From positions 29,769,411 to 29,818,331 of the forward strand of contig CP154954.1 in assembly GCA_039621445.1 (NCBI GenBank): 48,921 nt of DNA, in the 5' to 3' direction. Positions 1 to 48,921 of this stretch are shown here, one piece after another; position 1 is the first letter of the stretch; the number at the start of each line of letters is the position of its first letter. Origin of the DNA: Euglena gracilis. Taxonomy: Eukaryota. Both the position numbers and the translations under genes were made by a program. The notes beneath the pieces are model-generated. The model searched no databases. It saw only the letters and a program-made list of their open reading frames with translations, and was not told where the DNA came from.

Positions 1-78
1 ACAAACAAACACAAACTAGGTGTTCACAGCTTAATTCGGAACCTGAAGACAGGGTTTTTCCACAGGGTAACCCAGAAC

Positions 79-179
79 CTGCTTCAAAAATAGACATTGG
101 GATGGACATGATGAACATCTGTACACCTGTGGAGAAGGTGTCCAGGTCATCCAGCAGACCTCATTCATGAGCCACAAAC
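79..179 (-). CDS. Possible isolated exon of an unidentified minus-strand gene
   Basis: On the minus strand, a pyrimidine tract plus CAG (cctcgttctcttcacag|g) precedes an open stretch LWLMNEVCWMTWTPSPQVYRCSSCPSQCLFLKQ ending at cag|gttctg. No recognisable domain. Confidence 0.2.
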
Positions 180-1208
180 CTGTGAAGAGAACGAGGTGAA
201 AAACCGTTTGCAGAATGTCACAGACCTTTGGACGGTGGTGACAGCCAGACATGTTGACTCTGTGTGGCTGTTCTTGTACATTAGTAATATCTTGAGACAC
301 TAAACATAATGAAATCCTTGAGTTTCACACAGCCAACTCACTTGAAGTGTTCGTGTAAGGTGGGGAATAGAACAACACACATCAATTGGTGCGCTGAGTC
401 ATACCAGAAAGGAGGTGGCCTACTTTTTTTTTTTGATGCTCAACATACAACAGTGGCGGCCTGGGAGGATCACTCCGAGCCGAAGTGCTGTAGGGTGAGA
501 GTAATGTACATCGCGGCGAGAGGGGAGTCTTGGTGTGCGTACGGGGTAAGGGATGCGCCCCATGGGGAGCGTGTGAAGCGTGAGATGCATAGGGTACGGA
601 GTGAGCAAGAGAACAAGGAGTACAGCGGAAAGGAATGTTCAATGGTGCGGCTGCAGGGACAGAAGAGAGTTGTGGAAGTGGTGGCGAGTTTAGGGATAAG
701 AGAGTTGGTCCGGGGGAAGGCTTTGCTTTTGGTGAGGTAAGGACTTTGGTGTCTTTGTGGGCTTGGTCTGTTCGTTGCGGGGTGTGATTTGCTTCTGTTG
801 TTTGGTTTATTTGGTCATGTTGTTGGCTATGTGTATGGTTGGTGAGTTGTGGTGTCTTCTGCCCTCTGTCGTTTCTTTGTTGGCGTCATTGCTTGCCAGG
901 CCATGGGCAATGCATTGCCCATCCGATCAGTCGCTTGTTCCTTCGGAGCTCCACCCTCCCAGAGGGCTGGTTGCACTCCTGGGCTGGAACCTTTCCGTGA
1001 CACTCGGTTCAGGGCCGGGCTATTCAAGGCCCGAAGGCACCCAGAGTAGTCAGGTCGGGCTAGTCAAGGCCCCATGGGCACCCGAACGCGTGGTGTGAGG
1101 TTTGCTCGGCCCCCAGGGCGCCCCACACCACACGACGCTCCTGACTGCTGCTCCTGCCGACCCCTCACCGTGGTGGTGTGGAGATGGGCTCGTCGAGGCC
1201 GAGGATTG

Positions 1209-1583
1209 CCATGCCCCCCCCTTTGCTGTTCCCCCCCCCTGCTGTTCCCATTGGGGTGACGGGAACAGTACAGTGTCATAGCACTTTTTGTAAAGGATTC
1301 TTGGAACACAAGGTTAAAAAGGGATTTTTTTGGTCGGTTTTGGGTGCTTTCCATCCCACCAAATCCAACCTAATGCCAAAATGGATGTTGTGAAACCAAA
1401 AAAGCTTCATTTTGGCATTTTAGGTCGCCTTTTGGGTCTAACTTGGTTGGTTGGTTCATGGCCCATGGGAACAGTAAGAGGGGGGGGAGCTTGTCCCCCC
1501 CCCCTTACTGTCCCCCCCCCCTTACTGTTCCCATGGACCCAAAAGGCGTCCACGTGACGGGAACAGTAAGGGGGGGGACATGG
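1209..1583. mobile_element. Non-autonomous TIR element flanked by TA (Tc1/mariner-pogo-type MITE); second copy 14984-15362
   Basis: Inverted termini ccatgccccccc...ggggggacatgg with internal inverted ctgttccc/gggaacag motifs. Copy 2 has TA on both sides (14982-14983, 15363-15364). Confidence 0.7.
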
Positions 1584-1942
1584 TACACCCGCGCGGTGCT
1601 GGCATCCATCCTCCTCCTGCCATGTCACCCTCGGGATTCGGAGCTCACCACTTTTCATGGATCGCCTTTGTCCCGAGGCCATGCTCGCCCCAAGGCGCTC
1701 CGACTGCTTCCACAGGGGCTTACATGGGCCTGACTGTACATTGAGCCACCATGCGCAGGTGCCTCCACGGCGACCGCCCTGTGTTTAGGTGACCGGCCGG
1801 TGACCCAGTCGATAGCGATCCCCGACACCGGTGCGCCACACTCCGGTGCTACCCAAAAGGGGCCAGAGCCCCCGCTGGGCCACCCAGGTTTCCCCGGGGA
1901 GGAACCGACGGTCTGATCCACAGCCCCCCGCCGGGGGCTCCC

Positions 1943-3786
1943 GGATCTGGCCTCGGGGGGGGGGTTGTGGGCCGACCCTAGGGTCGGCCCACGGTCGCCA
2001 AAGGGGGGTTGGTACACCCCTCCCCCCCCCCCCTCCCTGAGGGGCTCGGCACGCCCTTTCCCCCCCCTCCCCCCCCCCCCCCTAGCCGCTAGCCGGACCC
2101 CCTCGCCACGCCACCCAACACATTTTTCATTGTGCAACCATGGTGCACCCTCCCCCCCCACATCCGAGACCCCCTCGCCACACCATTTTCCGGCCATTTC
2201 CCCCCCTCCCCCCCCCCCTATTCGGACCCCCTCGCCACGGCGTACCAACCCCCCAAAGGTCGCCAAAGGTCGCTATGGTCGACCCCCCCCAGGCTGTGGA
2301 GTGGGTGGCGACCCTAGAAATCCTTGTGGGCCGACCTTAGGGTCGACTTAGGGTCGGCCCACCCCACGACCTCCCCCCCCTGCCACCGCAGGGTCAGTCG
2401 ACTTAGGGTCGGCCCACCCAAGGTTGACGGCTTGTTTTTTTTGAAACAAAAAAAACATGTTTTTTTAAAAAAATATGTTTTTTTTAAAAAAAAACGTCAT
2501 GGAGGGTTTGGGGGAAAATTTTTTGCAATGTTTTTTTTTGAAAAAAACTTGGCCGGTGATACCTAATTTGACAAAGTATTCAGGTAGATTCCTAATTTTC
2601 AGGCAAAAATTTTGCAAAATTTAGACTGGTGATGCCTAATTTGGTGTCAAAATACTAATTTTAGGTTGGGGGATTCCTAATTTGGAGCCAAAAAGGATTT
2701 CCCCCCCAAAATTCGTTTTCGGTGATTCCTAATTTGCCCACCGAAAATGTGGTGTTCCCCCGTGACCCCCCCCCGTGCCCCCCCCCCCCCCCGTGACCCG
2801 AACCACACCCGAAAAATTTTCCTCAAAAAATGGCGATTTCGCAAGGAAAAAGGTCAATTTTTGCTTTTCAAAAAAAAACATGTTTTTTTTGCGTTTTTTT
2901 AAAAAACATGTTTTTTTTGTTTTTTTTAAAAAAACAAAAAAACGTCAACCCTGGGCCCACCCCACGACCTCCCCCCCCTCCAAAGAAAAAAAAGAAAATT
3001 TTGGGAACATTGACTTGGGACGCTAGGAATTTGGCAGGTCTGAATTGCTGCCTGCCCAACCGTTTTGGATGGCAAACCCCTTTTGTTGCCCAACTGTTCG
3101 AGGGCCCCTAAATAACAAAATCCCTTGTGTTACCCACCCGTTTTGGGGGGCAAATCCCTTGTGTAACCCAACTGATTTGGGGGGCAAATCCCTTTTGTTG
3201 CCCAACTATTTGAGGGCCCCAAAATAACAAAATCCCTTGTGTTAGCCATCCGTTTTGGGGGGCAAATCCCTTTTGTTGCCCAACTGTTCGAGGGCCCCTA
3301 AATAGCAAAATCCCTTGTGTTACCCACCCGTTTTGGGGGGCAAATACCTTGTGTAACCCAACTGATTTGGGGGGCAAATCCCTTTTGTTGCCCAACTGTT
3401 CGAGGGCCCCAAAATAACAAAATCCCTTGTGTTACCCACCCAGGGCCCCGAAAGAACAAATTCCCTTCTATGTTGGCAACATACTTGGGGGCTAAGTTGT
3501 TTTTGTGGTTCACTTTGGCGACGTTTGGCGACCGTGGGCCGACCCTAGGGTTGGCCCACTACCCCCCCCCCCCCCAGGCCAGATCCTGGAATGGGGGGGG
3601 GGGGAGGTCGGGGGGTGGGCCCACCCTAAGTCGACCCTAGGGTCGGCCCACAACCCTAAGGCGGCCCTACGTTCGGCCCAACATGGGGGGTTCCCAGACG
3701 GCCCCTTGGGCGACTTTTGCAGACCTTTGGCGACTGTGGGCCGCCCCTAGGGTCGGCCCACACCCCCCCCCCCCAGGCCAGATCTA
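1943..3786. mobile_element. Composite foldback/TIR element with repeated palindrome GTGGGCCGACCCTAGGGTCGGCCCAC; second copy ~15713-17611
   Basis: Left ggatctggcctcggggg...gtgggccgaccctaggg is the reverse complement of right ccctagggtcggcccca...cccaggccagatct. Perfect 26-bp palindrome at 1967-1992 with variants near 2326-2360 and 3535-3760. Exact ends uncertain. Confidence 0.65.
3053..3445. repeat. Minisatellite of ~39-bp subunits forming ~79/118-bp units; second copy ~16800-17270 has one extra unit
   Basis: Repeated aaataacaaaatcccttgtgttacccacccgttttggggggcaaatcccttttgttgcccaactgttcgagggcccc. Confidence 0.9.
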
Positions 3787-4239
3787 CCCCCCCCCCCGCC
3801 GGGTGCATACGAACTTTGACCGTTTTCACCGGCCTTGCCTGTTCACCTTGGGTGCAGCCCCAGTGATCTGGTGCCCAAGGCTAGGCGAGGGCCGTCGCCC
3901 CCATACCACCACCAGGCCACGTACCCCCAGGGTGTAGCGAACGCTGCTGCAAGTGCGCCGCACCCCGAAGGCCGCCCGACCTGATGGCCGACTAGCGAGT
4001 CCCACGGCACCAGGTTGATTCCTGTTTGCTATCGGGTGCTGCCGTTCCGAAGGCCTCCCATCTTCCGCGCAGCACCCTGAGGACCCTTGCGGGCCCGCCG
4101 CTCGCTGTTACGCCCTTGGTATTGGGCTGCCCAAGCCCTACTCTACGGCTGGGCTACCTACGGTGAAATCGTGATAGATGTTTGAACTTTCATCAGCAGG
4201 CATCCTGAGGAAACAGAGATCACAACATGGATAAAGAAT

Positions 4240-4510
4240 GTTTAAGCACCTTGGCAGACACTGTGATTTTTTTACGCGCCAGATAATCTGTACCAACACC
4301 ACAGACCCTGCCCGGTTGGTAACGGGACAGGCAGTCACTTGCCTCTTGTCACTTTCATCTGTGACATAACGGAGACAGTTTCATGATATTAAAAAAACTG
4401 GCATACTGATGATGTACGTGGCATGAGGTTGCCCTTCCTCCAAGGTGCCACGTGCCTTTACAGCCCTGCCAATGCTCACAGAGGAGGTGGACAGATTAAA
4501 AAGCATTCCG
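4240..4510 (-). pseudogene. Decayed pogo/Tigger-like (DDE_1) transposase fragment; second copy ~18070-18335
   Basis: Minus-strand translation ...SDKRQVTACPVTNRAGSVVLVQIIWRVKKSQCLP (copy 2 reads QIIWRGK then frameshifts) resembles the KRQxT...G...QxIxxGKTxxCxP segment of pogo-family transposases. Disrupted by a stop/frameshift; a small TIR insert lies at ~4540-4613. Recognised by eye only. Confidence 0.5.
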
Positions 4511-5136
4511 CCATTGCATTTTGGTGCATTCCTCTTGGGACTGCCCCCCCCCATTGTGTACCTCCCCCCAGGGGTACATAATGGGGGGGGGTACATAATG
4601 GGGGGGGGATGGTACCTTGGTCTGGACCCATTGAAGAGGAGTTCCAACTCGGTGCCGATGAAACACCCCTTCAGTATGTGCCAGCCCCACCAGTGCTTAA
4701 TCTTGCTGCCCCTTGCAAAAAGAATTCTTTATTGAGTCATTTTCCTTTGGTTTTGACATAGAGGTGACATGGAGGGATAGAGGAGCTTTGGACACTTTTG
4801 TACTGCTGGATGTAGGTTGTTGCCACCCGACGTTGCACGGCCACAGGTCAGAAGCTCATATTACTTGCCGTGGCACGTCCGCAGTCCGCAAGCAGGGAAC
4901 TACGCGCAAGATCCGGCCAATCAACGTCTACGTCCTCGCGAGCAGTTGCGTGCACCGGTCGATCCCCGCGTTATGCCCTCTGCCGGTACGGGATCGACCA
5001 GGACTCACATTGCAGGACCTGGGTCTCGAATAAGCTACTCGAGCGATACTCAGCTTGGTACTACGCGCCAGCTACCTACCGCTGTAGGCTCGTCCGCGGC
5101 ACACACTCCCCTCCCAAGAGCCTTACCACAGGAGCC

Positions 5137-6288
5137 CAGGTACATGGGGGGGGGTCCTCGACCCCCCATGTTCACTTCCGAACTGAACTGGACATGTTGA
5201 CTTCACAGAGGGGGGGGAGAGGGGGTCCGTCGCTGAAGGCGCCGATTTTTTTATTTAAACCGGCGTTTGAGACGCCGGGTTCAGCACAGAACCGGCGTCC
5301 CCCCCACGGGTTTTCCGGACGCCGGTTCTGTCCTAAAACCCGGCGTCCGGTTTTCATTCCTAAAAATGTCACCAAAACTGCCCAAAAGTGGCCCTAAGGC
5401 CCTAGTATGACTGTTTCAACCATCTAGGACAATGAATTTTGGCATTTGGGGACCACTAAGGTGGATATCCAAATTTGGTGAAAATTGCCCCAGATTTGGA
5501 AATAGAGTACTGTGCAGCGTGGAAAGATCTGATGGGCACTGCTGGTCGTCTGTTGAAAAGAGCTTTCGATCGAGGTGGTACCCTAACGTTGCACGCAGCC
5601 CGAGATACGCTCGCGATCGTTGGATCGTCCAGAATCTTCGTCGAAATTTGTGGTGATTTTTGATCCAGTTTCGATCAAGAGGCAGTCTGAACCATACAGA
5701 AACGATTTGTGTCTTCAAATTGATGATCTGAGGGATCCAGGGGGTACCAGGATTGTGAAATTAGGATTTCCCAGCGACAGGAAATAAGAGCTCCAGGCGG
5801 CGTGGCTAAATTTGGTGGTCATCACTAGTCGTCTGATGAAAAGAGCTTTCGATCGAGGGGTGAGTTTGTACCTGATGACTGACACAGCCAGAGATAGCTC
5901 GCGATCGTCGGAAAATGGTGAAATCCAAAGTAGCGTAACATTGCAGATTAGTGGTCGGAGATTGGTCCTGGGAGTGTCCTTTGACCGAAGGTTGGGGACG
6001 CGGTGTCAAAGGGGGGTAGGACGCCTGTTCAGGACCGGGTTCGGGACGCGTCACGTCCGGGACGCCGGGTTCAGGACAGAACCGGTGTCCGACCCCTCTT
6101 TTCTGATATAGAAAAAAAGAGCCCTTTTCGGTGTTCACCCGTCGTTCCGGTTTTCGGTTTTTTTCCTGAAGTGAACAGGTACATCCAGGTACACGGGGGG
6201 GGGTCTCGGGACCCCCTGTTCACTTCCGAAGTGAACTGAACAAGGGGGGGGGGAGGGGGGTCCCGGGGTCCCGAAGTGGACTACCTAG
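5137..6288. mobile_element. Probable non-autonomous repeat element with internal direct repeats; second copy ~18966-20123
   Basis: Similar blocks caggtaca(t/c)gggggggg...tgttcacttccgaa at 5137 and 6186; repeated gtcgtctg(t/a)tgaaaagagctttcgatcgag at ~5545 and ~5828; inverted ccggcgtc/gacgccgg motifs. Confidence 0.5.
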
Positions 6289-6437
6289 CCTCCACACCAG
6301 CCCGCTGCGTCACCGAGGCCGTGGGCCCTGCTCGGGGTGTGCCTCGCACGGCCGTAGTTTGCTAGTGCCTCTCACGAGGACCCTCACCCCCGCCTATTTG
6401 GCTAATGGCCGGGCTCCTTCAGACCCCCAATCAGCCA

Positions 6438-8013
6438 ATTAGGGGGGGGGGACAATTAGGGGGGGGGGGGCTCGAGGACCCCTACCCCCAATTTTTTTTC
6501 CCCTGTGCAAAATTTATCGATTTTTTGAGCATAGTTGGATTGGTCATGACTTTTTCTTATCCGGCGAATTTTAAAATTTTGGAAACGGACATTTTTGGAG
6601 GTTTTCTGAGCCCTTTTTGCGGCCTTGCCAAAATTGGCCGGTCTTGTCCCGGAGGCCAGTTAGCCAATTAGGGGGGGGGGGAAATAGGGGGGGGGTGAGG
6701 CCTGTGGCATCATTGCAAATCATGACGGAATCTGTGGCAGAAATCAATTTTGAGGCTGAAACTTTCTCGCCTTCAGATTTTTTAGAAACAACAGAATCTG
6801 ATTCTGACTCAGAGAGGAGGTCAATTACATGCATAAGGCCCATCACAGTGGCAGGGCCAGAAAATTTACAGCTGGTTCCACTGCACAGCATTGATGATGA
6901 ACCAGACCCCTCAGTTTACAAAAGTGAAACAGAGGGAGAAAAAAATGCTGAAAACGCAATAATTAAGGAAATAGTCATGCGAAGAATGAAAGCTGCTAGC
7001 ATATGGCCAGTAAATTTTTCAGGGTTTCAGCAAATTTATGTGTCGTCAGACAGCAGCCCAGGGCCAGAACAAAAAGTTTTGCGTTAACAGCCCAGCCAGA
7101 ACCATTGTTGTTAACGCAGGGTTCTTACACCTAACGCTCACAGTTTTTGGGATGTTTTGCCATAATTTTTGACATTTTTGCCAAAATTTTTGGAACTTTT
7201 TGCAAAATATTTGTGTACGTTTTGCCATAATTTTGGACAGTTTTGCCAAATTTTTGGAATTTTTTTGCAAATGAAAAGAGTACTCTTTTCAGAGATTTGG
7301 GACTCCGCCGTCTGACAGTTTTGGGACTTTTTTTGCAAGTTTTTGGGACTTGCCATTTTTTTGTTCCCCTTTGCCCCTAGTGTGTGTTTTTGGAATGCCT
7401 GTCCATCCAAACCCCGGCATGGCTGGCAGCTTGTTCAAAACGAAGCCAAAAAATGTTTTTTTTCAAAAAAAAATCCAAAAAGCATTTTTTTCTCCAAACA
7501 AAAAACTCCAGCTTTGCCAGATTGGATGCTGCACATGCAGCCCGTCGACCAAGAAGGTGTTGTCGCCATCTGACCGAGGATGAACTGGAGGACGTCTTCT
7601 GTGGCAAAAAATGCGTCTTAGACGCATACTCCGTCCTGAGTCCTGTGTTTTAAACACAGGACTCAGGACGGAGGGTTTGCTGGCAGGGCTGGCCAGTCGA
7701 AAAAAAATTTGTACCCATTTACCTAAAGTGCCCATTTTGGCACAAAATCAGCCAGAAAACATATTTCCCTCCCTCCCTCACCCCCCAATTGGCCAATTGG
7801 TCTCCAGGACAAGACGGACCAAATTCGGTAAGGTTGCAAAAGGGCTTGGAAAGCCTCCAATAAAGTCCGTTTTGATATTTTTGATATTTTCCGAATAAGA
7901 AACGTTGTGGCAAATCCCACGAATCCCACTGTGCACAAAAAATTGACCAATTTTGCACAGTTAAAAAATTAGGGGGATCCTTGAGCCCCCCTAATTGTCC
8001 CCCCCCCCCCAAT
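6438..8013. mobile_element. TIR element (attagggggggggacaattaggg...ccctaattgtccccccccccaat); second copy ~20274-21847
   Basis: About 35-bp inverted termini plus inverted subterminal blocks (tgtgcaaaat/attttgcaca; ttgtcccgga/tccaggacaa). Appears to interleave with the 7117-8483 element, so the pairing of ends may be wrong. Confidence 0.5.
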
Positions 8014-8483
8014 ATCTCACCCCCCCTCCACCCTTCAGGCGGAAAAAAAAGGCCAGTTCAGGGAAGTGGACATTTTGGGGGGGGGGGTCAAATTTGCTTT
8101 TGGCACCTTTGGCGTCGAAGGCAAATGGCTACTTTCTTTGAGGGGGGCAAAATTGGCAAAACGCTTTGGTCACTTCGGGGCAGGGGGGGACACTGGGGGG
8201 GGGTGAGGCATTTTTACTGGGTATGATCTGATTTACATCAGCTGTGTTGCTCTGAAGAGCCGTGGGGTTGCTGGTTTGTTTAGAGAGTTGTTTGTTGGAT
8301 TTGGAGAGCTTTTGCAAAAAGTCCCAAAAATTTTGACCGCCGAGTCCCAAAGTCTCTGCAACGGAATCCCAAAAATGTGGCAATGGTCCCAGGCGTTTTG
8401 GCAAAAGAGCCCAAAATTATGGCAAAAGTGGTCAACAATTTTGGCGGGACGTCCCAAAATTGTGAGTGTTAGGTGTAATCGCG
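7117..8483. mobile_element. CAGGG-type TIR element with degenerate right end; second copy ~20952-22318
   Basis: ttacacctaacgctcacagtttttgggatgt is inverted at acgtcccaaaattgtgagtgttaggtgtaa; flanks gttaacg/gtcaaca (5 of 7 match). Confidence 0.55.
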
Positions 8484-10273
8484 GTCAACACAGCCAGCTG
8501 CCCAACTGCAGGTTTTTCAGCCAGCCCAGCCGTTTTCGGCTGAGATAGCTGTCCCAGCCCAGATGCCTGGGCAGTTTTTTTCACCCAGCCCAGCAGTTTT
8601 TGGCTGAGTCATCTGTCCCACCAATCATGGGGCCAGCCCAGATGACTTTACAGGGTTTTCAGCCAGCCCAGCAGTTTTCGGCCAAGACATCTGTCCCAGC
8701 AACCATGGGGCTGTTGGGGGTGTGGGCCTCACAACCCCCACAACCCCCTGGTGGCTGGCCCCTGGCGCCTGCAGGCCCTGCCACTGGCTGGGAGCCATCA
8801 ATTCACCCAGGGGGCCTGGCACCCACCTGGGATTTTCCTTGGCACTTTTCATGGTAATCCCACTTCCCAATTCCCAGCGCTGGCACAAATCAAGACACTT
8901 TCCAGAACTGAACCACCAAAGTCAAACTGAACATGCTGCGCGCCACTACAAGCAAAAACACAGACAGAATTTTACGTAAATCCTAATTCTTCTGCTGGAA
9001 TCCTAATTTTCTTCCCAGCGCCCACACTCCCCTCCTTAAAAAGCTGCCCAGGGCAGCCAAACCCGCCTTCGGCAAAAGGGCGCTGGGTATTTTTTTTTGG
9101 CAAACACAATCTCGACTCCATCTTTCTGTCTGTCCGTTTTTTTTTTCTTCGTTGGGGGCGGGGCGGGGTTCGAAGGCTGACCCTTAGGGGGGTCGGTCTC
9201 CTACAGCAGCACGGGGGAGCAGCAGGCACCCGCACCACCTTGGGCTGTTCTGGCAGGCGTTCCCCCCCAGAACAGTCCAAAGATACCCCTTGGGCGTCAT
9301 CTCTGGAATTTTTTTCCTCCCGTTTTTTTTCCCGTCTCTCTTTTTTGCCCGTCCAGAGATGGGGGTCCAGGGGCTGGTGAGGGTCCTGGGAAGGGGGCTC
9401 GCAGGTGCAGGGGGTTACGAGTGGGAGGGTTTCGGCCACAGGCCCGGGAGGAGGACCCAGCCCACACCGCCCCGGCGGGCTTCGGCCACAGCGCCTGAGG
9501 GCTTCGAGTCGTCGACTGCCGGCCACAGCTTGGGAGGGCTTCAGCCACAGCACACGGGAGGGGACCCAGCTCCACCGTCCCGGGAGGGCTTCGGCCACAA
9601 CCCATGAGGGCTTCGAATGGGCGGCTTCCAGCCACAGCTGGTGAGGGCTTCGGCCCAGGCTTGCAAGGGGGTACATCAGGGCTGCATAGAGGTAGAGGTA
9701 GAGTTCAAAGGTCTCCACCTCTATGTCAACCACCTCTACCTCTACCTCCACCTCTATGTCACCTCTATGTCTATAAAATGTACCAACAGTGCCAACAAAA
9801 AGAGTCATAAAACACCCCATATGCTCGGAAAATGGCAATTTTGCATGAAAACCCATGCAAAACGGCGAGGGGATGACAGGACAAGAGCACTTTTTTTGGC
9901 CAAAAATGGTCAAAATTAACCGAAAATGGCATTTTTGGATTAGTTTTCAGAAATTTTGATGGAAATACATGAGCCATCAACCTCAAAATGACTATTTTGA
10001 GAGGAGAAACAGCAAAATTTCTTCCATCAAAATTTCACCCCTAACCGCTTTGATGATGATGATCAAAGTGGTGAAGTTCACTGGTGAACTTCACCGGTGA
10101 AAAATAGCCAAGGGTGCCCCCCCCTCCCCCCTCCGGTGAATATTCGGTGAACTTCACTGGGGGTCCGAGACCCCCAAGAGCATAATCACCCACCAACCCA
10201 CCCCCTGGGGGGGACAGGGGTGGGGGCAGCTCGGGGGGACCCTCTTTTGGGGGGTCAATTTTGGGGTCAAAAA

Positions 10274-10325
10274 ATTGAATTGAATTGAATTGAATTGAAT
10301 TGAATTGAATTGAATTGAATTGAAT
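10274..10325. repeat. (TGAAT)n pentanucleotide microsatellite; copy 2 at 24104-24155 partly converted to (TTAAA)n
   Basis: Directly visible. Confidence 0.95.
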
Positions 10326-11725
10326 AGAAAAAAAACCTGCCTCTGGCGGGGTCAGGGGATTTCTTAAGGACCCCCTGCGGGGGGGGGGGGGGGTCCAGCC
10401 TCCGGCTGGAGAAAAGGCTGGTGGCTGGAAACGAACTGCTGCTGGCCCCCCCCCCCCGGGTCAGACTTGGGGCACCAAATGAAGGTCAGCATGAGGTTCT
10501 ACCAGGCATTTGCTTACGGGATTTGCGTACCCCCCCCGGGGGGGGGGGTGGACCGCAGCTAGTCCAAATTTGGCTGGGGGGTTTTCTACCCGACCCCCCC
10601 CCCCCCGGGGGGGGTCTGCTAGCAGGGCTAGCTAGTGGGAAAACTGTTTCCAGTGACCGGCGCGAAGCGCCGAAAATTTTTTTTGGGACCCCCAAAAATG
10701 GCCAAAAATGCCCGTTTTTGGCCATTTTTGGAAATTTTTGGAACAAAATCAGCCAAAAACCTATTAAAAACCTCATTTTTCCTCCGGCGCGCAGCGCCGG
10801 AGGAAAATTTTTTTTCCAGTCCGGGGGACCCCCGGACCCCCCCCCCCCCGGGGGGGGGAGGGGGGTCTAGCTTGTCCCCTTTTTCCCGTGTCCAGCCGAT
10901 TGGCTAGCCAGTACCCCCCCCCCCCCCCCCCAGCAAATGACTGGGTTCTACACATGGCCACACACTGCTGCACACATGCCGACGTTGCTACCACCACCAC
11001 CGGCAGCAGCAATGATGCTATGGAGTGAATATATTTCTCATCAACATTATTCATTTCATTCCCGAGGAAATAAATAAAGCTCTGCCTGCCACTTCTTCAC
11101 TTTAAAACAAACCGTGGAGGGTGAATGCCTGGAAACAATCTGCAAGACGGTTGGGATGCCACAGGACATTGGCTTGACGGTGTGTACATAGGTATATACA
11201 GGCGATGGTGTCGCGGCCGGCATGCCGGCAGCCCGTTTAGACAGTGGGGGGAGGCAAGCCATAGCCACGTCCACTGTTGAGCTTGTAGGCATCGGGATGA
11301 AAAAGTCAACCATATGCCACCAAATAAGGCTTTAGAAGTGTCACACCCGGTGAAATTTCAAACGGTGAATTTCACCATAGGGGGGAGGGGAGGGTCCAAA
11401 ATGACCAAAGTCTACTGCCTGATCTCCCTTGGTCTCTATGTTGAGAAGACCTTCTCCAGCCTTGGGCGGTGATGGCAAGGGACTGGACAGAAAAAGTTTT
11501 AAAAATTAATCATGAAATTTCAAGTTTTGCGTATTGGTTCAGAGCATGCCTTTCAATAATGTTTTGGGGACAAACCAATCAGAGGTTTTGTACCCGGGGT
11601 TGGGGGGGGGGGCGAAGGCTGACCGCCCTTCCCCCTCAAAAGCAATGGTTTCAAATTAGGCAGGCCTTCCTGTGCACCACTGCCTTTTTCTTGTTCTCCC
11701 GCGTCCTCTTTTCAGGTTCACAACC

Positions 11726-13124
11726 ATGCAGGTTCTCACACCCATGACGTTGTACTCCAACGGGCGCAGCATCACTGTGTACGCCCCCTCCACCCTCTCC
11801 CCCACCCCTCCGGCAGGTGGAGGCTTCCCACCCAGTGGTCCACCGCTTCCGCCGTCTATTGGGATTCCAAATGCCCCTGCAGCCGCCGCGGAAGGTTGGA
11901 ATCCAGGTGCCGGCCCTTTGGGCTCTCCTGGCACTTTTCATTTGAGTCCGCTTGGCATTTGTCTCAGCTTCAGGTTCCCGATGATGTCATGCATTACCTT
12001 ATCTAGTAATCCATCCATGCATTTCTTTTTGTGTTTTGAAAAAATGGATTATTTCGCAGGTTTGCACGGGTATGGGATCTCACCAGTTTTTTTTTAAAAA
12101 AACTCCGAACGGTTTTTTCTTCTTCAAAAAATGGGTCAAAATGCTTTTGTTTTGAATCACAGCCTTTTAATCTTCAAAAATCCCTCCTCATTGAGTCAGA
12201 TTTGCTATGCCGATGCCCCCAGGTGGACAAATAGCTGGCCAGCCTGCTCAGTTTACCTTAACTCCCCCATACATGGATTGTCATCACCAAATTCTCTAAC
12301 ATACTTTCATTCCCTCCATTCCCTGATTCTCGTGGTGATTGCCAATACGGGCAGTCGGTTTGAGCTTTTGATGCCTGGAAGAAGCCGAAATGGGTGAAGT
12401 GCTCTTTGGTCTCCAGCAAAACCATGCTGCGAATTGCAAGGTGTTTTGTTCACCCAGCATACCAATGCTGAATGATACCAAAAAGATAACCAAACACTCA
12501 CCCCACCGGTCCCTCTTGTTCCTTAAAAATTCGTTTGAAGCCTTCTGAAATCAGGATACCTTAAAAACTTCAGCCCGAAAATGTTTTAATTATTGTGAAT
12601 CTGCAAGCCAAGGTTGAATTGTAAATGGGACGAATTGAACCCAGCAGCGAAGGAGTATCATTGCCTGCTTTTCTTTTCATTGTCCTCGGGGTTTGTAGGG
12701 TTCATATGGGGCTCATACCAACCCCGCCTTGGCGTATTGGATGTGGGGGGCAGTTGACCCAAGAGCCCTGTTCCTTGCGTGGGGGATCCCGAGGGTGGGT
12801 CAAAAATGCTTTAACTGACCCACCCAGTGGATGACGTTCATGAGTGGAAGCCAGTTTTTTGTTTCTAGTGTTTATCAGGCCTGTGTTGTGGTTTTTTGAT
12901 CTTTCAATACTCACACTCCAGAACTTTTGGACCACATCTTCACGGTTGCAAGCCAGTCCTTGACCCCATTACCTCCGGCAGTGGGCTTGTCAGGACCGCT
13001 CCACCTTGCACCCCCCAGCCTGCTGCCCGCCAGCCCGCCTCTCTTTGGGCCCGGCCCCGTGGCCCCCACTGTGGTCCCTCCCATCCCTGCAACGCCTGGG
13101 CCGATGGGAACCCTGTTCAGCGGG
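11726..13124 (+). pseudogene. Orphan duplicate of the Pro-rich 5' exons of the RRM gene (11726-11973 and 12922-13124), lacking RRM exons in its own repeat unit
   Basis: Translations identical to copy-2 exons (MQVLTPMTLY...; TVASQSL...GTLFSG). The repeat unit ends at 14722 inside the intron that precedes the first RRM exon. Confidence 0.55.
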
Positions 13125-13632
13125 GTCCCCCCCCCCCCCCCGCCCCCCCCCACCGTTCCCCCGTGGGCGGTCATTTACCCATTTCCCCATTCCGGAAAAA
13201 TTGACTCCAAAACAACGTTTTCTGCTCTTTTCTTTTTGTATCAGTTCATTTGGGCTTTCTCCGCGACTGTGAAACGCTTCCCTCCGATGAAGTCATTATC
13301 CGTGTGCGTTTGATGGTCAATCAATGCCCAGCCCCAATCTTTTCTCCATCCCAGCTCCGACAGTGCCTGTCCTTCCAACCACAGAGTGACTCATATTTCC
13401 AAGCAAGTTAACTTCCAGGCGCTCCCCACCGCCCCCTTTGGTTGGGAGCCCTTCAGGAAGAGCATGTTGCTCCTGGGAGGGACGACGAGTCTCTTGACTA
13501 CATGTTTGCCCCAGCAGGCTTTATCCCAAGCTGTGGTTGCAACAGCATTTTTTTTTTAAAAAACAAAAGTTGTTCCCGGTGTTCAGAGTTGCCTGGCTGA
13601 CAGAAATTAAATTATTAATATTATTAACATTG

Positions 13633-14333
13633 CAGGGGGGGAAATGCGTTGCGCATTTTTCCGCATTTTTGCGCATTTTTTTTTGCGCATTTTTGCCAAT
13701 TTTTCAAAAAATGCGCATTTTTGCGCATTTTTTTGCGCATTTTTTTGCACATTTCCCCCCGTTTTTTTGCACATTTTCCATTTTTTGCGCATTTTTTGCG
13801 CATTTTTTTGCCCAATTTTGCATATTTTGCCATTTTTGCACATTTTCCACCCAAATCATATTGCTCACCGAATTTTGCCCACGTTCAACTGACCCATTTC
13901 TGTAACCAACGAACCCATTGTCGCACTTTTTTTTCCACCCAAGGGACCCGCCTCAAGAGAAAACCCATGGGTGATGAGGTGTGAGTACTCATCCAATGAC
14001 AATGAGGACACTAGGGGTTTCAGAGACCCCACATTGACACGTAACCAAGGCGGGACTCCCACTCCCCTGGTCACAAGTAAGGGGCAACCATGGCTGACAT
14101 TGTTGGTTATGGTGAACGGAGAGTGACGCCTTGGTCATGCATTTTTTTTGGCCAAAATGCCTTCATTTCAGCTCTGTTTGGTGATTTTGGTTTAATTTTG
14201 GGTTTACTGTTGGAAATTTTTCTAAGTCCTTTTTCCTTAGGAATGTCACAAACTCAGCGCATTTTTTGCGCATTTCTTTGTGCATTTTTGCGCATTTTTT
14301 TCCGAGGGCCGTCCAGCGCATCCCCCCCACATG
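13633..14333. mobile_element. CAGGGGGGG...CCCCCTG MITE with 7-bp TSD aacattg (copy 1; right terminus mutated)
   Basis: aacattg at 13626-13632 and 14334-14340; subterminal (TTTTTGCGCA)n arrays. Confidence 0.85.
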
Positions 14334-17300
14334 AACATTGTTAATTTAGCCATTATTGATGGTGGAAAGAAATTAAACCGCCTCATGGGTGGTCCACAGT
14401 GAAAAAAAAAGAGACTTCCGACTTGGTGTTTGAGAAGGACCATTCACAACTGATTGTTAGAAAATACATGGTACGCTTCCTTCAATAATAATCGGAAAAA
14501 CTTTCAGAAACGGGTCCCAAATGGCATTAATGTGGTAAAGAGCGGTGGCGCAATGCGGAGCTATCCCGAGGATCCTTAAGTTCTGTTGAATTATTAAAAT
14601 AATAAATAAATAATGAACGGAGGGAGTTTATCAAGGTGGGTTCAGTTGTATTCTGGCAGAAAATATTTCTATGTTGTTGTTCCTGTTGCTGTATTACCTA
14701 CCTCCGATAATTTGCTTCTGGAGCTCCACCCTCCCAGAGGGCTGGTTGCACTCCTGGGCTGGAACCTTTCCGTGACACTCGGTTCAGGGCCGGGCTATTC
14801 AAGGCCCGAAGGCACCCAGAGTAGTCAGGTCGGGCTAGTCAAGGCCCCATGGGCACCCGAACGCGTGGTGTGAGGTTTGCTCGGCCCCCAGGGCGCCCCA
14901 CACCACACGACGCTCCTGACTGCTGCTCCTGCCGACCCCTCACCGTGGTGGTGTGGAGATGGGCTCGTCGAGGCCGAGGATTACCATGCCCCCCCCTTTG
15001 CTGTCCCCCCCCCCCTGCTGTTCCCATTGGGGTGACGGGAACAGTACAGTGTCATAGCACTTTTTGTAAAGGATTCTTGGAACACAAGGTTAAAAAGGGA
15101 TTTTTTTGGTCGGTTTTAGGTGCTTTCCATCCCACCAAATCCAACCTAATGCCAAAATGGATGTTGTGAAACCAAAAAAGCTTCATTTTGGCATTTTAGG
15201 TCGCCTTTTGGGTCTAACTTGGTTGGTTGGTTCATGGCCCATGGGAACAGTAAGAGGGGGGGGAGCTTTTCCCCCCCCCCCCTTACTGTCCCCCCCCCCC
15301 TTACTGTTCCCATGGACCCAAAAGGCGTCCACGTGACGGGAACAGTAAGGGGGGGGACATGGTACACCCGCGCGGTGCTGGCATCCATCCTCCTCCTGCC
15401 ATGTCACCCTCGGGATTCGGGGCTCACCACTTTTCATGGATCGCCTTTGTCCCGAGGCCATGCTCGCCCCAAGGCGCTCCGACTGCTTCCACAGGGGCTT
15501 ACATGGGCCTGACTGTACATTGAGCCACCATGCGCAGGTGCCTCCACGGCGACCGCCCTGTGTTTAGGTGACCGGCCGGTGACCCGGTCGATAGCGATCC
15601 CCGACACCGGTGCGCCACACTCCGGTTCTACCCAAAAGGGGCCAGAGCCCCGCTGGGCCACCCAGGTTTCCCCGGGGAGGAACCGACGGTCTGATCCACA
15701 GCCCCCGCCCCCCGATCTGCCCTCGGGGGGGGGGTTGTGGGCCGACCCTAGGGTCGGCCCACGGTCGCCAAAGGGGGGTGGGTACCCCCCTCCCCCCCCC
15801 TCTCCGAGGGGCTCGTCACGCCATTTACCCCCCCTCCCCCCCCTAGCCGCTAGCCGGACCCCCTCGCCACACCACCCAACACATTTTTCATTGTGCAACC
15901 ATGGTGCACCCCCCCCCCCACATCCGAGACCCCCTCGCCACACCATTTTCCGGCCATTTTCCCTCCTCCCCCCCCCACCCCCCCCCCCCTATTCGGACCC
16001 CCTCGCCACGGCGTACGAATCTCCCAAAGTTCGCCAAAGGTCGCTATGGTCGACCCCCCCCAGGCTGTGGAGTGGGTGGCGACCCTAGAAATCCTTGTGG
16101 GCCGACCCTAGGGTCGACTTAGGGTCGGCCCACCCCACGACCTCCCCCCCCTGCCACCGCAGGGTCATTCGACTTAGGGTCGGCCCACCCAAGGTTGACG
16201 GCTTGTTTTTTTTGAAACAAAAAAAACATGTTTTTTTAAAAAAATATGTTTTTTTTAAAAAAAACGTCATGGAGGGTTTGGGGGAAAATTTTTTGCAATG
16301 TTTTTTTTTGAATACCTAATTTGACAAAGTATTCAGGTAGATTCCTAATTTTCAGGCAAAAATTTTGCAAAATTTAGACTGGTGATGCCTAATTTGGTGT
16401 CAAAATACTAATTTTCGGTTGGGGGATTCCTAATTTGGAGCCAAAAAGGATTTCCCCCCCAAAATTCGTTTTCGGTGATTCCTAATTTGCCCACCGAAAA
16501 TGTGGTGTTCCCCCGTGACCCCCCGTAACCCCCCCCCCCCGTGACCCGAACCACCCCGAAAAATTTTCCTCAAAAAATGGCGATTTCGCAAGGAAAAAGG
16601 TCAATTTTTGCTTTTCAAAAAAAACATGTTTTTTTTGCGTTTTTTTAAAAAAACATGTTTTTTTGTTTTTTTAAAAAAAACAAAAAAACGTCAACCCTGG
16701 GCCCACCCCACGACCTCCCCCCCCTCCAAAGAAAAAAAAGAAAATTTTGGGAACATTGACTTGGGACGCTAGGAATTTGGCAGGTCTGAATTGCTGCCTG
16801 CCCAACCGTTTTGGATGGCAAACCCCTTTTGTTGCCCAACTGTTCGAGGGCCCCTAAATAACAAAATCCCTTGTGTTACCCACCCGTTTTGGGGGGCAAA
16901 TCCCTTGTGTAACCCAACTGATTTGGGGGGCAAATCCCTTTTGTTGCCCAACTATTCGAGGGCCCCAAAATAACAAAATCCCTTGTGTTAGCCATCCGTT
17001 TTGGGGGGCAAATCCCTTTTGTTGCCCAACTGTTCGAGGGCCCCTAAATAGCAAAATCCCTTGTGTTACCCACCCGTTTTGGGGGGCAAATCCCTTTTTG
17101 TTGCCCAACTGTTCGAGGGCCCTAAATAACAAAATCCCTTGTGTTACCCACCCGTTTTGGGGGGCAAATACCTTGTGTAACCCAACTGATTTGGGGGGCA
17201 AATCCCTTTTGTTGCCCAACTGTTCGAGGGCCCCAAAATAACAAAATCCCTTGTGTTACCCACCCAGGGCCCCGAAAGAACAAATTCCCTTCTATGTTGG

Positions 17301-20300
17301 CAACATACTTGGGGGCTAAGTTGTTTTTGTGGTTCACTTTGGCGACGTTTGGCGACCGTGGGCCGACCCTAGGGTTGGCCCACTCCCCCCCCCCCCCCCC
17401 CAGGCCAGATCCTGGAATGGGGGGGGGGGGAGGTCGTGGGGTGGGCCGACCCTAAGTCGACCCTAGGGTCGGCCCACGACCCTAAGGCGACCCTAGGGTC
17501 GGCCCACTAGGGGGGTTTCCCAGACGGCTCCTTGGGCGACTTTTGACGACCTTTGGCGACCGTGGGCCGCCCCGCGGGTCGCCCCACACCCCCCCCCCCA
17601 GGCCAGATCTACCCCCCCCCCCGCCGGGTGCATACGAACTTTGACCGTTTTCACCGGCCTTGCCTGTTCACCTTGGGTGCAGCCCCAGTGATCTGGTGCC
17701 CAAGGCTAGGCGAGGGCCGTCGCCCCCATACCACCACCAGGCCACGTACCCCCAGGGTGTAGCGAACGCTGCTGCAAGTGCGCCGCACCCCGAAGGCCGC
17801 CCGACCTGATGGCCGACTAGCGAGTCCCACGGCACCAGGTTGATTCCTGTTTGCTATCGGGTGCTGCCGTTCCGAAGGCCTCCCATCTTCCGCGCAGCAC
17901 CCTGAGGACCCTTGCGGGCCCCGCCGCTCGCTGTTTACGCCCTTGGTATTGGGCTGCCCAAGCCTTACTCTACGGCTGGGCTACCTACGGTGAAATCGTG
18001 ATAGATGTTTGAACTTTCATCAGCAGGCATCCTGAGGAAACAGAGATCACAACATGGATAAAGAATGTTTAAGCACCTTGGCAGACACTGTGATTTTTTT
18101 TCCGCGCCAGATAATCTGTACCAACACCACAGACCCTGCCCGGTTGGTAACGGGACAGGCAGTCACTTGCCTCTTGTCACTTTCATCTGTGACATAACGG
18201 AGACAGTTTCATGATATTAAAAAAACTGGCATACTGATGATGTACGTGGCATGAGGTTGCCCTTCAAGGTGCCACGTGCCTTTACAGCCCTGCCAATGCT
18301 CACAGAGGAGGTGGACAGATTAAAAAGCATTCCGCCATTGCATTTTGGTGCATTCCTCTTGGGACTGCCCCCCCCCCCCCCATTGTGTACCTCCCCCCAG
18401 GGGTACATAATGGGGGGGGGTACATAATGGGGGGGGGATGGTACCTTGGTCTGGACCCATTGAAGAGGAGTTCCAACTCGGTGCCGATGAAACACCCCTT
18501 CAGTATGTGCCAGCCCTACCAGTGCTTAATCTTGCTGCCCCTTGCAAAAAGAATTCTTTATTGAGTCATTTTCCTTTAGTTTTGACATAGAGGTGACATG
18601 GAGGGATAGAGGAGCTTTGGACACTTTTGTACTGCTGGATGTAGGTTGTTGCCACCCGACGTTGCACGGCCACAGGTCAGAAGCTCATATTACTTGCCGT
18701 GGCACGTCCGCAGTCCGCAAGCAGGGAACTACGCGCAAGATCCGGCCAATCAACGTCTACGTCTTCGCGAGCAGTTGCGTGCACCGGTCGATCCCCGCGT
18801 TATGCCCTCTGCCGGTACGGGATCGACCAGGACTCACATTGCAGGACCTGGGTCTCGAATAAGCTACTCGAGCGATACTCAGCTTGGTACTACGCGCCAG
18901 CTACCTACCGCTGTAGGCTCGTCCGCGGCACACACTCCCCTCCCAAGAGCCTTACCACAGGAGCCCAGGTACATGGGGGGGGGGTCCTCGACCCCCCATG
19001 TTCACTTCCGAACTGAACTGGACATGTTGACTTCACAGAGGGGGGGGAGAGGGGGTCCGTCGCTGAAGGCGCCGATTTTTTTATTTAAACCGGCGTTTGA
19101 GACGCCGGGTTCAGCACAGAACCGGCGTCCCCCCCACGGGTTTTCCGGACGCCGGTTCTGTCCTAAAACCCGGCGTCCGGTTTTCATTCCTAAAAATGTC
19201 ACCAAAACTGCCCAAAAGTGGCCCTAAGGCCCTGGTATGACTGTTTCAACCATCTAGGACAATGAATTTTGGCATTTGGGGACCACTAAGGTGGATATCC
19301 AAATTTGGTGAAAATTGCCCCAGATTTGGAAATAGAGTACTGTGCAGCGTGGAAAGATCTGATGGGCACTGCTGGTCGTCTGTTGAAAAGAGCTTTCGAT
19401 CGAGGTGGTACCCTAACGTTGCACGCAGCCCGAGATACGCTCGCGATCGTTGGATCGTCCAGAATCTTCGTCGAAATTTGTGGTGATTTTTGATCCAGTT
19501 TCGATCAAGAGGCAGTCTGAACCATACAGAAACGATTTGTGTCTTCAAATTGATGATCTGAGGGATCCAGGGGGTACCAGGATTGTGAAATTAGGATTTC
19601 CCAGCGACAGGAAATAAGAGCTCCAGGCGGCGTGGCTAAATTTGGTGGTCATCACTAGTCGTCTGATGAAAAGAGCTTTCGATCGAGGGGTGAGTTTGTA
19701 CCTGATGACTGACACAGCCAGAGATAGCTCGCGATCGTCGGAAAATGGTGAAATCCAAAGTAGCGTAACATTGCAGATTAGTGGTCGGAGATTGGTCCTG
19801 GGAGTGTCCTTTGACCGAAGGTTGGGGACGCGGTGTCAAAGGGGGGTAGGACGCCTGTTCAGGACCGGGTTCGGGACGCGTCACGTCCGGGACGCCGGGT
19901 TCAGGACAGAACCGGTGTCCGACCCCTCTTTTCTGATATAGAAAAAAAGAGCCCTTTTCGGTGTTCGCCCGTCGTTCCGGTTTTCGGTTTTTTCCTGAAG
20001 TGAACAGGTACATCCAGGTACACGGGGGGGGGTCTCGGGAACCCCTGTTCAATTGCGAAGTGACCTGAACAGGGGGGGGGGGGGGGGGGGGGGGGTTCCC
20101 GGGGTCCCGAAGTGGACTACCTAGCCTCCACACCAGCCCGCTGCGTCACCGAGGCCGTGGGCCCTGCTCGGGGTGTGCCTCGCACGGCCGTAGTTTGCTA
20201 GTGCCTCTCACGAGGACCCTCACCCCCGCCTATTTGGCTAATGGCCGGGCTCCTTCAGACCCCCAATCAGCCAATTAGGGGGGGGGGACAATTAGGGGGG

Positions 20301-23300
20301 GGGGGGGCTCGAGGACCCCTACCCCCAATTTTTTTTCCCCTGTGCAAAATTTATCGATTTTTTGAGCATAGTTGGATTGGTCATGACTTTTTCTTATCCG
20401 GCGAATTTTAAAATTTTGGAAACGGACATTTTTGGAGGTTTTCTGAGCCCTTTTTGCGGCCTTGCCAAAATTGGCCGGTCTTGTCCCGGAGGCCAGTTAG
20501 CCAATTAGGGGGGGGGGAAATAGGGGGGGGGGGGAGGCCTGTGGCATCATTGAAAATCCTGACGGAATCTGTGGCAGAAATCAATTTGAGGCTGAAACTT
20601 TCTCGCCTTCAGATTTTTAGAAACAACAGAAGCTGATGCTGACTCAGAGAGGAGGTCAATTACATGCATAAGGCCCATCACAGTGGCAGGGCCAGAAAAT
20701 TTACAGCTGGTTCCACTGCACAGCATTGATGATGAACCAGACCCCTCAGTTTACAAAAGTGAAACAGAGGGAGAAAAAAATGCTGAAAACGCAATAATTA
20801 AGGAAATAGTCATGCGAAGAATGAAAGCTGCTAGCATATGGCCAGTAAATTTTTCAGGGTTTCAGCAAATTTATGTGTCGTCAGACAGCAGCCCAGGGCC
20901 AGAACAAAAAGTTTTGCGTTAACAGCCCAGCCAGAACCATTGTTGTTAACGCAGGGTTCTTACACCTAACGCTCACAGTTTTTGGGATGTTTTGCCATAA
21001 TTTTTGGCATTTTTGCCAAAATTTTTGGAACCTTTTGCAAAATATTTGTGTACGTTTTGCCATAATTTTGGACAGTTTTGCCAAATTTTTGGAATTTTTT
21101 GCAAATGAAAAGAGTACTCTTTTCAGAGATTTGGGACTCCGCCTTCTGAAAGTTTTGTGGCTTTTTTTCAAAGTTTTTGGGTCTTGCCATTTTTTTTTTA
21201 TTCTTTGTCCATAGTGTGTGTTTTTGGAATGCCTGTCCCATCCAAACCCCGGCATGGCTGGCAGCTCGTTCAAAACGAAGCCAAAAAATGTTTTTTTTCA
21301 AAAAAAATCCAAAAAGCATTTTTTTCTCCAAACAAAAAACTCCAGCTTTGCCAGATTGGATGCTGCACATGCAGCCCGTCGACCAAGAAGGTGTTGTCGC
21401 CATCTGACCGAGGATGAACTGGAGGACGTCTTCTGTGGCAAAAAATGCGTCTTAGACGCATACTCCGTCCTGAGTCCTGTGTTTTAAACACAGGACTCAG
21501 GACGGAGGGTTTGCTGGCAGGGCTGGCCAGTCGAAAAAAAATTTGTACCCATTTACCTAAAGTGCCCATTTTGGCACAAAATCAGCCAGAAAACATATTT
21601 CCCTCCCTCCCTCACCCCCCAATTGGCCAATTGGTCTCCAGGACAAGACGGACCAAATTCGGTAAGGTTGCAAAAGGGCTTGGAAAGCCTCCAATAAAGT
21701 CCGTTTTGATATTTTTGATATTTTCCGAATAAGAAACGTTGTGGCAAATCCCACGAATCCCACTGTGCACAAAAAATTGACCAATTTTGCACAGTTAAAA
21801 AATTAGGGGGATCCTTGAGCCCCCCTAATTGTCCCCCCCCCCCCAATATCTCACCCCCCCTCCACCCTTCAGGCGGAAAAAAAAGGCCAGTTCAGGGAAG
21901 TGGACATTTTGGGGGGGGGTCAAATTTGCTTTTGGCACCTTTGGCGTCGAAGGCAAATGGCTACTTTCTTTGAGGGGGGCAAAATTGGCAAAACGCTTTG
22001 GTCACTTTCGGGGCAGGGGGGACACTGGGGGGGGGTGAGGCATTTTTACTACTGGGTATGATCTGATTTACATCAGCTGTGTTGCTCTGAAGAGCCGTGG
22101 GGTTGCTGGTTTGTTTAGAGAGTTGTTTGTTGGATTTGGAGAGCTTTTGCAAAAAGTCCCAAAAATTTTGACCGCCGAGTCCCAAAGTCTCTGCAACGGA
22201 ATCCCAAAAATGTGGCAACGGTCCCAGGCGTTTTGGCAAAAGAGCCCAAAATTATGGCAAAAGTGGTCAACAATTTTGGCGGGACGTCCCAAAATTGTGA
22301 GTGTTAGGTGTAATCGCGGTCAACACAGCCAGCTGCCCAACTGCAGGTTTTTCAGCCAGCCCAGCCGTTTTCGGCTGAGATAGCTGTCCCAGCCCAGATG
22401 CCTGGGCGTTTTTTTTCACCCAGCCCAGCAGTTTTTGGCTGAGTCATCTGTCCCACCAATCATGGGGCCAGCCCAGATGACTTTACAGGGTTTTCAGCCA
22501 GCCCAGCAGTTTTCGGCCAAGACATCTGTCCCAGCAACCATGGGGCTGTTGGGGGTGTGGGCCTCACAACCCCCACAACCCCCTGGTGGCTGGCCCCTGG
22601 CGCCTGCAGGCCCTGCCACTGGCTGGGAGCCATCAATTCACCCAGGGGGCCTGGCACCCACCTGGGACTTTCCTTGGCACTTTTCATGGTAATCCCACTT
22701 CCCAATTCCCAGCGCTGGCACAAATCAAGACACTTTCCAGAACTGAACCACCAAAGTCAAACTGAACATGCTGCGTGCCACTACAAGCAAAAACACAGAC
22801 ATAATTTTACGTAAATCCTAATTCTTCTGCTGGAATCCTAATTTTCTTCTCAGCGCCCACACTTCCCTCCTTAAAAAGCTTCCCAAGGCAGCCAAACCCG
22901 CCTTCGGCAAAAGGGCGCTGGGTATTTTTTTGGCAAACACAATCTCGACTCCGTCTTTCTGTCTGTCCGTTTTTTTTTCTTCGTTGGGGGCGGGGCGGGG
23001 TTCGAAGGCTGACCCTTAGGGGGGTCGGTCTCCTACAGCAGCACGGGGGAGCAGCAGGCACCCGCACCACCTTGGGCCGTTCTGGCAGGGGTTCCCCCCC
23101 GGAACAGTCCAAAGATACCCCTTGGGCGTCATCTCTGGAATTTTTTTCCTCCCGTTTTTTTTCCCGTCTCTCTTTTTTGCCCGTCCAGAGATGGGGGTCC
23201 AGGGGCTGGTGAGGGTCCTGGGAAGGGGGCTCGCAGGTGCAGGGGGTTACGAGTGGGAGGGTTTCGGCCACAGGCCCGGGAGGAGGACCCAGCCCACACC

Positions 23301-25524
23301 GCCCCGGCGGGCTTCGGCCACAGCGCCTGAGGGCTTCGAGTCGTCGACTGCCGGCCACGGCTTGGGAGGGCTTCAGCCACAGCACACGGGAGGGGACCCA
23401 GCTCCACCGTCCCGGGAGGGCTTCGGCCACAACCCATGAGGGCTTCGAATGGGCGGCTTCCAGCCACAGCTGGTGAGGGCTTCGGCCCAGGCTTGCAAGG
23501 GGGTACATCAGGGCTGCATAGAGGTAGAGGTAGAGTTCAAAGGTCTCCACCTCTATGTCAACCACCTCTACCTCTACCTCCACCTCTATGTCACCTCTAT
23601 GTCTATAAAATGTACCAAAAGTGCCACAAAAAGAGTCATAAAACACCCCATATGCTCGGAAAATGGCAATTTTGCATGAAAACCCATGCAAAACGGCGAG
23701 GGGATGACAGGACAAGAGCACTTTTTTTGGCCAAAAATGGTCAAAATTAACCGAAAATGGCATTTTTGGATTAGTTTTCAGAAATTTTGATGGAAATACA
23801 TGAGCCATCAACCTCAAAATGACTATTTTGAGAGGAGAAACAGCAAAATTTCTTCCATCAAAATTTCACCCCTAACCGCTTTGATGATGATGATCAAAGT
23901 GGTGAAGTTCACTGGTGAACTTCACCGGTGAAAAATAGCCAAGGGTGCCCCCCCCTCCCCCCTCCGGTGAATATTCGGTGAACTTCACTGGGGGTCCGAG
24001 ACCCCCAAGAGCATAATCACCCACCAACCCACCCCCTGGGGGGGACAGGGGTGGGGGCAGCTCGGGGGGACCCTCTTTTGGGGGGTCAATTTTGGGGTCA
24101 AAAAATTGAATTGAATTGAATTGAATTGAATTGAATTAAATTAAATTAAATTAAATAAAAAAAAAACCTGCCTCTGGCGGGGTAAAGGAATTTCTTAAGG
24201 ACCCCCTGCGGGGGGGGGGGGGTCCAGCCTCCGGCTGGAGAAAAGGCTGGTGGCTGGAAACGAACTGCTGCTGGACCCCCCCCCCCGGGTCAGACTTGGG
24301 GCACCAAATGAAGGTCAGCATGAGGTTCTACCAGGCATTTGCTTAAGGGATTGCAGTACCCCCCCCGGGGGGGGGGCTGGACTGCAGCTAGTCCAAATTT
24401 GGCTAGTGGGTTTTCTAGCAGACCCCCCCCCCCGGGGGGGGGTTCTGCTAGCAGGGCTAGCTAGTGGGAAAACTGTTTCCAGTGACCGGCGCGAAGCGCC
24501 GAAAATTTTTTTTGGGACCCCCAAAAATGGCCAAAAATGCCCGTTTTTGGCCATTTTTGGAAATTTTTGGAACAAAATCAGCCAAAAACCTATTAAAAAC
24601 CTCATTTTTCCTCCGGCGCGCAGCGCCGGAGGAAAATTTTTTTTCCAGTCCGGGGGACCCCCGGACCCCCCCCCCCCCCCCGGGGGGGGGGGGGGGGGGG
24701 GGGTTTACCAACCCCAATTTTTCCAGTTTCTAGCCTATTGTCTAGCCAGTACCCCCCCCCCCCGGGGGGCCTTAAGCAAAAGCCTGGGTTCTACACATGG
24801 CCACACACTGCTGCACACATGCCGACGTTGCTACCACCACCACCGGCAGCAGCAATGATGCTATGGAGTGAATATATTTCTCATCAACATTATTCATTTC
24901 ATTCCCGAGGAAATAAATAAAGCTCTGCCTGCCACTTCTTCACTTTAAAACAAACCGTGGAGGGTGAATGCCTGGAAACAATCTGCAAGACGGTTGGGAT
25001 GCCACAGGACATTGGCTTGACGGTGTGTACATAGGTATATACAGGCGATGGTGTCGCGGCCGGCATGCCGGCAGCCCGTTTAGACAGTGGGGGGAGGCAA
25101 GCCATAGCCACGTCCACTGTTGAGCTTGTAGGCATCGGGATGAAAAAGTCAACCATATGCCACCAAATAAGGCTTTAGAAGTGTCACACCCGGTGAAATT
25201 TCAAACGGTGAATTTCACCATAGGGGGGAGGGGAGGGTCCAAAATGACCAAAGTCTACTGCCTGATCTCCCTTGGTCTCTATGTTGAGAAGACCTTCTCC
25301 AGCCTTGGGCGGTGATGGCAAGGGACTGGACAGAAAAAGTTTAAAAATTAATCATGAAATTTCAAGTTTTGCGTATTGTTTCAGAGCATGCCTTTCAACA
25401 ATGTTTTGGGGACAAACCAATCAGAGGTTTTGGACCCGGGGGGAGGGGGTGGTCCGAAGGCTTACCCCCCTACCCCCTCAAAAGCAATGGTTTCAAATTA
25501 GGCAGGCCTTCCTGTACACCACTG

Positions 25525-25556
25525 CCTTTTCTTTTTCTCCCGCGTCCTCTTTTCAG
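25525..25556 (+). promoter_or_regulatory. Polypyrimidine tract plus AG acceptor 10 nt before the ATG; possible spliced-leader trans-splice or cis acceptor (copy 1 ends at 11715)
   Basis: gccttttctttttctcccgcgtcctcttttcag|gttcacaaccATG. Trans-splicing is inferred from the euglenid assignment only. Confidence 0.4.
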
Positions 25557-25566
25557 GTTCACAACC

Positions 25567-25814
25567 ATGCAGGTTCTCACACCCATGACGTTGTACTCCA
25601 ACGGGCGCAGCATCACTGTGTACGCCCCCTCCACCCTCTCCCCCACCCCTCCGGCAGGTGGAGGCTTCCCACCCAGTGGTCCACCGCTTCCGCCGTCTAT
25701 TGGGATTCCAAATGCCCCTGCAGCCGCCGCGGAAGGTTGGAATCCAGGTGCCGGCCCTTTGGGCTCTCCTGGCACTTTTCATTTGAGTCCGCTTGGCATT
25801 TGTCTCAGCTTCAG
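25567..25814 (+). CDS. Candidate first coding exon (MQVLTPMTLYSNGRSITVYAPSTLSPTPPAGG...)
   Basis: Strong upstream acceptor, ATG, Pro-rich open frame identical in both duplicate copies. 3' boundary (ag|gttccc) tentative. Confidence 0.5.
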
Positions 25815-28800
25815 GTTCCCGATGATGTCATGCATTACCTTATCTAGTAATCCATCCGTGCATTTCTTTTTGTGTTTTGAAAAAATGGATTATTTCGCAG
25901 GTTTGCACGGGTATGGGATCTCACCAGTTTTTTTTTAAAAAAACTCCGAACGGTTTTTTCTTCTTCAAAAAATGGGTCAAAATGCTTTTGTTTTGAATCA
26001 CAGCCTTTTAATCTTCAAAAATCCCTCCTCATTGAGTCAGATTTGCTATGCCGATGCCCCCAGGTGGACAAATAGCTGGCCAGCCTGCTCAGTTTACCTT
26101 AACTCCCCCATACATGGATTGTCATCACCAAATTCACATACCTACATTCATTCCCGCCATTCCCTGATTCTCGTGGTGATTGCCAATACGGGCAGTCGGT
26201 TTGAGCTTTTGATGCCTGGAAGAAGCCGAAATGGGTGAAGTGCTCTTTGGTCTCCAGCAAAACCATGCTGCGAATTGCAAGGTGTTTGTTCACCCAGCAT
26301 ACCAATGCTGAATGATACCAAAAAGATAACCAAACACTCACCCCACCGGTCCCTCTTGTTCCTTAAAAATTCGTTTGAAGCCTTCTGAAATCAGGACACC
26401 TTAAAAACTTCAGCCCGAAAATGTTTTAATTATTGTGAATTCTGCAAGCCAAGGTTGAATTGTAAATGGGACGAATTGAACCCAGCAGCGAAGGAGTATC
26501 ATTGCCTGCTTTTCTTTTCATTGTCCTCGGGGTTTGTAGGGTTCATATGGGGCTCATACCAACCCCGCCTTGGCGTATTGGATGTGGGGGGCAGTTGACC
26601 CAAGAGCCCTGTTCCTTGCGTGGGGGATCCCGAGGGTGGGTCAAAAATGTTTTAACTGACCCACCCAGTGGATGACGTTCATGAGTGGAAAAATGCCAGT
26701 TTCTAGCGTTTATCAGGCCTGTGTTGTGGTTTTTTGATCTTTCAATACTCACACTCCAGAACTTTTGGACCACATCTTCACGGTTGCAAGCCAGTCCTTG
26801 ACCCCATTACCTCCGGCAGTGGGCTTGTCAGGACCGCTCCACCTTGCACCCCCCAGCCTGCTGCCCGCCAGCCCGCCTCTCTTTGGGCCCGGCCCCGTGG
26901 CCCCCACTGTGGTCCCTCCCATCCCTGCAACGCCTGGGCCGATGGGAACCCTGTTCAGCGGGGTCCCCCCCCAGCCCCAGCCCCCTCCCATCGTTCCCGA
27001 GTGGACGTTCATTTACCCATTTCCCCATTCCGGAAAAATTCACTCCAAAACAACGTTTTCTGCTCTTTTATTTTTGTATCAGTTCACTTGGACTTTCTCC
27101 GCGACTGTGAAACGCTTCCCTCCGATGAAGTCATTATCCGTGTGCGGTTGATGGTCAATCAATGCCCAGCCCCAATCTTTTCTCCATCCCAGCTCCGACA
27201 GTGCCTGTCCTTCCAACCACAGAGTGACTCATATTTCCAAGCAAGTTAACTTCCAGGCGCTCCCCACCGCCCTTCAGGAAGAGCATGTTGCTCCTGAGAG
27301 GGACGACGAGTCTCTTGGCTACATGTTTGCTCCAGCAGGCTTTATCCCAAGCTGTGGTTGCAACAGCATTTTTTTTAAAAAAAACCAAAAGTTGTTCCAG
27401 GTGTTCAGAGTTGCCTGGCTGACAGAAATTAAATTATTAATATTATTAACATTGCAGGGGGGGAAATGCGTTGCGCATTTTTCCGCATTTTTGCGCATTT
27501 TTTGCGCATTTTTGCCAATTTTTCAAAATGCGCATTTTTTTGCGCATTTTTTGCACTTTTTTTTTGCACATTCCCCCCCGTTTTTGCACAATTTCTTCAT
27601 TTTTTGCGCATTTTTTGCGCATTTTTTTGCCCAATTTTGCACATTTTCCATTTTTTGCGCATTTTTTTGTGCATTTTTTGCCCAATTTTGCATATTTTGC
27701 ACATTTTCATTTTTGCACATTTTCCACCCAAATCACATGCTCACCGAATTTTGCCCACGTTCAACTGACCCATTTCTGTAACCAACGAACCCATTTTCGC
27801 ACTTTTTTTTTTCCACCCAAGGGACCCACGTCAAGAGAAAAACCCTTGGGTGATGATGAGGTGTGGGTACTCATCCAATGACGATGACGACACTAGGGGT
27901 TTCAGAGACCCCACATTGACACGTAACCAAGGCGGGACTCCCACTCCCCTGGTCACAAGTAAGGGGCAACCATGGCTGACATTGTTGGTTATGGTGAACG
28001 GAGAGTGACGCCTTGGTCATGCATTTTTTGGCCAAAATGCCTTCATTTCAGCTCTTTTTGGTGATTTTGGTTTAATTTTGGGTTTACTGCTGGAAATTTT
28101 TCTAAGTCCCTTTTCCCTCAGGAATGTCACAAACTCAGCGCATTTTTTTGTGCATTTTTTTTGTGCATTTTTGTGCATTTTTTTGCGCATTTTTGCGCAT
28201 TTTTTCCGAGGGCCGTCCAGCGCATCCCCCCCCCCCTGAACATTGTTAATTAGCCATTATTGATGGTGGAAAGAAATTAAACCGCCTCATGGGGTGGTCC
28301 ACAGTGAAAAAAAAAGAGACTTCCGACTTGGTGTTTGAGAAGGACCATTCACAACTGATTGTTAGAAAATACATGGTACGCTTCCTTCAATAATAATCGG
28401 AAACTGTAGTGAAAGACTTTCAGAAACGGGTCCCAAAATGGCATTAATGTGGTAAAGAGCGGTGGCGCAATGCGGAGCTATCCCGAGGATCCTTAAGTTC
28501 TGTTGAATTATTAAAATAATAAATAAACAATGAACGGAGGGAGTTTATCAAGGTGGGTTCAGTTGTATTCTGGCAGAAAATATTTCTATGTTGTTGTTCC
28601 TGTTGCTGTTTTACCTACCTTGGATAATTTGCTTCTGGAAAACTGTGCTCCAGCTAACTTGTTACATTGTCTTCTGCATGTGGTTTCTGTGGATTTCTGG
28701 AATCTGTCGTTGCGTTGTTTGTGTGGTATTCCCTCCTGCCCATTGTTGCTCACCTGTTTTTTTTCCAGTGCTGCATGTGTGTCTCGCACATTTTTCATGT

Positions 28801-31800
28801 TCGCGTTGTTTCCCTCTCTGGTGTTATCAGTAACCCCCTCCCCAATAAGTGCACGGATGTGCACTTTTTTTTAGGAACCAAATTTTGACCTCCTCGGCAC
28901 ATTTATTGTGAATGTGTCAAAATCACAAACCACGCAATCTATTTTAAAATATTTTTTCATGACATCCCCTTGTGAATTTCTTGTGATTTGGCCAAGTATT
29001 GTGCCCCATTCAGTACTTCAAAACCGACCAGAATGATTTTGTGGTACTGGCTTCAATTGGAATTACCTTTTTGGGTTGCGCATCAATGTTCTCCTTTTTA
29101 TGCACGTTTTCGGATCGATTAATTGGAGGAGGATGGGGGTGCAATGGTGCACATCTGTTGGGGGGGGGGGAAGTTTGATGGTCGGTCCAGGGGGGTGATA
29201 GGTTGCATGTTACAATGCATGGGGAATGCATGGGAGCAGGTTTTCAGAATCAACATGTTTAATCATGTTTAAATCGAACAATTTAGCTTTATGTGTAATT
29301 GTGAATAAAAATAGAATGATAACATGTGTAATAATTAAGAAGTTATAAAAAGTGCACTGGTGATGAACGTTGCAAACTTGGAATTTGCCATCCTGATGCC
29401 ATTTTTCTTTCATGAGACACTCTACTGGCTGCAGCAGCGCCACCTCCCGTCGTAGCAAGTGGCCCGGTTTACAGCCTGCCTCCACTGCCAGTTGCCCCTG
29501 CAGTGCCATACACCGCACCCTTCCCCGTTGGGCTCCCCGTTCTGGGCCCTCAGGCCCAGATATCAGCGGCCGGGTACCGCCTCCAGGAGCTCAACACTGG
29601 GACCAACCTCTACATCTCCAACCTGCCCGACCGCATCACGAAGGAGGGGCTGAAGGAACTCTTCTCCGCCCACGGCACGGTGATGAGCTGCCGAGTGGCC
29701 CGGAAGCAGGGCCAGAGCCCTAGCCATCCCATTGCTGACCACGGTGACTGCCCCCCCCCCCCCACTCCAAGGTGGGCTCGGCCAGAAGTGGCCAAAGCGT
29801 ACACCCGACGAAGCCGGAAATGTCTTTAACAACTTGCCAGAAAAATGCACCACTTTTGCGCCATTTTTTATTTACATGGGTGGATAGCAGCCCATTTGAG
29901 GGTGGGGGGTCTGGAGACGTCTGATTTTTTTTGAAGTGGAATTCCACCCTGAACTGAGTCAACAATGGCATGATGGTATCGGCTTTGTGCAATACACAAC
30001 ATCAGGTCCATTGCGTGTGTGAATGCATGTGTGCGTGTGTGAGTGGTGTGTGTGTGGGTGTGCAATGTGTGTGTGACAGTGCCCAGTCCCGGGGGATACC
30101 TCTCTGGACAAGCGACTCAGGGACGAAGGGACTCAAGACTCAGACCCTGACCCCTGAGCAAGGTGAAGGTGCCAGGCCTTGAAAAGGAGTACCCCCTTTT
30201 TTTTTTGGACCCGTGGACCCTGTGTGCCGACATTTGCCCCCAGGGGGTGGTGGTTATACCTAGCAGAGTATTTCTAAACCCCCTCCTCCGTGGCAGTTGG
30301 ATCAAGCCTGGTGCAGCGTTTCTCGTCACGTGTGATTTATGTGTTGATTACTGATTCAACCAAGTATGCACCACCCTTTCTTGGTGGGAAGAACTGCCAC
30401 AAAAACGACCAACAAGAATGTGTAATGCCACTGTTTCTTGAGAGTATGGCAAGCACAATCAATCAGAAATCGTTGGCAAAGCTAGCAGAGCACCAGCGAG
30501 ATGAATTCATCAACCAAGCGTCTTTACACCCACTTCTCTGGGTATTTCACAGTGCATTTACAATTTTGACTCTGGAAAGGGGGCACCAAGGACCGTGACA
30601 ATTAGTTCCTGGGGGGTTTGGAGCAGACACTCTTGTGGGAAACTCCCCTCAAATTGTAATTTCACATGGTAATAATGAGAACACAGGAAATGTAGTTGGA
30701 AGATATCCGCACAAAAGTGCTTTGCTTCTGTGCCCCCTCCACTTATTTTGACACCCCCTCCACTTATTTTTTAATGTTCTTTTTTAAGGCTTCCAAGACT
30801 GTTAAAGGTTAATTTTTTTTAAGACGCCTTAAAAAAAAAACCTGGTACCTCCCGTCGACGGGGACATTATTAACCCCTTGGTGAAAAAGAAAGTGATGGA
30901 AAGACTAACGTGATGACATCGTTGTGTTTCCCCCCTCCGTGTGGTGCAGTGGGATCACGGTTTTTCCCAACGTTGTGCAGGGGGGGGGGAAATTGATATC
31001 AATTTTTTTCCGCATTTTCCGCATTTTTCCGCAATTTCCGCAATTTCCGCAATTTTCCGCAATTTTCCGCAATTTTTCCGCAATTTCCGCAATTTTTCCG
31101 CAATTTTTTCCCATTTTTTTTCCGCAGAATTTTTTTCCCACCACCGAAGATGGAAGATGCAATGAGTTCAAGCCATTCTTCAAATGGATCAACAGGTGTT
31201 CTATTGTGTTTTGTTGTTTTTCCCCCCCCAGTTTACCAATTTTTCTCACAGGTGCACCACTGGTTACAGAATTGGGTGCGTCCCACCTGTGCAAAGAACA
31301 TCAAGCGTGTTGATTTGTGCTCGCCTGCATCGACGTGGGTGTTGCGGTGTTCTGAACCTCACAATTGAAAATTTTCTAAGTCCCCTCAGACAGAAATGTG
31401 TATACCCGATATCAATTTTTCCGCAATTTTTCCGCAATTTCCGCAATTTTTCCGCAATTTTTCCGCAATTTTTCCGAAGGCCTCCGATATCAATTTCCCC
31501 CCCCCCTGCGTTGTGATCCTTTGGCCCCCTCCCAGGGATGGCCCAGGCTGCGGTGACGGCGATGAACGGAATGATGGTCGATGACAGCCAGGGAGGCCAG
31601 AGGTCACTGCATTTCCCCACATTGTTGTCCCTGGATTGAAGGGGGCAGGACCCGAGGGATGGCGGTCTGAGGTCAAGGTTCGATCAACGGCCTAGGGGGA
31701 ACCCCGTCCCGTGCCTCCTCCCCGTTCTGTGCCTGGAATCAGAAATAGAGACACCAGTGGTGATCTTTGCTTCGGACTGCCAAGGTAAATCAATTAGGAA

Positions 31801-34800
31801 TGTCCAATAAATTAGGCAGGAACGTCCCCGTTCCTAACCACCCCCCTGCCCTTCCAAAGCCCCTACCCTCACCCGGGTTCGCGCCGTACCAAACCCGCTT
31901 CTGACCTCGGGGGGGGGGGGGCAGTTGTCTGCCCCTCAGCATGGCCCCCGCCACCCTGCGGGCGGCCGGTTCATTCGGGTGAAGCTGGCGGACCACGACA
32001 AGGACAAAGGGGTGACCAGCCGGCCGTCGTCAGACCTCTACATCTGTAACCTGCCCGACTCCTGGTCGTACGCGGAGCTGCACTCCACGTTCGCCCGCTA
32101 CGGGAAGGTGTACTCCTTGACGATGTTCAAGGACTCTGAGACAGGTGCCTTGCTTGCGTGAAGATTCACGTGTCTGATCACTCAGCCGAATAAAGAGGCG
32201 TTGATTTAAATTCTTCCCATTTCCTGCAATGGGTTGGTGGAAGATTCTCAACCAAGTTTCAGGGATTAAAGAGTAGGGGTGATTTGTTTGAATTCGGTGA
32301 GATCTGGGAGTATTTAGTGGGGAGGGGGGGCAGGGCAGGGGTTTTGGAGATGCGGTAACACCAAAGCGAAAGTGAAACCAAGAGCCACCGAGCCCATGAG
32401 CAGTCTTGCACCAGAGCTGCAGCATTCTCCATTCCTTCCATCTGGTGGTTTTTTTGAATCTCCGATTTGTTTCCCCTTCCTTCCTCTGCACAGAGTTGTA
32501 AATATCATTTCTGACCTGCAATGGCTGGAGATACATTTCCCTGGTCCATGCCATGCGTGCTCAGCTGGAGGAGTGGTGTTCAAGCTAACAATTTTTGCAT
32601 ATTTTATCATTGTCATTATCATTTATTATTTTCGTATTGGAAAATGTGTGGTTTTGCATTCATTTTGTGTATTTTTGACCTCTCATTTTGCATTTTTTTT
32701 TTGCATTTTTGCAATTGCATTAAACGTATGTGCATGTTTTTTTTTTTTGCACTGTTTTGCCCCTTGCGTTGCTTATTTTGAGCTGCCTGGTTTCACCCCC
32801 CCCCCCCCGGTGTTCAGGGGGCAACATCGGCAGCGGCATGGTGCGTTACTCCTCCACCGCGGAGGCCACAGCAGCCATCCAGGGCCTCAACATGCTGCAG
32901 CTGCCCGGGATGGACCGCCCCATCGAGGTGAAGTACGCCGAGAGCCGGGCGGAGAAGGACCGCCGCGTCGCGAACCGCATGGACAACGAAGAGGAGGATC
33001 AGGTCGATCCCTTCAAGTGACTACCCTAGTCGGAGGTTCCCTTCAGACCCGCCTCCCTCGCGCTTGTCTCGGCCCGCCCACATTGCTTTCATTTAACCAC
33101 GAGGTCCAAAGAATGAATCCACTCAGGCATTTCTTGTGTACTTGCCTGGCTCAGTAATCGACCTGACCAGGTTTGGCATTTTCCCCCACTCTAGCCACTC
33201 TTCTAATTCCTCCTTCCCTTCCAGGGCGTAGCTTGAGAAAGTTTCCCCCCCCCCCCCGGTCCAGCCAGCAGCCTTTTTCCAGCCAGCAGCCTGTTTCCAG
33301 CCCCGGACCCCCCTCCCCCGCTCAACGAGGTTTATTTGTTTCCAGCCGCCCTCTGCAGCTGGATGGCAACTGATTTTTCGCCATTGGGTGCAAAACGGGC
33401 AAAAGTGGGTCAAAAATGGGCAAAATGGGTCAAAATGGGCGAAAATGGGTCGGAAAAGGGCTGGTCATGGCAAATATGGTCAAAAATCGCATTTTTCTTG
33501 CATAATTGGCAGTTTTTTTGGACATTTTTTTGCGATTCCGATTTTTTTGGTACCCGGTTCGACCCCAGGTCGGGCCCAGTTCCCGCCCGGGACCCGGCGG
33601 AGGGGGGGATCAGCCAGCAGCCTTTTTCCAGCCAGCCATAATTTTCCAGCCTCTGAGCTTGACCCCCCTGTGTGCACTGTGGCCGTTTTGAGCTTGCCCC
33701 CCCCTCGGGGGGGGGGAGTCGATGAAAAACGCCCTGCTCCCTTCCCTGGTATTTTGCTTTAACCAAAATTTTATGGTGAGATGGCGCCACTTCCATCTCT
33801 TTCAAATGTTCACTCCTTGCAGCCACTCCCCCAGCCGGAGCCCCCTCGGTGGAATGAATACCAATGGCCTCCAAGGCTGTCCGCCCCCCAGACAAAAAGG
33901 TCCGAAGCAGACAATTTTTTAAGCACTGGCCGACCCCCCCCCCCCCCCGGGGGTGGGTGACTGGTTTTTTCGGAGGGGGGGTCGCCTGGGGAGGGGGGGG
34001 TCGGCAAAAAATTACTAAAGTGACCCGGCGCCGAAGGCGCCGGAAAATTTTTTTGGGCCTTTTTTGCATGTTTTGGGTCAAATTTCCTTTGGATTCCAGA
34101 GTGGCCGACCCCCCCCCCCCCCGGGGGGGGAGTGTCTGACTGGTTTCCTGAAAAAAGTGACTGACTGGTTTTTCAAAAAGTGGAGTGACCCCCCTCCCCC
34201 CCGGGGTCGGTAAAAAAATTGTATGGTCCGAAGGTGGGAAAGGCCCATACGATGTCCAATGTGATGCCCATTGAAGATTCTGAACCCCTCCCTAATGAAG
34301 GTTTGGGGAGGGTCTTTGACATCAGCCCCCTGTGATATTTACCCCATTGAAATCAGGGTGTTTGATTTTTTTTTTTACAATGGAAATGCCCTCTGTGAAT
34401 AAGGCGGTAGCTTGTGTCAAATATGCCCAAGTTCGCTCCCCACCCCTACTCGGAACCTAACATTGCATTACATTGCATTACGTTATGTTGCATTGCATTG
34501 CATTGCATTGCATTGCATTGCATTGCATTGCATTACATTACATTCATTACATAGCATCATATCACATCATATCACATTTCATTACATTACAATACATGGC
34601 ACTACATTACACGTACATTTCAACCCCCCACACTCGCCAACTTGTCATGCGGACAGTTTCCTGGCTCCCGTCGTTGCTGCTGGTTTCCGTCATTGTGGCT
34701 GAGATACCTGGACCTGGACGAACGGCCTTGAACCCAGCCCACCCAGCGGCCGCCCCCCGCCGAGAGCAGCAGCAGCGGTGGTGGCAGCAGCGGCCAGCTG

Positions 34801-37800
34801 GCCACCCCGCCGAACGTACCAGCGCAGGACATGGCGGCGGTGCAGGCGTTCTCCCGCATCATGAACCTGAACGCAACAACAGGCAACGCGAAGCAAAGCC
34901 TGATGTGCCTGAACAATGGGCTGCAGCTCCGGTGTGCAGATGCCTCGCTTGCAGGTGTTTCTTGACCTTACCTTACCTTACCTTACTTTACCTTACCTTA
35001 CCTTACCTTACCTTACCTTTCCTCACCTTACCTTACCTTACCCCCTCGATGGAGGTCCAGCCAGCCAAAACCTTTTTTCCAGCAGCTACCAGCCAGGCTG
35101 CGGACTCGGGGGGGGGGGGGAGCTGAAATGGGCTTTACCTCAAAAATTTTCTGTGCAAAGCTCCAGAAATTATTTAAAAAGTTTTTTAAAAAAATTGTCA
35201 AAAATGGCATTTTTGAGAAACTTGTGAAAATGAATTGCAAATTATTTATCAAATCATATGAATTTTGGCTATTCTTTTCTGGTGGAAAGCAGAAAAGAAG
35301 AAAGTTTTTCTGGCTCCAGAGGGTTGAACCCCCCCCCCCCAGCCCGGGGTGGTCGGACCGCCCCCTCCCCTCCCCCGTGCAAAACCAACGCTCGCTTACG
35401 GCCCTGCCCGAGGGTGTCTGGCCAAAATTATACTTTGCCAGAAAAATCGACCCTCAAAAATACTGCCAAAATGGGCAGAGAACCTTAGGTAATCTTTCAG
35501 CATCCTGTTTACAACAGGTTTTGAAACCACTGGGATTTTCTTTGGCTAATGCCAGAGGAAAAAAATCCCTGAACACAACAGCAAACTATCAAAGTGGGTA
35601 CAGCAAACATTTTGCGTAACACAAACGCCTCCGTTATTTGGCCTTCTCTGCCACAGGGGTGAAGTGGACCCAGCCGCTGATCATACAGATGACACCAGCC
35701 AGGACCTGATGGGCGTGCTTTGCTCTGGTAGGGGGTACCCCACATGTCCAGTAGAAATTTTCACATATTCCAAAACCTCTGCAGGGGATTTTGCGAACGA
35801 AAAAGGAAAGAATATCAGTTTGGGGATGTACATAGGCAGGCCATTGTTTAAGCGGAAGAGGACCCCACCCTGCACCTTGGGAGCGGGGTCCAGCCATCAG
35901 CAGTTTTATCTCCAGCCAGCAACTTTTTCCAGCCCCTCCTCCCCTGGACGCTTTTTTTTTCAAGCTGCCTTTTGGGCGGCTGGCAGCAGGGGGGGGAATA
36001 TGCAACTTGCATGATTTGCTTTTTTTTACATAATCAGGTTTTCCCGAAATTTGCTTTTTTTGCATTTTTTTTGCATTTTTTTTTTGCGTAAAATATTTTG
36101 CCTGGAAATTTTTTTTGTAGTTGGTCGCCATGTCATGTTTTGTCTCTGGTCCCTCTGCAGTTGCCTGGCGTCTTTGATACTTTCACCCTATTAAAAGGCA
36201 GCTTTGCAGAGGAGTGAATGTTTTCCGAGTTTGTTTTTGTCATTTTTATTGATGTTCAATGGTGACCTGGAGGGACGATTTGCTTAGACTGAACGTGCAG
36301 GTGCCATTCATGTTGATTTTCAAAGCTTCAGTGCTTGCCATTGTCTTCCAGGAGGTCTTCTTTGTGAACCATTGACAGGTGTTTACGGATTTTAGGCAGA
36401 AAAACTCTATTATATTCCAGCCTTTTCTCAGGGGTTTTATGCAAGTTGCATTTTTTTTGCATTTTTTGCATTTTTTTGACTTGCATAATTCGAAGGGCCA
36501 AGTTGCATACCCCCCCCCCCCTGCTGGAAGGTAACGGAATCTCTGATTTCGGAGTGCAAAAAAATGGCGAAAATATGGGCAAAATAAGTCAGAATTTGGC
36601 TGGCCGGGGCATATTTTGGGTCAAAATAGGTTTTTTTTGGAGGGCATTTTTGCAGGTTCGATTTTTTTGTACCCAGTTCGACCCTGGTTCAGGTCCAGTT
36701 CCAGCTGGGGGAGGGGGGGGTCAGCAGCCTTTTCCCAGCAAGCCCAAACTTTCGGTCTGGACCCCCAGTCAAGGAAGGGAGGGAGGCACCAGGGGGTATT
36801 GCTTTAAGCAGGGCGGTCCATAAGGGACGGGATTTTTTTTTTTTAGTTAAGGACCGCCCCCTTGAGGACCGCCCCCCCCAGCACCAATTTTTGGACCCGA
36901 AAAAATTTTTCCGGCGCTTTTGGCGCCGGGTGTTTTTTTTTTGACCCATTTTGGGAGGTCCCCCCAAAAACCCCTCAAAACCCCATTTTTTCCCCACCTT
37001 CCAAAGATTCAAAATTTTCTCAACAATTCATTTTGAGAGTTTTTAGAAGCAAAAAAAAGCCATTGAAAATCCAAAAAAACTTCCAAGAGAAAAATTGTCA
37101 GTAAAATTCTGACTGTGCCAAAATTTGGTCCACTTTTTTTGACCTTCGTTATTTTCCACCCCCCCTCCTAAAAAATACCAAATTTAACCCTGAAATTGTT
37201 AAATTTTTTTTGTGAAAAAAATGTGGTTTTCCATCAAAAAATCATGTATTTTGGGCTCATTTTTCAAAAAAACAGGGTCGACCCCCCCACCTCCCGGTTG
37301 GGGGGGGGGTCGACCCCCCCCACCAGGCCTTCCCGTTCTGCCCTGGCCTGCCCCGAAAAAGACCATACACACCTCTCCCCTCTTCCCCTGGAAGTTGGCA
37401 ACGAGCCCAAACAATCACTTAGTCATTGATCAACCCCCTCCCTTGCACATTGTGTAAATTGCCCAAAAATTTTGACGCTCTGTAAACGGAAGAGGAAGCG
37501 GAAAACCGCTTCCAAAAAAAGGGCTGTTTTTTTGAGGTTCCTGGAAGAGGTCTGGCCGAAAGTACTGGGTCATTTGGAGATGATGGGGGAAACCCTGTGA
37601 AAAAAAAAAACAGAAGAATGCAAAGAAGCGGTTTTCTGCTTCCTCAACCCAACAAAATAATTTTTGAACAGATCACTACAACAGAAGAAGAATACCACTG
37701 AACAATCTGAATAGGAAACTACACTGCATTCACTGAAACATCAAACAGTCAATGTTGTATGTTGGTGAGTTGTACATTTTACATGTTGCAACAAAAGACG

Positions 37801-40800
37801 GTCAAAGTTGGCCAAAATTTGGTCAAACTTCTTTGGCCAAATTTTTGGCAATTTTGGGTCATTTCGGTTAACTCTTGGCAAAATGGTGGCCAAAAAAGTG
37901 ACAAACAGTCAGGCCAATTGGCCGAAAGTACCAGCGGATTTTGGATTTTTGGAAGGGGGGTAAGGTGGTAGGGGGGGGGGTCCTCCCACCCCCCCCAGTT
38001 TCGGAAGGGTGTCCCCCCCTCCTCCTCTGCGGAGGCAAAAAAAAAATCGCGCTGGGAGTGCACTTTAGGACTTTTTTTGAGGCTAAACATGAAATTTTGG
38101 CAAAATGGCCAAAAATGACCATAAATCGGGACAGGTGGAGAGTTGTCAGAAAATCAATATACTGTTAGATAGTGCTTTTTAAGGGCTTCAATTTAGGTAT
38201 TAGTCATTTCTTTTGATTCTCCACCATTTTTGAGAAATTTCAGAAAAATTGACCTTTTGACCCCCCAAAAAGCGGCCGAAATTTTCGGCGACCGAAAACT
38301 GGAGATGGGCCGGCCCCCCCCCCCCAGTTTCAGAAGGGGTCCCCCCCCCTCGGAGATTCCCATACAACCCTGCCCCCCCCCCCCACCTCTTCCCGTATTT
38401 CCGGGAGCACCAATTTTTGTACCCCGAAATTTTTTGACCTATTTTGGGACCCGAAATGGGGATCCCCCCCCAAAACCCCGCAAACCCCATTTTTTTTTCA
38501 CACCTTCCAAAATTTCAACATTTCTCAAAATTTTGACTTTGAGAGGTTTTTGAAGCAAAAAAATGCCATTGAAAATCCAAAAAATTCCCAAAGAGAAAAA
38601 CTCTCAGTAAAATTCGAATGCTCCAAAAGTTGGTCCTATTTTTTGACCTGCATTTTTTTGATCCCCCTCCTAATAACTAACAATTTTCAACCCTAAAATT
38701 TTGGAGATTTTTTTTTTTTGGTGAAAATGTGGTTTTCCATCAAAAAACGATGTATTTTGGGTTCATTTTTCAAAGTAATTTTCAAAAAAGTTCCCCGACC
38801 AAAATCCTTATTTTTCGGTTGAAGTGTATTGGGACAGAATTTTTTTTGCTTAAGGACCGCCCTGGCTTTAAGGCGTAAATTTTCAGATTTTCAAGGTTTT
38901 TTAAGGCGGGTTTTAAGGGTTTTAAGGTTCCCAAAGGCATTTTTCAAAATTTTAAGGCGTCTGTTTTCCAAGGGAAGTCCACCCGGCATCAAACGTCCAA
39001 AATCCATCCAAAAACGAAAAATTCGTAAACCTCGTTTTTTCGAGTTTGGGTGGGTAGAGAATGTTCCAGCGATGCCAGAAATTCTTTTTTCCCCTGGAGT
39101 TGGCTTGTTTTGCCCAGATTTTGCAAGCTCATTTTCTGCTTGAATTTCAAAAAATTTGCCAAATGATTTTCTTTTAAGGTTCTTGAACGTTTTTAAGGCG
39201 TTTTGGCCAAAAAACTTAAGGCTTTTTTAAAGGTCTTAAAAAAAATAACCCCTGGGAGGCACCCCTCACCTACAGCCAGGCCCCCTCCTTACATTAAACC
39301 GTGTCCTCCACCATTCAGCACACCAGTTGCAACTTTGTGGGAACGTTTTAAAGAATATGAAAACTGCTTTGCACGTTGAAATGAAAATGCATGCTTTCAA
39401 GCGTTCCTTTTTCAGATTTGTCGATTTCATCTGATGCATTTTCCTCTCATGTTTCTTTGTAAATAAGGATTTGGCATTCAAAGCAAATGAATAAAATATA
39501 TCACAGAAATAATTGAGCGAAACTGGGGCGTCGCTAGCAGCCTTTGCCCCCCCCTGGGGCCGGGAACTGGGACCCCATTTTTTTGAAATCTGACAGATTT
39601 TTGCCCCAAAAGTACCCAAAATCGCATTTTTTGTGGTCAATATTGGTGGGAGGTAATTTCTCTGTTGACCTTGAAAAGGCTCACAATACAGAAACTGCAG
39701 AAAAATAGGGGAACTGCAAGAAATGCACTCAGGATTACTGCAGGGCCACAGGGGGATAAGAAACGCTTCCAAAATTAAATCCAGGCTGGATAAATCAAAA
39801 TTTGAATAGCATAGTGCTTTTCTACCAGAGTTCAACCCCGGAAGGTGGGAGGGTCCGGACTCCTTCAAATTGTCATTGCCCCCCCCCCCTTCTGGCTCTG
39901 GGGTGTGGCATTGGGGAATGAGGCGGCCTCGGGCCTGCCAGGGAGGTGTCAGCGGCGGAGGACTACTCGAACCCGCCGGGGTTCCCCAGCCGAAAGCCGG
40001 GCAAAGGGGGCGGCTCACTGTGGGACCGAGTGCAGGGTGTGTACCCCTCAGCCTCGCCCTGCTCCTGTCGCTGCTTGACGCTGTCCCAATGCCCGCCCTG
40101 TCCCAACCCCTGTCGGTCGTGGTGGCTCTCCTCGTTAGGGGCTTCGTCTTTAGACAGGCTGGATTTCAAGTGTGGATAACCTGGGTGCCCCAAGGTCAGA
40201 CCAGGGTGCCCCAAGGCACCCTGACCTGATCCTCCCATCTGGGGGGGGGGTTATGGTCAATCTGGTTCTCTTGGTTCTCTTGCGCTCTGACACCTCCTGG
40301 ACTCTTATCTTGTTGCTGTTCTGGCTCTGTCGTTTGATTGTGGCTGGGCCGCATCCACTTTTTTCCAGATTGTTGAACATGCCAATTTCGTGTTCCCCCC
40401 TCCCTCACCACTAGCGTCAATGCTAGTCCCGCACAGTTTACAATTAGAAGCAATATATTGAAGTGTAACCCTGGGTTTTGAAAATCTGCTACAACCTCCA
40501 ATTTCCCCCTCGTTTCAACATTTTCCCCATTGTCATCAGGTCTGGCTCACCCCTATATATGACTAGGCACCAGCAAATATTCACAACACATCCTGAACAG
40601 CTTCCGACATCGGAGCACAGTTTTTTCCTGCACCGTCCCCTGTAGTACAGCAGCCACCACAGCACACCGTTTCCCATCGCACCACAATCACATCCCCCAT
40701 CAAGGCACCACGCAACACATTTTAGTTCAGGGAAAAAGATGCCTCCTCATGATTCTGTTCTGGTGTGCTGCCAGTCCTCTCTTTGCGCTGAAATTTTTTT

Positions 40801-41971
40801 GGAATTTTTTTTTACAAATCTTTACCCCAAAAGTTCCAAAGGTCCTGCACAAAAAGCGCCGGGGTGAAAATTTGGCCTTTTTGGCCGTGGTCCCACCCCA
40901 CCCATTTGACCAGGGGGGGTTCCAAACCCACCCGTCCCACCCCCTTTTATAAAAAACCCTGGGGAGAGGTCAACGTCCCCACCAGGCACTCCTGCACAGG
41001 GAATGCCCCCACACCGTGCGCACCGCGTGTGACACCGCGTTCACCGTGTGGCGCACCACGTGGCGCATCACGTACACTGTGTGAGAAGAACCATTCCCAT
41101 TTGTAAAATTTTCACAAATTTTTACCGAACCCTATTTTCTGGTTCTTTTTTTTTTGCTGGTTTCTTACAAATCGGCCACTTTTGGCTGTTCTGAGCCACT
41201 TTTTGGCCATTTTAGGCCACTTTTGGCCACCTTCGGCCATTTTGGGTTGCATTTGGCAATTAAGGTCAACCTTTGGCCCGTTTTCAGCCACCTTTTTTTT
41301 GGCCCATTTTTCACTGTTTTGGCTGCTTCTGGCGTTTTTGTCCATCTGTGGCTATTTTGGACCACTTTTTTGCTGCATTTAGCAGCTTTTTTTTTTGTAC
41401 AGATGATGTGGCCATTGTCATAGACATGTTGAGATGTGGTGGAAACACCACTCAATTTTGGCCAAAAAAAGACAGGTAAAATGACCAAAGTCACCCCATA
41501 TTGCAATCATTTTCACGGGTGGTTCTTCTTTCAAAAAGTCATTTTAGTTTTTATAAGATTCTTGTCCCACAGTGCCACACAACGTTGATGCTGCAGTGCA
41601 GAAACATCACCACGCCCTACCCACAACCCATTGTCGATGGTTGCAGTTCCTACAGACTGTTGCCCAGTATTGCACTCATGTACAATTATAAATATCGGAA
41701 CATCTCGCAGTTTGTCAAATCATTGGTCGTCGGATGTGCACCCCATCAGCAACAAAATTCCCGGTTGCCAAGACACTCATCCCCCTCCCCCCCTCTGCAG
41801 GTGTCCTGCCGGGCCCTGCTGATATTGGCAACGAGGGTCCCCAGGCACTGTACAAGGGTAACCCACAACAGGCACAGCCACCTACCCAAGGCAACCCAGA
41901 GGACTGGGGCGGTCCCCCTATGCCCTCTGGTGTTTTCAATGACATCAACAAGGACAATAATTCGGACAACT

Positions 41972-42007
<36 letters not shown>

Positions 42008-42500
42008 TGGGTGTGGGTGTCCGCACGCCTGTGTGTGTGTGTGTGTGTGTCTGCATGCATGCGTGCGTGTGTGCGTGCGTGCGTGTGCATGTTTGCGTGC
42101 ATGCATGCATGGATGTGCTTGTGTCTGTATGTGTGTATGTGCTTGTGTTTGCAGGTGATTGATGTATGGGAAGGTCTATCTGTGTGCATGTGTGTGTATG
42201 TATTGGCATGCATGACCTCATTTGACACCTAAGCATGTGTCCGTGGGCTTGTGTGTCTGTGTGCTGGATTATTCTTGTTTTTGCCTGAACCCAGCCATTT
42301 TCGCCCAGGCGCAGAGAGGCTTCAATGGATCGTATATGTGCCCAACACTGCGCAGTGTGCCAAGGCAAGTTGACAATTACAAAGCCAGTTGACAGTTTTC
42401 CACGCTGCCCTCCACCCCCCCCCCCCCGCCTACCTACCCGCCTGCCTCCCGCCTCAGGGCTTGGCGGGGCAAGCGGAGGCCGCGCCGTGCCGCATATTGA
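25567..42500 (+). CDS. Multi-exon gene: Pro-rich N-terminus, two tandem RRM domains, low-complexity C-terminus (ELAV/Hu-CELF-RBMS-like RNA-binding protein)
   Basis: Join of 29417-29721, 29978-30005, 31536-31585, 31964-32144, 32818-32996, 33823-33868, 34736-34931, 35657-35727, 39829-39870, 39926-40036, 41801-41972 and 42458-42500 is phase-consistent and stop-free. It gives RRM1 (TNLYISNLP...SPIGFVQYTTSGMAQAAVTAMNG...FIRVKLA) and RRM2 (SDLYICNLP...GSGMVRY...AAIQGLN...PIEVKYA). Exons upstream of 29417 are only partly resolved. Confidence 0.85.
26760..26962 (+). CDS. Candidate Pro-rich N-terminal exon (…TVASQSLTPLPPAVGLSGPLHLAPPSLL…GTLFSG)
   Basis: cactccag| acceptor; sequence conserved between duplicates, which diverge shortly after the ggg|gtcc donor. 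Phase linkage to neighbours unresolved. Confidence 0.45.
27455..28238. mobile_element. CAGGGGGGG...CCCCCTG MITE with 7-bp TSD aacattg (copy 2)
   Basis: aacattg at 27448-27454 and 28239-28245; intact CAG and CTG termini. Confidence 0.9.
29417..29721 (+). CDS. Exon: Pro/Ala-rich segment plus first half of RRM1 (…TNLYISNLPDRITKEGLKELFSAHGTVMSCRVARKQGQSP)
   Basis: RNP2 motif LYISNL; frame open back to a stop at 29413-29415, so the start is approximate. Confidence 0.9.
29722..29977 (+). other. Nonconventional (non-GT-AG) intron, CAT/ATG stem
   Basis: 5' agcCATcccattgctgac pairs with 3' gtcaacaatggcATGatggt; CAT at +4..+6, ATG at -8..-6; Y|R at both junctions; removal builds RNP1 SP|IGFVQY. Confidence 0.85.
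29978..30005 (+). CDS. 28-nt exon encoding RNP1 of RRM1 (IGFVQYTTS)
   Basis: atc ggc ttt gtg caa tac aca aca tca g|gtcc; phase 1 matches acceptor ccccctcccag|gg at 31535. Confidence 0.85.
30978..31508. mobile_element. CAGGGGGGG...CCCCCTG MITE with 7-bp TSD cgttgtg, in a GT-AG intron
   Basis: TIR cagggggggggaaattgatatc / gatatcaatttcccccccccctg; cgttgtg at 30971-30977 and 31509-31515; (TTTCCGCAA)n arrays. Confidence 0.92.
31536..31585 (+). CDS. 50-nt exon, RRM1 helix 2 (GMAQAAVTAMNGMMVDD)
   Basis: Typical RRM AxxAxxxMNG motif; not shown in the ORF track. Confidence 0.9.
31586..31963 (+). other. Nonconventional intron, CAG/CTG stem
   Basis: gac|agcCAGggagg ... ccaccCTGcgggc|ggc; CAG at +4..+6, CTG at -8..-6; gives MNGMMVDD|GRFIRVKLA. 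Confidence 0.9.
31964..32144 (+). CDS. Exon: end of RRM1, linker, first half of RRM2
   Basis: GRFIRVKLADHDKDKGVTSRPSSDLYICNLPDSWSYAELHSTFARYGKVYSLTMFKDSET; donor g|gtgcct. Confidence 0.93.
32818..32996 (+). CDS. Exon: second half of RRM2 (alternative end 33002)
   Basis: tgttcag|gg acceptor in phase 1; GGNIGSGMVRYSSTAEATAAIQGLNMLQLPGMDRPIEVKYAESRAEKDRRVANRMDNEEE. Confidence 0.9.
32997..33170 (+). other. Candidate nonconventional intron abutting a GT donor
   Basis: gatCAGgtcgat ... atcgacCTGaccag|gtttgg; 10-bp perfect inverted repeat tcaggtcgat/atcgacctga in the +4/-8 register. Confidence 0.6.
33823..33868 (+). CDS. 46-nt exon (PLPQPEPPRWNEYQW)
   Basis: ctccttgcag| acceptor in phase 0; frame joins the next exon through a stem-closed intron. 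Confidence 0.7.
33908..34225. mobile_element. hAT-like MITE with 8-bp TSD gtccgaag, nested in a nonconventional intron
   Basis: TIR cagacaatttttt / aaaaaattgtatg; gtccgaag at 33900-33907 and 34226-34233. Confidence 0.88.
34461..34615. repeat. (CATTG/CATTA)n pentanucleotide microsatellite
   Basis: Directly visible. Confidence 0.95.
34736..34931 (+). CDS. Exon (QPTQRPPPAESSSSGGGSSGQLATPPNVPAQDMAAVQAFSRIMNLNATTGNAKQSLMCLNNGLQLR)
   Basis: GC3-rich open frame; donor cg|gtgtgc in phase 2 matches the acceptor at 35656. Confidence 0.75.
34965..35041. repeat. (CCTTA)n pentanucleotide microsatellite
   Basis: Directly visible. Confidence 0.95.
35657..35727 (+). CDS. 71-nt exon (GEVDPAADHTDDTSQDLMGVLCS)
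   Basis: ttctctgccacag|g acceptor and g|gtaggg donor; phases match both neighbours. Confidence 0.65.
35987..36523. mobile_element. CAGGGGGGG...CCCCCTG MITE with near-perfect 7-bp TSD (ctggcag/ctggaag)
   Basis: TIR cagggggggaatatgcaacttg / caagttgcatacccccccccccctg; flanks 35980-35986 and 36524-36530. Confidence 0.82.
36790..39254. mobile_element. hAT-like element (outer), CAGGGG...CCCCTG, 8-bp TSD ggaggcac
   Basis: ggaggcac at 36782-36789 and 39255-39262; termini cagggggtatt / aataacccctg. Confidence 0.88.
36809..38864. mobile_element. hAT-like element (inner, nested), CAGGGCGGTCC...GGACCGCCCTG, 8-bp TSD gctttaag
   Basis: gctttaag at 36801-36808 and 38865-38872; perfect 11-bp TIR; contains further related repeats (~36890-37270 resembles ~38410-38780). 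Confidence 0.9.
39829..39870 (+). CDS. 42-nt exon (EFNPGRWEGPDSFK)
   Basis: gcttttctaccag|ag acceptor in phase 1 matches the donor at 35727. Confidence 0.6.
39871..39925 (+). other. 55-nt nonconventional intron, CAT/ATG stem
   Basis: tgtCATtgcccc pairs with ggggaATGaggcg|g; removal shifts into the frame that stays open through the next three exons. Confidence 0.65.
39926..40036 (+). CDS. Exon (CLGPAREVSAAEDYSNPPGFPSRKPGKGGGSLWDRVQ)
   Basis: Same frame as ORF 39946; donor g|gtgtgt in phase 1. Confidence 0.65.
41801..41972 (+). CDS. Exon (GVLPGPADIGNEGPQALYKGNPQQAQPPTQGNPEDWGGPPMPSGVFNDINKDNNSDN)
   Basis: ccctctgcag|gt acceptor in phase 1; donor tg|gtgtgt at the start of the GT microsatellite. 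Confidence 0.68.
41973..42200. repeat. (GT)n / (GCAT/GCGT)n compound microsatellite
   Basis: Directly visible. Confidence 0.95.
42458..42500 (+). CDS. Putative last coding exon (WAWRGKRRPRRAAY*)
   Basis: cctcccgcctcag|g acceptor in phase 2; TGA at 42498-42500; basic KRRPRR tail. Confidence 0.6.
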
Positions 42501-44619
42501 GGCCGCGATGGTGGCGCCGCAGTTGCTGGCCACCGCTCTCTGCCACCGCTCCCCCACCGGTGCTTGTCGGAATTGGTTGCGCCAGGAAGGCAATATTTCA
42601 TTTGTTTTTGTGGTTTGCATTTCTTTGGGATGTGAAAAATGGGAGAGATTTTTCGCCTTTTTTTGCTTTTTTTGGAGATAACCCCCCAAATGATATTCCC
42701 CCTGAAACATTATGTGGAGTCCATCCCCAGGGGGGGATATTGTTTGGGGGGATATTATTAAATAATTTTTGTCTTTTTCTGTGGCAGAATTTGACCTTGA
42801 AATCGGTTGTAACCCCCCCCCCCCTCACTTATAACCCCCCCGGGGGTTATAGGATCCTGTTTAGTGGTTGGCCCCAAGGGGGGGGTTATAAGTGGGGGGG
42901 TTACAGCCTTGGCGGATCTCTTTGCCTTCTCATGTCTTCCCGGGGGGGGGGGGGGTTATAAGCCACGGTTTAGTGGTTGGGCCCGAGGGGGGGGGTTATA
43001 AGTGGAAGGGGGGTTATAGGATGGGGGGGGTTATAAGTGGGGGGTCGGGTTTATATATTTTTGTCAAATTCCATCTTTGGTGCAATTTTTATGTCTCAGA
43101 AAGGCGCATTTTTGCTTTCCAACTAGAACGTGGCTGAAATCATGAAAATCTTTTTACAAAAATATTATTATTCCAACCATCACAAAGCACATGTTTTTCT
43201 TGACATCAGTGTGGGGGGGGGGGATATCACATTGGGCTACCAAAATCAGGTCCCGTGGTGATATTATTTTTTTGGGTGCTTTGTTTGAGTAATGTTTAAC
43301 GACACATGCAATGTTGCTAAATTATCTTTCGAAGATCTCTTCCACACATCAAACAACTGGCTGAGTTCGATGGAAGAAGGTACCCAGTCCCAGTGGGGTT
43401 GGACCCCACCAGGATACCCAGGGGAGAAAAAATTGTGCACCAACAATTTTTTCCCATTTTTCGCCAATTTTCCCCAATTGGTGTGTTGATTTCGGATCCA
43501 TTCAAAAATGCATCTCGGGCACTGCGCCACCGCCCCCCCCCCCCTCCAGCCTCCCTTCCTCCTCTCTGCCCAGACATCCTCTCTTCTGACCCAAATCCCA
43601 ACATTCCAGTGCCAGGCCCAGCTTGTTTTGCACCCCAGAAGGCACAGTCAACTGACGTGTGGAAAAATCCATTTGGGCGACACACAGATTCACTCCCTCG
43701 CCCAAATTCAAAGCGTGCACGTTGATTCCCAAGGTAGAAAAAAGCGGGAGGTTTTCATTTTGGGCCATTGAGTGTTCGTATCAGTGGAGTGTTGAATGAA
43801 TGGCGTTCCCTCAGAACAAAAAGATTTGGTCTGGAGTCCTGATCAAACGTTTGTGGTCGAATTCCAGTCTCAGTCATTTACCACAGCGTCGAAGGATTTA
43901 TATTATAAAAACAATGGAGGCATACTTTATCCCATCAGCAAGTGAATGGGCTGGTTATAGGGGCATTTATTTGCCCAGACGTTTTTTATTGCTTATGTCT
44001 TTGTCATTTGCTAGACAAGATTACTCTGGTCGGATTTTTTTGGGCAAAACATTTGCCAAAACAATATGAGCCAATTTCATGTTTAAGCTGGGCATTGGGA
44101 GATGGTAGTTTAGACAGTCTACACCAGGAAATTCCTCTCTCGTCCAATAATTACAAGGAGAATGCACAAGAGTCATGTCTGTTGGACCAAGGATGTGTTT
44201 TGCTCAACTGGAGAAGGAAACCGAATGTCTTGTAATGGGAAAAGCCCAAAGAAAACATGTTTGGCGTCGTTTCTCTGCCACTTTTTGTTCGGATATTAAG
44301 GTGTGCCAAGGTTGGGGCAGCGTCATATGGACTCATGACACAAGGTGGACAGAAATTATTGTGCACAAGAATTACAGTAAAAGAATATTACGTTGATTCT
44401 GGAAAATTGATTTTGGGTTTACTTTATTTCCCCCAAACTGTCTACCGTATTTTTTTGTCTGCCCTGAAAGGTGGTCAGCAAATTTGTCAATTTTGTATTC
44501 GGAAGCCATCCCCCCCACTTCACCGGGCTGCCCCCCCCCACTTTACGTTCGCATGCAGATGCTTTGGGAGGGGGGGGGCAGGTCTCAGCTGGGCCAGGAC
44601 CCCTGCTGGGCTATCCCCC

Positions 44620-46265
44620 TCGTTGGCTAAACACCCCCCGGGGCCACCAGAAGCGTTGCTGGATGGAGCCTGCCCGCCCGCATGGTGCTGCCCCTCCCGA
44701 TGGCCCTGCCACACACGAGGGTGGGTGGGAGCCAGTGGACGGAAAGAGAAAGAGAAAGATGCTCTCACGTGAACGTCCCCTCCGTCAACCAGACCCCCCT
44801 CTTTTGTCACCCCCTTTCAAATTGCCCCCCCCCCTGCAAGCTAACTGCGTGCAAAAGTGCGCTGCAGAAAGTGACAACATAAAGGGGGGAGCAGTAGTAA
44901 TAGTAACCTCCCAACTGTCGCCCCCCCCGTCACCAACCAAAGGGGTGACAAACAGGGGCATCACATTAAGGTGCGGTTCAGGTGGACATCTCTCCCATTT
45001 GACCATAGGGGGGTCCGAGCCTCCACCCGGCCTCTCTGCAACCCTTATTCAACGTATCCCATGCAATACAGGCTGGACAGTGCCCACTTTTGTCTCAGAA
45101 TCCCTCCCAAAACTGATAAGAAACCGCAGGAATTCATAAGGTTTCCTCCCTATGGGTTCTATGAGGACACCCCCCAGCGAAGTGAGCCACTTCGGCACAA
45201 ATTCTACAGAAGCCCAGGAATGCCCCCCTTTTCAGGCAACGTTCTCCCCCCCCCCTGCCAACGCATGGGGCTGTCTATATCCAGGGCACCCCTACAATCC
45301 CCAACTCCGGGGTCTCCAGCGACAAATCTCGACAAACCCCGACGAATCCCGACAACACTTTTTTTGGCCCTCTGGAGGGGCGGATTCTGGCAAATCCCGA
45401 CAAATCCTGACAAATCCTGACAACACCACCAAAGTACCAAGTTTCTGGAGGTTCTTGCCCAGGGTTGGTACAAAGCAGCCCCCCCAAAAAAACATGCCAG
45501 CCCTCTCCAGTTATGGGGCTGGTAGCACCAGTGGGCGACCGAACGGCGGGGGCCAGCCGGCTGCCTGGATGGATTTCCCTCTCCCCCTCTGCCGAGTCAA
45601 TATCCCTCCCAAGGGATCCCCACCCTTGCCTTGCGCGGACCCAAAGAAGGGTTTGCCGCCCGGGCCGATGTTGGCTGGCTGTCCCTGCCCCCCAATGGCA
45701 GTCCCTTCCTTTTGCCCCCCCCCCCCTCTGCTGTGCGGAATTGTTTGGGCGGAATGGGTTGAGCTGTGCCAAACATGCTGTTTACCTTCCCGCAGGCTGG
45801 TGAGTGGCTCGATTGATTGCAGGACACTGCACAGGGTGAAGGTCGTGAAATTGGGAGCCAGGTGCACAGCGGCGGATGGGCTGGATTTTCCTCCCTTTTT
45901 TTTGCGGTTCCAGGCGAGTTGAGGGATAGTTTCCAACATCAAATTCTCCATCATTTGGACTCAAGGATTCTGGATTCTAATGAAAAGAGGTGTTTGTTTG
46001 CCGCCCTGTCCCCTCCCTCCCTCTCTTGCTTCTTTGGGGGGGATTGTCCCCGGCACCATCCCTGGGACCCCCATGTTTGCTACTTGGGCTGCGCCTCCCT
46101 CAACCCAATCCCCACCCTGCGCAGGGCTGCAGCATGGCCTGCGTGCAAAAGGCGCACTCCCTGCGGGTCTATGTCCTGCCCACTGCCTGTTCCCTGACCG
46201 GTCCAAGATTTCTGCCTGGAGAAGTACACGCATGACCCACACCCCGCCTGAAGGCTGCAGTTCTT
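44620..46265 (+). mobile_element. Possible decayed non-LTR retrotransposon remnant interrupted by small repeats
   Basis: FFGGDCPRHHPWD (~46030-46068) resembles the GDFNAHHPxW motif of LINE APE endonucleases; upstream RCGSGGHL resembles a decayed CCHC knuckle. Many frameshifts; boundaries approximate. Confidence 0.35.
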
Positions 46266-48921
46266 AATGCTCTCCCATTCAGCTGTCCCATTACCCCCCC
46301 CCCCAATACAAGAAACTGGTTGCTTATATTTGGGTTTCCGATAATCGGCTCCAGGGGTTGCTTATATTTTGAATTCCCTGATTTCGGCCGTTTTATGCCA
46401 TTGAAAATTCCTTCACATCGTCCAATCAGGGGTTGTTTTTATTTGGCTGTCCGCCGAAAATCGGCCAAAGGGTTGCTCATATTTTAGGTGTTGATGATAG
46501 AGGGGGTCGCTGAGCTCTTATCTCTTCAGAGTCAGAGCAAAGGTTACCGCCGGAGAAAAGTTGGGCAGAACGGTGTTTTTTAAAAATCGATTTTTTTTTA
46601 AAATATTCCGACAATGAAGCAAAATGAAAGGAAATGTCCGGAGACCAAAAATAAAGCCCTTGGAATGCCCTATCCAACAATGCTTTACTTTTTCACGAAC
46701 TCCCCACCAAGCCCAAGTTGCGGCCATTTTCCCGCCAATTTTGGCCATTTTGTACTGTTTTGGCTGGCTGTTTTCGGGCCATTTCAGGTAAAATGAATCG
46801 AGATTTTCAAAATATCTCCAAAGTGGATTGGGAACCTAAAATAAAGTCCCTGGGACCCTCAATCGCCCTGTATAGCCGCCAGGGCCAGTTGGACTCCTGC
46901 TCCAAATGCTGCCCGTTTTGGCCATTTTCGGGCCATTTCAGGTTCAAAAAAATCGAAATTCAAAATATCTCCAAAATGTTCGGGAATCAAAGGAAATCAC
47001 CGGGGACGTAAAATAAAGCCCCTTGGGACCCTCCATCGCCCCGCATAAACTGCCAGGGCCAGTTGTGCGCCTGAGCCGGGCCGGGCTGGGCCACCGGTCG
47101 CGCCGGGGCCGGGCCTCCGGCCGCCAGGTCGGGCTGAAGATCCGCCCTGGTAGCCAGAGGCTTCAAACATCTGTTGCGCCATGGCATCATCAGGCACGCA
47201 AAGGGCTCAGCACTACACAAAACCTGGTTTCTTATATTCGGGGAGGTCACTGTCTTTTTCTCAACAACTTGTTTTGGGGGGCTTTATTCCTTGGCAAATT
47301 GCAAACCATTTGCTAGAAATCCTTTTCCATTTCAGGGCATTCCTTTTCTGAAGATTTGTTACCCGAGGTTTTCTTGAGCCCAGGGTCCCCTTACATAAAG
47401 TTAGGGGCAGCCTGGCAAAGCCGCTGGACCGAAAAAATTTCGGCCTGCCAGCTGTCCGACCCCCCCCCCCCCCCCCAGCCAACCCCCCCAGGGGTTCTAG
47501 CCAGCACCTTTTTCCAGCCTGCTGGAACCCCCGCCCAGGTTCTTAACAAACACCCTTTTTGTTTACAGGTTTTTTTCACTGAACATTTCCAAATACATAT
47601 GCATGCACGCACCCACTCACACGCCCACGCACACACCCATGCCCGCCTGCCCACACACCCACACACACATACACACATTTTGCTTCTCACTGGCTTTCAA
47701 GGCACCATCCCCGTTCAATATCCTCACTGCGGGGTGTTGCAGTTGCACATATCATAGAACTTATCATGGCTAATCATATTGCTGTGGTAAGAGGATTGAT
47801 GGTTTGCTCTGCTGAGGTGGAGGGCAAGGGATGTCAGGGCTCCTGTCCCCTTCGTGTTTATATTGCTGTTTACATCTTACCTCCCCCCTCTGGTGTGTTA
47901 CGCTGCAGGGATGGACCCAGCCTGTCCATTCTCTCCTGACATTGTTTGAAGGGCGTGACTCTTTCAGGTTTGCCCCTCCACCATTTGCAACCCCCTGGGC
48001 GGTGTGATCTAAGATGGGCATTGGCCAAGGGAGGTATACCTCCTTTGGAAAATTTACCCCCTCCCCCCCGAAATGGTCCAGTTCGTCCTGTGAGATTTAA
48101 ATTTTATATGACCCAATCTTTCTTTCAAGTCATTTTTTGTTCTTCTACAAGTGACAGAGGTCACAAGTGTAGAAAAAAACATGGCATAAAATACTGATTT
48201 TTTTTGTTCACCGAGGTTTCTTTTGGTCTATTGGTGCAGACGTTTTGTATTTCACCCTCCAGAAAGTTCTAAGTATTACGCCTCAAAAAGAGTTTCTGGG
48301 CATCGGTTGACTGTATAGGTGTTTGCTGTACACCCCTGCAAATTGTGACGGGGAAGGCACTGGGACGCGGACGCAGTTTGCCACCAGGGCGGCAACAACA
48401 CTGCAACCATTCGGGACCCTCCCCCCATTTACAAGCACCTGGGTTAAATTTTAATCAGTGGGACTGCCCCGTGGGGCCCACCTGCCGTCAAATTAAACCA
48501 CATACACATAAAGACAATATATCTCCATTGACATGGACATAGATACAGGCCCTTAACGAGAAAAGGGCATTTCTGTTTGACACACATCGTCGCACAATGG
48601 ATGGCAGTTAAACTCATATGCTGTTTTGTTCATGCCTGCATTTGCACCATATGGGACCAGCCTTTTTTTTTAATTCCCCCCCCCAGAGCGCGCATGCCTG
48701 GGGGATTGGGTATGGGTTCTCGTGCAAAGCGCCAGAAATATATTTTTGAAAATGCCTTCAGATGGCCCGAACTTTAGAGGGCAGCCTCCCTTCCCCAGGG
48801 ATGGATGGGAAGCCCTTCGGTTTTCGGTTTTGAGGCAGGTGGCAGGTCCGGACCCCCCACCCGCCCCCCTTTGCCAGGTTCCAAAAATAGCGAAAAATTT
48901 TCTTCCGGCGCTGTGGCGCCG

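Follow-up and report, generated by a model that had tools for sequence, protein, structure and literature searches.

A two-RRM gene in fifteen exons

The window, a stretch of 48,921 nt of Euglena gracilis DNA (GCA_039621445.1 CP154954.1:29769411-29818331), contains a 15-exon gene on the + strand at positions 25556-42500, which we delineated from RNA contigs of two studies and raw RNA-seq reads. Its 14 introns comprise 6 with GT-AG borders and 8, here called nonconventional (NC) introns, without them (Table 1). Translation of the joined exons gives a single open frame of 612 aa, running from an ATG at 25567 to a TGA at 42498-42500 and encoding a proline-rich N terminus and two RRM domains. The 5' end of exon 1 follows a pyrimidine tract and an AG, a putative spliced-leader acceptor.

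We used contigs from runs X1 and X4, presumed to be RNA, raw reads from X21, which is recorded as RNA, and X20, a DNA-like run. Fifteen joints were listed, with 767 more beyond them, and the absences of joints given below hold among those listed. Record 14 of X4 has 22 further letters 5' of its exon 1 block and 250 more past 41965.

We scanned the exons one by one with the Pfam profile RRM_1 (PF00076; cutoff, 20.7 bits). In this exon-wise scan exon 5 scored above the curated cutoff (31.8 bits, E = 1.3e-7), matching profile positions 1-37 of 70 up to the exon end at 29721, and its alignments to solved RRMs break off near the exon end. Exons 8 (19.7 bits, E = 8.1e-4, profile 1-35) and 9 (14.1 bits, E = 0.043, profile 40-66) scored below the cutoff, each carrying half a domain. 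Splicing out the introns completes RRM1, as the preliminary description of this DNA had proposed, and, once spliced, RRM1 can be aligned along its entire length with RRM2 of the same protein (z = 14.5).

Table 1. Exons and introns of the gene, with the evidence that places them (joints as last>first position; slidable, number of nucleotides by which the borders can be shifted)
Feature	Positions	Strand	Remarks
Exon 1	25556-25788	+	X4 record 14 block 25556-25788
NC intron 1	25792-26053	+	262 nt; slidable by 3 (25789-26050 to 25792-26053); joint 25788>26051: X1 and X4, 1 contig each; X21, 12 reads; X20, 0
Exon 2	26051-26109	+	57-59 nt by register; NC border each side; 57 letters between contig blocks
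NC intron 2	26110-26805	+	696 nt; slidable by 6; placed by offsets in X1 and X4 contigs
Exon 3	26806-26998	+	X1 record 1 block 26802-26995 (0 other letters); X4 block 26804-26995
NC intron 3	26999-27173	+	175 nt; slidable by 3; joint 26995>27171: X1 and X4 contigs only; X21, 0 reads; X20, 0
Exon 4	27174-27214	+	41-43 nt; NC border each side; contig offset 43 letters
NC intron 4	27215-29432	+	2218 nt; slidable by 2; joint 27213>29432: X1 and X4 contigs; X21, 2 reads from 1 start; X20, 0
Exon 5	29433-29721	+	Blocks 29432-29720; first half of RRM1
NC intron 5	29722-29977	+	256 nt; slidable by 2; joint 29720>29977: X1 and X4, 1 contig each; X21, 24 reads; X20, 0
Exon 6	29978-30005	+	28 nt; upstream border NC, downstream GT; RNP1 part of RRM1
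GT-AG intron	30006-31535	+	Joint 30002>31533 (cut +3); X21, 22 reads
Exon 7	31536-31585	+	50 nt; upstream border AG, downstream NC
NC intron 6	31586-31963	+	378 nt; slidable by 1; joint 31584>31963: X1 and X4, 1 contig each; X21, 16 reads; X20, 0
Exon 8	31964-32144	+	X4 block 31963-32141; RRM1 end and first half of RRM2
GT-AG intron	32145-32817	+	Adjoining X4 record 14 blocks 31963-32141 and 32815-32999; borders
Exon 9	32818-33002	+	Blocks 32815-32999; second half of RRM2
GT-AG intron	33003-33822	+	48 record letters between blocks; GT/AG borders
Exon 10	33823-33868	+	46 nt; upstream border AG, downstream NC; X1 record 4 and X4 record 14 offsets, reading frame
NC intron 7	33869-34735	+	867 nt; from contig offsets
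Exon 11	34736-34931	+	Blocks 34735-34930
GT-AG intron	34932-35656	+	Joint 34930>35656 (cut +1); X21, 16 reads
Exon 12	35657-35696	+	40 nt; upstream border AG, downstream NC; RNA joints at both ends
NC intron 8	35697-39942	+	4246 nt; not slidable; joint 35696>39943: X1 and X4, 1 contig each; X21, 18 reads from 18 starts; X20, 0
Exon 13	39943-40036	+	Joints; 134 record letters = 40 + 94
GT-AG intron	40037-41800	+	Joint 40035>41800 (cut +1); X21, 15 reads
Exon 14	41801-41972	+	Blocks 41800-41965, ending at (GT)n run
GT-AG intron, probable	41973-42457	+	Borders and frame only
Exon 15, coding part	42458-42500	+	Borders and frame

Introns present in DNA and missing from RNA

The joints of six of the eight NC introns were among those listed, and four of these six also had 12 to 24 raw X21 reads; NC introns 2 and 7 were placed from contig offsets. 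The joint of NC intron 7 was not among the 15 listed (767 more lie beyond), and record 4 of X1 and record 14 of X4 both have exactly 48 letters between blocks 32815-32999 and 34735-34930. That offset equals exon 10 plus slidable letters and so confirms this intron indirectly.

No X20 contig carried a listed RNA joint, and the contigs of this run were continuous across NC intron 5 (record 9), NC intron 6 (record 10), and positions 39053-40248, where record 12 passes through the 3' border of NC intron 8 at 39942. The absence of the joints from the DNA run, together with DNA contigs through three introns, indicates that removal takes place at the RNA level. Inside NC intron 4, a bin of unique sequence (28557-29207) had a depth of 0 in three RNA runs versus 62.9 in DNA; this intron is therefore physically absent from RNA. 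The NC segments are present in genomic DNA and precisely missing from mature RNA, two of the eight by contig offsets only, and the joints recur in runs of three studies.

Programmed elimination, or polymorphic transposon insertions missing from the expressed allele, would instead remove the segments at the DNA level. NC introns have been proposed to originate from MITE-like elements and have repeats resembling target site duplications (according to PMC11282704 and PMC12501133), and an "empty" allele dropped by the contigs could coexist with a "filled" one. Given that X20 reads continuously through the three introns and lacks the listed joints, we consider the chance of such an origin close to negligible. 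The cDNA itself might mislead if the mRNA retained the segments and reverse transcriptase jumped hairpins between direct repeats, and the terminal hairpins of most NC introns and the direct repeats of 1 to 6 nt at the borders of seven of the eight are features that favor template switching. NC intron 8, however, has no direct repeat at all, and the empty bin in NC intron 4, the identical joints in runs from three studies, and the split that retained segments would make in RRM1 all argue against an artefact. X21 read counts at NC joints (24, 16, and 18) match the counts at adjacent GT-AG joints (22, 16, and 15), and knock-in genetics described in PMC12501133 shows in vivo splicing of introns of this type. 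We therefore regard a cDNA artefact as highly improbable.

The preliminary description had named four introns lacking GT-AG ends, and their sequences do lack them. Junction reads bear out 29722-29977 and 31586-31963, and contig offsets bear out 33869-34735; NC introns 1 to 4 lie upstream of the range it covered (29722-39925), which falls in the middle and 3' part of the gene. Its 3' model fared differently: it had exon 35657-35727, a GT-AG intron at 35728-39828, exon 39829-39870, and a 55-nt NC intron at 39871-39925, whereas the RNA removes 35697-39942 whole. As an alternative isoform at least, this model has some points in its favor, in that the 55-nt element obeys the motif described below (CAT/ATG, then G), its ends fold at -11.7 kcal/mol, and overlapping alternative introns are known in E. 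gracilis, as reported in PMC11170887. It departs from the RNA-based model by 90 nt, and so it too keeps the frame. Both RNA contigs and 18 reads, from 18 starts, nevertheless join 35696 to 39943, and this number matches the flanking junctions (16 and 15), so that 35696>39943 is the major form. The 134 letters between blocks leave no space for a 42-nt exon, and none of the joints of the 3' model was among the 15 listed (767 more beyond). We judge this model very unlikely, though a rare isoform of this kind may lie among the joints beyond those listed.

Pairing of the intron ends

The preliminary description had proposed complementary triplets at +4 to +6 and -8 to -6, followed by a purine. This register is that of the published model (as given in PMC4770533 and PMC12501133), and its four segments do show the pairs CAT/ATG, CAG/CTG, CAA/TTG, and CAT/ATG, followed by A, G, A, and G. 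We applied the rule (3-nt spacer, paired triplet, 5-nt spacer, then purine) to the introns defined by RNA. In none of their equivalent registers did any of the eight NC introns have GT-AG ends. A perfect triplet pair and purine occurred in five of the eight, compared with 0.2 expected (binomial upper bound, P <= 2e-5), and in none of the six GT-AG introns, no GT-AG register of which had a paired triplet.

These five are NC introns 6 and 8 (both CAG/CTG, 5-nt spacer, then G), 5 (CAT/ATG, then A), 7 (CAA/TTG, lengthened into a 9-bp helix, then A), and 3 (TGG/CCA, then A), the last with a weak helix of 3 bp. Two more paired at two of the three triplet positions with a 6-bp extension: NC intron 2 has CAT/TTG with six further pairs, and NC intron 4 has CAC/CTG with the helix AGAGTG/CACTCT, each followed by an exonic A. 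No register of NC intron 1 fits the canonical rule, and its ends pair as GGCAT/ATGCC. The first downstream exon base was a purine in all eight NC introns in the registers chosen. Weaker regularities were a pyrimidine at the upstream exon end (7/8), a purine at +1 (6/8), and a pyrimidine at -1 (6/8). The motif is permissive, being obeyed by 37,622 start/end pairs within 29400-42500, 601 of them 40 to 100 nt apart, and by itself does not predict introns.

When 20 nt from each end were folded, the median energy was -15.5 kcal/mol in NC introns, compared with -2.45 in GT-AG introns and -6.3 in 3,000 random pairs (Mann-Whitney tests of NC introns against these two sets, P = 0.001 and 0.006, respectively). 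The minimum-energy fold of the whole intron closes the ends in five of the six NC introns of up to 900 nt; that of NC intron 3 leaves them open. NC intron 8 is packed with high-copy repeats.

All six conventional introns have GT-AG borders and C-rich tracts, with 14 or 15 C's in the 22 nt preceding the 3' CAG in three of them, and in five the ends fold at -4.2 kcal/mol or weaker. GT-AG intron 34932-35656 has unusually strong end pairing (-12.7 kcal/mol) and resembles the "intermediate" introns described in PMC4770533, which combine conventional borders with strong end pairing. Unlike in NC introns, its CAG/CTG lies at +6 to +8/-9 to -7, outside the NC register, and no slid register yields the NC code; it is best read as conventional.

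Intron removal and known euglenid systems

Our data show the junctions, that the introns are missing from RNA and present in DNA, and that their ends pair; these results fit a model in which the six GT-AG introns, with their C-rich polypyrimidine tracts, would be ordinary spliceosomal introns. At NC introns, inverted repeats by both ends would form a hairpin bringing the junctions together, and cuts would fall at a fixed distance from the helix base (3 nt at the 5' end, 5 nt at the 3' end) and before a purine. By analogy with published work, NC introns would be removed after the spliceosomal ones, as circles and probably by nonspliceosomal machinery. We put at roughly 0.93 the probability that this euglenid nuclear gene is matured by two different processes, GT-AG splicing and NC intron removal.

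The preliminary description had also noted short exons with a spliceosomal border on one side and a nonconventional border on the other, as exons 6, 7, 10, and 12 have, and concluded that two systems must cooperate on one transcript. That is stronger than needed, as work on tubA and gapC described in PMC6221363 points to sequential action, with spliceosomal introns leaving first and NC introns later. PMC6221363 and PMC11282704 describe NC introns as leaving late, as full-length circles and independently of the spliceosome. The splicing machinery still awaits identification according to PMC12501133 and PMC11282704, in line with the preliminary description.

The NC introns found here, 175 to 4246 nt long, share with the euglenid NC introns described by Milanowski et al. 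(in PMC3935182 and PMC4770533) the non-GT-AG borders, the +4 to +6/-8 to -6 hairpin pair, and the 3-nt and 5-nt spacers. A downstream purine, short direct repeats that make junctions slidable, and genes shared with GT-AG introns are further likenesses. Pairing in this register and the purine rule are set out in PMC4770533. Nomura et al. (2025; PMC12501133) give the splicing code as 5'-N3CDG-/-CH'GN5-6|R and report both intron types in many genes. Unlike that code, CDG/CH'G is found in only two of the eight NC introns here (6 and 8) and in none of the six GT-AG introns; three have other full pairs (CAT/ATG, CAA/TTG, and TGG/CCA), two have one unpaired position, and one pairs in another register. 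As reported in PMC12501133, the code fits 61.2% of introns genome-wide in E. agilis and leaves 38.8% outside, so outliers such as these six are expected, and with n = 8 the shortfall carries too little statistical weight to support a conclusion.

Hairpin-directed cutting recalls, as an analogy of mode only, the bulge-helix-bulge of tRNA and archaeal introns and the hairpin-bounded introns of diplonemids (described in PMC12621601), where RNA structure and not border sequence sets the cuts. According to PMC6221363, the conformation of NC introns is unlike that adopted by self-splicing introns or those in tRNAs. For E. gracilis itself, Gao et al. (2024; PMC11170887) give an NC consensus of CCAGG at +3 to +7 and CCTG at -9 to -6. 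NC introns 6 and 8 begin AGCCAGG and NC intron 5 begins AGCCAT, in keeping with CCAGG. In that catalogue, as here, end-pairing energies over 10 nt are mostly -2 to -10 kcal/mol and conventional introns have C-rich tracts. NC introns make up 8 of 14 here and 16,151 of 28,337 there, and NC intron 8 comes near the top of the lengths given (maxima, 4682 and 5931 nt). Against the catalogue as described there, the present gene shows no material difference.

The rule itself, the sharing of genes by NC and GT-AG introns, and the departure of NC introns at a later stage have all been published (in the accounts of PMC4770533, PMC6221363, PMC11170887, and PMC12501133), and mixed intron types have been described genome-wide in Euglena. 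RNA data and literature agree with the preliminary description that euglenid NC introns are interleaved here with spliceosomal ones; it correctly recognized an already known system. Encoding an RNA-binding protein with two RRMs and having hairpin-closed NC introns that alternate with GT-AG ones, the gene at 25556-42500 is ordinary for a euglenid.

RNA joints and the gene that they define

A search of sequencing runs returned 24 runs from one organism, 4 of them raw RNA-seq. The word share was 0.15-0.22 in 19 of the 24, in line with an exon share of the stretch of ~0.18. The RNA label on these runs is a guess, as it is for the contig runs X1 and X4, from two studies, which we aligned on 24000-43500 together with X21 (raw RNA-seq) and X20, a run with a word share of 0.73 that behaved like DNA; the evidence below comes from these four aligned runs. 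Each of the nine joints tabulated here was carried by one contig in X1 and one in X4.

Joints skipping introns in the RNA-labelled runs; the joints are among the 15 listed, beside which 767 further joints exist
Joint	Skip (nt)	Ends	X21 reads
25788>26051	262	non-GT-AG	12
26995>27171	175	non-GT-AG	0; contigs only
27213>29432	2218	non-GT-AG	2, one start
29720>29977	256	non-GT-AG	24
30002>31533	1530	GT..AG	22
31584>31963	378	non-GT-AG	16
34930>35656	725	GT..AG	16
35696>39943	4246	non-GT-AG	18
40035>41800	1764	GT..AG	15

The other junctions came from block offsets in X4 record 14 (a 2072-nt contig) and X1 records 1 and 4, in which the letters between blocks (57, 43, 78, 48, and 134) match the model exon lengths exactly; 33002/33823, 33868/34736, 26109/26806, and 41972/42458 were not directly seen as joints. 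In the resulting gene, 15 exons lie between 25556 and the TGA at 42498-42500, and a single open frame of 612 codons starts at the first ATG, 25567. A pyrimidine tract and AG lie upstream of exon 1, and an X4 contig has 22 extra letters there, from which we infer that exon 1 starts at a spliced-leader acceptor. In practical terms, the gain is a 15-exon model, backed by RNA throughout, of a gene that would be broken up by gene finders tied to splice motifs.

The preliminary description had proposed four introns without GT-AG ends, 29722-29977, 31586-31963, 33869-34735, and 39871-39925, and had read them as euglenid nonconventional (NC) introns mixed with GT-AG introns, a reading that both the RNA data and the literature support. 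All four do lack GT-AG and have complementary triplets at +4..+6 and -8..-6 (CAT/ATG, CAG/CTG, CAA/TTG, and CAT/ATG, respectively), with a purine next. Three of them stand: 29722-29977 and 31586-31963 are each one equivalent slid register of a tabulated joint, found in RNA contigs and X21 reads, and 33869-34735 is supported indirectly, through contig block offsets. The fourth was wrong, RNA being joined instead across a single, nonslidable 4.2-kb NC intron, 35697-39942, which starts AGCCAGG, ends CCTGCCAGG, and carries the canonical CAG/CTG with a 3-nt and a 5-nt spacer, a G coming next. The earlier 3' solution (a GT-AG intron at 35728-39828, an exon at 39829-39870, and the 55-nt intron) is also in frame, since its length and that of the true solution are 90 nt apart. 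Four more NC introns, 25792-26053, 26110-26805, 26999-27173, and 27215-29432, lie upstream of the range first described.

That the NC joints are jumps of reverse transcriptase is contradicted by three observations. A unique bin inside intron 27215-29432 (28557-29207) had an RNA depth of 0 but a DNA depth of 62.9, NC junctions had read counts in X21 equal to those of neighboring GT-AG joints, and direct repeats are absent from the borders of intron 35697-39942. Loss of the NC segments at the DNA level is likewise contradicted, the DNA-like X20 contigs being continuous through introns (unbroken across 28975-30836, 31509-33075, and 39053-40248), with none of them carrying any of the nine tabulated joints. 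A rare isoform containing exon 39829-39870 may exist, but the RNA joints show that it is not the major form, and 39871-39925 is not spliced as an NC intron in the major mRNA. This 55-nt segment, inside the large NC intron, has every hallmark of an NC intron, with a CAT/ATG register, a purine after it, and ends that fold at -11.7 kcal/mol; a relic and a nested MITE-like element are two possible origins.

RNA contig and read letters differ from the window at exonic positions 29477, 29535, 31556-31557, 32032, 32042, 32047, and 32909. The same differences are equally present in the DNA-like X20, so they are strain or allele differences, and RNA editing was rejected as their source.

The earlier claim that splicing rebuilds RRM1 holds, on the strength of Pfam matches and alignments. 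Searched exon by exon, Pfam RRM_1 matched at the extreme end of exon 5 (profile 1-37 of 70, E 1.3e-7), in exon 8 (1-35, E 8.1e-4), and in exon 9 (40-66, E 0.043). Alignment of exon 5 with the solved RRMs of PABP, HuD, RBMS1, and Sxl stops at the exon end. Once joined over 29722-29977, 30006-31535, and 31586-31963, RRM1 aligned at full length with RRM2, scoring 85 versus 23 +/- 4.3 for shuffles. A search for homologous proteins longer than the exon 5 query gave 1072 candidates, none at E <= 0.001. Rfam gave no match at gathering thresholds across 24000-43500; the introns therefore hold no known small RNA.

Intron ends and the published code

With all equivalent registers considered, five of the eight RNA-defined non-GT-AG introns had all three positions of +4..+6/-8..-6 paired and a purine next, where 0.2 was expected by chance (binomial upper bound, P <= 2e-5). 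In 26110-26805 and 27215-29432 the first two positions are paired and the third is mispaired, with six more pairs behind; 25792-26053 has no fitting register, and its GGCAT pairs with ATGCC nearer the 3' end. None of the six GT-AG introns had a paired triplet in the GT-AG register, and none fit the strict CDG/CH'G code in any register. We then folded the first and last 20 nt of each intron across a U7 linker, with 3000 random pairs of matched lengths as the control. Median energies were -15.5 kcal/mol for NC introns, -2.45 for GT-AG introns (Mann-Whitney P 0.001 versus NC), and -6.3 for random pairs (P 0.006). Whole-intron folds closed the ends in five of the six NC introns of <=900 nt. U12-type AT-AC introns were rejected, as none of the eight NC introns has AT-AC ends.

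One GT-AG intron, 34932-35656, showed strong end pairing (-11.2 kcal/mol with 10-nt ends, -12.7 with 20-nt ends), with CAG/CTG at +6..+8/-9..-7. It is an "intermediate"-looking conventional intron; the other five gave 0 to -4.2 kcal/mol.

The motif alone is no predictor of NC introns. Between 29400 and 42500, 964 donor-like sites and 512 acceptor-like sites form 37,622 pairs that obey it, which explains the convincing false intron. Even motif plus frame-keeping is insufficient to call NC introns, since one plausible in-frame call was false.

Only two of the eight NC introns conform to the strict CDG/CH'G code. Three keep the register but pair different triplets (CAT/ATG, CAA/TTG, and TGG/CCA), and five of the six outside the code keep N3 and N5 followed by R, with either other triplets or a mispaired third position plus at least six further pairs. 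We tentatively suggest, at a probability of roughly 0.3, that the machinery removing NC introns reads geometry rather than sequence, measuring off 3 nt and 5 nt at the base of any sufficiently long terminal helix and cutting before a purine. These eight introns, from a species other than the code's source, give at most a hint that helix geometry outweighs triplet identity. If the machinery does read geometry, the published code would be too narrow for the E. gracilis genome, and a structure-specific endonuclease-ligase system would be the favored candidate. The few native introns outside the code could be used for testing in the knock-in assay that already exists. The primacy of complementarity over sequence was already stated in the 2016 paper (PMC4770533).

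Tandem duplication and repeats

The window has no N, a G+C content of ~50%, and many homopolymer runs and dispersed repeats. The units 938-14722 and 14712-28639 form a tandem duplication of ~13.8 kb with an identity of 96-97%, falling to 90% in the final 1.1 kb; the duplication may be an assembly effect. Exons 1-4 occur a second time in the upstream unit, at ~11716-13376. Exons 1, 2, and 4 are identical between the copies, which differ at five exon positions. The downstream exon 3 has 0 differences to the X1 contig and 2 to the X4 contig, so the downstream copy is the one expressed in these contigs, and their origin in the upstream copy was rejected; the upstream copy may be expressed as well. 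Beside a poly-C run, nine substitutions cluster within 36 nt (13135-13170 versus 26973-27008), the change in the upstream copy being towards C or G each time. A base-calling or polishing artifact, or local conversion, seems a likelier source of this cluster than ordinary divergence. The cluster alters the first two bases of the copied NC intron 26999-27173 and leaves the TGG triplet unaffected.

Very high-copy dispersed repeats occupy 24000-24650, 27255-28556, 30510-31811, 33114-34415, and 35718-38972, in intergenic sequence and in introns of both types, where summed X20 DNA word depth was 26,000 to 409,000, versus ~40-300 in exons. Within the 4.2-kb NC intron, 36960-37268 and 38465-38774 are two copies with 81% identity. 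Intronic microsatellite-like arrays, of the types (TTTCCGCAA)n-like, (GCATT)n, (ACCTT)n, and long (GT)n/(GTGC)n, lie at 31010-31100, 31420-31470, 34440-34560, 34960-35040, and 41975-42110; the start of the (GT)n/(GTGC)n array coincides with the 5' splice site of intron 41973-42457.

Comparison with known euglenid introns

Short exons of 28-50 nt bordered by both intron types had earlier been taken to mean that two systems must cooperate. The short mixed exons are there, and sequential action is enough, with no need for cooperation. In tubA and gapC, spliceosomal introns are removed first and NC introns after (PMC6221363). With NC introns still in place, the spliceosome would see much longer "exons."

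The rule first proposed for this gene is the published one, as comparison with PMC4770533, PMC11170887, and PMC12501133 makes plain. PMC4770533 defines NC introns by +4..+6/-8..-6 pairing, with CAG/CTG in 33 of 55, pyrimidine-purine borders, and a purine starting the downstream exon in 55 of 55. For E. agilis, PMC12501133 gives 71.8% of introns as NC and derives from knock-in mutagenesis the code 5'-N3CDG-/-CH'GN5-6 followed by R, with 61.2% of NC introns conforming; it places both intron types in many genes and reports the trans-acting factors as unknown. NC introns are released as circles, as summarized in PMC11282704. The biological addition made here is little, and the locus is no better a test of the removal machinery than any other Euglena gene. 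NC introns, the hairpin register, the purine rule, mixing with GT-AG introns within genes, and later removal are all in print, and nothing here is new as a kind of system. The E. gracilis catalogue (PMC11170887) counts 28,337 introns, 16,151 of them nonconventional, with an NC consensus of CCAGG at +3..+7 and CCTG at -9..-6 and with C-rich polypyrimidine tracts in conventional introns; CCAGG, CCTG, and C-rich tracts are all found in the present gene.

Follow-up and report, generated by a model that had tools for sequence, protein, structure and literature searches.

Nonconventional introns and the nearest described systems

The nonconventional introns of euglenids follow a distance rule which, according to the accessible parts of Nomura et al. 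2025 (PMC12501133), places CAG at intron positions +4 to +6 and CTG at -8 to -6, requires the two ends to pair, and sets the cuts 3 nt upstream of CAG and 5 nt downstream of CTG. The same parts report that the rule was tested by knock-in, that 50-bp synthetic introns made to it were spliced, and that a 3' spacer of 6 nt was tolerated, so that the ruler is not strictly 8. The introns leave as full-length circles (PMC11282704, PMC12501133, accessible passages). An origin from inverted-end transposons (MITEs), with CAG/CTG labelled as TIR and the junction repeats as TSD-like, is already in print in the passages available (Milanowski et al. 2014, PMC3935182; the review PMC11282704; PMC12501133), as a first-pass annotation of the DNA studied here had noted. 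In gapC of E. agilis, a strain-specific and recently gained intron carries eight-nucleotide direct repeats at its junctions, which were ascribed to break repair by analogy with Daphnia (Milanowski et al. 2016, PMC4770533, accessible part). The covered passages of these papers name no actual transposon family and give no duplication length, and the searchable euglenid intron literature yielded no statement that 3 + 5 matches an 8-bp duplication and hence allows scarless excision. Short junction repeats have been reported to be abundant at conventional introns as well (84.4% of all introns).

Micromonas pusilla and Aureococcus have introner elements (Huff et al. 2016, as treated in the accessible part of PMC11282704), which are short, non-autonomous DNA transposons that have inverted ends, duplicate their target and become introns on insertion. 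They resemble the present case in that the duplication provides part of what exact removal needs. However, it is the spliceosome that excises them, at GT/GC-AG, with a 3-nt duplication giving a splice-site dinucleotide, whereas here the removal would be of the non-spliceosomal euglenid type, at fixed distances from a stem, and the duplication would give both spacers. In Amoebophrya (PMC7789003), inverted repeats of 8-20 nt pair the ends of non-canonical introns, direct repeats overlap the exon/intron borders, and the introner elements are MITE-like with no transposase inside; nonetheless, the host is a dinoflagellate, the elements are strain-specific, and the direct repeats are 3-5 nt long and variable in position, with no mutation-tested ruler. 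Ac/Ds and other hAT transposons share with the elements described below the 8-bp duplications, the short inverted ends starting C/TAGGG, the non-autonomous derivatives that are short and carry short subterminal repeats, and the target A at position 7 (PMC3260210, PMC3942097, PMC10368747). The ends of Ac/Ds read C/TAGGGATGAAA and its duplications are of 8 bp (PMC3260210), and the target preference of the hAT element Hermes is nTnnnnAn (PMC10368747).

Elements with inverted ends and target-site duplications

Unlike the euglenid papers, as far as their accessible passages go, the window analysed here (a stretch of 48,921 nt from Euglena gracilis) offers real CAG...CTG elements with 8-bp duplications, though outside exons (Table 1). 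Three elements that the first-pass annotation had described as starting with CAG, ending with CTG (one with ATG) and flanked by perfect 8-bp duplications, namely 33908-34225, 36790-39254 and 36809-38864, were found exactly so, with 8/8 identity in each case. Their perfect inverted runs from the tip measure 2, 6 and 11 nt, and 14, 14 and 16 of the first 20 end positions match, respectively. The first contains the hairpin CGGCGCCGAAGGCGCCG. The third is nested in the second, with its left end 19 bp in; once this guest is removed, the outer element measures 409 bp, and its right arm abounds in TTAAGG repeats (8 of the 20 TTAAGG in the window lie at 38850-39216). The inner element is non-autonomous: it carries a 310-bp internal duplication (36960-37268 and 38465-38774), and 10 of its longest ORFs matched no Pfam family and included no transposase.

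Table 1. Coordinates of the gene parts, predicted introns and elements in the window
Feature	Positions	Strand	Description
Exon, RRM 1 first half	29416-29703	+	Pfam RRM_1 E 1.2e-07, profile positions 1-38; open in spliced model; 5' limit not determined
Predicted nonconventional intron NC1	29704-29956	+	AAG-CAGGG...CCCTG-AACTG, then A; N3-CAG...CTG-N5, then purine
Exon, RNP1-like part of RRM 1	29957-30005	+	SQQWHDGIGFVQYTTS; spliced model
Predicted conventional GT-AG intron	30006-31535	+	C-rich tract precedes AG; holds element 30978-31508
Exon, RRM 1 end	31536-31585	+	Spliced model
Predicted nonconventional intron NC2, 378 nt	31586-31963	+	AGC-CAGGGAGG...CCACCCTG-CGGGC, then G; frame kept
Exon, RRM 2 first half	31964-32144	+	Pfam RRM_1 E 5.2e-04, 20.3 bits vs cut-off 20.7, profile positions 1-36
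Predicted conventional GT-AG intron splitting RRM 2	32145-32817	+	Flanking Pfam halves are profile 1-36 and 39-66
Exon, RRM 2 second half	32818-33020	+	Without further splicing, frame ends at TGA 33018-33020
Intron-geometry element	32997-33170	+	GAT-CAGGTCGAT...ATCGACCTG-ACCAG, then G; 9-bp perfect stem; overlaps frame end
Putative exon, codon-biased ORF	34732-34962	+	GC3 0.78; joinable to RRM frame via GT 33003 / AG 34737
TIR element, 318 bp	33908-34225	.	CAG...ATG; 8-bp duplication GTCCGAAG at 33900-33907 and 34226-34233
Outer TIR element, 2465 bp	36790-39254	.	CAGGGGGTATT...AATAACCCCTG, CAG...CTG; duplication GGAGGCAC at 36782-36789 and 39255-39262
Inner TIR element, 2056 bp	36809-38864	.	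CAGGGCGGTCC...GGACCGCCCTG, CAG...CTG; duplication GCTTTAAG at 36801-36808 and 38865-38872
Fourth element with perfect 8-bp duplication	24332-24786	.	CAGGCATTTGCTTAAGG...CTG; duplication GGTTCTAC; copy at 10503-10943
Probable TIR element	33222-33736	.	CAGGGCGT...ACGCCCTG; flanks TTCCCTTC (33214-33221) and CTCCCTTC (33737-33744), 7/8
Poly-G family element	27455-28238	.	7-bp flanks AACATTG at 27448-27454 and 28239-28245
Poly-G family TIR element	30978-31508	.	23 perfect terminal nt; repeat CGTTGTG at 30971-30977 and 31509-31515
Poly-G family, third member	35987-36523	.	Flanks CTGGCAG / CTGGAAG, 6/7 in 7-bp register

Counting 33222-33736, whose flank match of 7/8 is by itself near chance (4/4891 controls) and which is therefore listed as probable, about 35 kb of unique sequence holds five independent elements with 8-bp duplications, one of them ending CAG...ATG. 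This fifth element has its tip in common with 36809-38864 and is internally similar to 36561-36753.

The duplications are not due to chance. A scan of the window for CAG...CTG pairs 40-6000 bp apart, with ends matching at 9 or more of 12 positions, gave 1223 pairs, 4 of which have 8/8 identical flanks; 10503-10943 and 24332-24786 are copies of one insertion, present in both units of a tandem duplication of 13.8 kb, so that the independent insertions number 3. Among 4891 controls with a displaced left flank, 0 had 8/8 identity. When the ends are fixed at CAG/CTG, 4 pairs have an exact abutting repeat of 8 nt and 2 have one of 7 nt, and no pair has one of 6 nt or of at least 9 nt; in 12,230 displaced registers, an abutting repeat of 7 was never reached. 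Without fixed ends, the repeat grows to 10 nt at 36790 (GGGAGGCACC) and to 9 nt at 33908, which are one-base extensions by chance.

A CAG(GG) start, a (CC)CTG end, short inverted ends and 8-bp duplications are, at the level of sequence, the signature of the hAT superfamily, to which the first-pass annotation had compared them and with which the ends and duplications of Ac/Ds agree (PMC3260210). Since no transposase was recognised in the 10 ORFs, it is the ends and the duplications that support this membership, and to judge by them the elements are real, hAT-like, non-autonomous cut-and-paste transposons (MITE-like) that colonise non-coding DNA. They differ from hAT in that the ends diverge past CAGGG and in that a sister family duplicates 7 bp, which is atypical for hAT. 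This second family, CAG(G)n...(C)nCTG, has three elements with 7-bp rather than 8-bp repeats (27455-28238, 30978-31508 and 35987-36523), and the other tandem-duplication unit carries, near 13633, a copy whose flanks are those of 27455-28238. The 3 + 5 rule would be unfit for this poly-G family, as removal with 7-bp repeats would be a 1-nt deletion and not scarless.

Are any of these copies placed in exons? After restoring the empty sites and inspecting their ORFs, no convincing exon was found around any element in the window, the GC3 of those ORFs being 0.41-0.66 vs 0.69-0.81 in the RRM exons. The codon-biased ORF at 34732-34962 had no relatives among 1.84 billion representatives and matched no Pfam family. 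The element copies in the window are read as bystanders in non-coding DNA, not as nascent introns.

Predicted introns of the two-RRM gene

The region comprises the 3' half of a gene for a two-RRM protein together with downstream DNA, in a nuclear genome that is of euglenid type to judge by the style of its introns. In the spliced model, whose introns are predicted by reading frame, GT-AG and nonconventional introns are mixed: taking out 29704-29956, 31586-31963 and two GT-AG introns leaves an open frame of 256 codons with two RRM domains, and with 29704-29956 removed the reading frame is kept open and the RRM regains its normal length. The first-pass annotation had given only the start of 31586-31963, and its end was set in the present analysis. 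Both frame-supported introns fit the geometry 3 nt + CAG...CTG + 5 nt, which is the published rule in the accessible part of PMC12501133. By its sequence, 32997-33170 could be a nonconventional intron, or else a TIR element of small size; spliced or unspliced, a stop follows within 9 codons.

The element tips CAGGGCGG, CAGGGCGT and CAGGGGGT are similar to the stems of both frame-supported introns (CAGGG.../...CCACCCTG), and a CAGGG tip is found in 3/5 eight-bp elements, in the poly-G family and in both of these introns. End-pairing energies are -9.0 to -37.6 kcal/mol in the elements vs -9.5 to -17.6 in the predicted introns. The weak residual identity of the intron flanks that had been noted earlier was reproduced in the 8-bp register, with 3/8 for 29704, 4/8 for 31586 and 5/8 for 32997 (in this last case the best of 9 registers tested); summed over the three, it is 12/24 vs 1-9 in eight other registers, a weak contrast at n = 3.

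A proposed route from insertion to intron

The best explanation, to which we would give slightly better than an even chance, is that such elements are the likely source from which many nonconventional introns have come and that the 3 + 5 ruler is matched to their 8-bp footprint. The inverted ends of the element would themselves carry the whole splicing cis-code, and the ruler would take out the core plus 8 nt (3 + core + 5), so that an exonic insert with an 8-bp duplication would be spliced out with one 8-mer copy kept; it is these two properties together that lead us to regard the elements as likely raw material. After an exonic insertion in either orientation, each of the two 8-mer copies would be cut between its fifth and sixth positions, leaving exactly one copy in the mRNA and the other on the excised circle, and the earlier arithmetic of 3 + 5 = 8 is indeed correct for either orientation. 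The remaining requirement would be a purine at 8-mer position 6, which only 2/5 eight-bp elements have on the + strand. Selection might have produced the match itself, either by shaping the splicing system or by sorting insertions into those that survive and those that do not.

If a duplicated 8-mer is cut after its fifth position, both junctions should show the same bases, and the published junction consensus, pyrimidine before and purine after the cut, is indeed identical at both and corresponds to the same two positions of the 8-mer: among 55 published intron sequences, which are non-independent because 13 intron positions, sampled across six strains, supplied them all, there is a purine at intron +1 in 51/55 and at exon +1 in 55/55, and a pyrimidine at exon -1 in 49/55 and at intron -1 in 49/55. 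Exon +2 is A in 43/55, to be compared with the A at duplication position 7 in 4/5 elements. The transposon-to-intron reading is plausible and partly supported, as a refinement of a known hypothesis and not as proof of it. The earlier proposal that the ruler was tuned to, or derived from, transposons gains from the additional elements, the shared tips, the gapC repeats (PMC4770533, accessible part) and the junction consensus, but finds no exonic element, weak flanks and a 7-bp family on the other side. Against it, too, 33908-34225 ends with ATG, so its CH'G motif is broken, the predicted old introns have a flank identity of no more than 3/8 to 5/8, the 3' spacer may be 6 nt long, and conventional introns also abound in short junction repeats. 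Nonetheless, with CAG/CTG ends and an 8-bp duplication, the old idea of a transposon origin becomes precise and testable.

Could the agreement be a coincidence? The 3-nt and 5-nt distances might be set by the way the splicing enzyme sits on a stem, much as with structure-guided RNA endonucleases, and the 8 bp by a transposase, CAG...CTG being simply a good start for a short helix and the elements ordinary intronic or intergenic MITEs unlinked to intron birth. This is possible but on balance doubtful. The non-coding context of every element with a perfect duplication, the 7 bp of the related family, the accepted 6-nt spacer and the identities of only 3-5 of 8 at old introns speak for it; like bases at both cuts could be an enzyme preference, and one matching number among some ten possible sums is not rare. 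However, it would have to leave to accident that elements and introns share their terminal trinucleotides, that inverted ends supply the required pairing, that the spacers sum to 8, that the one documented new intron has repeats of eight nucleotides (PMC4770533, accessible part), and that A recurs both at exon +2 and as position 7 of the duplication.

Double-strand-break repair, in which foreign DNA fills a staggered break, the junction repeats are repair footprints and local transposons are irrelevant, is what the authors themselves favoured for gapC, with Daphnia as the analogy and a high break-rejoining activity in euglenids (PMC4770533, accessible part). We consider it improbable, since it explains neither the CAG start, the CTG end and the inverted ends of the inserted DNA nor the repeat length of eight, and transposons with exactly these properties are present in the window. 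Least probable is the reverse direction, in which the non-exonic CAG...CTG elements would be dispersed ex-introns, mobilised as circular RNA or DNA that re-entered the genome: excision as full-length circles is stated in print (PMC11282704, PMC12501133, accessible passages) and a 3 + 5-cut circle would bear 8 extra nt, but on re-insertion it would bring along 8 nt from its former host instead of duplicating its new target, whereas here the nesting and the intact duplications are typical for cut-and-paste insertion, and the paired flanks are identical within each element and different between elements.

Elements with eight-bp duplications and their hAT-like character

The CAG...CTG elements of this 48.9-kb window, which is N-free and of moderate G+C, fall into an 8-bp class of five independent insertions and a 7-bp class of three insertions (coordinates in the table of features). 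Three members of the first class had been reported in the first-pass annotation and lie exactly where it placed them, with CAG starts, perfect 8/8 duplications and inverted ends (perfect tip runs of 2, 6 and 11 nt, with matches at 14, 14 and 16 of the 20 terminal positions, for the elements at 33908, 36790 and 36809, respectively). The last of these starts 19 bp within the left end of the outer element 36790-39254, and is therefore a nested insertion. A fourth exact case exists as twins, one in each unit of a tandem duplication. The fifth, at 33222, has flanks that alone are near chance, but it is counted as probable because its tip is common to 36809-38864 and it has an internal relative at 36561-36753. 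All of them start with CAG, carry perfect tip runs of 2-11 nt with 10-16 of the first 20 positions matching, and have end-duplex energies of -9.0 to -27.4 kcal/mol.

Features of the window (8/8 and 7/8, identical positions in the flanking 8 nt)
Feature	Coordinates	Strand	Details
RRM-gene ORF	29416-29826	+	RRM_1 profile positions 1-38, E 1.2e-07 (Pfam)
RRM-gene ORF	31838-32158	+	RRM_1 positions 1-36, E 5.2e-04, 20.3 bits, slightly below the 20.7 cut-off
RRM-gene ORF	32724-33017	+	RRM_1 positions 39-66, E 0.067
Predicted GT-AG introns	30006-31535; 32145-32817	+	required by the 256-codon frame model
Predicted non-GT-AG introns NC1 and NC2	29704-29956; 31586-31963	+	3 nt + CAGGG...CCACCCTG + 5 nt, then a purine
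Third predicted nonconventional intron	32997-33170		intron geometry, perfect 9-bp stem
ORF downstream of the RRM frame	34732-34962		77 codons, exon-like codon bias, GC3 0.78
8-bp element	33908-34225		CAG...ATG, GTCCGAAG copy on either side
8-bp element, outer	36790-39254		CAG...CTG, GGAGGCAC copy on either side
8-bp element	36809-38864		CAG...CTG, GCTTTAAG copy on either side
8-bp element	24332-24786		fourth 8/8 case (GGTTCTAC); the same insertion recurs at 10503-10943 in the other copy of the duplication
8-bp element, probable	33222-33736		CAGGGCGT ends, flanks 7/8
Poly-G family	27455-28238		flanks AACATTG; copy (13633 onward) in the other duplication unit with the same flanks
Poly-G family	30978-31508		flanks CGTTGTG; 23 perfect terminal nt
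Poly-G family, third member	35987-36523		flanks CTGGCAG/CTGGAAG
Repeat	35885-36766		ends GGGGTCCAG...CTGGACCCC, without flanking duplication
248-bp unit	2005-2252		ends GGGGTTGGTAC...GTACCAACCCC (13/14 match), CCAAAGG (7 bp) copy on each side; copy in the other duplication unit (15775-16025) degraded
Tandem duplication	938-14722 / 14712-28639		13.8 kb, units 98.1% identical (13,434/13,692 aligned positions)

The extent to which such duplications arise by chance was assessed on all CAG...CTG pairs spaced by 40-6000 bp, with nine or more matching positions between the 12 nt at either end (n = 1223). The flanking 8 nt are identical in four of these pairs and match at seven of eight positions in three, while displacing the left flank by 9-21 nt gives 8/8 in none and 7/8 in four of 4891 comparisons. 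Exact abutting repeats measure 8 nt in four pairs and 7 nt in two, none being of 6 nt or of at least 9 nt, and the longest exact repeat in 12,230 displaced registers is 6 nt. Without imposed CAG/CTG ends, longer readings of 10 nt at 36790 and 9 nt at 33908 become possible, which amount to one-base extensions such as chance would produce. The pair 3586-3776 / 17412-17601, first taken for an 8-bp case, was dropped, its repeat being really of at least 14 nt and lying among tandem repeats; 8560-8693 and its copy (7/8) were dropped on grounds of the same kind.

Regarding their affiliation, hAT transposons are described as producing 8-bp duplications and as having short terminal inverted repeats (10-25 bp) that begin with C/TAG, which agrees with the traits on which the first-pass annotation had relied (available text of PMC3942097 and PMC3260210). 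For the Ac/Ds type, ends of the form C/TAGGGATGAAA and 8-bp duplications are given (PMC3260210, in the part available), to be compared with the CAGGG tip and 8-bp duplications found here. Five elements carry the 8-bp duplication of hAT, perfect in four and 7/8 at 33222-33736; the poly-G family (the second CAG...CTG family) differs with 7 bp. Merlin elements of E. gracilis also generate 8-bp duplications, with inverted ends that have a conserved terminal 5'-GG (PMC8101967, available text); membership in that group was rejected, because all the elements start with CAG directly after the duplication and not with GG. The target preference nTnnnnAn described for the hAT element Hermes (PMC10368747, available text) can be set beside position 7 of the duplications, which is A in four of the five, and position 2, which is T in two of the five, in a sample of five that is too small for a test. 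Judged from their sequence, the elements are real and hAT-like.

The elements are non-autonomous: the ten longest (86-147 aa) of the 49 listed ORFs of at least 45 aa in the outer element match no Pfam family and contain no transposase remnant. As the ORFs tested have no transposase match, hAT membership is therefore based on the end features. Several features fit MITE-like derivatives. TTAAGG motifs, with the appearance of subterminal binding repeats, number 20 in the window, and 8 of them fall in the right arm of the outer element. A G+C hairpin (CGGCGC-N3-5-GCGCCG) with an A/T run behind it is present at seven sites of the window (10658, 10785, 24487, 24614, 34026, 36912 and 48906); six of these lie within otherwise dissimilar 8-bp elements, and the seventh belongs to an apparent further element that begins at about 48836 and is cut by the window end. 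These MITEs may have the hairpin in common as a functional module.

The RRM gene and its predicted introns

A plus-strand gene with two RNA-recognition motifs, both split by introns, has a frame that stops before 33222-39262, and the elements of that region, placed in the gene by the first-pass annotation, may or may not belong to it. Joining 29416-29703, 29957-30005, 31536-31585, 31964-32144 and 32818-33020 yields an open frame of 256 codons with two normal-length RRMs, terminated by TGA 33018-33020. The limits of the introns are set by frame and domain continuity only, and a search with 29416-29826 for longer homologous proteins that would fix the exon joins returned none. Euglenid nuclear genes are built in this style, mixing GT-AG and non-GT-AG introns and containing long runs of G and C. 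The two non-GT-AG introns, NC1 and NC2, share the CAGGG start and the same 3' octamer, with no similarity beyond the tips by blastn. Splicing of the third candidate, 32997-33170, would alter just the last few codons of the RRM frame, and a join between GT 33003 and AG 34737 could link that frame to the ORF 34732-34962. This ORF matches no Pfam family and has no relatives among 1.84 billion representative proteins searched exhaustively; it could represent a C-terminal RRM-gene exon peculiar to the lineage, belong to another gene or be non-coding. Apparent 5' exons of the RRM gene (ATG 25567 and a proline-rich ORF, 26738-27148) lie within the tandem duplication and have copies near 11730 and at 12900-13310, so that a truncated copy of the gene may be present in the upstream unit.

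The geometry that the first-pass annotation had derived from these introns (3 nt, CAN...N'TG, 5 nt) is already published and has been tested by knock-in (PMC12501133, available text), and NC1 and NC2 fit it. According to that text, euglenid nonconventional introns follow the code 5'-N3CDG-/-CH'GN5-6|R, and in E. agilis, where 71.8% of 649,158 introns are nonconventional, CAG lies 3 nt past the donor site and CTG 8 nt ahead of the acceptor. Changing the 5' spacer by +1 or -1 bp abolishes function, whereas the 3' spacer tolerates +1, with -1, +2 and +3 being increasingly worse; pairing after CAG and before CTG and a purine opening the next exon are required, and synthetic 50-bp introns made by these rules are spliced (PMC12501133, available text). 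The three predicted introns contain the CDG and the complementary CH'G near their 5' and 3' ends, are such that the next exon would open with a purine (A for NC1, G for NC2 and for 32997-33170) and have end-duplex energies of -9.5 to -17.6 kcal/mol. The same motif occurs in four of the five 8-bp elements, the exception being 33908-34225, whose ATG end fails the 3' motif, and position 6 of the duplication on the plus strand is a purine in two of the five (A for both 33908 and 36809; the remaining three have C, T and T).

Excision arithmetic and intron gain

The arithmetic by which the first-pass annotation had connected these elements to the introns, namely that 3 + 5 nt equal an 8-bp duplication and that excision restores the target, is correct. 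If a CAG...CTG element stood between two copies of a target T1-T8, cuts would fall after T5 in the left copy and after T5 in the right one, leaving an mRNA with T1-T5 joined to T6-T8, that is, the original target. The excised piece would consist of T6-T8, the element and T1-T5, so that one copy of the duplicated 8-mer would stay in the mRNA and the other would be whole in the excised piece if this were circularised. Because CAG...CTG is its own reverse complement, the outcome would be the same in both orientations.

Since the cut would lie within the duplicated 8-mer, both junctions are predicted to show the same bases. In the published set of 55 intron sequences, purines occupy intron +1 in 51 cases and exon +1 in all 55, pyrimidines occupy exon -1 and intron -1 in 49 cases each, and exon +2 (T7) is A in 43 (PMC4770533, available text). 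The set covers 13 intron positions across six strains, and its members are therefore not independent. The counts, as far as that text gives them, agree with the prediction, and a preference of the splicing enzyme would look identical. The strongest outside support for the 8-bp model is found in the same text: gapC intron 4, a recent gain with all the features of the class that occurs in E. agilis strain ACOI 323 only, has at its junctions "eight nucleotide direct repeats", longer than those of the other introns considered there, which its authors attribute to break repair.

Within the window, residual flank identity at the introns is weak, as had been noted from the start, with 3, 4 and 5 of 8 positions at the three predicted introns; compared across nine registers, the sum of 12 is the highest (the others being 1-9), for a sample of three introns. 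No element occupies a convincing exon: with each empty site restored, the ORFs across these sites have a G+C content at third codon positions (GC3) of 0.41-0.66 vs 0.69-0.81 for the RRM exons. A filled/empty site pair was also sought between the units of the tandem duplication and none was present, because the largest indel between them is 78 bp. The proposal that these transposons generate introns has one good outside support and one awkward exception.

A transposon origin of these introns had been recognized as already under discussion, and a MITE origin was put forward in PMC3935182 (2013) and taken up again in PMC6221363, PMC11170887, PMC12621601 and PMC12501133 (available text). The review PMC11282704, in the part available, applies the term TIR to CAG/CTG and TSD-like to the junction repeats. 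That a target duplication aids exact removal as an intron is a known principle for introners (PMC11282704, Fig. 2 legend) and in Amoebophrya (PMC7789003, available text). A literature search covering the available main text of openly accessible articles yielded neither the equation of 3 + 5 with an 8-bp duplication, nor a link of nonconventional introns to the hAT type, nor a euglenid CAG...CTG transposon family. The connection made in the first-pass annotation, which sharpens a known hypothesis and renders it testable, is in our view slightly more likely than not to be right.

A broader reading, which we hold tentatively and at somewhat less than even probability, is that euglenid non-spliceosomal splicing is in effect an RNA-level precise excision of hAT-like MITEs, whose asymmetric 3/5 ruler owes its fixation to a total equal to the 8-bp footprint of the prevailing CAG...CTG transposons. 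On this reading, an insertion of such an element in a transcribed exon would be silent in phenotype, whatever its orientation, as long as target position 6 is a purine. If true, this excision system would explain why most Euglena introns are nonconventional, why their two junctions share a consensus and why new introns turn up in single strains. The origin of euglenid nonconventional introns and their asymmetric 3-nt/5-nt rule are called open questions in the literature, as far as the available texts go. If the ruler were the TSD of resident CAG...CTG transposons, intron gain would be one-step and scarless in this lineage, intron abundance (71.8% in E. agilis; PMC12501133, available text) would have a simple cause, and the hypothesis could be tested with the existing knock-in assay and with genome and transcriptome data. 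The introner principle would then extend from spliceosomal introns to another splicing machinery.

The 7-bp family and other repeats

Both exact 7-nt cases of the pair list belong to one family, which has ends of the form CAG(G)n...(C)nCTG and an interior with short T-rich repeats. Its excision under the 3 + 5 rule would cost one base. The end-duplex energies of this poly-G family range from -22.7 to -37.6 kcal/mol, and its members combine tips of long G/C runs with an interior that contains arrays of the units TTTTTGCGCA or TTTTCCGCAA. The third member is inserted in the repeat 35885-36766, which is itself related to the interior of 33222-33736.

Further copies were sought in metagenomes, where the 16-nt end pattern appears in 119 stretches; none of the 119 is otherwise similar to the window, and the matches are therefore due to chance. 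Other repeats include short GGTCCAGCC...GCTGGACC hairpins recurring at 24215-24282, 33258, 33610 and 35057, and short arrays at 34460-34530 (GCATT), 34970-35040 (ACCTT) and 24100-24150 (GAATT). Finally, two inverted TG/CA-rich microsatellite-like arrays (41973-42106 and 47590-47677) lie about 5.5 kb apart.
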